A stretch of DNA of 59,410 nt, filler included, from Catajapyx aquilonaris (GCA_000934665.2; 3 parts of 3 records of this genome joined end to end with filler, not necessarily neighbours in it); one strand, 5' to 3'; shown: positions 1 through 59,410, counted from the whole stretch's first letter. A program made the numbers and translations. The notes: generated from the sequence alone by a model not told the origin.

Positions 1-203
1 ACCTTGCAAACCACGACGTCGTGGCGACCTTGCAAACCACGACGTCGTGGCGACCTGACTAGCCCACCTCGCAGAGACATCGTTTTTGAAACAAATGAGA
101 GCTCGCTGCGAGCTCACATTTTGCGATGTACAACCTAGCTGCCAGGTCGCAATTTGCGAGGTCCTGTGACCTCGCCACGAGGTCGCGAGAATTTTGGTAA
201 GGG
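1..203. mobile_element. End of a putative non-autonomous DNA transposon (CACTA/EnSpm-like) with palindromic subterminal repeats
   Basis: A 26-nt unit ACCTTGCAAACCACGACGTCGTGGCG occurs twice and contains the palindrome CCACGACGTCGTGG. Further GCGAGGTC/GACCTCGC motifs follow, ending in ...TTTTGGTAAGGG (CCC-type terminus on the - strand). The other end is outside the window. Confidence 0.4.
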
Positions 204-3200
204 ATGCATTGCATAGGAATTTCAGACGTCAAAATGACAACAACGGCCTATAATGAAAAGGACTCTGCTGGTAGCCTATATCAGCAGAGAGCACACCAGC
301 GGTTAGACAACCTATCCCAAGCAACGTCTCATTATGCGTCAAGTGATCCGCATTTCACCCTAGATGGGTGGTGTATCGCCCACTGTAACTAACTCGCGTC
401 TCCTCCTAATGAATTTATAGGGGCCGTAAAAGTGATCATCCCATAAATGGCAACGAAATGAATGGTCCGCATCAGAGAGGCCAAACCTTCCTCCTTGGTC
501 CACGTCTCTCTTTCCTTCCGGCACACCACCCATAAGTCACACCAGTCCATCCTATTCCCCCCAATAGGCCTATGCAAAAAACTTGACATTTAAACTAAGC
601 ATTCCCTCGGGTGCGCCTATAATGCATATTTATAATCCCTGGGCCCAGCGAGTTAGGCCTCTCCCTATACACCTCTTCTCTTTTTTTTAACTCTCTCTGG
701 AAGAGGAGGAGGTGGAGCGGGGGTTGTCTCGAATGAGGAAGGAAAGCTCCATTTGCCTTATAGGTTTGCACCCCCTCCCCCCAACCCGACCCAAACTACC
801 CCCCGACGCCATGTTTATAACGCCATCTGGTTACAGATCCCAGATCCAGCTCGGGAAAGATGATGGATGGCCCCTAGGCCCTAGAGAAAACGGGCTCTTG
901 GGACCCTCTCTTCTGGGTTTAGAACCTTCTCAACTACTACGTGGGAAAGTTTTGAGGTGGGGGGAGGGGAGGGGGCAGGAAGGGAAGGGAAGGAGGGGGG
1001 TAAAATGGCGAATTGGAGAGATGCCTCTTCGCCTCTTTAAACCATAACTTGGATTTGCCTGGGCGTTCATAAAACATGGATGGAGCACTCCAAGTAATGA
1101 AATATCACTTGAGCACTGGGTCACACCTCTAACAAGCTTTGCTATCTAGAGGAGGGAGAGGGAGAGGATGGGGGCGTTGTTAGGTGTATATGGTGAGGGG
1201 GGGGGGGGGTTGTTGCATTAGTAATTTTATTCACGTGGCCCTCCGTGCATGAGCTCGAGATTTAAATTGCCTGTCAACTCCAAGCCAAAATGCTCTTATG
1301 TCAAGCCAAGTTAATAGGCCTAAAATGCGGGGGTGTGTAGCCTATCGATTTCAACGCCTGCAGGGGACACTATATGCTCCTGCTGCCTCCCCAGTTCACA
1401 CCAACAGCATTCTCAAGTAAGAGGGCCTTCAGCTATATTTTCTAAATCCCCCCCCCCCCCCAAGAAACCCAGCAGCATATAGCATACCTTTGTATACGTG
1501 CATGATGTTGGCCTTTTTACTGCGGGTGGCAATAAGTTTGAGACGTATGATGAAATGCATGCTTGGACACAATGGTGGGAGGGCCTATAGTTTCCACCTC
1601 ATCAAAAATACATTTGCACGCGTCCAATAGGCAGTGGCAAGTGCAGACCGGCTATTTTCATGACAGCGGCCATCTGCAGCACACAGCAGAACAACGGGCC
1701 ATCCGGGCCATAGGGGGTGAGCTTGATCGAAACAAATTAGGTGTATCGTGAGCTTGTTCAAAAGAAGAAACTTAATGGCCGGCTCCATAAAGTGTCCAGG
1801 CCACTTATATAGATCCGGTGGACAACAAGTATAGTATCCTCCCATGATTACACACCCGTCCAATCCATTTATGGCGCGGTTCAAACTTCGCTCCAAGTAA
1901 CTTTTTGGGCCCTGGCTGTTGCCACAACACAACTTTGCTTCGGTAGCGATATTGAATGAGCTGATATTGACAAACGAGGCAGTAATAACACATTGGTACT
2001 TCTCTCTCTCGACAGGGTGTTTTTGTAATGTATCTGACAAACATTTGGTTCCTAGAACTGGATAATCATTTTGTGTGTTCGTTTGGCCTGGGCGGCTCTG
2101 TATATTGATAAACAGTGGGATTCAAATAGACTTGGGCACCGAACCACCCTGTGTATATGACCGGGGAGAGTTGCGGAGAAATGTCCCGGAACTAAATTTA
2201 GTGTCGGTGTCGGTGGTGGCGACGTCACAGTTTCTAAAGGCTTGCGGCTTTTGAGGGGGGATGAGGACTTATTACCAATTGGATTGGTTTCTTCGGGAGT
2301 CTGAATAATGGAATTTGTCTGAGGCGATTATCGCATGAAACATGAAGCATCTGAGGGCGCCTCTAATAATTCACGGGTTTTCAAGGGGGGGGGGGGGAGT
2401 ATGTACGCTTTGTACGAAGAGGTGATGGCAATTTCATCGGAATTATATTTTTGGGGGTTATGGAAGGAGTCAGGGCGAAAGTTTGGTCAAATTATAGCCA
2501 GAAAGGGCTGGTGAATTAAGAATGAGGGAAGATTAAGTGGGCAATGTTAAGTGGAGTTGATATCTAAATGAGAAATTGGTTTTTTTCTTTTACTGAGCTG
2601 TGTAATACTGTATGGGGGAAAAAAGTTTAAGCCAATCCTATCCTTGCGCTACACCAGCGAGGAGTGCCAACATTATCACTGATGTTTCATTATTTCAACA
2701 GATTTCAACAATCAGCAGGGAACGAAGCACAATAGAAATGGGCATTGTTACTAAGAGAATGCAAATTCATAATGCCCTTTCATTCCGCTGGTCTATGCGT
2801 ATGGAAAAACCCGATTTCGGATCTTCCTGTTTGGCAAAAAAAAAAAAAAGTTTTATTATCCTCACAAAGCCTCGGTGCCATAAATGCACTCTTTCGTTGC
2901 GCAATTGCTAATGATGGATCATGTGTTGCAATAAGTGTGGCGACGAAACCTTGCCGTTTTTCACTCCATGCAGCCCAAAGAACCGCAGCACTCTTTCATA
3001 CACCGGAATTAATTTGGGGAATGCGGTTAGTACCCGCCATAAGTAAAAGGCTGGAGACCTCTGGTGCTGCAGCATAAGGCCAGGCAAATGAAAGAGCAGC
3101 AGGCAAGTGATCCCATTTCCTTGCAGGAGGCCACCAATCCGCCATCTCATTCCGCTCGGCACCGTTATAAATGCAAGGGAAGAGGATAAAGGGAATATCA

Positions 3201-6200
3201 AGGGTGGGAGGGAGGAAGAGAGGCCACTGATTTATTCATCACCCGGTGGAACTGCTGCCTATACTACACACTGTATAGTCGAGTACTATGCACGAGAAAC
3301 ACGAGGCCATCCAAGCACTCAATATACAATCCTGCTGGCTGCTAAGAGAGAAACTTGGGAACGTATAATACAAGGTAGAAGAGGGAGGGGGGTGTGGGTG
3401 TGGTAAAGAAAACATTGATTTCTGAATTCATTACTGAGTAATACGGGCAGACGAGAGATCGGGCCTTATTATTAGGGGAAGCGACACCGAGCCCTAACAG
3501 CGGCCCATATTAGTTATTAGCGGCCGTACTTTTACAACCGTGGATGGTCCAATCCTGTATATGAAACGACGACGCCTCCTTCCCTCTTATTCCCCCGTTG
3601 ATTTCGTCTGCTGGCCTAATGAATGTTAAATGGGGCGCTTGTGCTTCCCCCTGCCATATACTTCAACTGCTCGCAGAAGCACAGAGCCTTGTTAAGAATA
3701 TTACTTCTTGCAAATGAATATGAGGTGGATTGCTGGGAGGGTAAAAAAAATGAGGCTGCTGTTGGAATAGGGACGGGTGGAGTGACAAAGGAGAGGATTT
3801 GAAACTGAAGGACGCCGACGGTAAATTGCGGCTTGTCAGGACGGCACGATGATGATGGGCTGCATGAGGAAGAGAGAGCTTGATAGGAAAGGAAGAGAGC
3901 TAGAGAAAAAGAGGTAATGGGCGCCGTTTTATTCTCAGAGTGCGCTTTTTTGGGGAGGGTATACTTCTGCTATAGGAAACGACGACGTCCTTTTTAAGCT
4001 AAATCGGTTAGTATAACTAACAAGCTGGTTCATATATGCTTTAAGTGGTTATTTAGAGGAGCATTGGCCTTGTTTCGTCTAGATATTTCTAAAATCGTAA
4101 TTCTACTAGCGACAATGATTTTCAAACGTGCCACAAAAGGTTGTTCTCTTAAAAGGCCCAATGTGCACTGTGTGCAATACAGAAAATATAACATAAAATA
4201 TACCGACGTAAGTAATTGCACTGAATGGCTGAAATTAAGTAGCAATAAAATTTCAATTTAAAAAAGTAATAACTGGCTTCGTTAGCATGTTTTTGCATCT
4301 TGCACACAATAGTTACTGAAGCCAAACGTTGTTACAATTTGTAATTAATATGCTTTGCAGGTAGTTCTGCAAGTCAAGAACAGACTTCTAGTTAGCAAAC
4401 AAAAAAAAAGAAGTCGGCAAAAATCAAGGCTTCATTAAGAGAGCCTGGGCGTAATGTAGTTAGCCTGTGAGGTGTGTTGCTTCCAGGGAGAAAGGAATAA
4501 GGGAAAGGAAAAGCCACCCACGCCGATGGGTGAAGCCGCGCGTCTTTTTCTCTTTCATTCCTTATGGGGGCCTCCCTACCTGGCGGCCCGAATTAACTTC
4601 TGTTTGCTCTGGAGAACGTTACAACCGTGGCAATTATGTTATCTATCAGAAGAGAAGAAGGACCCAAAAGAGAGAAAGAGTGGCGCGGTCTTTTGGAAGG
4701 AGTGGGTGGGGTGGGTGGGGGGCCTAAGGCGCCCAAAACTTTCCGCCTCCTTTCAAGGTTTTCACCAAATTAGGGACCGGGAAAAGGTTTCAAACACCCC
4801 ACCTCTGATTACCCTTTCCATCACACTAATAGGACTCATCATTGCACGTCGGGAAGCTTAAGACAAGAACGGCCCAAGTCCTCAAGATGTTTTCAGAATA
4901 ATGTCATATTTCAGAATATTATTAACATGAAATGAAAAAAAAGTTGTTTATTGCGTAGCAGGCTATAGAGCGGTTTAGCAATATGTAACGTGTAACTGAC
5001 ATGCAACCAGGTGTTGCTCAAAAAATTGCACATTTGGTGGTTATACTCTACTGGACAATGAGTCATATATAGGAACAGTTGTCAGCAGAGAGGTCAATAG
5101 AGTACCTGCACCATATATTATTGCTTTTTACTTGCACGTAAGGATTTTTGTCATTTAATATTTTAGTGCCGGTAATCACTGCTGGGCCGGCCATTCTCTG
5201 CAAAGCGTAATTGAAAAATGCATACACTACAGAATACACATTATTGCCTTACAGACCGGCAACAAAGGAAATATCAACACAAGCAATAAAACAACTCCAA
5301 TATTATATTTTAATGCAGTGTAAGAAGGAAACATCCCACATTCATACATAAGAAACTGTCATCAACAACAAATTATAACAACTCACAGCGTCTGTACAAA
5401 GATCCTACTATTATACTTGATTATGAATATTAAGAATTTATTTCTTCTCGTAGTTTCTGAAAATATATTTTAAATTAATTTCACGGTGCACACGATTGTG
5501 TGGAAAAATGCATAAAAAGGTAAAAACACTCACATTGTCTTCAACAATTTTGTAACATTTTACTTGCTAGCTCAGGAGGCAAAAAAAAACCAAAAATGTT
5601 TAACAGTTAACAGAATGATGTGGCTCTATCTTCACCATGCGCCCCTTTTTATTATCGCTCACTATCGCCCGGTTGCTGACCTGCGGCCATAAATAGGCTT
5701 ACAACCCGGAGATACATCTTTTTGTGCACATTTCCAAGCCGGAAAATTAATACTTACAGCTTTAGACACTGAGGTAATTAATAATAATGAGGGCCAAGTT
5801 GTAATGGGGCAGTTTATGGATGAGGATTGCCGAAACTGCGCGAGTTTTCTGCGGTTTATTGGCAGAGGTAAATGCCTGCTGCTGTGCCCCCTTTTATATT
5901 GCTCGCATTATCCGTGTCTGGTGCGGTAATTGAAAGTCTGGAATCAAATTGCGTAGCCGGTAGCTGTGCTAATAGCCTTGCACATCAGGCCGTAAATATT
6001 TGTTGTTCCACGTTCACTGGCAATCCAGCAACACATGACAAGCTCATATTCGGTCGTGTCATTATTTTTCCCTGGCAGTTAGGGCCGATCATCTCCAACA
6101 CGGTTTTTGTATTAAGAAGACAAATGGTTTGTCCCCGTCATTATTCGGAGGCAATATCTGCCAGCAATTGGTATTCCGAACACTTTTTGATGACTTCGCT

Positions 6201-6907
6201 TTTCCAGATGACTCCCAACAAGTAACCCTGGAGGACCTCCCACCTCTTTCCCTTTGTCCTTTCGACTCGGAACAACGCCTGACCACAGTCGTAATGAGAC
6301 TGTTTTGTGTGTGTTTTTGAAAGCACACCGGAGGTATGTAAAAAAAAGGTCGCCCACACACGGTGGGATGCTGCTTTCAAGACAGCAGAGAAAAAGATCT
6401 ACACACCAAAAACTCTAGTCTAATCGCCATTCTGCGCACGCAAACATCTGGAAATTGTTGCTGGATGCAATTACCGCATGTTTTATGTGGTCCTCCGCCC
6501 CAGTCGAGTGAGCTTCACCACCTTTCATGTCGCAATGTCCGTCAAGTGTCAGGCTCCGCAATTAGGCCGGGAAGTCACACCAATTTTTTTTTACATCTCA
6601 TTGTTGCATTTCTTAATCACAATAAGGCCATTTGCCATGCCTCATCGAGGATGCATATAGCACATGGAGCGTGAAGCGTCTCCAAAAAAACGTGATGGAA
6701 AAATGTTTGTTTCTAATGTTAATTATTGCGTTTCGTTCGTGACGGAATAAAGTTTGAATAACAATCGGGTTTTAACAGAGCGGAGATTTCCGCAGCGGAA
6801 CGGTAAGATAGTCACGGCACCGAAAAAATGAAAGCCTCGAATTTTGAGATTTTAATTATATATATTTATTCAAAAGTGTCACTACACAGATTTTTATAAG
6901 CTAGGTA

Positions 6908-7302
6908 CAGGGTGGTGGACTGCCACTATAGTGGTCAACAGAAGCCAAGGAGAAATTATTAACTATGTTTATTCCATCAATTTCCCGACAAGTCAATATA
7001 GTTGTTTATAGCAGGTTTTTAAGACGAGCCAATCCAGCAGAACTTGTGGAATAAATTGTTGTCTTATTAATATTCCAGCAATTTTATTCATTCTCTACTT
7101 TAAATGGGAGTAATATTAAGTCCAATTTCACCGCTTTCAACGTGTATAGGCTACTCATTATAACTTTTTGTCAATTGAATTCCGATGTTGCTCACATAGA
7201 TTGAAATATTTAATCTAAATGCTGGATTTAAAAATGTAGTTCTCTCTACAGTGTATAAACTGAGTGAAAAACAGCTCAAAAATTATTTTTTTGACCACCC
7301 TG
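6908..7302. mobile_element. Tc1/mariner-type MITE
   Basis: TA-CAGGGTGGT...ACCACCCTG-TA: short terminal inverted repeats with TA flanks and an AT-rich non-coding interior. Confidence 0.45.
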
Positions 7303-10300
7303 TATACACTCTTGTGTTTCCGGAAACTCCTTCGAATTAGAAAGGCCACCCGGACGCGATGAAGGCGATGTTAACCACTTTTAAAGCAAATATTTGAGCG
7401 CCACTGCCGACAGCTCAAAAGCCGCCTAAGAAAAGAGAGAGAGAGAAAAAAAAGAAGTGGAGAGCGAATTAAGGGGACATTTTACACCCAAACGGGGCTA
7501 AAAATCCAGAGCCTGGTCATCATTAGGTAGGTAGTCGGAAGGTGAATTGGACGGTGGGTTGGTTTTGAAGGTATTAATTCTGGGCTGAGTGCGCCGTCGG
7601 GCACGCCCCTCATCCCTCCTATTATCTGGAGGGGGAAATATTTTGGAAAGGGGGGGAAAAAAGTTGAATGGGGGGGATAACCTCCCACGCTCAAAATCAT
7701 TCCATAACTTCCTCCAAAGTTCTGAGAAAAAAAAATTAAAGATAAGGGGCACTACTTTTGGGGGGGAAACCCAACAATCACAATGCGGACTTGTGACCGC
7801 TTTTCCGGTTTTTTTTCGAGCGACTCACACTTTTTTTTTAGGTAGAAAAATTACTTTAGTGTTCTGTCATTATACCTGGAAGTATATAGGCGACGACGGT
7901 CTCCAGTCAAACTAATGGTGCAGGGACATGGAAAGTGTGTATTGAGAGAATCTTGCGAAACCTTTTTTCTCTCTCTCTCTCCCCTTGACCTTCTACTGGT
8001 GCTGGACATGTATTTTTTACAAAGTAATTTGTCCCCGTTGCCTGTCGGAAGAGACAGAAAGAAAAAAAAGAAATTGGGGTGAGAAGCTGAATGTTTGATG
8101 TGTTTGGTCTGTGGGGGCATTAAGCTTTGGCATAATGTACGGTCTCATTTGTCATTACACTTGACACTAATTAGGACCCGAAATTCAATGGATCAAATCC
8201 TAACCTAACATTAACGGCACGTTTTATGTACAAAGTTTCACATGCAACTGGAGATGGTATTATAGAAATCAGAAATACCATTTGCCTTTTTTACCCTCTC
8301 AGGTTGTACATAATTGCAAGTCATTTACTGTCGCGCTTTTAGGTATCACAAAATCATGCAATGTTGTTCTTATCAGGACTGGGAACAAAATGTCCATTTT
8401 CTCACACATATATTCTTCAGAAAGCACATCGCGTCGTTTTTATGTAAAAAAAAAAGTAAGCTCAAAGAGGTGGCGCCCAAACCATGTCTGGTCACTTCTA
8501 AAAACCCCTGAACCGCCAAGTTCCATCAAAAAACCTCTTATCAGTCTGGAGTGATTCAAAATAGACAGGCGTCGCCATGTCAAAAGCAAGTGGTCATTAT
8601 TTTAAATCAAGCGACCAGTTTTTTCCTCTTAAAAGTGTGTATACTGTGCTGTGTGTGTGTGAGGTAGGTATGTGGATGGATTGGAAAGAAGAAGAAGAAA
8701 AAAAGCCTCTGTTATGTGGACAGTGTTCGTCAAATTGCATCACTTAAAGAGGCCGAGTATATTTCTGGTTTTTGGGGGCTGAGGACAAGAGATTTCGTTT
8801 TTGGAGCCCTGGTTGTATCAGTGTGACCCGCGCCTAGATGGCGTAGTCAGATAATGAAAGACTCACCTCGGGTTCCGTGCGGCGGAAGGAACCGTTAATG
8901 GACCATAAAATGACAGGCTGGAGTCTTCAGAAATGAGGCGGTGTTTCTTCTTCTTCTTTAGATGGAGACCAAAGTCAGGGCGAGCCAGCAAGAAGGTCTA
9001 GTCAGGTTATGGCCACGACTTTTTTTTTTACCTGTGTACTCACATCACAGCGCAAGTTGGGAGAGAAAGATCTTTGCTTTTTTTGTGTACTTCATCTCTT
9101 AAGGACGAGGAGGCCGGATTGCAAGAGTTGGCTTTTCTTGGAACTATTAAAAGAAGCCTCCAGACATGTGACACACTCTGAAAATATGCGGCTCATTTCA
9201 GAGGGCATAAACATACTAATACTGTAATTAAATATTTGCTAATAAATGTCTATAAAAGGTTATGTAAATCGACTGGTTAGAGAGAAAGAGTGGACACTTT
9301 TTGCCAGCACTGTTACTTGCCCTGAACTTGTCCTGTTTGTCCGATGAAAGTGAACACTACATCACGTCGCACTTATTATAAAGACTAGCCACCGGTTTGT
9401 GAAAATTGAGTTAGCTCCCGTTGCATCATTCCAATAGCAAAAAAAAATTACGACTCAATCATGCCCATTGGGCTTGCCAGGAAAAAAAATGGTCGCCTTT
9501 TTTGACGACAGGTGTTGAAAAGCAATCCCTTCCGAATGCTTCTTGCTTGAAAACCGTCCCGGAGGGCAATGAAAGGCGGGGAAGGAAAAAAGAAGAAGAC
9601 CAAGAACCTATAGCTAACTTGAAAAAAAAGCAAGTAGAGAGGTTTTAAAAAAATGAACTTGTCGGCTCTTGGGTGGCAGGATGACCAACCCCTAATTAGT
9701 GGATCCGCCCTTACCATTGATGACCACATCCCCTGATTTACGAGGTGTAAGAAAAGGGCATCAGTTGAATGAAGGAGAAACCTTCTGGGTTTGCCACGGC
9801 CATTAATCTTGACAGCCAGAGAGTGTTACTCTGGAAAACCAGGGGTGGGTTTGGGGAGAGGAGGAGGAGGAAGGTTGAGGGGGGGCCAAGATTGATCTTA
9901 ATGGGGATGGGCCATGGACCATCATCGTCACAGGCTCCTGGTCTTAATTCCAGTGATATGCTCCGGATCTTTGCATCAGTACCACTCTATAGGAAATGTG
10001 TGGACTTGAAATTGAAGCCGGATATTACATGCTAATTGCACGGAGAGGGTAATTGAAGGGATGCTACTGGTTTGCTGCCTGTTATTTGATGCGCCCGCTT
10101 TGGGAGTTAGGGGAAAGGGTGAAATGGATCGACCCTTTTCGATCAACTTTTATATATATGCAAAGCAGCTGGAATTTCAGGAAAATTTTCCTGCGTTTTG
10201 GCAGCTGAACCGTGGCTGCAGGACATGATTGTTGCTCCGATTTGCGGCGAAAATGGGAGGAAAAATAAAAGGGCTGATAACCACCGGAATAACTTGAACT

Positions 10301-13300
10301 GCCAGCAAAATTATATGCTGATTTTTAGAGCAGCCACAATGGATCACCCCAGTATTTTTTTAAACCCGTTTGTTGGTACCGGTATATTATTATGATGAGC
10401 ATTTTATTGCAAAATTAATACTTGTTCAGAAGTGGAAGTTATTATCGATACACACTGGCTATACACTAACTCTATATTTTAATAGGGTGATGGTTTAAGT
10501 TGTGAATAGGTTATATTGTCGCTTCTAACAGTTGAATCGAAGCAGCAGACTTCTCCTCTATTGCCAATCCCTGTACTTAAGACACGAACTGAACTTTTAC
10601 AATCCCGCCTGAAAAGCGCAGGCGTCCAAGCAGGTGATGAAGGTTGCAATTTTGGAATTGCCGAACTTTGTCATTTCCCTTTTTTCCCCCCCAGCAGCAT
10701 TTGGCTTCCGTGCGCCTGTATTTTTTCCCCCCACTTTCTTATATTCTGGTCATTCGCTATATAATGACAGCTCTTGAATATACGTAACAGGCAAAGGACG
10801 TAACTGCAGCTGCAAATGAATCCAACCAGCTCCAAAAATTTCCAACCCAGCTTATGTCCAGTATTTGGCATGAGTAAACCAAATTGTGATTGCCCGTAAT
10901 AATAACAGTCGAGCAAATGAGGCAGCACCCCCCTCCCCCTATTATCCACCCCTCCCTCCCCCCTCTATCCCTATGAAACTGCTTTCCAACTTGATTGCAT
11001 TCTAAGCTAATTAATTCTGGCCGCAGCTATTTTTCATCCTCCGCCGGCGAGTATGGGCCTCCAAATGATTCTTTAATGGGCTTAGCCCTTGGAGAGACTC
11101 AATTAGGCAGCTGGGCTTTGCGACAATGATGTAGGACAGAGGCCAGGCCTCCGAAATGAAATTGGAGTGACAGGGCTGGGAGATGGGCTGGCTGGGATGG
11201 AGGGGGGAAGGAGGGAGGGGGGGAAGAGGGAGGGAAGGGAGCCAATCCCCGCATTTTCATCAGTTTTCCGGAGGCTGCTGGATTGTCTGATTCTGCACGA
11301 TGCGCCGTGTTATGTTCAGGATGCGGCGCAACTTAACCTGAACCCATTGGTTCACATGGTCGCAATTCAAATACTGGCGCCATATTGAGTTAGGGTTACC
11401 GTACATGCAAAAAAAAGTTTGGGCTTACATTCGGATTTAAGATTGGTGCAACAATTACAGACGAAATTATCCTATAGTTGATTTTGGCTATTTAGGCTTC
11501 ATTTTGTAGATAATCGCTTGTTAATTTTTAAGGCTCATCCTGCAGGCCAAGCAACCAGCCTCAACACAGCCTAATCTTCATAAATTTGCACAATTATCGT
11601 ACCAGAGCCTAATTTTGCAATATAAATATTACCAAACTATAGCAGGCAAAGCCATATAGGAAGCGTTGAAAATTTGTAGAGTAAACGCGTGAAACTTTGC
11701 TGTATATAATTATGCACAATTCGGCATAAGGGAAGCAATAATGTGAATTTGCATAGTCGCCAATGATGCCAATTGACAGGGCGTTGGGATTGGATGTTAT
11801 GAATACATTACACACAACCCGAGGGCGCCAAGCAAAACCTGTGCCATAAAGTCGGTGTGGAGAAACTGGTTCAAGTACAACACGATTGTCCGATTTGTAT
11901 GTATATAGAGAATAATTGAAGTAGTGTGACCGGACGATTGTTGTTATCAAGTGGTTATTACAATCAATTAAGAGCGGGAGCAAAAGAGAGCCGGTTATGA
12001 TTAGCATAAAAATGTGTCGCGCCAGATTCTTCGCCAATTGTGCTAAAAACTGGGCAGGTGCGAAGATTTTGCGTGATGCGATGTAATTATTATCCGAATT
12101 CACACGTCCGCAGACTTTTGAAGCTCAGCAGCGCTGTGAGAAATCCTCACCTTACCAAGATGTTTATTTTTTGTGCCAGGCAACATGTATGAGGGGTGTT
12201 AGCGAATTTTTTTAACGAAAAAATCGCGTGTGTTAAGAAGTGAAGAAACAGGGCGTTCCTGGGATTCCGGGGTTACGTTGTCATGAGCTGACGAGCAAGA
12301 CTTTTCCACACGGGGCGGGGGGGCAGGCAGGGAAAGGGGCTCTCCCGGATGATCCCTCCGGGGAGAACCTACAGACAAACCGTAACTCAATTACGACCAA
12401 AGTCCCGCACCGGATGAAAGGCTCAACGTCACTCCTTTTTTTCCCTCCCTTCCGCTTCCCTATACAGAAAAAGTGTGTGACACAAGAGGTCCGCCATGTT
12501 GTTGTTGTCACTCCCTTCCAATAAAACCCGCAACACAATAGCAACCGAAACATCTCTCCGAAGAGTCTCTTTTTTAGTTGAGGGGAAGGCTGGGGAGGAA
12601 ACTAACTAACTAACTAACTAACCCTCCTCCACCTGCACTCCCCAAACTCCCCGAACCAACGGGGATCCATCCCGAGAGATTTTGCTGCTCTTCGCGATAA
12701 TGCAATCACTGGAAATTAATTTTGTATAGACCCAACGGGTGGGGGTGGGCTGCGGGTAAAGCCAGTGCGAATAAGGGTGGGGAGGGAAATGGTGGGGGAG
12801 GGGGAATGGTATAGCAACGGCCAGGCAACAGCAATTTGGGGTAATGACTGGGGAAACTTCATTTTCCTAGTACTTCTAGAAAAACGAAACGACGTCACGT
12901 GTGAACACTCCCAGATTTGGGATGTGTGACCATTAATATCCATTTAGGAATACGCATCTGGCTGAAATGAACCGGGACACTGATGCAAAGCGGAATGAAG
13001 CACCCGATTTCATTAGGCTGGAGCTCGGACCCGTTCCGACTAATTTATTGACGCTGCTTCTGTAGAGTAAAAGGCAGACGCCATTATGCTGCGAGTTGCG
13101 CAACATTATGCTTCGGGGAACATATATAATCAACCGAGGCCTGAATTTATGGTTATTACAGGTTGAAGTTGGCATCCAGCATATAAAGGTATAAGGATCC
13201 CTGCTGCTGCTGGTTAGCCTCAATGAACCTGATGGCAAAATGGATTTAAAGCTGACGCAATTAAATGGTCCGGACCCCCCTCCACCTGAAATTACGTACC

Positions 13301-15911
13301 ATTTTCCAGCATCGATGGTAGTCGGATCAATTGCGCCGAACCGGTGGGGGTAATGAGTGGATTAATGTAGTCCGGCCCCTGTAATCATTTATTCATTAGG
13401 TGCACCATAGTTCACCAGTTTTCTAGGCTGGAAACTGAATAAAAAAAATGGATGGAAAAGAGGGTCAGGAAACACGCACAAAATTAGTACCAGCCTTTTT
13501 TTTGAAACGCGGATTATTCGTCTCTGAAGATTATTATTAGTGTGATTCTGATTTATTGCCTTGTACAATGTGTCATGGAGAACAAAATGGCTTCTGGAAC
13601 TGGGGGGAATTGGAAGGGTGGGGGGTGGGGAATTGGCAAAAAAATTGCAGAGCAGTCCTTCTTTTTTTGCCAGCGTCGAAGGAAATGAACATATGTCCAC
13701 AAGACACTTTCACTATACAATGGTGATGTCGACTGTCAACACAACACTCAAAATTGGAAACCTAACGTCACTGCACCTTTGCTATTTCTGTCAAAAAATT
13801 GGAATTCACCACTCCTTATTACAAGCTGCGCCATCTCGAAGCCAAATTAATCCTATAAAGGTTTGTTTATAAATAAGATTTATTCCTTTTTAAATATCAT
13901 TTTGCGACCATCAATGACTTTGAAGAGCTTTGGAGAACTACTGTTGTTCTATGAACTGCATAATGTCCTACGTAATAATTTTTTTTATACAGGACAGTCT
14001 CTCGATGATGCAAGGTAAATTCTATACAAAGTTTTTTGTTTTGGGAAATTATACAGTCAATTTACACATTCGCATGTTCTCCTCAACGGTTGGGAGGATT
14101 GTTCACTTTATCGTTTACGCTATGACGACTGACAAACTCTCTCTGTGTTTCCAATACTTTGAGAGTAAGTTGTGTACATGCACTCATTTTTGCACGACAC
14201 GCAGTCTGAAACGACTCATAATACAGTGACATATACCAGGTACGAAACTTCCCTTTCTGTTTTCTTGTTTCTGAAGCATGTTATTAGCAAACATGCCGCC
14301 TTTATGTTTGTGTGCACATGTGTGCACGATATCGAATTTCTGCATAACAATAGCGCCACAAGGAAGAAAAGAAGGAAGAAAGAGGGAAAGAGAGAGAAAA
14401 AAATTTGAAACGAGTAAACATGACGTGTCGGCTTATCGCGAATGAAGTTGAAGGTAGCGGCCCGAATAATGAGGGGGTAATGAGAATTTTTGCAAATGTG
14501 AACAATAAGGGGTCGGACGTGGCGAAAACTTGCGAGAAACCACTTGGTATACGTATAGTGGGGGGAGTTCTACAGTATACACACAAGTTATGCTCCGGTT
14601 ACTCGAAAAATTACGGAGTTGCGATCACCTCATTGTATGCTCGTGTCAATGCCCATGAAACTCTGCCGATAGTCCATTTTTATCAATCAACAATCTCAAG
14701 CAAATTTGCTCATCAGATTGTTTCGAACTGACTAACAGAATTGCATACAACACCTTTATAGTGATTGTATGGTAACGTCAATTAGTTTTAAAAAATTCAA
14801 GGTTAAATGTTACGCAAGTGTTTTATGGTTTTGTTAATAACACTCGCAATTAAGAAGCTCGCACGTCATACAAAAGCATGTCTTGTGGGGGAGAAAATAC
14901 ACGGATATAGTTTTAGGGCTTGCGGAATTAATTTCGACTTCTTGGAAGGGCATAACTTTTATCTTTTGATTCTTTTAAAACACTCCAGGTACTTTTTTTA
15001 AGTATAGAAAGAGCGATTGTCAAAAACGTGGTCCTGTGAGCTATCACAAATTATGCAACTGGGAATGTAAAGGTGCAAAGAGTGATAATTACAGTTTGGT
15101 CCGCGCAAGGTTTACACTGAGCAGGTGGGAATGTGCAAGTTTAGAAACATAACTTATGTATTTCGCAGGCGTTGCATAATGCAGACCAATTTCTCGTTGA
15201 TGTGGTTCAAGTTTATTAGAGAGGAAGAATGTAATACTTCACCAACTATGCGCACTGTTTTAAATATCTGGGACTGCCCAAGTGCAAAAATGGATTAGCA
15301 TTTTATAGGACTATTGTGTCAGCAGTAATTTCTGCTATGATATTGGTTTAATTACGGAACCGTTTCTCCAATAAGTTTGAGTCGCGGTGTTACGTTTACT
15401 GGAGATATTTTTTTTGTCCAAAAAAATACCAAATGGATTGTGCCAATAGTGAGTAATGGCGTCCAAATGTGCTTTAGAAGCCTGTACACATCTTATAAGT
15501 TATTGAGTATCCTCACCCTGGCATGGGACAATCCGCTTTTAAGACCAATCATAAATTTAATATTGCACAATTATTTTACTCGCACTTGACTGGATTTTGG
15601 TTGTATATATAATTTTGTGTCAATTAAATCAGGCATGGAACAGCATTATTTTCCGAAACAAATATTTACGGTTTGACCAGATTTTCTAACCATTCTTGAA
15701 TAATTTTCTGTGCCGAACCAGGGCGTGACCTCCACAGACTTGATGTTCAGAGGTGACCGGCGTCCAACCTTGACCCAATCAACCACAGGGCGAAACAGCT
15801 CGATTTTATTCGTGTGGCACTCTCTCGGCCACTCCTGACAATCCTTGCCTTATTTTCAAAGCGTCACTAGTGCCAACAATTCACACAATGTCCCACTTGA
15901 CGAAAATGGTC

Positions 15912-16281
15912 CTAGCAAATGGGCGAGGCCATCGGGGGCGGGTTGAGGTAAGCTGGGGGTGCCCTGGGTCCCTCTGGAGGCACCGAACCTCCCGAGGCGA
16001 CCGATCCGGGGCTGTCAGCGTCGTTGGTCGCCGCAGACGTCGGTGAACCAGAGGATCCAGGGGCGGCCCCTGGTTGCTGCCCCGGGTTGCCTCCTTGGTT
16101 GCCCACCCATGGTTGCAGGTTTTGCAGGGCGCTGAGAGAGGTGTTGTTGACGCAGAGGGTGTCCCTGGGCTCCCCTGGGGCTGAAGGGAAGATGCTCTTG
16201 GTGATGGCCTCGGCCTGCAGGGACATCATCAGCCGGTTGGCAGCCTGGCGCTCTGCCTCTCGCTCCTCGGCTGTCTGTCTC
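15912..16281 (-). CDS. Tlx: Terminal coding exon of a T-cell leukemia homeobox (Tlx / Drosophila C15-clawless) orthologue
   Basis: Acceptor acgaaacAG|G AGA CAG ACA GCC GAG GAG... translates (R)[28 protein letters not shown]...[17 protein letters not shown]. These are the Tlx-diagnostic post-homeodomain and [10 protein letters not shown] motifs. TAG stop at 15912-15914. The homeobox exon was not found in this piece. Confidence 0.92.
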
Positions 16282-19200
16282 CTGTTTCGTGGGGGGTCAA
16301 ATGGAGGAGCCAGCAGGCGAAGAGGGAGAAGAAAAACAGACAGGTTTGTGGTTAGAGGACGTGTCAGACCGAAGAGCCTGAGTCAATCATGCCTTAATTG
16401 CATCTATGCTCACAGTGCACAATATTATTTGCTGAAAACGGCACGATTGTCCATTACATGCACAATGATCCTGTCAACATCTCATTCAGGTATCGTGATT
16501 GTTATTAAGACCGGCAGCTAATGGGCCACTTAATTAAACTTGTTTGCGCACCATGAATGTGTAATGAGGTTGGATTGCATGAGCATCAAATGTTATCAAA
16601 CTTCATCGCGTTATGACTTCTCTTGTGTTTGGGCCCTGCAGCTTTCATAGGGGGGTCAACAAAATTGAATGATAAAAATAGAGTTAACTTCCGCCTGCGA
16701 TTAGCTGATAAGATGATAATATTGTCATCAGTGTGTTTTTGTAAACATGCTTGCCGGGTGAAGTACTCCCCTCGACGTATGCAGTCAATATTTACAGGTC
16801 GAAATCCCCCCATGTATACGTCACTTCATAAAAAATACAGTCAGTTTTTGGAAGGCTGCATGGGGGAGCCTAGAAAATCAGGAATGACTACATCTTATCT
16901 GCCGCAAAGCTTCGGCGAAAATGATAGTGTGGACATAGAGCAAAATGAAGTGATCCGCATTCAGGCAACATGTTGATTGTTTAAAAATTCAGGGATCCGA
17001 TGCATGATTCAGATTTTAATAGGATGCCTCGCGCAACCCTCGGCGGGGACAAACAGCAAGCGTATATATACATACAATAAGCCTTGAACCCCACCGCTTG
17101 TATACACACACACACTTATTGCATGCACACAAACCGACAAGAATTTTACATCTGCTGCCAGAATAGACAGGATGTATCAATAAAAAAAAAGTGATGAGAA
17201 AAGTGTGCGTGCCGAATGTCTTTTACCAGATGACAAAACTGTTGTACAAGGGTGTGGAAATCGATATCAGGTCGCTTTGATAACGGATATATAAGTATCG
17301 TCGCTTCAGAAAGTGTCATAACCACTCGCGGATAAACAGGTCATTTTTAATATGCAGATGCACAAAATGCATTGGGTTGGAAGATATTACATGACCCTGC
17401 GGATGATCCGTTCAGATAATCCGGAATAGTCAATTTGTACAGCAGTGAAAAATAAGAGGGTTGAATTACACTGTGCCAACGGTCCGTAGCAACACAAAAC
17501 AAAACCACCTGTCACTGCAGCATGCACTATACGACGTTTTTCCGTACCTATTGATATACTGTCAGTAGTAAATTAAATGCGTGTAGTTAAGGCATAAAAA
17601 CCACTACCAATGTGACTCATGGTTGTAGAATATATTTGCTTCCGGTTCAAACAAACGTGTAAATACGCAATATATCAATTGATACCTTCCAGCCGCAGTG
17701 AACCGGAGAGTCATATTTCGTAATATTTATTGTTGATTTTTTTTTTTGTTCGGAACTGAGGGGTGGCCAGGAAATGTAATTGAAGGGCACTGAATCAATC
17801 GGATCTCCTGCCCCCCTTCCCCATCCCCNCCCCCCCTCTCCACCTTCCCAAATTGGTCGAGAGCCGATAATTATTTTCCCATTTTTCCTTTCGCCAGATG
17901 GGTCGGATTATGGACTCAATCTTCGAACTGCCGTTGGGAATGGGAGTCGGTTTTATATTGCACCCTGTACACGTTTTGATCTCGCCGCTGCCACACTTCC
18001 TGGAAATCCTCGAGTCATCGTATGATCAGAAATAAATAGGATATCAATACAAGGTCTATTATATGCCTAAAATAGTTTAAAGTGTTTTTCACTGCATAAT
18101 TTGAATGCCAATATTCTTTTCCGAGTCCATATAGAGGTCAATTTGACTAGTGAAATATTTAATCAGAAATTACTGGACCAATTGCGCGTGTCAGTTGAAA
18201 GGTATAAATTTAGCCCGCGCAAAAAAAAGTACCGGGTGTTATTTGAAGTGGAGAAATAGTCGGAAAATAATATGGAGATTGCTCTTTGCAATTAGTCACG
18301 TTACACTCCATTACAGACGATTGCCCTGAAATTAAGAAGACGGGTCACACTCAAGAGGCAGGTAAATTAGAGCAGATTATCCCGCGAGTTTTCATCGTCA
18401 TCATTATTCCCCCTGAGGCCAAAAGCGAATCGCTTTTCATTCCTCCCCCTCCACCTTTCCCATTGACTAACTGCTATCAAACGGTCGTTTACATAGGTTT
18501 TTATGGCCTCGGCCCGCCAAATAAATATACAACCATCGCCATAAACCAAAAACTGCACCTTCTTTTGAGTCCTCCCCGGCTTTTTAATTACGCGGTCCAA
18601 ATTACCGGCTCGCCCACGGTAATACCTAAAATACGGTGTCATTTAAGGTGATGCTTCAGTACCTATTACCCGTTTGTGCTATTTTTTTAGCCGGCAGTTT
18701 ATTACAACCCGAGTGATGCAGTGGAAGAGACGCGTTAGCTGCCAGAAAATATGGCAACTTTTCGTGTGTGTATCTTGTAGGCTTCTAAACAAATTGCATC
18801 CATAAATAATTCGATCTTTGGAGGGGGGGGGGGATCACATAGGGCAGCAGTCAGTTCCATAATATTGATAGTGGAATATATGGCGGCAATTACACACGTG
18901 TGTGTATTCAGTAGTATATATCGGATGCTTCTTTTCACATTCGTTTCGGTCTCTTTTTTTAGATGGATAAAGAGCCGCCGGATAACCTTTTGCTGCTCGT
19001 TAGCGTCGGCTGATTAATAAGAGAGGATTTATTGAGATGGCTTCTGATCCTTTCGAAAAGTCGTAAACACTTCATGGTGTTTTAACTGTTAAATAAAGCA
19101 CATAATAATGCGGCCATTGACAAAAAAAAAAACATTTTTTAGAAGAGAGCGGAAGTGTCAAGGTCAAAAGGCCGTGATCCGGATTCCTGTGACGTAACAT

Positions 19201-19617
19201 TCCAACGAAGGACTTTGATCGTCCTCGTCCGGGATGGAAGACCAAAAAAAAAAAATGGAGAGAAGATTTCATACATTTTTGCCGACGTTTTCATTCCAAG
19301 AAATCGCGTTTCTCTGCTACAACCCCCGCTATCAAGGGCACCCTTTCCATAGAAAACTGTACATGTTACATGAAAGGGTTTATGAGAGAAGGGACGGCAA
19401 GCAAAAGAACAAAAAAAAAATTCATTCATAACGCCAACTTCTCTCAGAAAAAAAAAAAAAATCGCTTCGTGCAAAATTAGGAAGTGACCTCAAATCACGC
19501 TAAAGAATAATGGGAAAAAGGGGGGAGCTGATTCATGCCATGATACACTTTATCCGCAATTTTTTTTTGCAAATACACACCAAGAGTTTTGCTAAACAGC
19601 ACATTTTTCCACACTTC

Positions 19618-19717
19618 NNNNNNNNNNNNNNNNNNNNNNNNNNNNNNNNNNNNNNNNNNNNTTAATTAATTAANNNNNNNNNNNNNNNNNNNNNNNNNNN
19701 NNNNNNNNNNNNNNNNN
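19618..19717. other. Artificial assembly spacer (44 N + TTAATTAATTAA + 44 N)
   Basis: A six-frame stop linker at 19662-19673 sits centred in a 100-nt N block. Confidence 0.95.
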
Positions 19718-21070
19718 AGAATCTCCAAGTGATATACGATATAAAGATATCACGAAAAAAATACGTACTTTACTTCCGAGAATTATCCATGCTAATGAAT
19801 TCACCGGTGTACCCAGAAAATCAGAAAACCCAGCAGAATGGCCCCAGATATACATATTAGCTATTCACCCATTTAAATGAACTGTGGTATACCTAATAAT
19901 GGGAGGCATGTGGTCACCATATTATGGGTGAGCCATAGCCCCATAGGCCACGTGCCCTCCATGACACTACTTATTTTCTGTTCCAATTTCAACTACTACT
20001 GGTAGACTATTTGTTCTTATTGATTAACCACTGATACAAATGAATTCAGCAGTATATTTAAAATACACATGTTGTTTTTTTATTTTATCGACCATTTACT
20101 GCATTTTTTTCTTGTGAGGGGTTATGTAGCAAGGGGGTGGGGGGGCCCAGTGCCCTGCTTTGCCCGGGAGCCTGTCGTGCAGTTACGACGGCTCTGGTCA
20201 TGGGAGAAAAGCAAGCCCCCACCACCAAGACAAGGTGGAGACCAGACTCGAGCCATGCTATTTATTTTGTGGTGTCTTTTTCTCTCTCCACTCCCATCAT
20301 CCTTTTCTTGTTCACCAGTCAACTGGAGAAGGAAAGATGTCATGGACACTCCAGCAGAATAAGAGGCTTCTCGCCGAAACAACAGGGAGAGGAGAAAATT
20401 AACAAGGCAGACTAAGCTACGAATTTCGATCCTGCTGACATCCACCTTGTTCTAGCAGTTTCCGACACCCAGTGGATCTTGCAGCCAACCAGGAAATTAA
20501 TGAGGCATAATACACATTCAAAACTGGTTCAGAAAATATAGACTACAAATAGGAGCTTTACAGTGTGGTGCATGCTCTTCTCTCCAGCTCCACACTTCCG
20601 CGAGTTGAGGTAGAAGAGCTGATATCATTGATTATGCCACAAAACAAGGGGTCAGTCACTCCTCAAAAAAAGTGTACACGGCTCACCTGAATTGCGCAGC
20701 TCTCCCCGGCCCTCCCCAGCCTCCCACCTCACAACGGCTCACCAAAGTCATTTGCTCTTAATAGAGCCACAGAGAGCCTATGGGGGAGCCGCAGAGAGCC
20801 AGGGAGAGCTCAGCTGTGAGCGGGGATTCCCTATGCAAAATGTGCATTTGTTCCTCATCATAGACTATATTTGCCCTCAGCGGATCACCTAGGCACTCCG
20901 CTGGCCTCTATGGCTCACCAGGGAGGGTGTACACCAGCTCACCAAAGTGACTACCTCCTTGCCACAAATCATTCTCCAAGAACACAGCAACAAAAAGTGG
21001 CCTCTGATTCAGGTACTATGCCCATGAATTGAATATGGTTGATATGTTTGTGAAACAGTTTAATAGTCAC

Positions 21071-21288
21071 CAGCGGCGTAGCCAGGAAATTTGTAAGGGG
21101 GGGGGGGGTTATGATTGTGAGGGAAGAATGAAAAGGCTGCATGCGAAATTTTTTTATACTGTTGAAGCTCACACAAGCTACAATATTTTCGCATGCGTTT
21201 TAACACCTCAAAATTGCGGATTGGAACTATATTTTTTGGGTCGGGGNCCCCCCCCCCCCCAACCCTCCCCTTCTTGCCTCCGGCACTG
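21071..21288. mobile_element. hAT-type MITE
   Basis: Imperfect TIRs CAGCGGCGTAGCC.../...CTCCGGCACTG are flanked by an 8-bp TSD ATAGTCAC (21063-21070 and 21289-21296). Confidence 0.8.
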
Positions 21289-21488
21289 ATAGTCACATTT
21301 CATTGTACATTTCTTACATGTCGCGTCTGACACCTGACACATTACCTCCAAACTTCCCTACAACCAGAAGTTCATGACATACCACTACAGCTAAGAATAC
21401 AGTATGCAAAATACTCCTTTTTTTATCTAAACAAAAATCACAACTGTTATTTCTTTAGAAACATTGCAGATTAAATGACTAGAAATTA

Positions 21489-22378
21489 TTTATTCTGTAT
21501 AAACACAAATGACGAAACTTATAGGGTACATGAGGACAATGGACATCTACTTTTCTACATAGTTTCCACACCGAAGAACGCACTTATCCCATCGCCAGAC
21601 CAGTTTCTCAATCCCTTCCCAATAGAAAGGGGTGCCCTGTTGACAGCACCAGTCACGCAGCCTTCTTCACCTCATCGTCGCCTCGGAAATGCTGACCTGC
21701 CATGTCTGCTTTCAGGGCTCTGAATAAGTGATAGTCTGTGAGGGCTAGGTTGGGACTATATAGGGTGTGTGAGGAAGAACTTCCCAGTCGTATCCATTCA
21801 GCAAAGCCATGGTGTCCCTCGATGTGTCCGGACAGGCGTTGTCATGGAGAAGGATGACCCCAGCAGTGAGCAATCCTGGTCGTTTCCACCTGATGGCCTT
21901 CTGCAACTTCGCCAGGGTCACTGCGCTCCGAATTGATAGTCGCAACTTCCAGGATTGCTCACTGCTGGGGTCATCCTTCTCCACGACAACGCCTGTCCGG
22001 ACACATCAAGAGACACCATGGCTTTGCTGAATGGATACGACTGGGAAGTGCTTCCTCACACACCCTATAGTCCCGACCTAGCCCTCACAGACTATCACTT
22101 ATTCAGAGCCCTGAAAGCAGACAGGGCAGGTCAGCATTTCCGAAGCGACGATGAGGTGAAGAAGGCTGCGTGACTGGTGCTGTCAACAGGGCACCCCTTT
22201 CTATTGGGAAGGGATTGAGAAACTGGTCTGGCGATGGGATAAGTGCGTTCTTCGGTGTGGAAACTATGTAGTAAAGTAGATGTCCATTGTCCTCATGTAC
22301 CCGGTAAGTTTCGTCATTTGTGTTCATACAGAATAAAGGTTACAGCCTTGGAGACCTTACTTTTTGATCACTCCTGGT
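21489..22378. mobile_element. Inverted duplication (fold-back) of the 3' part of a mariner DD34D transposase gene
   Basis: Arms 21489-21879 (-) and 21949-22337 (+) are near-identical reverse complements. Translation LLHDNA...WEVLPHTPYSPDLALTDYHLF has D34D spacing. A mariner-like 3' TIR (TTACTTTTTGATCACTCCTGG) is present after the right arm only. Confidence 0.9.
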
Positions 22379-23424
22379 TACCGATACTTATGATATTCAG
22401 TACATTGGCTGTGGCTCTTGCAATGTGTATAGATACAGGGATTGTCAAGCTTGCTGCAAACATCATGTAGGCTAATTATGATGACATGGTACTTATCTCA
22501 GGAGTGTTTATACAAGAACCAATGAAGGTGTCACAGACAATAATTAGCAGCCCTTGAAGCAGAACTGTTTGCTTTAATGGGAAATACGAAGTTTCGCAAG
22601 TTAAAGTTGAAAATTTTCTTATGATATTTTACCTAATAGTTTGAATCGACATCTTTCCCACTATGACATTTCCTTGGCCCACAGGAACTAGGTGATTGCA
22701 ACTGGTAAAATCAGGCCAATGAAAGCCACTGGAAGGATTGGGCAAGTACCTCTATCTCCTGATGAGGGAAGCCACATAAACCCACACAGACAAGGCTTGG
22801 TTTGGATACGGATGCACATGGACTGCCAATGCAAATTCTGCCAGTGGCTCCTCATTCCGATGCACCCCTGTAGAATGCAGCTCCTCCAGCAAGGCCTCTG
22901 CAGTAGTATACTCTACATTGACAGGAAACCCACAGAGCTTATGGGAGACAGTCACCTGGTGTAGTTCCTCTCGGTGCTGACTCTCAGCTCAGGGGGAGTT
23001 AGCAGGCCCAGACAAGAGTTCACCTCGGGAACTGGACCAGGACCGGTACTCCAGACTGGGGAGATGCCGGCGGAGGATGGAGCTGCAGTAGCGATTCCAT
23101 GTGGTCCTGTAAAGACATGATAAGCAGTACGTACCAGGTAATGTGTTATGATGCATGAATCTGATTTCTTGTAGGTACCAGTAATAATGCAACATACACC
23201 TGTTTGCAAAGAACACCACTACTGAATACATCTTCAGCCAGAGAGTGCAGCATATCCAGTTGCTCTTGTGCTATGAAACCTCATTCAATATACTGTATGA
23301 CTGTACAGTATGATAAACCAGGTACACATACTGGCAATTTTGCATCACTCTATGATTTGTCCGTAAGTTCGAACATTTTGTCAGACTCATTGCTAACTGT
23401 ACTAGAAACACACAGTCCATATAA

Positions 23425-23775
23425 TAATTGATAATTAATAATAATTGATTGGGTATTCGGCTAGCCCCAAAGGGGCCTTCTGTCAGACCTTTATTTAGAT
23501 GGTGTACAATTTTTGGGAATCCTATTTTTGAAGCGCCCGGGCCCACGGGCAGGATGACAGGAGGGGATGTGCAAAGGGCAGTGAATCTGACGCTGTGGCC
23601 ATTTTTAGTGAACTCCCCCGGGTGGTTTAGTCTGTAGGAAATACCACCCGAGACGAAGCCAGACGTGACCCTGAACTCTGCACGAGATGAAGGGGGTGTC
23701 CCCGGGCTGGGATCGAACCCGGGACCTTAACATCCGTGGGCGCACACGTTACCGCGACGCCACTCCGTCTCCCTC
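23425..23775 (-). mobile_element. tRNA-derived SINE (family A), full length
   Basis: The - strand head has A box TGGCGTCGCGG and B box GGTTCGATCCC. (TTA)n-like tail and 14-bp TSD CACAGTCCATATAA (23411-23424 / 23776-23789). Related copies at ~34700-34997 and ~37325-37510. Confidence 0.85.
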
Positions 23776-23967
23776 CACAGTCCATATAAACTACAATGCC
23801 ACCAGAAATACTACCTGTCAGACATATTACTAAAGAATCAGATGGCTGTAGTGTGTAAACCTCAACTGAACATCAGTGAAATCTTGGTGAAATACATTAA
23901 ATGGCATGAGAGGACTATTTCCCACATCAAAAATTCCAGAAGTATCAATTTTGCTCATAAGAATGAT

Positions 23968-23971
23968 AATG

Positions 23972-24034
<63 letters not shown>

Positions 24035-24289
24035 GATACCTCGTGATAAGCCTCCTTGTGCTTTTTAGGGGATCATCTTTTTAATTAACCGTCTTTAATC
24101 ATTGCCTTTGCTGTGATGGATTTTGATAGTGGGAGGAAACGGGAGAACCCCGAGAAAACCCACGCAAACACGGAGAGAACCCATTGAAACTCTATCCACA
24201 TAAGTATCCTCTGTCCGATCCGGGGATCGAACTCGGGACCTTGGAGGTGGAAGGCTGCGGCGCTAACCACTCCGCCACCGTGTCGCCCC
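23968..24289 (-). mobile_element. tRNA-derived SINE (family B) with V-SINE-like central domain and (ATT)n tail
   Basis: Head GGGGCGACACGGTGGCGGAGTGGTTAGCG...GAGTTCGATCCCC, core GTTCTCTCCGTGTTTGCGTGGGTTTTCTCGGGGTTCTCCCGTTTCCTCCCAC, long ATT tail and 13-bp TSD TCATAAGAATGAT. Confidence 0.85.
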
Positions 24290-24319
24290 TCATAAGAATG
24301 ATTATGGTAATAACACTAA

Positions 24320-24833
24320 AGGCCCGTTTCCAAAGAAGCTTCAGCTTGAAAAAGTGAGCTCTAGAGCTCATCTTAGCTGGTGCTTCACAGCTAGCGCCCT
24401 CAGACCGGTTTCCAAAGAAGCTTTGGCTTCACAACGGAGCGCAGGAGATTGTTCTTCAGGCTCAAGGTCACTCTTTGTCTCTCCTCACTCCCTCCCCCTG
24501 CATGCCCCAGCAGCTCCTTCCGTGACCTTCGACAGGTCATCTTTTTTTTTCTCCTCTCTCCTTCCCTGGCCTCCCCACCCTGCGTCATCGCCCCACCCCT
24601 AGCCACCTCCCCACCAAGATTGTCCCACGTGACCCCAGGAGCCGGGTCGGATTGGTCAGAAAGACACTCTAGGGTCCAGCTCCAGCGTGAAAATCGTCTC
24701 GTCCTCGATGTTCAAAGCAAGCTGAATTGTAGAGCTAAAATATCGACCCAACGCTAGACACGCGTTGCGGCTGGAGCTAGAGCGAGCGCCAGAGCGAAAT
24801 TTTTCAAGCTGAAGCTTCTTTGGAAACGGGCCT
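24320..24833. mobile_element. PIF/Harbinger (Tourist-like) MITE
   Basis: Perfect ~34-bp TIR AGGCCCGTTTCCAAAGAAGCTTCAGCTTGAAAAA with a TAA TSD on both sides. Confidence 0.88.
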
Positions 24834-24876
24834 TAACTTTGAGATTATCAGTTGTAAAATAATTCATGCATCATTT

Positions 24877-25024
24877 GTACTATCGGGTTCAAATACTTTT
24901 GGCCACTTTATCCTGGTCTTGAAGGAACCCATCACTCACACTCACCTCCTTAACGTGGGGTCTGTGCAGAGGGTTGCTTCAAGACCAGGATAAAGTGGCC
25001 AAAAGTATTTGAACCCGATAGTAC
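24877..25024. repeat. Near-perfect 54-bp inverted repeat with 40-nt loop (mini-MITE / intronic hairpin)
   Basis: 24877-24930 GTACTATCGGGTTCAAATACTTTTGGCCACTTTATCCTGGTCTTGAAGGAACCC is the reverse complement of 24971-25024, with one mismatch. Confidence 0.9.
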
Positions 25025-27129
25025 CATGTCAACTTCACCAGCTAAAAGTCTAAAGGACAAACCTGCTAGCTTTCCTCCACTTGATAAAAGCATTTCGGAG
25101 CATTGTTTCCAATTTGTCCTGCACTTCGTCTTCATATTCCTGATCTGCGGCCTCATATTCAAAAGATTCAGGTTGAACACTGCCCAAACCAAAGGCAGCA
25201 TGGTCAGAAGTAAACAGCGGCAGCCAGCAAGACTTTAAGCCCAACTTGGCTGATATTTGCTTCTGTAACACATGATCCTGAAAGAAAATTGGCTTAATAG
25301 CAAGTAGAGAAGACCAAATTGCTAGAGTGACAGTTGTTAACACAACAGACAAAGCAGCACATGCAGATTGGCAAATTGTACTTTTTGAAACAGAATGACT
25401 GTCAACAGAGAATGGTTATATGGCATGTGACCACCTGCACATTGGCCCAAATATTGTCCTTGCCGATGAGACACCAGACTTTCCTGAATGGACTGAAAGC
25501 ATCACCAGGAGAAAACCTTTCCCCAGTGCATGGATTCCAGTCATATTCGCTTCCTTTCTCACCACCACCCTCTTCATTATCTTCATCCTTGGTTAATACG
25601 TAGGCGGTACATCCTCCTGGGATGGCCTCTCCAATAAGCAGCCACACTTTGAAGGCCTTCTTCTCTGCTCTGGCTGCCATGTGCAAGAAGTAGTTGACAA
25701 GAAGAACACCACGTTCATACTCACTTCCCACCATTAACTTCAGAAGTTGCTGTCATCCTGAAAGAGAAAAAAAATCATACCATTTGAATTTGACTCGTAG
25801 ATGGCCCATAAATCACTACAGTAGTAATTTGTGCATTTTTAAGGAGGTACCATGTTTGATTCAGTTGGGTTCTAAAAATCTTTGTAAAAATTCCAGTTTC
25901 TAGTGAATCTTCTAGTTCAGTTCAAGTGGCATTTCACCTCCATCAACCATTCTCATGACCAACATCACATCTAAAAACTGTGCCCTTTCCTGACATTCTC
26001 TTAAGATGCCCTTTACTCTTTCTGGTTCCAGTGTGTTGGCGCTGCACTCTACCCCCACAACACTGACCTTCTGCTTTGGTTTCTACATTCAGTTTTGAAA
26101 AAAATTTATTGACCACCAGAATGAAAATCAGTTTGCCTAACTTAGAACCCAACTTGCTAATTTACTCATTCAGTATCACTTCAACAAATTATCCATTGCA
26201 GCCAGCCCCCAACTTACGTATGTGGATCTTTCCGCAACATAATATTTAGGTTGAATTTGACACAACCCAGAACATTTCTATATTGTACACACATACACTG
26301 TATACAGGACCTTCTACGTCAATACTGGAGTTGCCTTTGTATTCAACCGAGACCTTTGCCAGTATGAGGGGATTCCCTACAAGGCCCAGAAGCAGTTAGC
26401 AATTTCTGTCATGTGCAACCTGAATGGGGTAATGAGTCTCGGGAGGCAGGGCTGAATTGCCATGCACCAAAATTTAATGAGTTTTCTTGCAATTGCCAAG
26501 CTTTTTATGTTACTACAGTAGTTGGTTCAATTTCTTTTTCTCGCATGCCGCATTTTAAAAAACGTAAGTCCGAATCTACGTATGTTGACCCTGTGTAAGT
26601 CAGGGATTGCCTCTATTTTCATTCTTGACATTGCACTGAAAGATATTGACCTGTTTCCAATATTTCCACCTTTTCTACAATCACACTGCAACCATTCCCA
26701 ACGTAGAGATTATTTCAAAGCATAAGATATACTGCATATAAGGCATCAACTTGCAGAGCATTTTGATTCAGAATAAAAATAGGTGGATGTAAGCATATTA
26801 TTATGAGATCAACTGCAGGAAGTACTCACATCTCATGTAAGCCAGACATCAGCGGCACTACCTTCTCGCCTGGATGGAATAGTGGGAATCATGGCCACAA
26901 ATCTGGCCACTTTCAGCTTGTCCTCTTCCAGCTTATCGTCATCATTTAAAATGCCTTCAGGTGGAGGAAGTGCTTGGAAAAAGCGTGTGACCAGAACTTG
27001 CTTTCCACCCCAACCAACTCCAGCAACAACCTTCCTCTGAGGAAACTTCTTTTGTACTTCCCTGGCCCAAGTCTGACACCTGAAACAATCCAACATTCCA
27101 ATGAGAAGATTAGTCATAAATCAATACAA

Positions 27130-27421
27130 GAACCGAAGCTGGTTGGTGTAGTGGATACGGAGTCAGCCTGCTAATCGGGAGGTCCTGGGTTCGAATTCCG
27201 GGGCCTGCGACCCTGACCGTGGTATTCTATGGTTTCCCACCGTCCTTCCAGGATAATTCTGGGGTCGTTTCCGTAACAACAGGCCACAGCTGCTTCCTTC
27301 CGTCCCTATCCTATCCCAAAAAGCAAAGTAAAATGAAAGCAAAGAGTTCCAGTCAAAACAAAAATTTCCCCCCTAAAGAGCCGCCGGCTGATAACGGGGT
27401 ATGAATTATTATTATTATTAT
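27130..27421 (+). mobile_element. tRNA-derived SINE (family C) with (ATT)n tail
   Basis: A box TGGTGTAGTGG, B box GGTTCGAATTCC, body GGCCACAGCTGCTTCCTTCC, ATT tail and 13-bp TSD TAAATCAATACAA (27117-27129 / 27422-27434). Confidence 0.85.
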
Positions 27422-27746
27422 TAAATCAATACAACAACATTAATTATCTCCATCTGCTGGTTAATGGCATATGGAGACAACTGCTGGACGATTTGGGTTT
27501 CGCGGAACTCTTCACAAACTTTCTTTTTTAAAACTTCCTCGACAACACCCTTTCTGGGCTGGCACCTGGGGTGGACTGTCTCCCCCCCCCCCCNNNNNNN
27601 NNNNNNNNNNNNNNNNNNNNNNNNNNNNNNNNNNNNNCCCCCCCCCCCCCCCCATCCCCGACCTGTAATGCCACTGTGTAGCAGCACTGAAAAAATTCTA
27701 AATAGCAATTTTGGTAAGCAGTGATTGGTCCAAGTGCATTTGTGAT

Positions 27747-28120
27747 GGGGAAGGTGTGGTGGCCGAGATGGTAACGTCTCAGCTTGCTGTGCGAAAGGTC
27801 CCGGGTTCTAATCCCCGCCCAGGAGTTATCTTTCGCCTGCGTCAGTGGGTCTCTGGCCCGCGCCTAAGGTGGAGTCTTGACAACTGGCCTCCTGGGGGAC
27901 TGCGCATGACCCTTTTCAGACATTGCACTTGCACCTGTGTCCCCTCCCCAACTCCCCCCTGGAGCCTCATGTAAAAATCATGTAACTCAAGATACTGGGT
28001 TTTTACTTGTAGGTCACAATTGGACGGGCCTTGTCAAGCTCCATCCACTGCCGGACGGAAGGGCGACTAGTAAGGGACACCCTGTATATACAGTAGCAGT
28101 AGATGGCATATCGACTTGAT
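27747..28120 (+). mobile_element. tRNA-derived SINE (family D); 3' end uncertain
   Basis: GTGGCCGAGATGGTAACG...GGTCCCGGGTTCTAATCCCCG pol III A/B boxes are followed by a non-tRNA body. Confidence 0.6.
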
Positions 28121-28646
28121 CTATATTTCACATCAAACCAGGTGATGTCTGATGTGGCAAAAAAAATGACAAAAGTATTTTACTTGTACATTGTGGATAT
28201 TGTGTTTTGACTCCTGTAGCCTCTTTGAGTAACACCGTTTTATTTATTTTTAAACATTCCCGTAAAAGAGTCATTATCCTTGCATTGAAATCACATCTCT
28301 CAAATTATTATTATTGACATCACCAATTTGTAAACTGGAGTTCTGACCAGGGGTGACTAATCTCGGACTAATCGCCTGTTCTCCACTTCAGGTCGCCGAA
28401 AAAGGTCGAAGGTTGCAAGTGGGGTGGGGAAGGCTTTCCATGACTCACAACTGGTTTTTGGGTCTGCTATTGCCAAATCCAGCATTGAGGGAGGGCTATT
28501 TTTGGAAGGAAAAACCCCTTCTTGTTACTTGTTATTTTGGAAGGTGGTGCTTGCATCTCTTCGGCCAAGTGTGTTTAGCACTTTTCCAAGTGTTGACCGA
28601 TCTGCGGGAAGGAGTTTAATTCCCGGGACAACCGCAATACCCGTAG

Positions 28647-29098
28647 GTTCACCCACTCGGACAAGAAGCCCTACGAGTGTAAGGTGTGCAGGAGGGGCTA
28701 CATGAGGAAGCCCATGCTCTATGCGCACATGAACGGCGAAGGGCACTTCCAGGACATCATTATCGTCAGCCAGCTACAGATCCACCACATCGATGGTGCA
28801 GAAGAAGCGGGATTAAGTGTGAAGCAGTGCGATGTTGAGGTAATCCATTTATTTAATTACAAACTTTATCAACATTTACCCAAGCCTATTTTAAACAGTA
28901 AAAATATCTTTCCGTGCAGGTTGAGCAGGAGTCTTCCATTGAGGGTCTGGCTGTGGCCGAAGACAACCCGGGGGAGTCGGCCTGCTATGTTGCATAGTTG
29001 ATGGCATGCAGGAAACGAGAGATGGTGTCCCCATGGACGGAATTTCTGCCGGTCCAGAAGTTGAGATTGTAATAAAGAAGGGTGGCGTAGAGTATTAA
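28647..29098 (+). pseudogene. C2H2 zinc-finger gene fragment (exon 28647-28839 and exon from 28920), degraded
   Basis: tag|G TTC ACC CAC... gives FTHSDKKPYECKVCRRGYMRKPMLYAHMNGEGH (linker plus finger). GT-AG intron 28840-28919. The second exon hits TAG at 28995 but coding-like sequence continues in a shifted frame to 29098. No intact upstream fingers seen. Confidence 0.65.
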
Positions 29099-29782
29099 GA
29101 TGACAACATCAGAGTGAAAGCGGAGGGGTGAGTTGTTGGGGCCGTGGGTCGCATGCATCCTGACACGGCTTTAAAATAATCCTGGTGCTTTTCGATGAAT
29201 GTAGCATTTCCTATGTCCTCCGTTACAGGTTCCATTTGTTAGCACCGAGCAGTGGAAACTGACGGTGCTAGACCTTTTGTCTTGATTGTAGTGGGAATAG
29301 TAGCCTACCCATATATTCTTGGTTTCATGTTTAATTTTAATAAATTGTCATTCAGTGTGTTCTATATCCGAGTATCACTCCTATGCACTGCTCCAAGAAC
29401 TGGTACAGCATCTTTCTTGTAAATGAAATGATGGTATCTGTGTCAAATTGTGTCTAAAAAATGCTCACCAAGTTAGTCCCACTATTCACAATGCTGCCCT
29501 GAAGTACATTGCCGGACACTTGTTGACGACTCCCGTGAATGCAGACGGCAGCAGAACTAGTGCAGCATCAGATGCAACATGCACATGTGCTCGGCAGATC
29601 CAGGACTCATCAGGTGATACTTTCTGCAAACATTTTGGCAAAATTAGCAAAGAATCATGCTCTATTCTGTCATTTTTCAGCAAACGTATGGCAGTATTAT
29701 TCAAAGACCGGAAGAAATGCTGACAATGAAATGCGGCAAGTACTAGAATTTATATCTCACTTTAGCATTAGCTTCTACAGGA

Positions 29783-32292
29783 TTAAACACTTGAAATGTC
29801 GGTACGCTGCTGGAAAGCTTCGTATAATTGGACGGAATCAGGTGATGTCATGGGACGGACAGTTTGCAGAGCTTCGTCAAAGTGGTGTTTCTCCACCATC
29901 AGATTGTCTGCCAGTGTGTTTCCATGTATGGCTTCTGTGAGCGCCCCCAAGCCTGCAGTGCGACAAAGTCCAACAATCTCAGCTCCAGAGAAGCCGTCGG
30001 TCACACGTCCAAGAATGCACAGATCCACATCTGAGCTCAGAGGCATTTTCCGCTTCTCCACTTCCAGTATAGCCACTCGTGTCTCAAAATCAGGCAAAGG
30101 GACATATACAAGCTGGTCCAGTCTGCCAGGCCTCAAAAAAGCCTATTGTTTAAGAAAAAGTGATAAAAAAACGATTTCTATAGCCGCCGTTATCGTGAAC
30201 TTACCTGATCGATGAGGTCGGGTCTGTTGGTGGCAGCTAGCACAATCACGTCTCTGAGCGCCTGTACGCCGTCCATCTCGGTCAGCATCTGCGCCAACAC
30301 CCTGTTGTGAACTCCGCCACCACTGCCCTCCCGACTCTCCGCCAGCGCATCCAACTCGTCAAAGAACAACACGGATGGTGCCACTTGCCTGGCTCTCCTG
30401 AACACGCTTCTCACCGCCTGCTCGCTTTCACCTACATATTTGCCAAGAAGGTCCGACGCCTTCACGGATATGAAGTTGAGGCCTGACTGCGTGGCTACTG
30501 CTTTGGCGGCCAGTGTCTTCGAGCAGCCTGGAGGCCCGTACATTAGGAGACCACGAGGCGGACGGATCCCAAGGCGGGCGAAGGACTGGTGGTGGAGCAA
30601 CGGCCAGACGATGCACTGGTTCAGCCGCATCTTCAGGTGTTCCTGCCCGCCAATGTCCTCCCATCGAACCTGTCGAGAAACATTGTAACACAAACCTGTA
30701 TAATTAGAGTGCAACTTACATTGGGGACATCCAGTGAAATGTGCTTCATGGCTGACGGATGCACGATGCTCATGGCCCATCGCAGGTTGTCGCTACTCAT
30801 CAGCCCATGGTCTCTGCTTCTGGCATGCTCCACAAGCGCCTTCAAGTCAGCCGCCACAAACCCATGCGCTTGCGACGCCACCTCTTCAACCGATACATCG
30901 TCATCACCTAGAATGGCCGTTAGAATCGCCGCCCGCTCTTCACATCTGGGCGGACACAGCTCAATCTGCCTTTCCAGCCGGCCCGCCCTCAGCACATCTG
31001 GGTTCACGCAATCTGGAGAAGCTGCTGCGGACATAACCAACACCGGACAACCACAACTGGCGATCCGATCAAGCTGACCGAGCAGAGCTGAAGTGATGCG
31101 CAACTGGTGATGGCTTGTCGAATCTGCTATCTTGGTGGCTGGTGCAAGATCTTGAATGCCCTCAATCAGCATAACACTTGGGCTGTCCTTAATTGCCGTG
31201 TCGAAGTGGCGTCTTAATGCGGATTCAGTCTCACCTACATATTTACTGAACAGTTCAGGGGCCTTCAGTCTGCATTGTGTCACGCCACGAGATGCCAGGT
31301 GGTTTGCAGCGGCTTGCATCAGGGTAGTCTTTCCCACTCCGGGCGGACCGTGGATTAGTACTCCAGATGGTGGTGACCAAGTACTAGTTGGCTGCCCAGC
31401 GAACACCATTGAAATCACGTCGCGTAGCACTTGCACCTGCGATTTCATGCCTGGGATATTATCCAAGGTGAAAGCCAAGCGAGGTTCAGCCGTGTCCGTT
31501 GATTTAGCCAATATCTCAAGGACCGTATCCAGCCCCAGTTTGCAGAAAGAGTCCAGCGTCATCCGTCCTAACTGTTCTTCGACTGAACTACTACGCAGCT
31601 CTACTTGCACAACATCCAGTTGCACCTTGTCGCCGTAGCAGTTCAGATGTATCGTCTCACCTACACGCAAGTACATGTCCATGTACTCTCTTTTCACACA
31701 CTCCATGAGCGTGGCTGCCTTATGTTCACACTTCGGCCTCTGTCTAAAGCGCAACACGGCGGCTATGGGAATCGGATTGTCAAATGCTTTCATCTGTATG
31801 CTCTTACTGAAGTTAATCCGCTTTGTAGGGGCCATCAGTATGTGCGGAGTGCTATCAGCAGTTATCCACGCTTTAAAAACATGCGTGCAATTTTTGTCGC
31901 ATGATATCAGAACCTTCCCAAGCGAGCGGACATTGCATATGGCTGCCAGATGCTGCGGCACATACACCATGAGGCGATGACAGCTGGTCGAAACGGCTCG
32001 TGACAAATCTGAAAAATTATTTTCCTCACATTAGCGTTCATCATTCGTCAAGTACAATGTGTAATAGATTGTCACCTTGCTTATCTACACTCTGGACCGT
32101 CCCGTGATATGTTCCGTCTTGCACGTATGGCCATTCCTCTTCTACATCTTCCTTTCCTTTAGTTGGAAAGCAACCCTTCTCTTGATGCAAAGTCAGATGG
32201 GCATGGAAGTAATGACATTTGCACTCAACGCAAGGCAACCAACTGCTCGAGCTCTTGCCTCCAGGTGACTTCCTGGGTGTACGCTGTGGCAT
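29783..32292 (-). CDS. AFG2A: AAA+ ATPase SPATA5/AFG2A (Drg1) homologue, 776 aa; exons 32292-32076, 32008-30720, 30669-30205, 30142-29783
   Basis: Two AAA modules: D1 GPPGVGKT; D2 GPPGCSKT (AFG2-family signature), [22 protein letters not shown]. Three short GT-AG introns (67, 50, 62 nt) join in phase into a stop-free 2331-nt CDS. Confidence 0.9.
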
Positions 32293-33118
32293 TGTTGGCC
32301 ACGTCAGGACACAAGTTCAGAAGCAAAAGTGTAGTGATCTAGTGATCCTGATGATCAATTAAGATCATGCGACAATGATCACGTTGCTCTCAATGAGGCG
32401 ACGAGGGGAGCCTGTCCGTAATTGTGGTACAGGCGCGACAAAATAAAGAATATCATAGTGCTAAGGGATAGTACAGGTGCGTGAAAACTATATAGACCAT
32501 AGGCTGTGGTCCACTATTACTTTTTTTGTTGCTTTTTTTCTATGCAGTAATATGATTACTCAGTACTGTAAAGTAGATCATGTATGTAGGCTATACCTCA
32601 CTTCTCAGGATTTTTATTCATGGTCAGTGTGACACTTGGTGTCACACATCCTGTCTGTTGCAAGAAGTCATATATCTCCCATCAACGTCAAATCAAATGA
32701 AGAGGAGACTCTCCAATTATGTTGCCATATGCGGAAACTTTGAAACAGCCACACGTGAAATCCACTTTTCACAAATAAATATTTCTGACCTGTACACGCA
32801 TACTATTACATTTTTGATACAATTATTCTGTATTATTGCTTTCTCTTGCAATAAGTGTTCAAAAAGTCTAACGAGAACTCAAATTCACTGTAGCCTATAC
32901 ATTTTATTTATTTTACTGCGTATAAACAGATAACATCTTTCACCTTGACTGTATGACTCAATTACATACGGTATATCTGTTATTATTTGTAAAATATCTT
33001 GTCCTTATCTTCAGACTGTTCAGAGTATGTACTATGTGTAAGCTAAAATCTAGGCAATGGCGATATAGCTGGTTAATTTCATGAAGACAACCGCTGTACT
33101 AATGAATTGGGTTTACAG

Positions 33119-33357
33119 GTGCGGAATATGTTCAACTCCAACACTAGTGGAAAATTGAGGAAAAGCACAAAGAGTACGACATTGAGCACCGAGTTAAGGA
33201 GCTGCAGGAGGAGGAGGAAAAGATGAAGGGGTACTACAGGAAGGAAAAGTGCAAAGAGAAGAAGCGGAAGCTGCAAGAAGGCGAAGGTAGTGCCGATCTG
33301 GACATGGAAACTGCTGCGATCATGGGCTTCTCCGGATTCGGAACGACAAGGAAGTGA
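33119..33357 (+). pseudogene. ZMAT2: Orphan terminal exon of ZMAT2/Snu23, frameshifted
   Basis: tacag|GTG CGG AAT..., then after a frameshift near 33150: IEEKHKEYDIEHRVKELQEEEEKMKGYYRKEKCKEKKRK...AAIMGFSGFGTTRK*, matching the ZMAT2 C-terminus. No upstream exons found before SPATA5. Confidence 0.8.
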
Positions 33358-34459
33358 CGTGCGGCCGACTGCAAAAGACTTGTGTACACCGCAACTATGA
33401 AAAGATTGTAACATCACATCAGACCTCTGCATTTTAGCTTGTGAGGCGCACTAAGTCCGCAAGGTAAAATAGATAGGTTTGCAATGCAATTTTTACTTAG
33501 TTGTACCGCAGTACTTTCGGGCTGAAAATGTTCTTTTCGATCGCCATGGGATTGTAAATGTTCTGTTTTTCACCCTCCTCCGGATGAACGTGGAGAAAAA
33601 TCCGACTCGTAGGAATTATTGTTATCGATGGCAGGTGCAGCGTGCATCACTACAGGATGGTCTTTCGTGTGGTGTGTGTGTGCCTTCAATTACTTGGGAA
33701 GTGTTGGATCTTACCCAAAAATGGTCCTGCACCCGACTGCACCTCTTTGGAAATAAATCTGAGGGATTCCGTGTGCTGTCAGTACTTTCTCTAATTACTG
33801 CAATTAGACATACCTTTCACACTTTTTGATGGGTATATGGTTAATTGCCATGTTCATATTCATGTTTAATTAAGGGCTGGTTGTACGACTCAAATTTACA
33901 TAAGATTAATTTTTGTACGACTCAAATTTAGTTGGCTGAGTTGAAAGAGGCTTTTCCTCATTTGTTTTCACACACCTCGTCTAAACGAGGATGGCTCGGT
34001 CTATTCAAAATGAAGCTTTCAAGCAGGAGCTGCCAAATGGCATTTATTTCGGCAACAAGTTTGCTTGAGTGAAATTAACTCTCAGTAATACAAAGTGTAC
34101 TCACCAAAATAATTAATAAAAAAGATTATCACATTATCACAGTAGCCTACATTATTTTGCAACGTTTGGCGTATGTGGAATGAAGGATGGCGTCTTACGA
34201 GATTTCATTAATTTTGTGTCACAAAGCACAATGGACATCAAGCTTGTAACGCATATGTACATACACAAGGGGATTTCCACTTAGCACTTAGTCTACATCC
34301 TATTACTGCAACAAGTATCAAACAATATTTTGAGCATTAATACGTGGATTGTTTCATGAGTCATGAGGGCGATGCGATGGTGCGGTGGGTGGTGTCATGA
34401 TCCCCCTTTGTTTCCCTGCTCCGCGCGCAATATGGGTGACATCTACCTAGGTACGTATA

Positions 34460-35518
34460 TCTCTTCTCTATCTCTATCTCTTCTCTATCTCTATCTCTTC
34501 TCTATATCTATAAATAAGGAAGCTTGATTGTTAGTTTGTGAGTTTGGATGTTTGTCCCTTATAGAAATCCAGAGGAAGGCCCTTACACCGCCTTAAATTA
34601 GCATATCGGGGGTTACTTTTTCCAAGGAATCTAACGCCGCATGTTTCAGCTTCCGAAAATGTACCTAACTCCCACAACACGCATATCCTGCCTCAACAAT
34701 TAGCTTACATCAATAACAATAAATCAATTTGCATTCCCATGGAAATGCCTATTATTTTTAAGCTTTATTTCGTCTTGATGGAACCTTTTTGACGTAGCGC
34801 CCGGGCCCACGGGCAGGGTGACTGGGAAGGGATGTGCAAGGTGCAAGTGCAAAACGGTACATTTTGTGAACTCCCCCAGGTGGATTAGTCTGAGGAGATT
34901 CCACCCGAAACGAAGCCAGAAACGACCCAACTCTGCACCGGATGAAGGAGGGCTGGGATCGAACCCGACGTTTCCGCAGCGCCACTTTGTCTCCCCTAGG
35001 AAATGCCCTTATGCCACAATACCTAGCAAATTAAACCATCTCCGTAAATTCAGCGCATCCACCAATAAATTACGCTAATTGGCCACATCACGTGACTTCG
35101 TATCTTATGGTAATTCCGGGATTTTGTGGGATTTGAAAGTAGACTTCCAGACAAAGTAAATACAATTAAATAATACAGTATTTGCAAAATATTACTCCGT
35201 GTTGAAAACAAAATTTCCCATCATACATCTGTACGTACATTTCTAAAGTTATTCAGAGCAAACGTATGGAACGAGGTAGGGGTGTGAAGTGGCGTTGGGG
35301 GGNNNNNNNNNNNNNTCAAAAATGCAGGGAAAAAACACATGGCTGTGCAGTCTTTGCTTGGGCCAACTCCATCCGCATTCCTCCTTTTACACATCCAATC
35401 AGAATATCCGTGTCGACTGTACGCTATAAGATAAGCAGGTAATCTATATCACAGATATGTACCCCTATCTTTACCAGCACCCCAACATATACCCTGGCAA
35501 CGCCGGGTAACCTGCTAG
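34460..35518 (+). mobile_element. Non-autonomous Helitron
   Basis: 5' end A|TC start (TCTCTTCTCTATATCTATAAATAAG..., first 17 nt triplicated). 3' hairpin ACCCTGGCAACGCCGGGT followed by CTAG|T at 35515-35519. Contains a deleted family-A SINE. Confidence 0.75.
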
Positions 35519-37324
35519 TATCAGATCAAATTGTAATCGCCGGATCTTCAAAACTCAGCAAAGGTCTGGTCATCTCTGTATGTGTTACTGTTTTTGAATT
35601 AAAAAATAAGCGCCATGACATACGAAACAACACACGTACTTTTACAAAGGTGTACTACAATAACATTAAAAATCACAAGACTTTCGAGGTACAACAATCA
35701 TAGACAATTTTTTCCCGGAGTGTCACAGCATAATTATTATGAAGACTGGTTTTTGAGGGTAGAACGAAAAGGCCTGCCGCAGGCGATTTTTTATATATTT
35801 TTTTTAATGCTGTTCAAGTTCACATAAGCTACAATTTGCGCATGTGCGTTTTANGGGCGCTACAACCCCCCCCCCCTGCCTACGCCACTGAGTATAGTGT
35901 ATCATAGTAAGGAACAAATAAACGATGCTCTATCAAATTGATATGAATTATGCACAAATCAATGCCCGTATTAGAATAGGCTTTTTTTTAGGGATCTGAC
36001 ACACCTGCACAGCTGCATGTATACTGAACATGCATTACCGGTACCGGTACTATAGTGACTTCCTCTGCACTTCCTTCCCACCGTTTGCGCGCGGAAGTGG
36101 CAGCAGTAGATAAGATAAATTCAGAGCCAGCGACAATGCCTTACCATGACTTTGACTTTGGGTATTGCTGTTGTACAAGATGGGTCGCACCGGTTCCTAC
36201 GACATCAGCGAGTCGTGTGAGTTTTCCACCACGGCTCAAAGTGCCAGAGTAGTTGTTGTTAACAGTGACATCTCTCAAAGTACTGCCCCTCCGGCTGCAC
36301 CCGCAACGGTAAGATCCAGTCATTAATTATTCACTTTGTCGGTTGAAATATTGTATTTCCGAGGACCACAATTGAATCGTGGAAATCAAAACCGCTCTAT
36401 GTTGCATTTTCGAGATTTGCGAATCTCGACCTTATTGAACGAAGCCTATAATAACGAAAATACGGATCGCACATACGTGATATTGGTATCCACGGAAAGA
36501 TTTGGAGAAACTGTCGACATATCAGGTGGTCCGACCCCCCGTGAGTTAGTTGAACGACGACTGAATGGCAGGCGAGAGTTGGATACCCCCGCAGAGGCTC
36601 AAAAAAACATAGCGCGGTTTTGATTTCCACACAGCCGCGCCGTGGAACGTAAAACCACCTATGTTGAGCGAAAATCAAATTTATTATGCACGAAACTTCC
36701 AATTATGATTCACAGAATAGAGTGCGGGAAAAACAGTTCCGTCGAAACTGAACCCATACCAGGTGGTTCGACGCTCGTAGCTCAAGCAGGAGCCGTACAG
36801 TGAGCGGAAGTAGTACACCCCCCNNNNNNNNNNNNNNNNNNNNNNNNNNNNNNNNNNNNNTACCCTAAGTAACCTAGGCTGAGAAAAATGGACTTTTGTG
36901 AAAACCTACAAATGAAAATAGTGGGGACATGTCCCCACTAATTTACACATGTCCCCACTGTAATGGTACACTTCGCGTGTGTGAGACTGTGGGGACCGAC
37001 AAATGTCCCCACAATTGGAACTGGTCCCCACAGCTACAGTAAAACCACAGACTTCCGTCCCCAGACCTTAGTCAAGACCTGATCACACACACACACACAC
37101 ACACACCTGCAACATACCCCGAACATAGCGCGGTTTTACGTTCCATGGAATATCGAATGAAAGGAAGAGCCACGGAATCTAGGTACACTCGTTTCTCGAT
37201 TCCTTCGGTCCAGTGGCACATGCGGTGTTCTAAATAAGTAGAGGTGTGTCGCATATTACCGCCCGTGTTCGTGGTCTGATAATGTATGTCGGCATAATGT
37301 ATCTCTCTAAGTGTTACGTACGCA

Positions 37325-37510
37325 GGGGAGGCGAAGTTTTGGTGCTGCGGTAGCGCATGCGCCCACGGATGTAAGGGCCCCGGGTTCGATCCCAAGCCCC
37401 CTTTCCCTCGTGAGGAGTTCGGGGTCGTCTCCGGCTTCGCCTTGGGTGAGATTTCCGCTGGACTAACAATCCGGGAAGCTCACAAAATGACCTTCGTAAA
37501 CGACAATGCA
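37325..37510 (+). mobile_element. Diverged family-A SINE copy
   Basis: GCGCCCACGGATGTAAGGGCCCCGGGTTCGATCCC is shared with the 23425-23775 element. Confidence 0.7.
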
Positions 37511-37649
37511 CTGCACACAGCAATCCCCTCCCTTCACTTCGCCTTTGGACCAGGACGTCAAGCGTTGGAACATGGTTTTACGAACTCGGGTAGGGTACTT
37601 GTTCATTGCTTGTCCCAATATAGTCCGGGTCCTAAGCGTTTTAACTTAG

Positions 37650-37890
37650 CACTTTGTGATAAGAAGGTGCAACTTGGCACACATGTTCCCTAAGCCTATA
37701 GGAGCCCTTTCCGAGTTGGCGGCACCTGATCGGCCCCTTAGGTCACGAGTTATGCGGTGTTGCCAACCTGGTCTGGGACCCGAAGCTTTTTAATTTTGAA
37801 CTTTGTGATAAGAAGGTGCCACTTGGCGCATACGTTCTCAAGACATTTAGGAATCATTTTATAGTTGGCGGCACCTGATCGGTCCCTTAG
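37650..37890. repeat. Diverged ~90-bp direct repeat (two copies 150 bp apart)
   Basis: ACTTTGTGATAAGAAGGTGC...AGTTGGCGGCACCTGATCGG.CCCTTAG occurs at ~37650 and ~37800. Confidence 0.75.
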
Positions 37891-38471
37891 CCCTTAGGGC
37901 AAAACATAAGAATTTAAAAAACATTTCATGCCCTCTGCATTTACCCCAGTTTCCAGAAAATTCCGCAATTGACAGGTTTTCGCTACATTCAGTGTCCGTT
38001 ATGGACAGGTGTCACCTCATTACCTTGTAATACATCGACAGAATGCTGGCAGATAAGAGTGGATCTGTATCATTTTCTGCCATTCTCATGCGGTTTTATT
38101 CGACCTTTAGGACATTTCCATGTTTTGAGCCTCGTGGGTTGGCATTCGCCGCTTAACTCCTGACCTGAGGGGGCCGATCAGGTTTAGTCCGGCGGCTTAA
38201 TGCCGATATGTGGTTGAATTATGCACTTCGAGCCAAAAGCGTTTTTAATTTTTTTTCGTGATGTACGCACCATAAGGAGCATTTTGAGGGTTGGAGCCAC
38301 CTCCAAAAGTGTCTGGTAATTGTTGTACACCCCTGCAAAGTTTTATATGTGGCATAAGTGAAAATCTCGTGTTATCTACGTATTTGTTGGGCTACGGTGG
38401 TCATCCTGGTGTCATTTCCCATGTTTTCAGGGTCGAGAACTCAATTCTGGCAAAATCAGGTCGTTATAAGT

Positions 38472-38775
38472 GAAACCTGTCCATAACGGACCCTGAGTGT
38501 AACGGAAACCTGTCCATTCCTAATTTTTTTTAAAAGAACGGACATATATGGACAAGGTCATGCATTCGCGGTATACTCCGTGTCGAATATAGCGGAAACC
38601 TGTCCATAACGGACCCTGAGTGTAACGGAAACCTGTCCATTCCTAATTTTTTAAAAAGATCGGACATATGGACAGGTCATGCATTCGCGGTATACTCCGA
38701 AATGAAAGCGAGTCCAGCCGGAATTTTCCGGAATGGACAGGTTTCCGCTAAATACGTAAACCTGTCCATTCCGGA
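38472..38775. repeat. Tandem ~124-bp duplication of a Tc1/pogo-like terminal region; inverted copy at ~37970-38015
   Basis: GAAACCTGTCCATAACGGACCCTGAGTGTAACGGAAACCTGTCCATTCC occurs at 38472 and 38596. Reverse-complement match GTGTCCGTTATGGACAGG near 37992. Confidence 0.65.
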
Positions 38776-38934
38776 CAGCAAAACAACACAATGACGCCAC
38801 GGAACGACGAAAATCACGAGCCATAATCCTTACACACACTCCTGATTAAGTTTGCATCAGATTCCCTCTACATTGGCTAGAATATGACTTACCATTACAT
38901 ATCACCATCCTTGCTCTCCTGACAACTGCCACAC

Positions 38935-39733
38935 TTACAGAGTGTCGTGCAGGGAACACCAACCCTGAAGCAACCACAGCAACCCTGTGCCGTGAAATGA
39001 CCCTTTTGCGCTTGTGGCTGATGGATTGTGGTCTATGTTGTCTGCTGCAAATGTTGTGAATGCGTTCGTTTGTAATGACCTTGGGCAGACCATGCCAATG
39101 TCTTCGAAATGTTGAATTGCAGAGTTTCCCAAATAAGTGGAAATCGCAAGGACTCTGTCATATGAAATGGAAATCCCAGATTGGCAAAATGTGTCCACCA
39201 TTTCCCTTGACCTGGTCTTACAGTGGATGTAAGAGCCTACAAAAATAGGGAAGGGAGTCTCCTGTAGCGTGCTGTGTCTCTGAATACCACGTTTAGCTTG
39301 TAGCTGCGAGCAAGTGTTATATCCAACAATTTGCGATATGGTGAGAACTGGCTGAGAGTAGCAATCGCCGCCATTATCAATCCTAGGGCCGTTCACTATC
39401 ATCGATACAAGTGTCATAAGAGACTCTGGCACAGATTTCTCTTGGCATTGAAATGAAAATGTACCGTCAAATGGCTAAGAGGTACATTGTAGCAAATCTC
39501 TTCTGACTATCGTAGCCGCTCTAGACGAGACGACGGATTTGTCTTCAGCATCATAATAGCAAGCCTTGCGGAGAGATTGACCGACTGTCTCATCAAGAGC
39601 GAAGAAGACATCTCGGCCATCAGCATGTGCAGAGATGTCTGGAAAATATTTCAAGATCTTGCTTTTGAGACGAGTGGAATGAACCGCTGATACATCACCT
39701 CCAAGAGCACTGATTCGGGTTTCATACAACTGT
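38935..39733 (-). pseudogene. Academ-like DNA transposase remnant
   Basis: ORFs 39475-39729 and 38935-39432 contain HSTRLKSKIL, RHS..QETPFPIFVG, KTRSREMVD, GISISYDRVL, VCP..L...FTTFAADNIDHNPSAT..KGSFHGTG. Truncated by the gap. Confidence 0.6.
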
Positions 39734-39833
39734 NNNNNNNNNNNNNNNNNNNNNNNNNNNNNNNNNNNNNNNNNNNNTTAATTAATTAANNNNNNNNNNN
39801 NNNNNNNNNNNNNNNNNNNNNNNNNNNNNNNNN
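39734..39833. other. Artificial assembly spacer (44 N + TTAATTAATTAA + 44 N)
   Basis: Same linker as at 19662, located at 39778-39789. Confidence 0.95.
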
Positions 39834-40118
39834 CCATTGCGATTCCTATCAATGTATTGAGGTTGTGAGCCAGTTATTACACGGACCGAGCGAAAGCCTG
39901 TTAATCCACCGCGATATCTTGAGCCGTCTAGAGTGGACTTGTAAGCAGTCTTGATTTTTGGACACAGCCCACCAGACGCCTAGTTCCGCTCAATCTGGCC
40001 AGATGGCGATGTCTGTGCATGGCCATTAATGCAGGGTACTGTACGAGCTAGAGGAGCGGGAAAAGATGGCGGATCTGAAAATCAGTTGTTGAGTCACGGA
40101 TATGAGGGGCGAAAAAAG

Positions 40119-40315
40119 ATGGCGGCTGGCAAGCGTGCTGAGGCGCTGATCAACGCTGTCAGGCCGAGAAATGAAATTTGGAACCTCAACTTGCCTGGTC
40201 ACAAGAATACCTACGTCCTCCAAGAGCAATTGGAACCGGGAGCGGCGGAGGTCAACGGAACATGAAACCGGAACAGGAAAAGAAGGGCCAGTGCCAACTC
40301 CACTTGCTACAATGT
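40119..40315 (+). pseudogene. MADF-domain N-terminal fragment fused to a Myb/SANT tail fragment (Harbinger ORF2-type)
   Basis: MAAGKRAEALINAVRPRNEIWNLNLPGHKN matches the MADF pattern LI..V..R..IW. 40244-40316 is a near copy of 57868-57941. Confidence 0.55.
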
Positions 40316-41130
40316 GCAATCCGCGAGCGGCTGATTATTTTCGTAACAATCATTTCGCATCTGCCACCTATCGACAGAGTGGCGGAAAGGCATTTGTCCT
40401 TCCACAGGATGTACGTTGGAATACTATGTCAGACTGCCTACAGTCTTATATACAGAACTGGCCAATTCTACTGAAAGTTTGTGAAGATAATCGAGACAAG
40501 ATTGATTCAAGTATTGCCAACAAAGTCAGAAATGTCTCTCTCAAGCGAAATGCAGAAGACTTATTTGAGAGACTGAAACTTATTGCTGTATCACTAGACA
40601 TAGTACAGAGAGACACATGCACCATTATCAAGCAGTTGATGTCTGGAAAAAACTTCCATGATGATTTACAAGGCATCTGTGACAGAAAGTTGTTGGAAAA
40701 AGTCAAAAATAGGAAAGACGTGGCCTTAACTCCAGCCCACTTACTGGGATATTTGACGGATCCCAAATACGAAGGAAAAGGGTTAACAGTGTCGGAAATT
40801 GATACCGCAATGGACTTTGCTCATACCCGATTTCCAGGCTTTATGCCAACACTGGTTAAGTATAAAGCACACTCGGCCCCATTCTCCAGCTACATGTTTT
40901 CTGATGATGTAATTACCCAAGTGTCAGCCTTAGATTGGTGGAAATCAATTTCTGGGGTGGAGGAGAAAGTCATTGATGTTGCACATCAACTCCACTGTAG
41001 TGTTTCTTCATCTACAGGACTTGAGAGAATGTTCTCCACATTTGGATATGTACATTCAAAAGTGAGAAACAGGCTTGGGATTGAGAAGGCTGCAAAGTTA
41101 GTGTTCAAGACTCTGAATCAAGCACATTGA
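40316..41130 (+). pseudogene. hAT transposase C-terminal fragment with dimerisation domain; element 3' end at ~47990-48067
   Basis: DVRWNT, LTDPKY, LDWWKS and SSSTGLERMFSTFGYVHSKVRNRLGIEKAAKLVF. A TIR-like ...ATTGCCAACCCTG with ATTATT subterminal repeats ends at 48067, beyond the nested insertions. Confidence 0.88.
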
Positions 41131-41253
41131 AAAGTAAACTGACTTCCAGGTTCCACGCGTTCCAGCCCATGAGGTAACAGGAATTATTTGATTCCACTAA
41201 AGAAGTTAGAATGTTGAAAGGCTAAAAAATATCCTACCATAGAACCATAGTAC

Positions 41254-41522
41254 TGTCACGGGCAGTTTTGGGCTGCCCGCCCCTGTTGGTACTCCTGGTC
41301 GGCCGTCCTCCTTGGGGAGCCGCTGTTGGCACCCTGGGGGGGAGGAGGGCGCGGCCAGGAGGGGTAGAGAGGAGGAAGAGCGAGAGTGGGAAGGAGAACG
41401 GACGTGTACAGTGGGTGCTCTGACAGAAATAAAGAGGCAGGAGCCCTACGGAACGTGAGTCTTTGTCATTATTCACTTGGTAGGTCCTGAAGAGGACCGA
41501 GGGAACCCCGCCGCAGGCGAAA
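41254..41522 (+). repeat. 5' LTR (269 bp, TGTCACGG...GCGAAA)
   Basis: Starts TG directly after the TSD, contains AATAAA and ends 1 nt before the PBS. Confidence 0.9.
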
Positions 41523-41523
41523 T

Positions 41524-41541
41524 TGGCGCCCAACGTGGGGC
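41524..41541 (+). promoter_or_regulatory. Primer-binding site for tRNA-Lys(CUU)
   Basis: TGGCGCCCAACGTGGGGC is the complement of the 3' 18 nt of tRNA-Lys(CUU). Confidence 0.9.
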
Positions 41542-41989
41542 CGCAAGTTCAGTCAGAACAAAGCGACCTACGTACCCGCACGCCCTGTTTAGGAGCCTGT
41601 ACGGGTTGGACGGGTCCAGACGCTTACAGCGCCGGGACACAGTGAGGGACCGACCTAACAAGGCCAATACTTCCATTTCCCGCATTGGGGAAGCTCTTTA
41701 ATCAGCGACAAAAAAGAAAATACCCGTTGAAAGAGCGAGATGGAGCGTCCGGGCAACGCCCAAGATGGCCGACGGGAGGAAGCCTCCGAGGCTCCCCCCC
41801 GCCGCACAGCAGATCAGGCAGGGGCTAGGGCTGGCGTTGGATGCCGGCGAGGATGAGGTGGCAAGGGCCGTGGCGGCCATGTTGGCCCGCTTGCCCCCCC
41901 CCCCTCCCACACCACCCCTCCTCCCCCCGCCGACGTCACAGTGGACCACTCCTTAGTGGACCTAGATCCTCCCCGGCCAAGCGACGTCA

Positions 41990-44900
41990 TGAGGCGCCTT
42001 GCTAGACAGCGGCGCCTCGGGCAGCTTTATAGGCGCCGAGGTCATCGGCCTCTGTCTAGAGAAGGGGGAGAAAAGAGCGGGACGGAGGCAACAGTTTGCC
42101 CTGGCTGCAGGACAAGGCCCAGACCACCGGTGTAGTCACTCTGACTGCCGAGTGGAGCGGTAGGAGGCGCAGGCAAGACTTTGTGGTCATGCCCGCTCTG
42201 GAAGAGGCTGTCATCCTTGGTCGCGATTTTTTAAATGGCGCAGAAATCTCCCTCCATTGTTATCAAAATGGATGGACCATGGGCCTGGGAGACAGAACAG
42301 TCAAACCGTTTTATGTGCCGCCAGCAGCTAGGCCTTGCATTGCACGCGTGCAAGACCCCCAATGGCTGAAAGAGGCAGTTGCTCGAACTGAACTCACGCC
42401 GCCCAATAAGGCGCGCCTGCTGCTGTTACTGAACAAGCATGCAAAAATGTTCTCCAAGGCCCCTGGCGACACTAGTGTTTTGCAACACGAAATAGTCACG
42501 CAGGACGAGAGACAGATCATCACTCATCCAAGGCCTGCATCAGCGCGAAAAAAGCAGCTGATGGACGAGCACTTACACGAGTTGCTCGAAAATGGGGTGA
42601 TTGAGAGGGGGGATGAGTTCACGTGGACTCATCCGTATTTTTTTATCCCCAAAAAGCGGCTGGAAAATGATGGCCTCGGAGCCCGAGGAGTCCTTCAGGC
42701 TCATCATCGACCTTCGCAGGTTGAATGAGAAAACGGTCAACCTTGATCCGTTCCCCACTTCTAGAGTGAAGGACGTGATCGACCATTTGAGCGAGAGTCG
42801 ATGGTACTCCACTTTTGACATATCAAGTGCGTACCACTCCGTCGCACTGACGGAGGACTCCGCAAACAAGGTGGGAATATCCACGCATCGAGGAGTTTTT
42901 AAATATAAAAAACTCTGTTTCGGCATGAAAAATGCGGCCCAGGCATTTGCCCAAACGATGCACAGGATTCTGAAGGACAGGCTTTTTGATCATTGCGTCA
43001 TTTACGCGGATGACCTGGTCATATACAGTCCTGATTTCGAATCGCACCTGCGGCACATAGGGGAGGTGCTGGTCACCTTGGAGAAGGCTGGCCTGCACCT
43101 GCACCCTCAGAAGCTGCAGCTTTGCACCGCCACTATAAAGCTGCTGGGGTTTGTCGTTGACAACGGCTTTGTGAAGCCCGACCCTGCTAAAACTGAACCG
43201 CTGGTGAACTATCAGGTGCCAAAGGATCAGAAGGCTGTAATGCGTTTCCTGGGGTATGTGAATTACTTCAGGGATCACATTGACCATATGGCTGGTCGAG
43301 CCCGCAATTTGTACAAATTGCTGCGAAAGGATGCGGTATTCCGGTGGACGGACTTGCATCAGAGTGAATTTGAGGACATTAGGAAGGCCCTGATTCACTG
43401 TACGGAGCTGGCTATGCCGCAAATGGACAAGCCATATGCATTGTTTTGTGATGCAAGCATGTCGGCGGTGGCGTCGGTCCTCATGCAGGAGGACGACCAG
43501 GGCCGTATGGTCCCCCTGTCATATGCCAGCCGGTCCTTGGTCGGTCCGGAGCTCAATTATTCCACCACGGATAGAGAGCTCCTGGCGATTATTTTCGCCC
43601 TAAAGAAGCACGCGCAGTATTTGGAATACGCGCATGTCGTGATCTGGACAGATCACATGGCACTGAAGTTTCGTCAGACCGGCAAGTACCTGTCCAGCCG
43701 CCTGGCGCGCTGGAAGGTCACCCTTGACAGCTTTGATTATTCGATTAAGTATGTCAAGGGTGCTGCCAATGTGGTAGCAGACGCTCTTTCACGGTCACGA
43801 GATGATGGACTGGGGCCAAAAGACGGATGTGCGGAGTGCGAGCACAGTCCTGTCGACCCCCAGTCGACCATCCCCCCCATGGTCCTGGACACTCCTGTGG
43901 TTGAGTGTGGACAAAGTGCACTTACGAATGCCGCAAGCATTCGATGGCCTGACACCCCCCCCCNCTCCCAAGCTCGCCTTGGGAGACGAACCGGAGCTAT
44001 GCTGAGGTGGTGGCCATGACCAAGGGGCCCGTTGTTGCTCATGAGCATGGCGGCCCGGAAGTCAAGTTGATAGTAGGGGAGCGTTCCACTTTGGAAGTCG
44101 AACAGATTGTCCGAGCCCAGTTGGGGGACCCAAGAACGCTAGCTATTCGTGAGTACCTGGAAAAAATGGCTTCCGGGTGCACGAATCTGCCGAAGTTAAG
44201 GGTCAAGGACATAGACTCCTACACTATCAAGAGTAATGGTGTGCTTGTAAAGTACATCGTCCCCAAGAAGGAGCTGGACGAGGAGGAGGCGCGGTACGCT
44301 TTCAAAATCGTAGCTCCACCTTCTATAGTGGCTGATGCAATAAAAATGTACCATGATGACCCTGTCACTGGGGGCCATATGGGCATTTATAAGACGCTAA
44401 AGAAGGTCCAAAAGTTTTTCACCTTTCCTAGGATGAGAAAGATGGTGGCGGACTATGTGAGAAGTTGCTTGATTTGCCAGAAAGTGAAGCCGTCACATTT
44501 GCCACCAGCAGGGGTGTCGGAGACACGGAAAATTCCGGATGCTCCGATGGTGAATTTGTATTGCGACCTTATAGGTCCGTTATGCAGATCACCCAAGGGG
44601 AACACCTACATTTTAGTAGTGTGCGATTACCTCACTAGGTACATATTCGCGAAGCCCCTGCGTTCGGCGAAAGCAGCGCCAATAATCAATGCTTTGGAGG
44701 GCATGTTTTTAGAGCATGGGTACCCCAAGACGCTTTTAGCGGACAATGGAACGCAATTCCAGGCGAAGGCTTTGAGCCAGTACTGTAAAGCCGCAGGAAT
44801 CAAACTGATTTTCAGCCCTATATATCACCCCCAAGCGAATTACACCGAGAGGGCAAATCAGGAGGCCAAGAAGTACCTAAGGGCCATTGTGGAGGTCCAC

Positions 44901-45398
44901 AAGGATTGGGATGCGTTGTTGCCCCAAATGCTCCATGCTCTTAACAACTCAGAGCTGGAGACCACCAAAACGACTCCCAACCATCTGCACTTTGGCCGCA
45001 ATTTGGCCTCTCCTGGAGAATGGGCTTATTTTCCAGAGGAGGGGCTCATCTCGACTCAAGCAGCATATCTGGAGAAGATGCGCAACCGGCGGGAAGCCGT
45101 GCTCGAGTTCGTCACTCACAGCTTGAAGCGCGCACGTGACAAGCACATGAAACGCTTTAACAAAGGCAGAAGGCAGGTGCAATTCACTGCAGGCATGCTA
45201 GTTCTTCGAAAGAACCGGCATTTGTCCTCAGCAGTGAAAGGGGTGGTGCAGTCATTGTTGGCAAAGTACGAAGGGCCTTTCAAGGTCGCAGAGCAAGTGT
45301 CGCCCGTGACCTATCGCCTGTCGTCGTTGGGCGGCAAGGTGGAGAAGGTCTTGACGCACGTGGAAGACCTGAAGAGGTACATAGAGCGAAGGCACTAG
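41990..45398 (+). pseudogene. pol: Gypsy pol (protease, RT, RNase H, integrase) with at least three frameshifts
   Basis: Protease ALLDSGA (~41997) and ILGRDFL. RT: IDLRRLN, FDISSAYH, FGMKNA, YADD. RNase H: CDAS, ELLAI, TDH, ADALSR. Integrase: HD..GH, CLIC, CDLIGP, ADNG, ERAN. Frame changes near 42120, 42600-42700 and 43960. Confidence 0.92.
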
Positions 45399-45403
45399 GG
45401 GGG

Positions 45404-47482
45404 TGCCACGGTTCACCCGCCCTGGCCCAGGGTGGGTAGACCGCCCCTTTTTTCTGCCAAGGGAGAGAGGAGCCATCCCCACCTTTTTCTCTGTGAGGGA
45501 AAAGAGGCGGCGGGCGCCCCTTTTTTTCTCTCTCTCCCTGTGAGGGAAGAGAGGAGCCATCCCCATTTTTTGGCTCTGTGTGGGGAGAAGAGGCACCAGG
45601 CCACTCTTTATTTCTCTGTGAGGGAAAGGAGGTGGCGGGCTCCCCTTTTTTTTCTCTCTCTCTCTCTGTAAGGGGAGAGAGGAGCCACCCCCACCTTTTT
45701 TCTCTGTGAGGGAAAAGAGGCGGCGGGCTCCCTTTTTTTGCTCTCTCTCTGTAAGGGAAAAGAGGAGCCATCCCCACCTTTTTCTCCGGATGAGAAAAGA
45801 GGGGGAGGAGGTGCTCATGCTGCTTCGGTGCTTCTTCGGGAGCGGGGCAGGCCCAGAGAGAGGGCGGGTAGTGGCCCCCCTTTCCCCTCCCCTCCCCGCC
45901 CCCCTGGTTGACGGCCCCTCCGCTGTCTCCCCCCTTTTTTTTTCTTGCTCGGCGGCGGTGGGGGCTGGGGGGGCTGGCTTCCGGGCACCTCGTGGCTGGC
46001 GCGCTCCATGCCACTTTTGGGGGGAGTTTCCTGTTTCCGGTTCTTGAGCCGGTTGACCTCCCCCTCCTCCCTCCCACCCTTTCCCTTTGTGTCATTTTGG
46101 GGGTAGACTGTCTGGAAGGGTTTTTTTCCCGGTCCGTTGGCTCTCGAGTCTGGTCCAGTCAACACACGCCTGTTGGATCTCTGACTTTTTGGTGCGGCCG
46201 TGTGAGTGTGCATCGTCAACCTGCGGACATTTTCGATGGCCCCGCCTGCCCCCCGTCACCAGCAGCGTGGAGCCGGCGCCTCGTCGGCGGCCAGGGGCCA
46301 ACACCGTGGCCGCGGTCGCCGCAGCCGCCCTGGGTCCGCCCGTGGTGGGACGCCCCGCCCACCCGCGTCGGGTCCCGTGAGGTGCTCCAGGGGCACACAG
46401 TTTCCGGCCCCCGTGTTCGCCCCGGAGGTGGACAGGGGTTCGCCGGGGGGCCACATTCACCACGTGGACCACCCGTGGCAGCCTTGGCCGCTGCGGTTCT
46501 GCCCGGGACCACCAAGGGAGCTGGAGGCCAGCCTGGTTCCAGCCATCGGGCCTAACCGGCCCCTCCCTACCCCTCCCTCGGATTGGCACAGGACCCCAGC
46601 GCACCGTCTGGAGGGAGCAAACACGTCTTCGCCCCGGCCGGGGCGATGGTGGCGGCTGTGGGCGGGCCTGTGGCCCCGGACAACGCCTCCCTGCGGGCGG
46701 AGGTCCAGGAGCTGCGGGGGCTGTTGGCGGCCCTCCAGGCCGAGGTCGCTCTTCACCGCGGCCCTGCTGCTGCTGCTGCGCCGGTGGGAGAAGATGGGGC
46801 CGCCCTGGGTGCGGCCGGAGGCGAGGGTGCGCCGGCATCTGATGACGAAGAGGCTGCTGGTGGGGAGGCACCCATGGAGGAGGTGGACGACGCTGAAGAG
46901 GAGGACCTGCTGCTGTAGACTTGATGCCCATTGTTGCAACCCCCCCCCCCCCTTTTGTTGTTTGGATTTCTTGTGTGGGCTTTTGGGGGGTTGCAGTGCA
47001 GGCCTGGCGGGATGCACCGTGTTGTATGCTCCTTCCTGCCATTGTTGTGGCAGTGGGTTCATTGTTTTTGATTTGGGGTTTTTCTGGTGAAGGTTTTTTT
47101 TTAAAAAAAATTTTTAGTTTTTTTTTCTTTATTAGTCGCTTTCTTTTAAATTTTGTTTGTTCGTTGTCATTGTTGTCATTGTGCGCTGAGTGGTGCCGGG
47201 GGGTTGGTGGTCGTTCCCCCTGGTCACTTAGCTGGTGTCCGGGGTGGTTGTCTCCTGGTCGGCCGTCCTCCTTGGGGAGCCGCTGTTGGCACCCTGGGGG
47301 GGAGGAGGGCGCGGCCAGGAGGGGTAGAGAGGAGGAAGAGCGAGAGTGGGAAGGAGAACGGACGTGTACAGTGGGTGCTCTGACAGAAATAAAGAGGCAG
47401 GAGCCCTACGGAACGTGAGTCTTTGTCATTATTCACTTGGTAGGTCCTGAAGAGGACCGAGGGAACCCCGCCGCAGGCGAAA
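45404..47482 (+). repeat. Probable 3' LTR (~2.08 kb) containing a tandem array and a decayed ORF
   Basis: The integrase stop overlaps the PPT AGGGGGG and is followed by TGCCACGG...CCCGCCCTG, resembling the 5' LTR start TGTCACGG...CCCGCC(C)TG. The last 231 bp are identical to the 5' LTR. Confidence 0.65.
45440..45810. repeat. Imperfect tandem array of purine/pyrimidine-tract units
   Basis: GAGGAGCCA(T/C)CCCCA...TTTTTCTCTGTGAGGGAAAAGAGGCGGCGGGC recurs about four times. Confidence 0.85.
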
Positions 47483-47492
47483 GTACCATGTA

Positions 47493-47868
47493 CAGTCAAT
47501 CCTTGTTTAACATCGGGGATGGCTGGATAGGTTCGTGACTTCGTGTAAAGTGAAACATTATTACATTAATCATTTAATCTTATGGGAGTTGGGAAATAGG
47601 GGGATAGGTTCCTGGGGGACCAGGTTCGTCATACATTTATCCTACCAATAATGACAAACTCACCAGTCCAAAAGTTAAAAGTAAAATAGAGTTTAATTAT
47701 CATAATCAGTACATGAGAACATGACAGAGCCACAGAGGTAGTACATCAGGCACTGCTTTCTGCGCAATACAGATACAGTAGTGTACAATAATACCGTAAG
47801 TGTTACAGACTTGTAGTCGGCTAGTCGCTCCCATGTAAGCGGAATCCGTGTTAAACGAGAATTGACTG
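47493..47868. mobile_element. pogo/Tigger-like MITE
   Basis: TA-CAGTCAATCCTTGTTTAAC...GTTAAACGAGAATTGACTG-TA. Confidence 0.8.
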
Positions 47869-48399
47869 TATATTGTATAATGCACTTTCCTTGGAATGTA
47901 ACATGTTTGACAATATTGACATACATTTCTTGATTTTCTTCAAATAGCAGGTGGGGTTTTTATCAGGAAAATGAAATAAAGTGCTGTACTACAAATAATA
48001 ACATTATTATCAAAATAATCCGATTATTTGATTCTTTTAAAATAATAATTGATTATTGCCAACCCTGGCTGTATGTAATAATGGCGGTTGTGGTTTCTTT
48101 GCTCAGGTAGCCTGTCGGGAATTTTCCCTGGCTTACTTTTTCTGGCGTACCTTTTCCTCTACGCACTGTGTCATGTGGTTTTTGTCCGAATTCTCCTTTT
48201 CCGAACTGTGTTACGTTCTGTCATGTAGTTTTCAATCTTTTTGCTTTTTTTCACTTTCTAACGTTTGGACCTCCACATTCTCAACACCCCACCTTTAAGA
48301 TGGGCCCAAAAAACGTAGCAGCATTGACAGTAGCTCATCAGATACACGCAGAGTTCGGCAAAGGAGGGACCAAGAGACTGAGGAAGAACACCAGGGACG

Positions 48400-50020
48400 T
48401 CTCCACTCTATGAGCAGTCTCAGATGTTACAGAGGAAAACAGTAGTATCAGCAGTAATGAAGATGAAAATGCAGATGATGTTAGTCGAGTGGGAGGGTAT
48501 GTTGACTGCGATTATGCGAAGTTGTCAAATATTTGCCGGGAATTGGAAGGGAAGCATAGAGTGCCTAAAGTTGCTATTGACACAGTGGTTAGAAACATAT
48601 CTGAGGTTGTGAAGATGAAGGGATCTAATATCGATGTGTCAATGTTCAGCTGTGACCGAAAGCGAAAGGCTACGTATGAGGAGAGAAGAATTTACATTCC
48701 CCCAGAACAAGTGAAACTCACTAATGGGAAGCGGGCATGCTTTATCCCCTAGAAAAGCTCATCCAATCTGTGCTATGTCACGATGACCTCCTGCCTTATT
48801 TCCAAAAACCCATGGTAAATCCGCAAACAGGATTATTGAGAGATTTTCTTGATGGTAAACGTTTTCAGAGTCACCCAGTTTTCAAAGAGTACAAAGAAAA
48901 CCTAATTGTTATGCTACTGTGCAATGACGACGTTGAGCTCAGCAATCCCTTAGGGATGAAAAGGGGAAGGAGGGGCAAGTTGTGCTTATTTTATGTGTTT
49001 TAAATATCCCAATACAAATGCGATCAAAGTTAAGTCACAGTCATCTCCTTGCTGTCGGGGAGTCATCAGACATGAAAATGTGCCATACGAAAAGGGAGGT
49101 TTTGGCCAATTTTTTTCAAGTGGTACAAAACTTGTCAGCTGAACCAGGCTTAACTTTCAGCACCCCTAAAGGGAGCACCACCTTTCATGGTCTTGTCTTG
49201 GCATATGCAGGGGATGCATTAGCATGCCACAATATTGGTGGCTTCAAAGAATCGTTTGGACCACATGTGAAATTTGGGTGCAGAATGTGCAAAGTAACAA
49301 CGGATGCATCACCAAAGTTGTTTTATCATGGCCAATGCATTTTAAGAAGTCATAATCAATTGCTTGAGCAGGCGAATACTCTAGAAAGTTGTACTACAGG
49401 AGCACAGTATACAGAGCTCTCAAAACAATTTGGACTGAATGGCCCATCACCTTTGAGTGATATCCCTCATTTTAGTCTCATTACTGATCTTTTGTATGAC
49501 CCAATGCACGTGTTGTTGGAAGGTATATGCCCCAAGGAGATCGCTCTTTTTTTGAAGGAAGCAGTAAAGAGGACAGCAGTTCTTAGCAGGGGTACCATTA
49601 ATGAGAGTCTGGATAAATTTAAATTTCACCACTCTAAGTAAGAGTCTGTACCCCCGACATTTTCCATCTGACTTGTCTGTCACAGCATCAGCAAGTTGTT
49701 GCTTAAATTTGCTATTGCATTTGCTGTTCATTTTAGACGACAGTATCCCAGAAATTGCTAGTTGTGAGGACATCATCGAGTCACTTGCCAGCTTATGTCA
49801 AATTGTGCAGATTATGTTGTCACCAGTCATCCTTCCTGAGACTATAGAATTCCTTGAGGATCTAATTGCCTCTCATCAGAAGAAATTTATTACATGTTAT
49901 GGTGAAGAGCAATTCATTCCAAAAATTCATATGCTTGTGCACATGCCCAACAAAATGAAGGAGCATGGACCAGGCCGATCACATTGGACAATGAGACTAG
50001 AAGGAAAAAATGCTCTGGCC
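48400..50020 (+). pseudogene. CACTA/EnSpm-type transposase remnant (several frameshifts)
   Basis: RDFLDG, NDDVELSNPLG, GDALACHNIGGFKESF, CRMC, YDPMHVLLEG, PKIHMLVH and GP...WTMRLEGKN. Confidence 0.78.
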
Positions 50021-50923
50021 AAGACTCCTTTGCCGGAGAGCAGGAGGTCGTTGAGGAAGAAGGCTAAACGGGCTGCGAAGAGGGAGAGAGATGGTCAAGA
50101 CGGCAATTTGGTCAGTAGTGACGAGGTTGGGGACATGGTTTTGTCGGGGATGGCGGAGATTCACCCTGTGGTTGATCTGTCGGAGGAGGAGATTTTGTCC
50201 CACTTGTTGACGTTGACGGGTAAGGCAGAGGGGGCAGTTTCCAGGGTGACAGAGTCGAAGGTGTCGTTCTCCCTGGAAGAGTGGTGGTTTTGGAGGCATT
50301 GGGGGGTATTCGCGACCTGATGTCTGTAATGTTCAGCAGGGTACATGCTGGGGAGAAGCAGTTGGGCTTGGAGAGGTTGGCCCACGTTAATATCTGACTT
50401 AGTCATTGCCTCACAAGCAGACCGAAACAGATCCGGATACCGGACAGTCCGGGAATCCGGATAGATGTTGAAGCACTAGAATTTATGCTGCGAGGCCAGG
50501 ATAACCATAACTATGCCCAATCATTCAATATGACTTTTAAATAATAGTTGAGTGGGGAAGACCCGACCAATATGGCCTTGCACCCCTGCTGGAGCAAAGC
50601 TCCTCAAAAGTCCACAGGAGTTGAGGACCAAGAAGATATATTCAATATGACAGGCAAATATTTAGGCCTGTTTGCAAGCTTGTAAAAACTTTCAAATGCA
50701 AATGGTTGAAAGGGGATAAGCATGCCATGGGGCGCCTGAATATTTTTCAACAACCTAACTCCTTTCGGTCAGTTCTCACAAGCTCGCAAACTCCACTTCA
50801 GGCATGTAATCAACCCATTCTACGCATGTAATTGCATCAAGGTCTCACTACCTTTCCTACACACGTAGAATAGTGAGTCTCTTTAATTTTCACTGTATTT
50901 ATAATCTGATCTATTTTTACAAG

Positions 50924-51469
50924 TGACTGAGATCCGCGGCTGATGGAAAAACCTCCGAGACACCTTTGTCAAGGAGTTCAGAAAGGGGGAAAGTGGGCCG
51001 GCATCAGGGGCTGCTGAAGAAGAGACATATAGGAGCTCCTGGCCTTACTATTCTCCACGGTCTTTTTAAAAGACACCAGACAAAACAGGAAGTACGTTTC
51101 AACCAAAGGAGGCTGCCAACAATACAATATTAACACTTACAATAATAATTTCAGGTCAGGTGGCAATATATGCGGAGCAGAAAAAGGCCTCACAGCGGCA
51201 TGGGGCCAGAGGGCATCAGCCAGATAGAGCCCTGCAATGATGCCTTGACCCCATCTGGCCTGAGAAACCGCAGTGCCAGGAGGTACAAGCTTAATAAAGA
51301 TCTGGCAGCGGTAAACGAGCAGATAAAAGGGTTCCATGAAGACGAACACGAAAAATTTGTGCGGACACTTGTCCCGCACTTGAGGCGGGTGCCTATGCCA
51401 CTACTAGGGCAATGTCAGATTTCTTTGCTGTCAACAGTATACGGCAACACTGTGGTGATGGACGAATAG
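50924..51469 (+). pseudogene. MADF (C-half)-BESS protein remnant, Harbinger ORF2-like
   Basis: acaag| then EIRG*WKNLRDTFVKEFRK...SSWPYY, a probable small intron near 51092-51160, and BESS-like DEHEKFVRTLVPHLRRV....QISLLSTVY. Confidence 0.65.
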
Positions 51470-51849
51470 AAATAAAGGCTGGCTTGTTAACAAATATTTT
51501 TACTTATAGGAGGGCAAGTCAAAAAGTAACCTTAAAATGGCAGTGTAAAACCAACATCGCGTAGTAGACCATTTTCCTGCTAAACGGCAATCATGAGTCC
51601 CTATTTCAACATCCAGGCCATGAGGATGTCCAGTGCGGAGGAGGAATCGCATATGAAGTACTTAAAGCAGCAGCTCCTCGTGGACCACCGTTTGTCTGTA
51701 CCGGTGGACGCTTTTATTCAACTGTTATCAAAATATTTGATAGGGCTTTTGAAACTCAGAATGGCAGTCCCAAGAAGAAGCTAACCAAGGAGAGAGGTCA
51801 CCAATAAGCATTTTAGCAATCAATGCAGCAGGGGATACGAAGGAATTCT

Positions 51850-52062
51850 CAGAAACAGAGGACTGGATTGGAATGTAAAAAAATAAAATAAAAAATATAC
51901 ACTAGAGGGACTTACTTCGACACCAATCAAAACTTGGGACCTTCCATGCCCAGGTGCAGTTAACATTCTGAGCAACGGAAACCAATTGCGCCCTGTATCA
52001 TTGGGAGGGGGAAAAAAGTGATCGCAAAAGATACGTGTAGTTTTGATACACTCTTTCAACTA
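51850..52062 (+). pseudogene. NOF/MULE-like transposase C-terminal fragment
   Basis: NILSNGNQLRPVSLGGGKKVIAKDTCSFDTLFQL. The same L.NGN...TC.FD.LFQ motif occurs at 53.5 and 57.1 kb. Confidence 0.45.
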
Positions 52063-52328
52063 TTCAAAGTGGCCTACACTGACTCTGAACAGCCTATCGT
52101 ATTAGGGACTTCACTATCGTACAACATCGGAAGATTGGTGCCCACGGCCTGCAGTGTATGATCTTGCCGGCGAAAGTGGCCAGACTGCAGGTCAGAGATC
52201 CTAGGGTAGAAAACACTGTAGCTGACCACTTCCGCACTCCTTCCCGAGCCGAGTAAGAGGAAGGTTGTTGAAAACCGAGCTCCAGTCAGATTGCTCAAGG
52301 TCGAAAGAGGAGTCACGCAATCTGACCA

Positions 52329-52897
52329 GATGGCGACGATTGCGGAGATCACGGCCCTCTTACTCGAGGATCGGGCAGATCCGATCGACAATAGAGGATT
52401 CGATCGAGAAGATTGAACGGAACTGGATAGACAAACTAGGGGTCAATCCAGGAAGCAGTGACAGCAGGTGCCGAGGTCACAACGGCGCTGGTAAGCCAGA
52501 ATCGAGAACTGGTGGACAAGCTGGGACAGATGGAGCAGAAACTAGAAGCTTTGGAGAATCAAAGTAGACGAAATAACCTCCTCATCTATGGGATGTACGA
52601 GAAGGAACCGGAGCAATGGGCCGACACCGAGAACATAGTTAGAGACTTTCTAAACAGGTACGCCATGCACCCGGGCCCATATAACGTCCAGATTGAGAGG
52701 GCGCACCGAATTGGAGCCAGGAGAGGCAATAGACCAATAATAGTCAAATGGCTTCGATTTGGGGATAAGCAGATGATACAAGCAAAGGGGGGGCTGCTAA
52801 AGGAGACGGGTTTCCGTTTGGGTGAAGATTATGCATATGCCACTAGGGAGAAGAGGCGAAAGCTGGCTCCCTACCTGATGGAAGCCAGAGAAAGGGG
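52329..52897 (+). pseudogene. LINE ORF1 fragment (L1/CR1/L2-type, coiled coil plus RRM)
   Basis: LENQSRRNNLLIYG, IERAHRIG, RPIIVKW and GEDY...REKRRKL, cut abruptly at EARERG. Confidence 0.8.
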
Positions 52898-53210
52898 GTC
52901 GGCTATTCAACGAAAACCAGGAAATGCCGAAAATGCGACAGAGGAGTTCCAGCGGACCAGCATGAGTGCCAAGGCGTATTCCGTGGAAGTGCCAAGTCCA
53001 TGGAACCAGCTGCTGCAGTGGAACTAATGACTTCTGAAAATGCTGCGTTGGATGAAGCAAACATCAGGGTTGCAGTGGTTAGAGGTGATGATGACAGCTC
53101 AACCATTTCGGCAGTGAGGAGCAGAAGTCAAGAGCCAGTAATCAAGTGGTCTGACCTCAATCATGTAAAATAAGGCTTGAGCAATTTCTTATGGACCCTC
53201 AAGGCCAAGT
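52898..53210 (+). pseudogene. Kolobok/Mutator-like DDE transposase fragment (not in the ORF track frame)
   Basis: Manual translation from 52898: VGYSTKTRKCRKCDRGVPADQHECQGVFRGSAKSMEPAAAVELM...VRGDDDSSTISAV...KWSDLNHVK*. Confidence 0.7.
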
Positions 53211-53274
53211 ATGACATTATAGATGCGAGGGCATCGACAGGCTCAAAGCACTTGTAGCTAACACCTCTACTGCA

Positions 53275-53780
53275 ATGGATGAGATTGAAGCCACTTTGGA
53301 TGTTCCTGAAACCCAAAATATTTCCAGCGACCAGGATTATCTGTGCGGAAAAGGAGCGCGATCAGGACAACATGGCAGTGGAAAATTGGGGAGGGAAAAT
53401 CTCTTCATATACAGAGAATCGGGGAACTTATTTTTCATTCCAGATCAGACTTCGTTACACAAACATCTCAGAAACTGAGCCTTTTGCGCAACGGAAACCA
53501 ACTGTCATCCCTTCCAATGAAAGGAAAAAAAAAGTTGTGGAAAATAACGTGCACATTCGACTCTCTATTCCAAATTTTTCAGAGTGGCACACACAGATTC
53601 AAATGATTTGCGTCAATGGGAAAAGGATGGTTGACATTTCTTCGCATTTTTCACTTTGTCTCAAATTCAGACAGTATGACAAGCCAGCAAGCCTACAAGA
53701 GAAGAGCGCTTGTCATAATAGAGAAATTTCCGGAATTGAGGGTAGCATACGGACCTCGCCAGGAGATCATGTCATATGAC
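53275..53780 (+). pseudogene. NOF/MULE-like fragment; 53437-53780 duplicated at 57087-57428
   Basis: ENWGGK, LLRNGNQL and CTFDSLFQIF motifs, plus a clear nucleotide duplicate downstream. Confidence 0.5.
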
Positions 53781-54319
53781 TGTAAGTAACAAATAATAGT
53801 GAAACGGGCATTTTCCTACTTGACACGTCTAATAGAGTCATTAATGATCATCTAGGTTTCATGCCAGTACATGCCATGGCTCAGAAGATCACGGAAATCC
53901 CGCTTGGCTTCCTTCGGAAGTGTCGCAGTGTCCACTGCCCTGAGCTAGAAAGATCGCTGTGGCAAAGTTTTATAAATGTTAGGTAAGTGAAATTTTGCAA
54001 TTTCTTTTACCCAATCTGACGAATAAAGTGGGTCGTGAAAAACATACGGTACTGCAAAAGTTTAGTAGTTAGTATATAATATTATTACCCTTATCGTTAA
54101 TTGCATCTAGATCATCCTGTTTCATCATCATGTTTCTCGAGCATCATGTTTGGTTTATCAAGTTTCAATATTGCCCAGGGCGATTAATTTGATGATTCGT
54201 GGTATGATGGTGTCCCCTCGACTTCTACCTAAATTTTTGATCAAGATTTTTATGTAATCAAACTTTTGAAATGCCCTACTTCTTTTTATGAAAACAATAT
54301 TACAGTCATAAGACTCCTA

Positions 54320-54383
54320 ATCCCCGTCCCGTTTTTGCCATACAAGTGTCCCGTTTTTGGTTCAAGGAGATATGGTCAGCCTA
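54320..54383. mobile_element. hAT (Blackjack-like) element terminus
   Basis: GTCCCGTTTTTG twice, then ATATGGTCAGCCTA (reverse complement TAGGCTGACCATAT). Confidence 0.55.
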
Positions 54384-54435
54384 CATAAGCGCAAATTGGA
54401 GCAGGTTATGAGTGTAGCTCAGAGTTGCATGTTTC

Positions 54436-54747
54436 TTTCTCCCATCTTATGCCCTTGAAGAAATAGTGGTCTCTGAGGAGCACAATCCAGACCAACAGCT
54501 ACAACAACCGAAAAAAACATTCTCTGTGAATTTCAGAACAAAAACTTGCACTGAACTGACTTTGCCAAATGTGAACATCAGAGGCGTTAGTGTCTTCATG
54601 AGTCTTGCACCAGAAGAATGGGCCAATGATCATCATTTCCAGGTTACGCTGGAGAACAAGCAAACCGATGCTGTGACCAACAGGGAGGAGGAGGAGTGGA
54701 AGAAGTTAGAAGAGGAGTTTAATGCCAGCCAGCTCCGCCAACAAGCC
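54436..54747 (+). repeat. Duplicate of 58429-58746, including a Myb/SANT-like fragment
   Basis: Shared nucleotide sequence; encodes LENKQTDAVTNREEEEWKKLEEEFNA. Confidence 0.75.
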
Positions 54748-55369
54748 ACATCCAGCAGCACCTCAACAGGCCACCCACTGTCCCCACAAAAAGGGTCTGC
54801 CATAAAAGGTAACAAATGTTAATATTTGCACCTGATCAGTTTTTAAGTTTTGCTTCATGCCATGACTGCTGATTCAAGTGCCTAGAATTTAGCCTGCATG
54901 TTATGTCAGGCTTTGCAGGAATCAGGATACAAGCATTGTTCATTAATTCAGTATCGGTATTTATTGCTGCGTAAAAAAGGCCATGCAGAAATCATTTTGG
55001 TCACTCATTGTTGTGCAAGTAATTGGAGTTGAACCCATCGATAAAATTTTCTGTCGATGTTATGTAGTATAATATTATGTAATTATCTTCATGCAGATTG
55101 CCTCATCAAGAGACGCGAGGCCAATGGTGAGAAGCGGGATGCCAAATTTGAGACAAAGGCAAGTCGGGACACAAACTACTACCTGGCCCAAAAAATAAAA
55201 ACCTTGAAGGCGCTGTCCAAGAAAAATCTTGTGCAATCAACTGTCACCCATGAACTGTGTAATATTAATTAACACCAGCCCAGGAGGATTCTCATGGATG
55301 GTCCACATATGTCCACGAGGATGGTCCACATAGATCCAAACATCGTGTGCATCGAAATCAGGAAAAGTA

Positions 55370-55685
55370 GAGAAGAAGTTGCATACGGCCTGGTTTCAAG
55401 ATGTCAACGTCCCTAATGTTCCTCAAAGAAGTGCGCTATTACTCGACTCATTCTCCACACACAACAATCTGACACTTGCTGTACCTGTTGATAACGAGAA
55501 AGGTGTGAAAACACTTTTCATTCCAGAAAATACGACCCATCTAATACAGCCACTAGACGTGCACTTTTTTTTTCGAATGTCGAAGAACTTTGTACGGAGA
55601 GTGTCAGATAGAGTTCTGTTGGATAATTTGGACGATCAGTTGTTCCCGAGAGACAACATATTAAAAATTCACTCACTGATTCACT
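55370..55685 (+). pseudogene. pogo-like DDE transposase C-terminal fragment
   Basis: LLLDSFSTH, IPENTTHLIQPLDVHFF and KNFVRRVSD. Confidence 0.7.
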
Positions 55686-55849
55686 GTGACATTATTCCAG
55701 CACCATGGCACACATGGATCAGGTGTGTGGAATGGGGGATCCATGGTGGCGCGAGGCCAACTGGATCAGGTTCAACTCATCTCGCAGGAGTGAACTCGTA
55801 GCCTCAAAGCAAGAGAAAGAGGCACTCCGACTACAGAAAAGAATAACTA

Positions 55850-56110
55850 TCCTCGAGACCTAGTGAACGTTCCAAGCCACGCTTTCGGAGCACACGACAG
55901 CTGCGCACCATACTTTAGTGCGAAGTGCAACATTTCTCAAGCTAACCAGGTTCCAGAGATGAAGCAAGATGACCGGTGGAATGATATTCAGAAGCTAGCG
56001 GGGAACCTGGCAAGTCACTCACGTAGTCTGATACAGCTTGTAAAAAAAAAACAATCCGTGCGAGGTTCTCAACAACGTCACTGCCATGTTCCTGAACGGA
56101 AAGCGAATGA
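55850..56110 (+). pseudogene. Kolobok/Mutator-like transposase fragment
   Basis: DLVNVPSHAFGAHDSCAPYF matches the pattern N.P.H.FG.H..C..YF. Confidence 0.5.
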
Positions 56111-56159
56111 ATAGGGGGGACAGTTTGACTTGCGGGCTTCGTGCACTGTGAAGTGGAAC

Positions 56160-56866
56160 GCTGCGATTTGTTCCATTTTGTACAGAGGTGTGAGCAATTG
56201 TATGGGATCACGAATATGAGGTTTAACGTTCACATCCTACTTCATCTGTCACGAGCTGTCCAATTTTATGGCCCCCTCTGAGTTTTCTCAGCTTTTCCAT
56301 TTGAGGCCAATAATGGTGTATTGTTGAAATACGTGAAGGGCACAAAGAGTGTTATCCCACAAATTGTGACAAGATTTCTCACAAAAATGTCCCTACGTGG
56401 CATGGCAAAAACGTATGGATCCTCAAGTGACTTTTTGGCAACTTTTTCAACGCAGCACACTCCCATGATTGATCGTGAAATGATAAATGGGTCAGTATTT
56501 GGTTCCTGTGAAAGGATTAGAATGAGTGACCTAGCTGATGACAGGCTGCAGGCTGCAACACAGGGAGTTTTAGGTCATGGTTATGGGTTTTTCACAACCT
56601 ATTCTGCTGCCAAAGTTAGGGGCCATACCTACCACCCAACAAGTTATACTCGTTCAAAAAGGTGCTGTGATGCTATTGTGCAATATTCAGGTGAGGAGAT
56701 TGGTGAAATTCTATACATTATGTCAAAAGCCGGTGACGATGGCAATAAGGGAAAATGTTATTTTTTGCTCAAGAAGATACACACACTGCTGATGAATAAC
56801 TCAATAAGTGGCATGCCCGAAGCTCATGCACTGATCAATGTGCTCAATGAAAGTGCATGCATGTGA
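56160..56866 (+). pseudogene. Second CACTA/EnSpm-type transposase fragment
   Basis: LYG..NMRFNVHILLHLSRAVQFYGPL*VFSAFPFEANNGVLLKYVKGT. Confidence 0.7.
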
Positions 56867-57689
56867 AGGTGGTGGTTGGAAGTGGGGTGGGATATGTTGC
56901 AGTCCCTTTCGAAAATGTTCGAAAATGCGTTAGTGGTAAGCCATATTGCAATTCCTTGTTATCTGTTGTTTCACCCATGATGAATAAATATTAGGTAAGT
57001 TATATTCAGCACAGCTAGATATTACTTATGCTCATCAGTCAATATTTGTATATTGACAATCCAATATTTATAGAGATAGAGAAGAGATTCCAGATCAGAC
57101 TTCGTTACACAAACATCTCAGAAACTGAGCCTTTTGCGCAACGGAAACCAACTGTCATCCCTTCGAATGAAAGGGAAAAAAAGTTGTGGAAAATACGTGC
57201 ACATTCGACTCTATTCCAAATTTTTCAGAGCGGCACACACAGATTCAAGTGATTTGCGTCAATGGGAAAAGGATGGTTCCCATTTCTCCGCATTTCTCAC
57301 TTTTGTCTCAAATTCAGACAGTATGACAAGCCAGCAAGCCTACAAGAGAAGAGCGCTCGTCATAATAAAGAAATTTCCGGAATTGAGGGTAGCACACGGA
57401 CCTCGCCAGGAGATCATGTCATATGACTAATATTCGCATGATTATGTAGAAATTCCCACCGAATTTTTGCACCACCCTACAATAAATTTGTACAGGACAT
57501 TCTTTCAGCCGGATAATAAGCAGTCTACAGTAGACCTACGACTAGTGCTCTTTGAAGCATCTCCGATTTCATCTCCTGCTCATGGAGCCCCTGGAGAAGG
57601 GACGGACCAGGAGGAGGGGAATCGCTTCCCTCCGGTCCAATCCAACATGTCAGTTGCCAAGACAGGAGTCTCGGCTGTCTCGCCGAGCA

Positions 57690-58050
57690 TGGCTTCTCCG
57701 GATCCCGCCATGAACACCAAAAGGAAGCGGGTCAGGGGCGCGAACTGGACGTCGGAGGAAGGCTCAACGCTCCTGGACCTTTACGCCGAGCACGTCGGAG
57801 CCATTGAGTCCAAGGTGGCGGACACGCACGCCAACAAGAAGGAGGAGGAAGCATGGAGGGTCAACGACGGAGGTCAACGGAACATGAAACCGGGGCAGGA
57901 AAAGAAGGGCCAGTGCCAACTCCACTTGCTACACAATGTGCGATCCACTCCGCGAGCGGCTGACTGGACACGGACCCACGTCCATGACCGTGGTGGAGAC
58001 CACGGTGTTGGTGACCCTGCACTTCTATGGCACGGGCACCTTTCAGAACG
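57690..58050 (+). pseudogene. Harbinger-derived fragments: Myb/SANT N-terminus followed by nuclease N-terminal motif
   Basis: KRKRVRGANWTSEEGSTLLDLY...IESKVADTHANKKEEEAW, then VLVTLHFYGTGTFQ (HARBI1-like L..L.FY.TG.FQ). Confidence 0.7.
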
Positions 58051-58649
58051 CCAATACATTGTGCAATTACCACCCGCAGTCGCAGGCACGGACAATTGAG
58101 ACCAGGAAAGAAGAACGACCTTGTGCTCATATTAGCTTCAAAGTTGTCAAAGACACTGTGTTAATCCGGGTGAAGGCTACAATGTGGTGCATCTCACGGA
58201 CTTTATGATTACCAAATATGACGGACATGTGCAGGCACGTTTACTGTAATTTCTCATGTGAACGCATGCCAAAACAACAGCTTGCTCGGTTTTTGCCGCG
58301 CCCAAGCACAATTTCAGTGACTGAAATTGAGGAGAATCAACATAAAATTCCTGTGTCAGATATATCGGTGAAGATTTTTACTGATATGGGTGAAAAAAGC
58401 CTTTACTTTAAATACTTGTTGTTGTTTTTTTCTCCCATCTTATGGCCTTGAACTAGAAGAAATAGTGGTCTCTGAGGAGCACAATCCAGGCCAACAGCTA
58501 CAACAACCGAAAAAAACCTACTCTGCGAATTTCATAACAAAAACTTGCACGAAAGTGACCTTGCCAAATGTGAACATCATGAGGCTTGCACCAGAAGAAT
58601 GGGCCAATGATCATCATTTCCTGGTTACCCTTCCAGCACAGAGATGCGC

Positions 58650-58830
58650 TGGAGAACAATCAAACCGATGCTGTGACCAACAGGGAGAAGGAGGAGTGGA
58701 AGAAGTTAGAAGAGGAGTTTAATGCCAGCCAGCTCCGCCAACAAGCGAACCCACCGACAGCTGCGAACTGCATTCGAGAATATGAAAAAGAAGGCAAGGA
58801 AGGAGGTCGGGGACATGCAGCGGGATGAAG
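58650..58830 (+). pseudogene. Myb/SANT-like DNA-binding fragment
   Basis: TDAVTNREKEEWKKLEEEFNA...QLRTAFENMKKKARKEV. Confidence 0.6.
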
Positions 58831-58929
58831 ACGGATGGGGGACAATGCCAGAAGAAGCTGAGCGAGGTGACAGTATACGCCTGCTCAGCCTTCTGGGCAA
58901 GTCACACTGCGCTCGGTGAAACCCGCCCT

Positions 58930-59410
58930 CAAAGAGAAAGTAGCTCTCCTGAAGCATGAGAGGGAGAACGCAAGCAGGTCATTAACAAATATGTCCAGCG
59001 ACAATTTGAAGTCGCCCGGAAAGACGTTAAGATTCTACGGACATCCCATCTACGGGCGCTTAAAAATTTAATGAAGTAGATGATGGCAAGCTCAAGTTCA
59101 GGGCAACACTGGACGTGGGCCATCTAAATAGAAACGAAAGCAATGGCATTCGTGCAAGATTGCAAAGAACAGTTAGGAGAATATGACCCCAAGTCAAATC
59201 TTCAATTCCGACCAAAGCGGCTTCCAGAAAGAGCTACAATCGCGGCGCACATTAGATTTAATAGGCGAGAAAAGGGTCCACAAGAAGGCGCAAAGCATTT
59301 CTGCGATGACACACTCTCACACTATACAACCAACATTGTCGGCGGATGGAGACCTTCTAACGCCACTGTTTGTCATCCTTCAAGAGCAAAAGGGCGAGTT
59401 TGGACCAGTT
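58930..59410 (+). pseudogene. pogo-like DDE transposase N-terminal catalytic fragment (runs off the window)
   Basis: Manual translation IFNSDQSGFQKELQSRRTLDLIGEKRV...THSHTIQPTLSADGDLLTPLFVILQEQKGEFGP. Confidence 0.7.

Follow-up and report, generated by a model that had tools for sequence, protein, structure and literature searches.

The piece spanning positions 39834–59410 of the window from Catajapyx aquilonaris (GCA_000934665.2) is a 19.6-kb gene-free stretch with transposon remnants throughout. Pfam scans of both strands together with homology searches recognized transposon coding sequence at nine separate places, representing at least seven superfamilies. Each of the nine pieces reads on the + strand, the − strand has none, and this co-orientation is real. 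The window is the whole stretch of DNA that was analyzed, 59,410 nt consisting of three parts of three genome records joined with filler, in which the visible 19.6-kb piece is bounded by a double 44-N gap and by the window end. Given the mixture of at least seven superfamilies, the piece is not one element. We tentatively propose that it may well be a one-strand piRNA source locus. The nine supported pieces are hAT, Ty3/Gypsy, two CACTA/EnSpm-like, MADF, L1 ORF1, Mutator, pogo DDE_1, and Myb_DNA-bind_5; they are listed here with the other features of the piece.

39984–40334, +, possible MADF/Myb-like remnant (label of the first-pass annotation); direct repeat, no Pfam match
40150–41127, +, C-terminal half of a hAT transposase; Dimer_Tnp_hAT, found again in the six-frame scan
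41292–47482, +, full-length Ty3/Gypsy LTR retrotransposon; LTR pair and Pfam domains
47484–47877, no strand assigned, MITE-like element immediately downstream of the Gypsy 3′ LTR; terminal inverted repeats of 29 nt
48363–50026, +, CACTA/KDZ-like transposase fragment truncated at both ends; homology to longer relatives, tblastn map
50920–51066, +, C-terminal half of a MADF domain; MADF_DNA_bdg, profile positions 41–83 of 84
51966–52085, +, old partial copy of the 345-bp repeat, 67% identity; blastn and alignment
52482–52922 (query 52440–53024), +, L1-type ORF1p fragment; relatives and profile, limits from tblastn
52892–53209 (open frame 52847–53170), +, internal fragment of a Mutator-like transposase; PF20700, profile positions 184–293 of 357
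53437–53781, +, copy A of the 345-bp repeat; 95% identical to copy B, direct
54430–54763, +, copy A of the ~325-bp repeat; 82% identical to 58423–58762, direct
55352–55627 (open frame 55334–55798), +, internal fragment of a pogo/Tigger-type DDE_1 transposase; PF03184, positions 48–142 of 177
56111–56887, +, C-terminal part of another CACTA/EnSpm (TNP2) transposase, distinct from the first; homology, tblastn matches on + only
57087–57428, +, copy B of the 345-bp repeat; direct, with the same ends as copy A
57734–57963, +, first half of Myb_DNA-bind_5 (profile positions 1–42 of 78), then a 99-bp piece in common with 40243–40334; PF13873
58423–58762, +, copy B of the ~325-bp repeat; weak PF13873 match, E 0.0018, below the cut-off (frame 58583–58825)
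59177–59410, +, open frame running off the window end ("pogo-like" in the first-pass annotation); no Pfam match

The Gypsy element is a separate, recent insertion, the youngest in the piece, and has the same + polarity as the rest. It had initially been described as a fragment, but is a complete element whose 231-bp LTRs (41292–41522 and 47252–47482) are 100% identical; a possible 4-bp target duplication, GTAC, is found at 41289–41292 and 47483–47486. The direct LTRs flank reverse transcriptase, RNase H, and integrase in the order expected for Ty3/Gypsy, with Pfam matches to RVT_1 (E 1.3e-24), RT_RNaseH (1.8e-30), Integrase_H2C2 (1.6e-19), and rve (3.5e-11); the frames carrying them are both on the + strand, at 42601–44016 for RVT_1/RNase H and 43953–45395 for integrase. 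The coding region contains an in-frame stop at 41699–41701 and frame changes among 42060–42728, 42601–44019, and 43953–45398. A single N is present within the element at 43964. With 6.2 kb, the element makes up about 32% of the piece and is its largest single component by length. The arms of the adjoining MITE-like element (47484–47512 and 47849–47877) form an inverted repeat with 86% complementarity.

The transposase and L1 pieces are fragments. The hAT piece is an uninterrupted open frame of 326 aa in which Dimer_Tnp_hAT is matched with an E of 1.2e-5 and 25.4 bits (cut-off 21.4). The CACTA/KDZ-like piece at 48363–50026 has three frame changes and covers residues ~49–555 of arthropod proteins of 738 residues, the closest relatives found for it; 15 longer relatives were retrieved (best E 2e-58, 47% identity), four of eight of which show weak DUF4218 matches below the cut-off, and its look-alikes in the atlas include Transposase_21 and Plavaka clusters with scores of 0.94–0.96. 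The second piece, at 56111–56887, has 3425 relatives at E ≤ 1e-3, of which 204 reach E ≤ 1e-10, and it aligns to residues ~450–800 of relatives that are 700–900 residues long. Among its long relatives, 13 of 16 contain Transposase_21 at E < 1e-3 (6 reach the Pfam cut-off) and 6 contain DUF4218 at the matched part, which places it in CACTA/EnSpm (TNP2) through these relatives, the fragment itself being without the catalytic Transposase_21 part. The L1 piece runs from the end of the coiled coil through the RRM into the C-terminal domain; a profile built from it and its 7 relatives matches human LINE-1 ORF1p (2ykp) with an E of 5.2e-13 over profile positions 16–170. The Mutator-like fragment (PF20700, E 1.3e-14 in the frame scan and 2.3e-14 in the six-frame scan) starts at 52892 and adjoins the end of L1 ORF1 at 52898–52922 without a spacer. 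The DDE_1 fragment matches PF03184 with E values of 1.5e-10 and 3.3e-9 in the two scans, respectively.

The remaining two supported pieces are the MADF domain half (23.8 bits, cut-off 22, and E 5.9e-5 among the short frames; E 1.3e-4 when six frames were scanned) and the Myb_DNA-bind_5 piece, whose frame, 57431–58096, matches PF13873 with an E of 1.9e-5 in the frame scan and of 2.3e-8 for the whole frame in the six-frame scan. Downstream of the Myb half-domain, 57865–57963 is 89% identical, in direct orientation, to 40243–40334, the last 92 bp of the remnant at the left end of the piece. Copy A of the ~325-bp repeat resembles, in frame, the first half of the Myb_DNA-bind_5 domain; it has no Pfam match of its own, either in the six-frame scan or at a relaxed E ≤ 10. 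The paired repeats are separated by unrelated DNA and therefore do not reflect a simple segmental duplication.

These results allowed us to revisit the labels of the first-pass annotation, which had placed every orientable coding fragment on the + strand. That holds for the nine supported pieces, with none on the − strand by Pfam and homology, but 7 of its 17 labelled sites are without tool support. MADF at 40119, BESS, Kolobok-like at 55850, pogo at 58930, and Harbinger at 57985 gave no Pfam match even at E ≤ 10, and the three "NOF-like" sites proved to be a real 345-bp repeat family for which a search of longer proteins gave no relative. Among the Myb sites, 57690 was borne out on the + strand (PF13873) and 58650 is weak, while 54650 is tied to the family solely by its 82% DNA identity to 58650.

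On both strands, 140 stop-to-stop frames of at least 60 aa were scanned with Pfam (74 + and 66 −). Seven + frames match transposon families, the weak Myb_DNA-bind_5 frame at 58583–58825 being one of them, and one further + frame has a TPR_TmcB match below the cut-off; among the 66 − frames, there were only non-transposon matches below the cut-off, zf-NF-X1 (E 0.0078) and RLIP76 (E 0.0093). Shorter frames of 35–59 aa outside the Gypsy element (142; 56 + and 86 −) yielded MADF at 50944–51066 and a GPCR match below the cut-off, both on the + strand, and no Pfam match among the 86 − frames. A six-frame scan of 39834–41293 and 47483–59410, with stops read as X, matched hAT, MADF, Mutator, DDE_1, and Myb_DNA-bind_5 in + frames and nothing in − frames (0 of 15). 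The stop-to-stop and six-frame scans found no host-gene domain in 39834–59410, in agreement with the earlier statement that no host gene is present. The check proposed with it, for comparable transposon fragments on the − strand, likewise returned none with Pfam.

The bias is also seen independently of annotation. Outside the Gypsy element, the + strand has 30 open frames of at least 75 aa, compared with 8.2 ± 2.4 in shuffles, and the − strand has 16, compared with 14.0 ± 3.3, which is no excess. Control regions of the window are balanced between the strands for such frames, with 34 versus 40 in 1–19617 and 9 versus 9 in 32100–39733. Over 47483–59410, frames of this length cover 70% on the + strand and 30% on the − strand; in 50001–52500 the two strands are about equally covered by long open frames (0.46 + versus 0.54 −), and Pfam finds nothing on the − strand there. 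The piece contains five repeat pairs, each in direct orientation, and the left 39.7 kb of the window holds direct and inverted pairs.

The significance of the co-orientation had earlier been put at about 0.0005 on the basis of some 12 pieces. Counting the nine pieces with tool support, and taking them as independent, gives a two-sided probability of 2 × 0.5^9 = 0.004, a value that by itself is expected a few times by chance, since about 700 windows of the C. aquilonaris genome were screened. The independence of the pieces is, moreover, uncertain, since several derive from the same repeats, and neighbors without spacers may have moved or been duplicated jointly.

A one-strand piRNA source, an already known kind of locus recognized by dense, uniquely mapping piRNAs from one strand, offers the best, if tentative, explanation for this arrangement. 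Ordinary insertions would have built up a transposon graveyard, the complete Gypsy element being the latest, and deletions would then have left short internal fragments joined without spacers. If the region lay inside one long − strand transcription unit, presumably starting beyond 59410, only antisense insertions would persist, and we infer that such a unit is the best-supported cause of the polarity. Processing of the predicted precursor would yield 24–31-nt, 1U-biased piRNAs antisense to the hAT, CACTA, Mutator, pogo, L1, and Gypsy messengers. The polyadenylation-type motif AATAAA is not depleted on the − strand (3 versus 4.4 expected in 47483–59410; 5 versus 5.3 in the whole piece), which counts against a − strand precursor.

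The polarity data would also fit if the piece lay in a long intron, a UTR, or a non-coding RNA gene of a host unit from which disruptive orientations were purged by selection, with no piRNA function. One-direction transcription similarly filters insertions by orientation in host introns, where transposons show an antisense bias. Two host genes could be identified in the window, one for CEP76 and one for a p97/AFG2-type AAA ATPase; their shared − strand orientation makes − strand transcription of the neighborhood plausible. However, two 44-N gaps separate the piece from these genes to its left, so that their relative orientation is set by scaffolding alone. In introns, transposons are biased in orientation to a moderate degree. 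The effect is seen mainly with LTR and LINE elements, is weak for the cut-and-paste type that accounts for most pieces here, and is not known to reach such completeness; strict polarity therefore needs explaining even without piRNAs. In contrast to the intronic situation, neither the piece nor its immediate surroundings yielded a host exon, with no exon-like host domain on either strand in it or in 36861–39733. We regard a host unit of this kind as unlikely.

A neutral history, in which a few independent events such as the insertion or duplication of composite blocks combined with chance and were picked out of hundreds of windows, also seems rather unlikely. Such a history would account for three repeat families supplying several of the pieces and for spacerless junctions such as that of L1 ORF1 and Mutator, and it gains from tool support being limited to nine pieces in a screen of this size. 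The unrelated DNA between paired repeats speaks against it, as do the number of unrelated superfamilies, the demonstrably separate and recent Gypsy insertion, and the lack of any ORF excess on the − strand. Fixed-orientation joining of transposon transcript or DNA pieces, through template switching by reverse transcriptase or Helitron-like transduplication rather than insertion and selection, appears highly improbable to us. By analogy, the array would then be the product of directional head-to-tail capture of transposon messengers or genes into a dedicated locus, an acquisition step for piRNA memory with a logic akin to spacer uptake, an idea for which we see very little likelihood. Short internal coding fragments of 100–800 bp with seamless junctions, the 70% coverage by + frames in 47483–59410, the 92–99-bp piece lying between different neighbors at its two sites, and two repeat families with identical ends in both copies would suit capture, but the same junctions arise from deletions in a dense transposon pile, and the Gypsy and MITE-like elements are ordinary DNA-level insertions with terminal repeats. 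Furthermore, the array is not framed by a Helitron helicase, a pair of LTRs, or a poly(A) tract, and no second mosaic copy turned up in the window or in the sequence index searched.

Should small-RNA data confirm a one-strand piRNA source, the architecture of flamenco, including its near-complete antisense polarity, would be established outside Drosophila, and it would be directed against cut-and-paste elements (CACTA, hAT, Mutator, pogo) besides retroelements. Loci that give rise to piRNAs could then also be nominated from sequence alone where RNA data are lacking for a genome.

The layout of the piece, gene-free with many superfamilies in strict + polarity, is supported as the one used to nominate flamenco-like clusters, for which strong strand bias is a published sequence criterion (PMC10643416); 39834–59410 displays this bias in its transposon remnants. 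It shares with flamenco a gene-poor pile of remnants, near-complete polarity, and a recent Gypsy-type insertion polarized as the rest. Flamenco-like clusters typically span hundreds of kb outside centromere and telomere, have a single upstream Pol II promoter, are expressed in somatic gonadal cells, and give rise to 24–31-nt piRNAs from almost exclusively one strand, antisense to the transposons. The flamenco-like loci described by van Lopik et al. (2023; PMC10643416) extend over 227–1085 kb, compared with the 19.6 kb visible here; their strand bias is driven by Gypsy-family elements alone, and their one-strand piRNAs and follicle-cell expression were demonstrated by sequencing, whereas the C. 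aquilonaris locus is known from its DNA. The LTR/Gypsy enrichment of those loci is not found in 39834–59410, which has one Gypsy element, the other eight pieces being hAT, CACTA (two), MADF, L1 ORF1, Mutator, pogo, and Myb. The contrast drawn in the first-pass annotation between flamenco and a locus dominated by DNA transposons was nevertheless overstated: the Gypsy element is the largest component, although the eight other supported pieces are mostly cut-and-paste. Nor do MADF and Myb pieces point specifically to DNA transposons.

In the ovary of Trichoplusia ni, 286 of 348 piRNA loci are one-strand, and in these clusters 57.1% of insertions and 79.7% of transposon nucleotides are antisense (Fu et al. 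2018; PMC5844692), so that complete polarity is not a general property of one-strand clusters. One-strand piRNA clusters are frequent among other arthropods and are also reported in Aedes mosquitoes (10.1101/2024.08.15.608080). The T. ni and Aedes clusters were defined by small-RNA reads, and the C. aquilonaris locus, with nine of nine supported pieces on one strand, by DNA alone. With these arthropod clusters from outside Drosophila, which are transcribed from one strand and hold transposons preferentially opposite to the precursor, the C. aquilonaris piece has its mixed transposon content in common.

The array, the gap-free sequence at 39834-59410 of the window (JYFJ02006432.1), is preceded by two blocks of 44 Ns (39734-39777 and 39790-39833) and comprises the following features:

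39984-40334, +, possible MADF/Myb-like remnant, without Pfam support
40150-41127, +, C-terminal half of a hAT transposase in an unbroken frame of 326 aa (Pfam)
41292-47482, +, complete Ty3/Gypsy element (LTR pair and Pfam domains)
47484-47877, MITE-like element with 29-nt inverted ends, directly after the Gypsy 3' LTR
48363-50026, +, CACTA/KDZ-like transposase fragment (CACTA 1), broken into four frames (homology)
50920-51066, +, second half of a MADF domain (Pfam)
52482-52922, +, L1-type ORF1p fragment (homology)
52892-53209, +, internal Mutator fragment (Pfam)
55352-55627, +, internal pogo DDE_1 fragment (Pfam)
56111-56887, +, C-terminal fragment of another CACTA/EnSpm transposase, distinct from CACTA 1 (CACTA 2; homology)
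57734-57859, +, first half of a Myb_DNA-bind_5 domain (Pfam)
53437-53781 and 57087-57428, +, 345-bp repeat unit (95% identity); an old, incomplete copy lies at 51966-52085
54430-54763 and 58423-58762, +, repeat unit of about 325 bp (82% identity)
40243-40334 and 57865-57963, +, repeated piece of 92-99 bp (89% identity)

The Gypsy element has two LTRs of 231 bp each that are 100% identical, a possible 4-bp target duplication in its flanks, and Pfam domains in the order RT, RNase H, integrase. It falls short of being intact, with an in-frame stop at 41699-41701, pol domains spread over three frames, and an N at 43964. Past the integrase lies a GC-rich stretch of 1.8 kb (45400-47250; 54-56% GC) holding 83-128-bp tandem repeats at 45460-45802, within the element to which a tandem-repeat scan confined all tandem repeats of the array. 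The same stretch contains long, low-complexity open frames on both strands (-, 46095-47405, 437 aa; +, 46206-47087, 294 aa), which had no Pfam match; any of them may or may not be a third gene of the element. Both the Gypsy and the MITE-like element have terminal repeats and arose as ordinary insertions at the DNA level; in the search for terminal inverted repeats of the fragments, the only pairs listed besides that of the MITE-like element were short (14-25 nt).

CACTA 1 corresponds to approximately residues 49-555 of its 738-residue relatives, the best of which are from ants, a spider, and ticks, and in most relatives the homology stops sharply at 50026. From 50.3 kb to the end of the window, the DNA is a fine mosaic of short pieces, in which the three repeat families are interleaved with the coding pieces and no spacer separates the L1 ORF1 piece from the Mutator piece. 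The piece of about 95 bp is neighboured by a MADF-like frame and hAT at 40243-40334 and by Myb_DNA-bind_5 and a frame that the first-pass annotation had labelled Harbinger at 57865-57963; since these neighbours differ, the mosaic is very fine-grained. Both copies of the 345-bp repeat share the same ends, and copy A lies between an acceptor-like pyrimidine tract that finishes with AG and a donor-like GTAAGT, resembling an exon of a transposon gene. The regions 53389-53781 and 48937-49638 had no match in the index of the sequence scan, and neither a SINE head nor an RNA gene was detected in the array (Rfam, 0 matches; tRNA scan, 0 genes).

Deletions in a dense transposon pile would produce such short internal fragments and seamless junctions, each deletion fusing the insides of two elements while keeping their orientation. 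A segmental duplication was rejected as the origin of the recurring order, because the sequences lying between the members of the repeat pairs show no relationship to one another. Searches for a Helitron, an LTR pair, or a poly(A) tract framing the mosaic found none.

Four symmetric tests revealed that the + strand polarity of the array is real. When all 140 stop-to-stop frames of at least 60 aa (74 on +, 66 on -) were compared with Pfam, transposon families were found on seven + frames; the - frames gave only two matches, both below the cut-off and to non-transposon families. Among the shorter frames that lie outside the Gypsy element, 142 in all (56 on +, 86 on -), MADF was gained on the + strand and nothing on the - strand. 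Six-frame Pfam searches of everything outside the Gypsy, with stops written as X, matched hAT, MADF, Mutator, DDE_1, and Myb_DNA-bind_5 on the + strand and none of the 15 - frames. An annotation-free test compared open frames in 47483-59410 with block shuffles. The + strand has 30 frames of at least 75 aa (3621 aa) versus 8.2 ± 2.4 after shuffling, and the - strand 16 versus 14.0 ± 3.3; at 100 aa or more, there are 17 on + and five on -. Long frames cover 70% of this region on + and 30% on -, and control regions are balanced (34 versus 40 in 1-19617; 9 versus 9 in 32100-39733). The 2.5-kb bin at 50001-52500 is also balanced (0.46 on +, 0.54 on -); several - frames there lie opposite long + frames, and Pfam is blank in them. 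Finally, all five repeat pairs inside the array are direct, the LTR pair included, while the left 39.7 kb has direct as well as inverted pairs. A tblastn search of the whole window with 150 CACTA relatives gave matches on the + strand only, at 48.5-50.0 kb and 56111-56887.

The co-orientation of transposon pieces proposed in the first-pass annotation is thus borne out by Pfam, the excess of open frames, and the direct repeats, with corrections. Seven of its 17 labelled sites are without tool support. Those given as MADF (40119), BESS, Kolobok-like (55850), pogo (58930), and Harbinger (57985) had no Pfam match even at E ≤ 10, and at this threshold nothing meaningful was returned for the six frames searched at the unsupported sites (39984-40262, 51149-51466, 54418-54819, 55794-56111, 57888-58205, and 59177-59410). 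By their motifs, several of these labels nevertheless look right. The three sites called NOF-like belong to one repeat family for which no protein relative was found; for the frame at 57080-57427 the name was dropped, as 112 candidates among longer proteins included none at E ≤ 1e-3. The Myb label at 54650 is supported only through a paralogue. Nine pieces, each from a different element, have tool support (hAT, Gypsy, CACTA 1, MADF, L1 ORF1, Mutator, pogo, CACTA 2, and Myb_DNA-bind_5), so the chance probability of 0.0005 calculated earlier from twelve becomes 2 x 0.5^9 = 0.004.

To the left of the array, Pfam was applied to 150 of the 159 frames of at least 72 aa in 1-39833; the other nine comprised the frame at 1-228, four next to single Ns, and four at 37.9-39.5 kb. 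Two host genes were found:

22755-25752, -, CEP76 (CEP76_C and CEP76 peptidase-like domains; Pfam)
29786-32030, -, double AAA ATPase (Pfam)

The closest solved relatives of the ATPase are p97/VCP and AFG2, and it has a single open frame of 465 aa (30636-32030) in a GC-rich (53%) stretch. These genes mark the genome as that of an animal. Adjoining the CEP76 exons is a long palindrome or foldback, 850 bp at 21489-22337 that are 92% identical to their own reverse complement; a second, smaller one is found at 24877-25024. Two short tandem duplications with units of about 110 bp fall in the interval from the host genes to the gap (37631-37890 and 38472-38699; 80% and 94% identity). Just left of the gap, an open frame of 179 aa (38938-39474) reads on the - strand, against the polarity of the array. 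Neither Pfam nor the PDB held a match to it, it resembled none of the CACTA relatives that had been gathered, and the scan's sequence index contained nothing similar; a six-frame Pfam scan of 36861-39733, which takes in the omitted frames at 37.9-39.5 kb, was likewise without a match. By eye it looks transposase-like; were it a transposon remnant, the polarity of the array would stop at the gap.

The strict polarity spans unrelated superfamilies and the youngest insertion, and the simplest account is therefore a filter on orientation that operates across the entire region. Such a filter would be transcription in one direction, and the known systems that have it are one-strand piRNA clusters. 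From its sequence, the array is a candidate one-strand piRNA source, with a likelihood we place a little short of even. The main rival, another transcribed unit such as a long intron or non-coding gene, we consider unlikely; the transcribed strand, if any, cannot be read from DNA. A neutral origin through a small number of independent events, or non-independence among the pieces, is possible though fairly unlikely. About 700 windows of the genome were screened, which makes the single-locus p-value suggestive rather than overwhelming; four further same-orientation outcomes among the repeat copies lower the chance probability more but are not fully independent. The excess of open frames is weightier than this p-value. 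That a directional capture process made the array seems very improbable; no feature of it requires one.

Compared with known one-strand clusters, the putative piRNA source differs from flamenco in lacking the defining Gypsy enrichment and in its small visible size, and polyadenylation signals, whose asymmetry proved of little diagnostic value, are not depleted on its - strand; these points count against filing it simply as flamenco-type. In the clusters of Trichoplusia ni, only 57.1% of insertions are antisense (PMC5844692), in contrast to the strict polarity seen here, so the purity of the array is atypical of one-strand clusters generally. Most piRNA loci of the T. ni ovary are one-strand (286 of 348; PMC5844692), and in Aedes albopictus such clusters are the highest expressed (10.1101/2024.08.15.608080). 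The piRNA interpretation appears reasonable and of a known kind. Strand bias of exactly this sort served to nominate flamenco-like loci, which small-RNA data later confirmed (PMC10643416).
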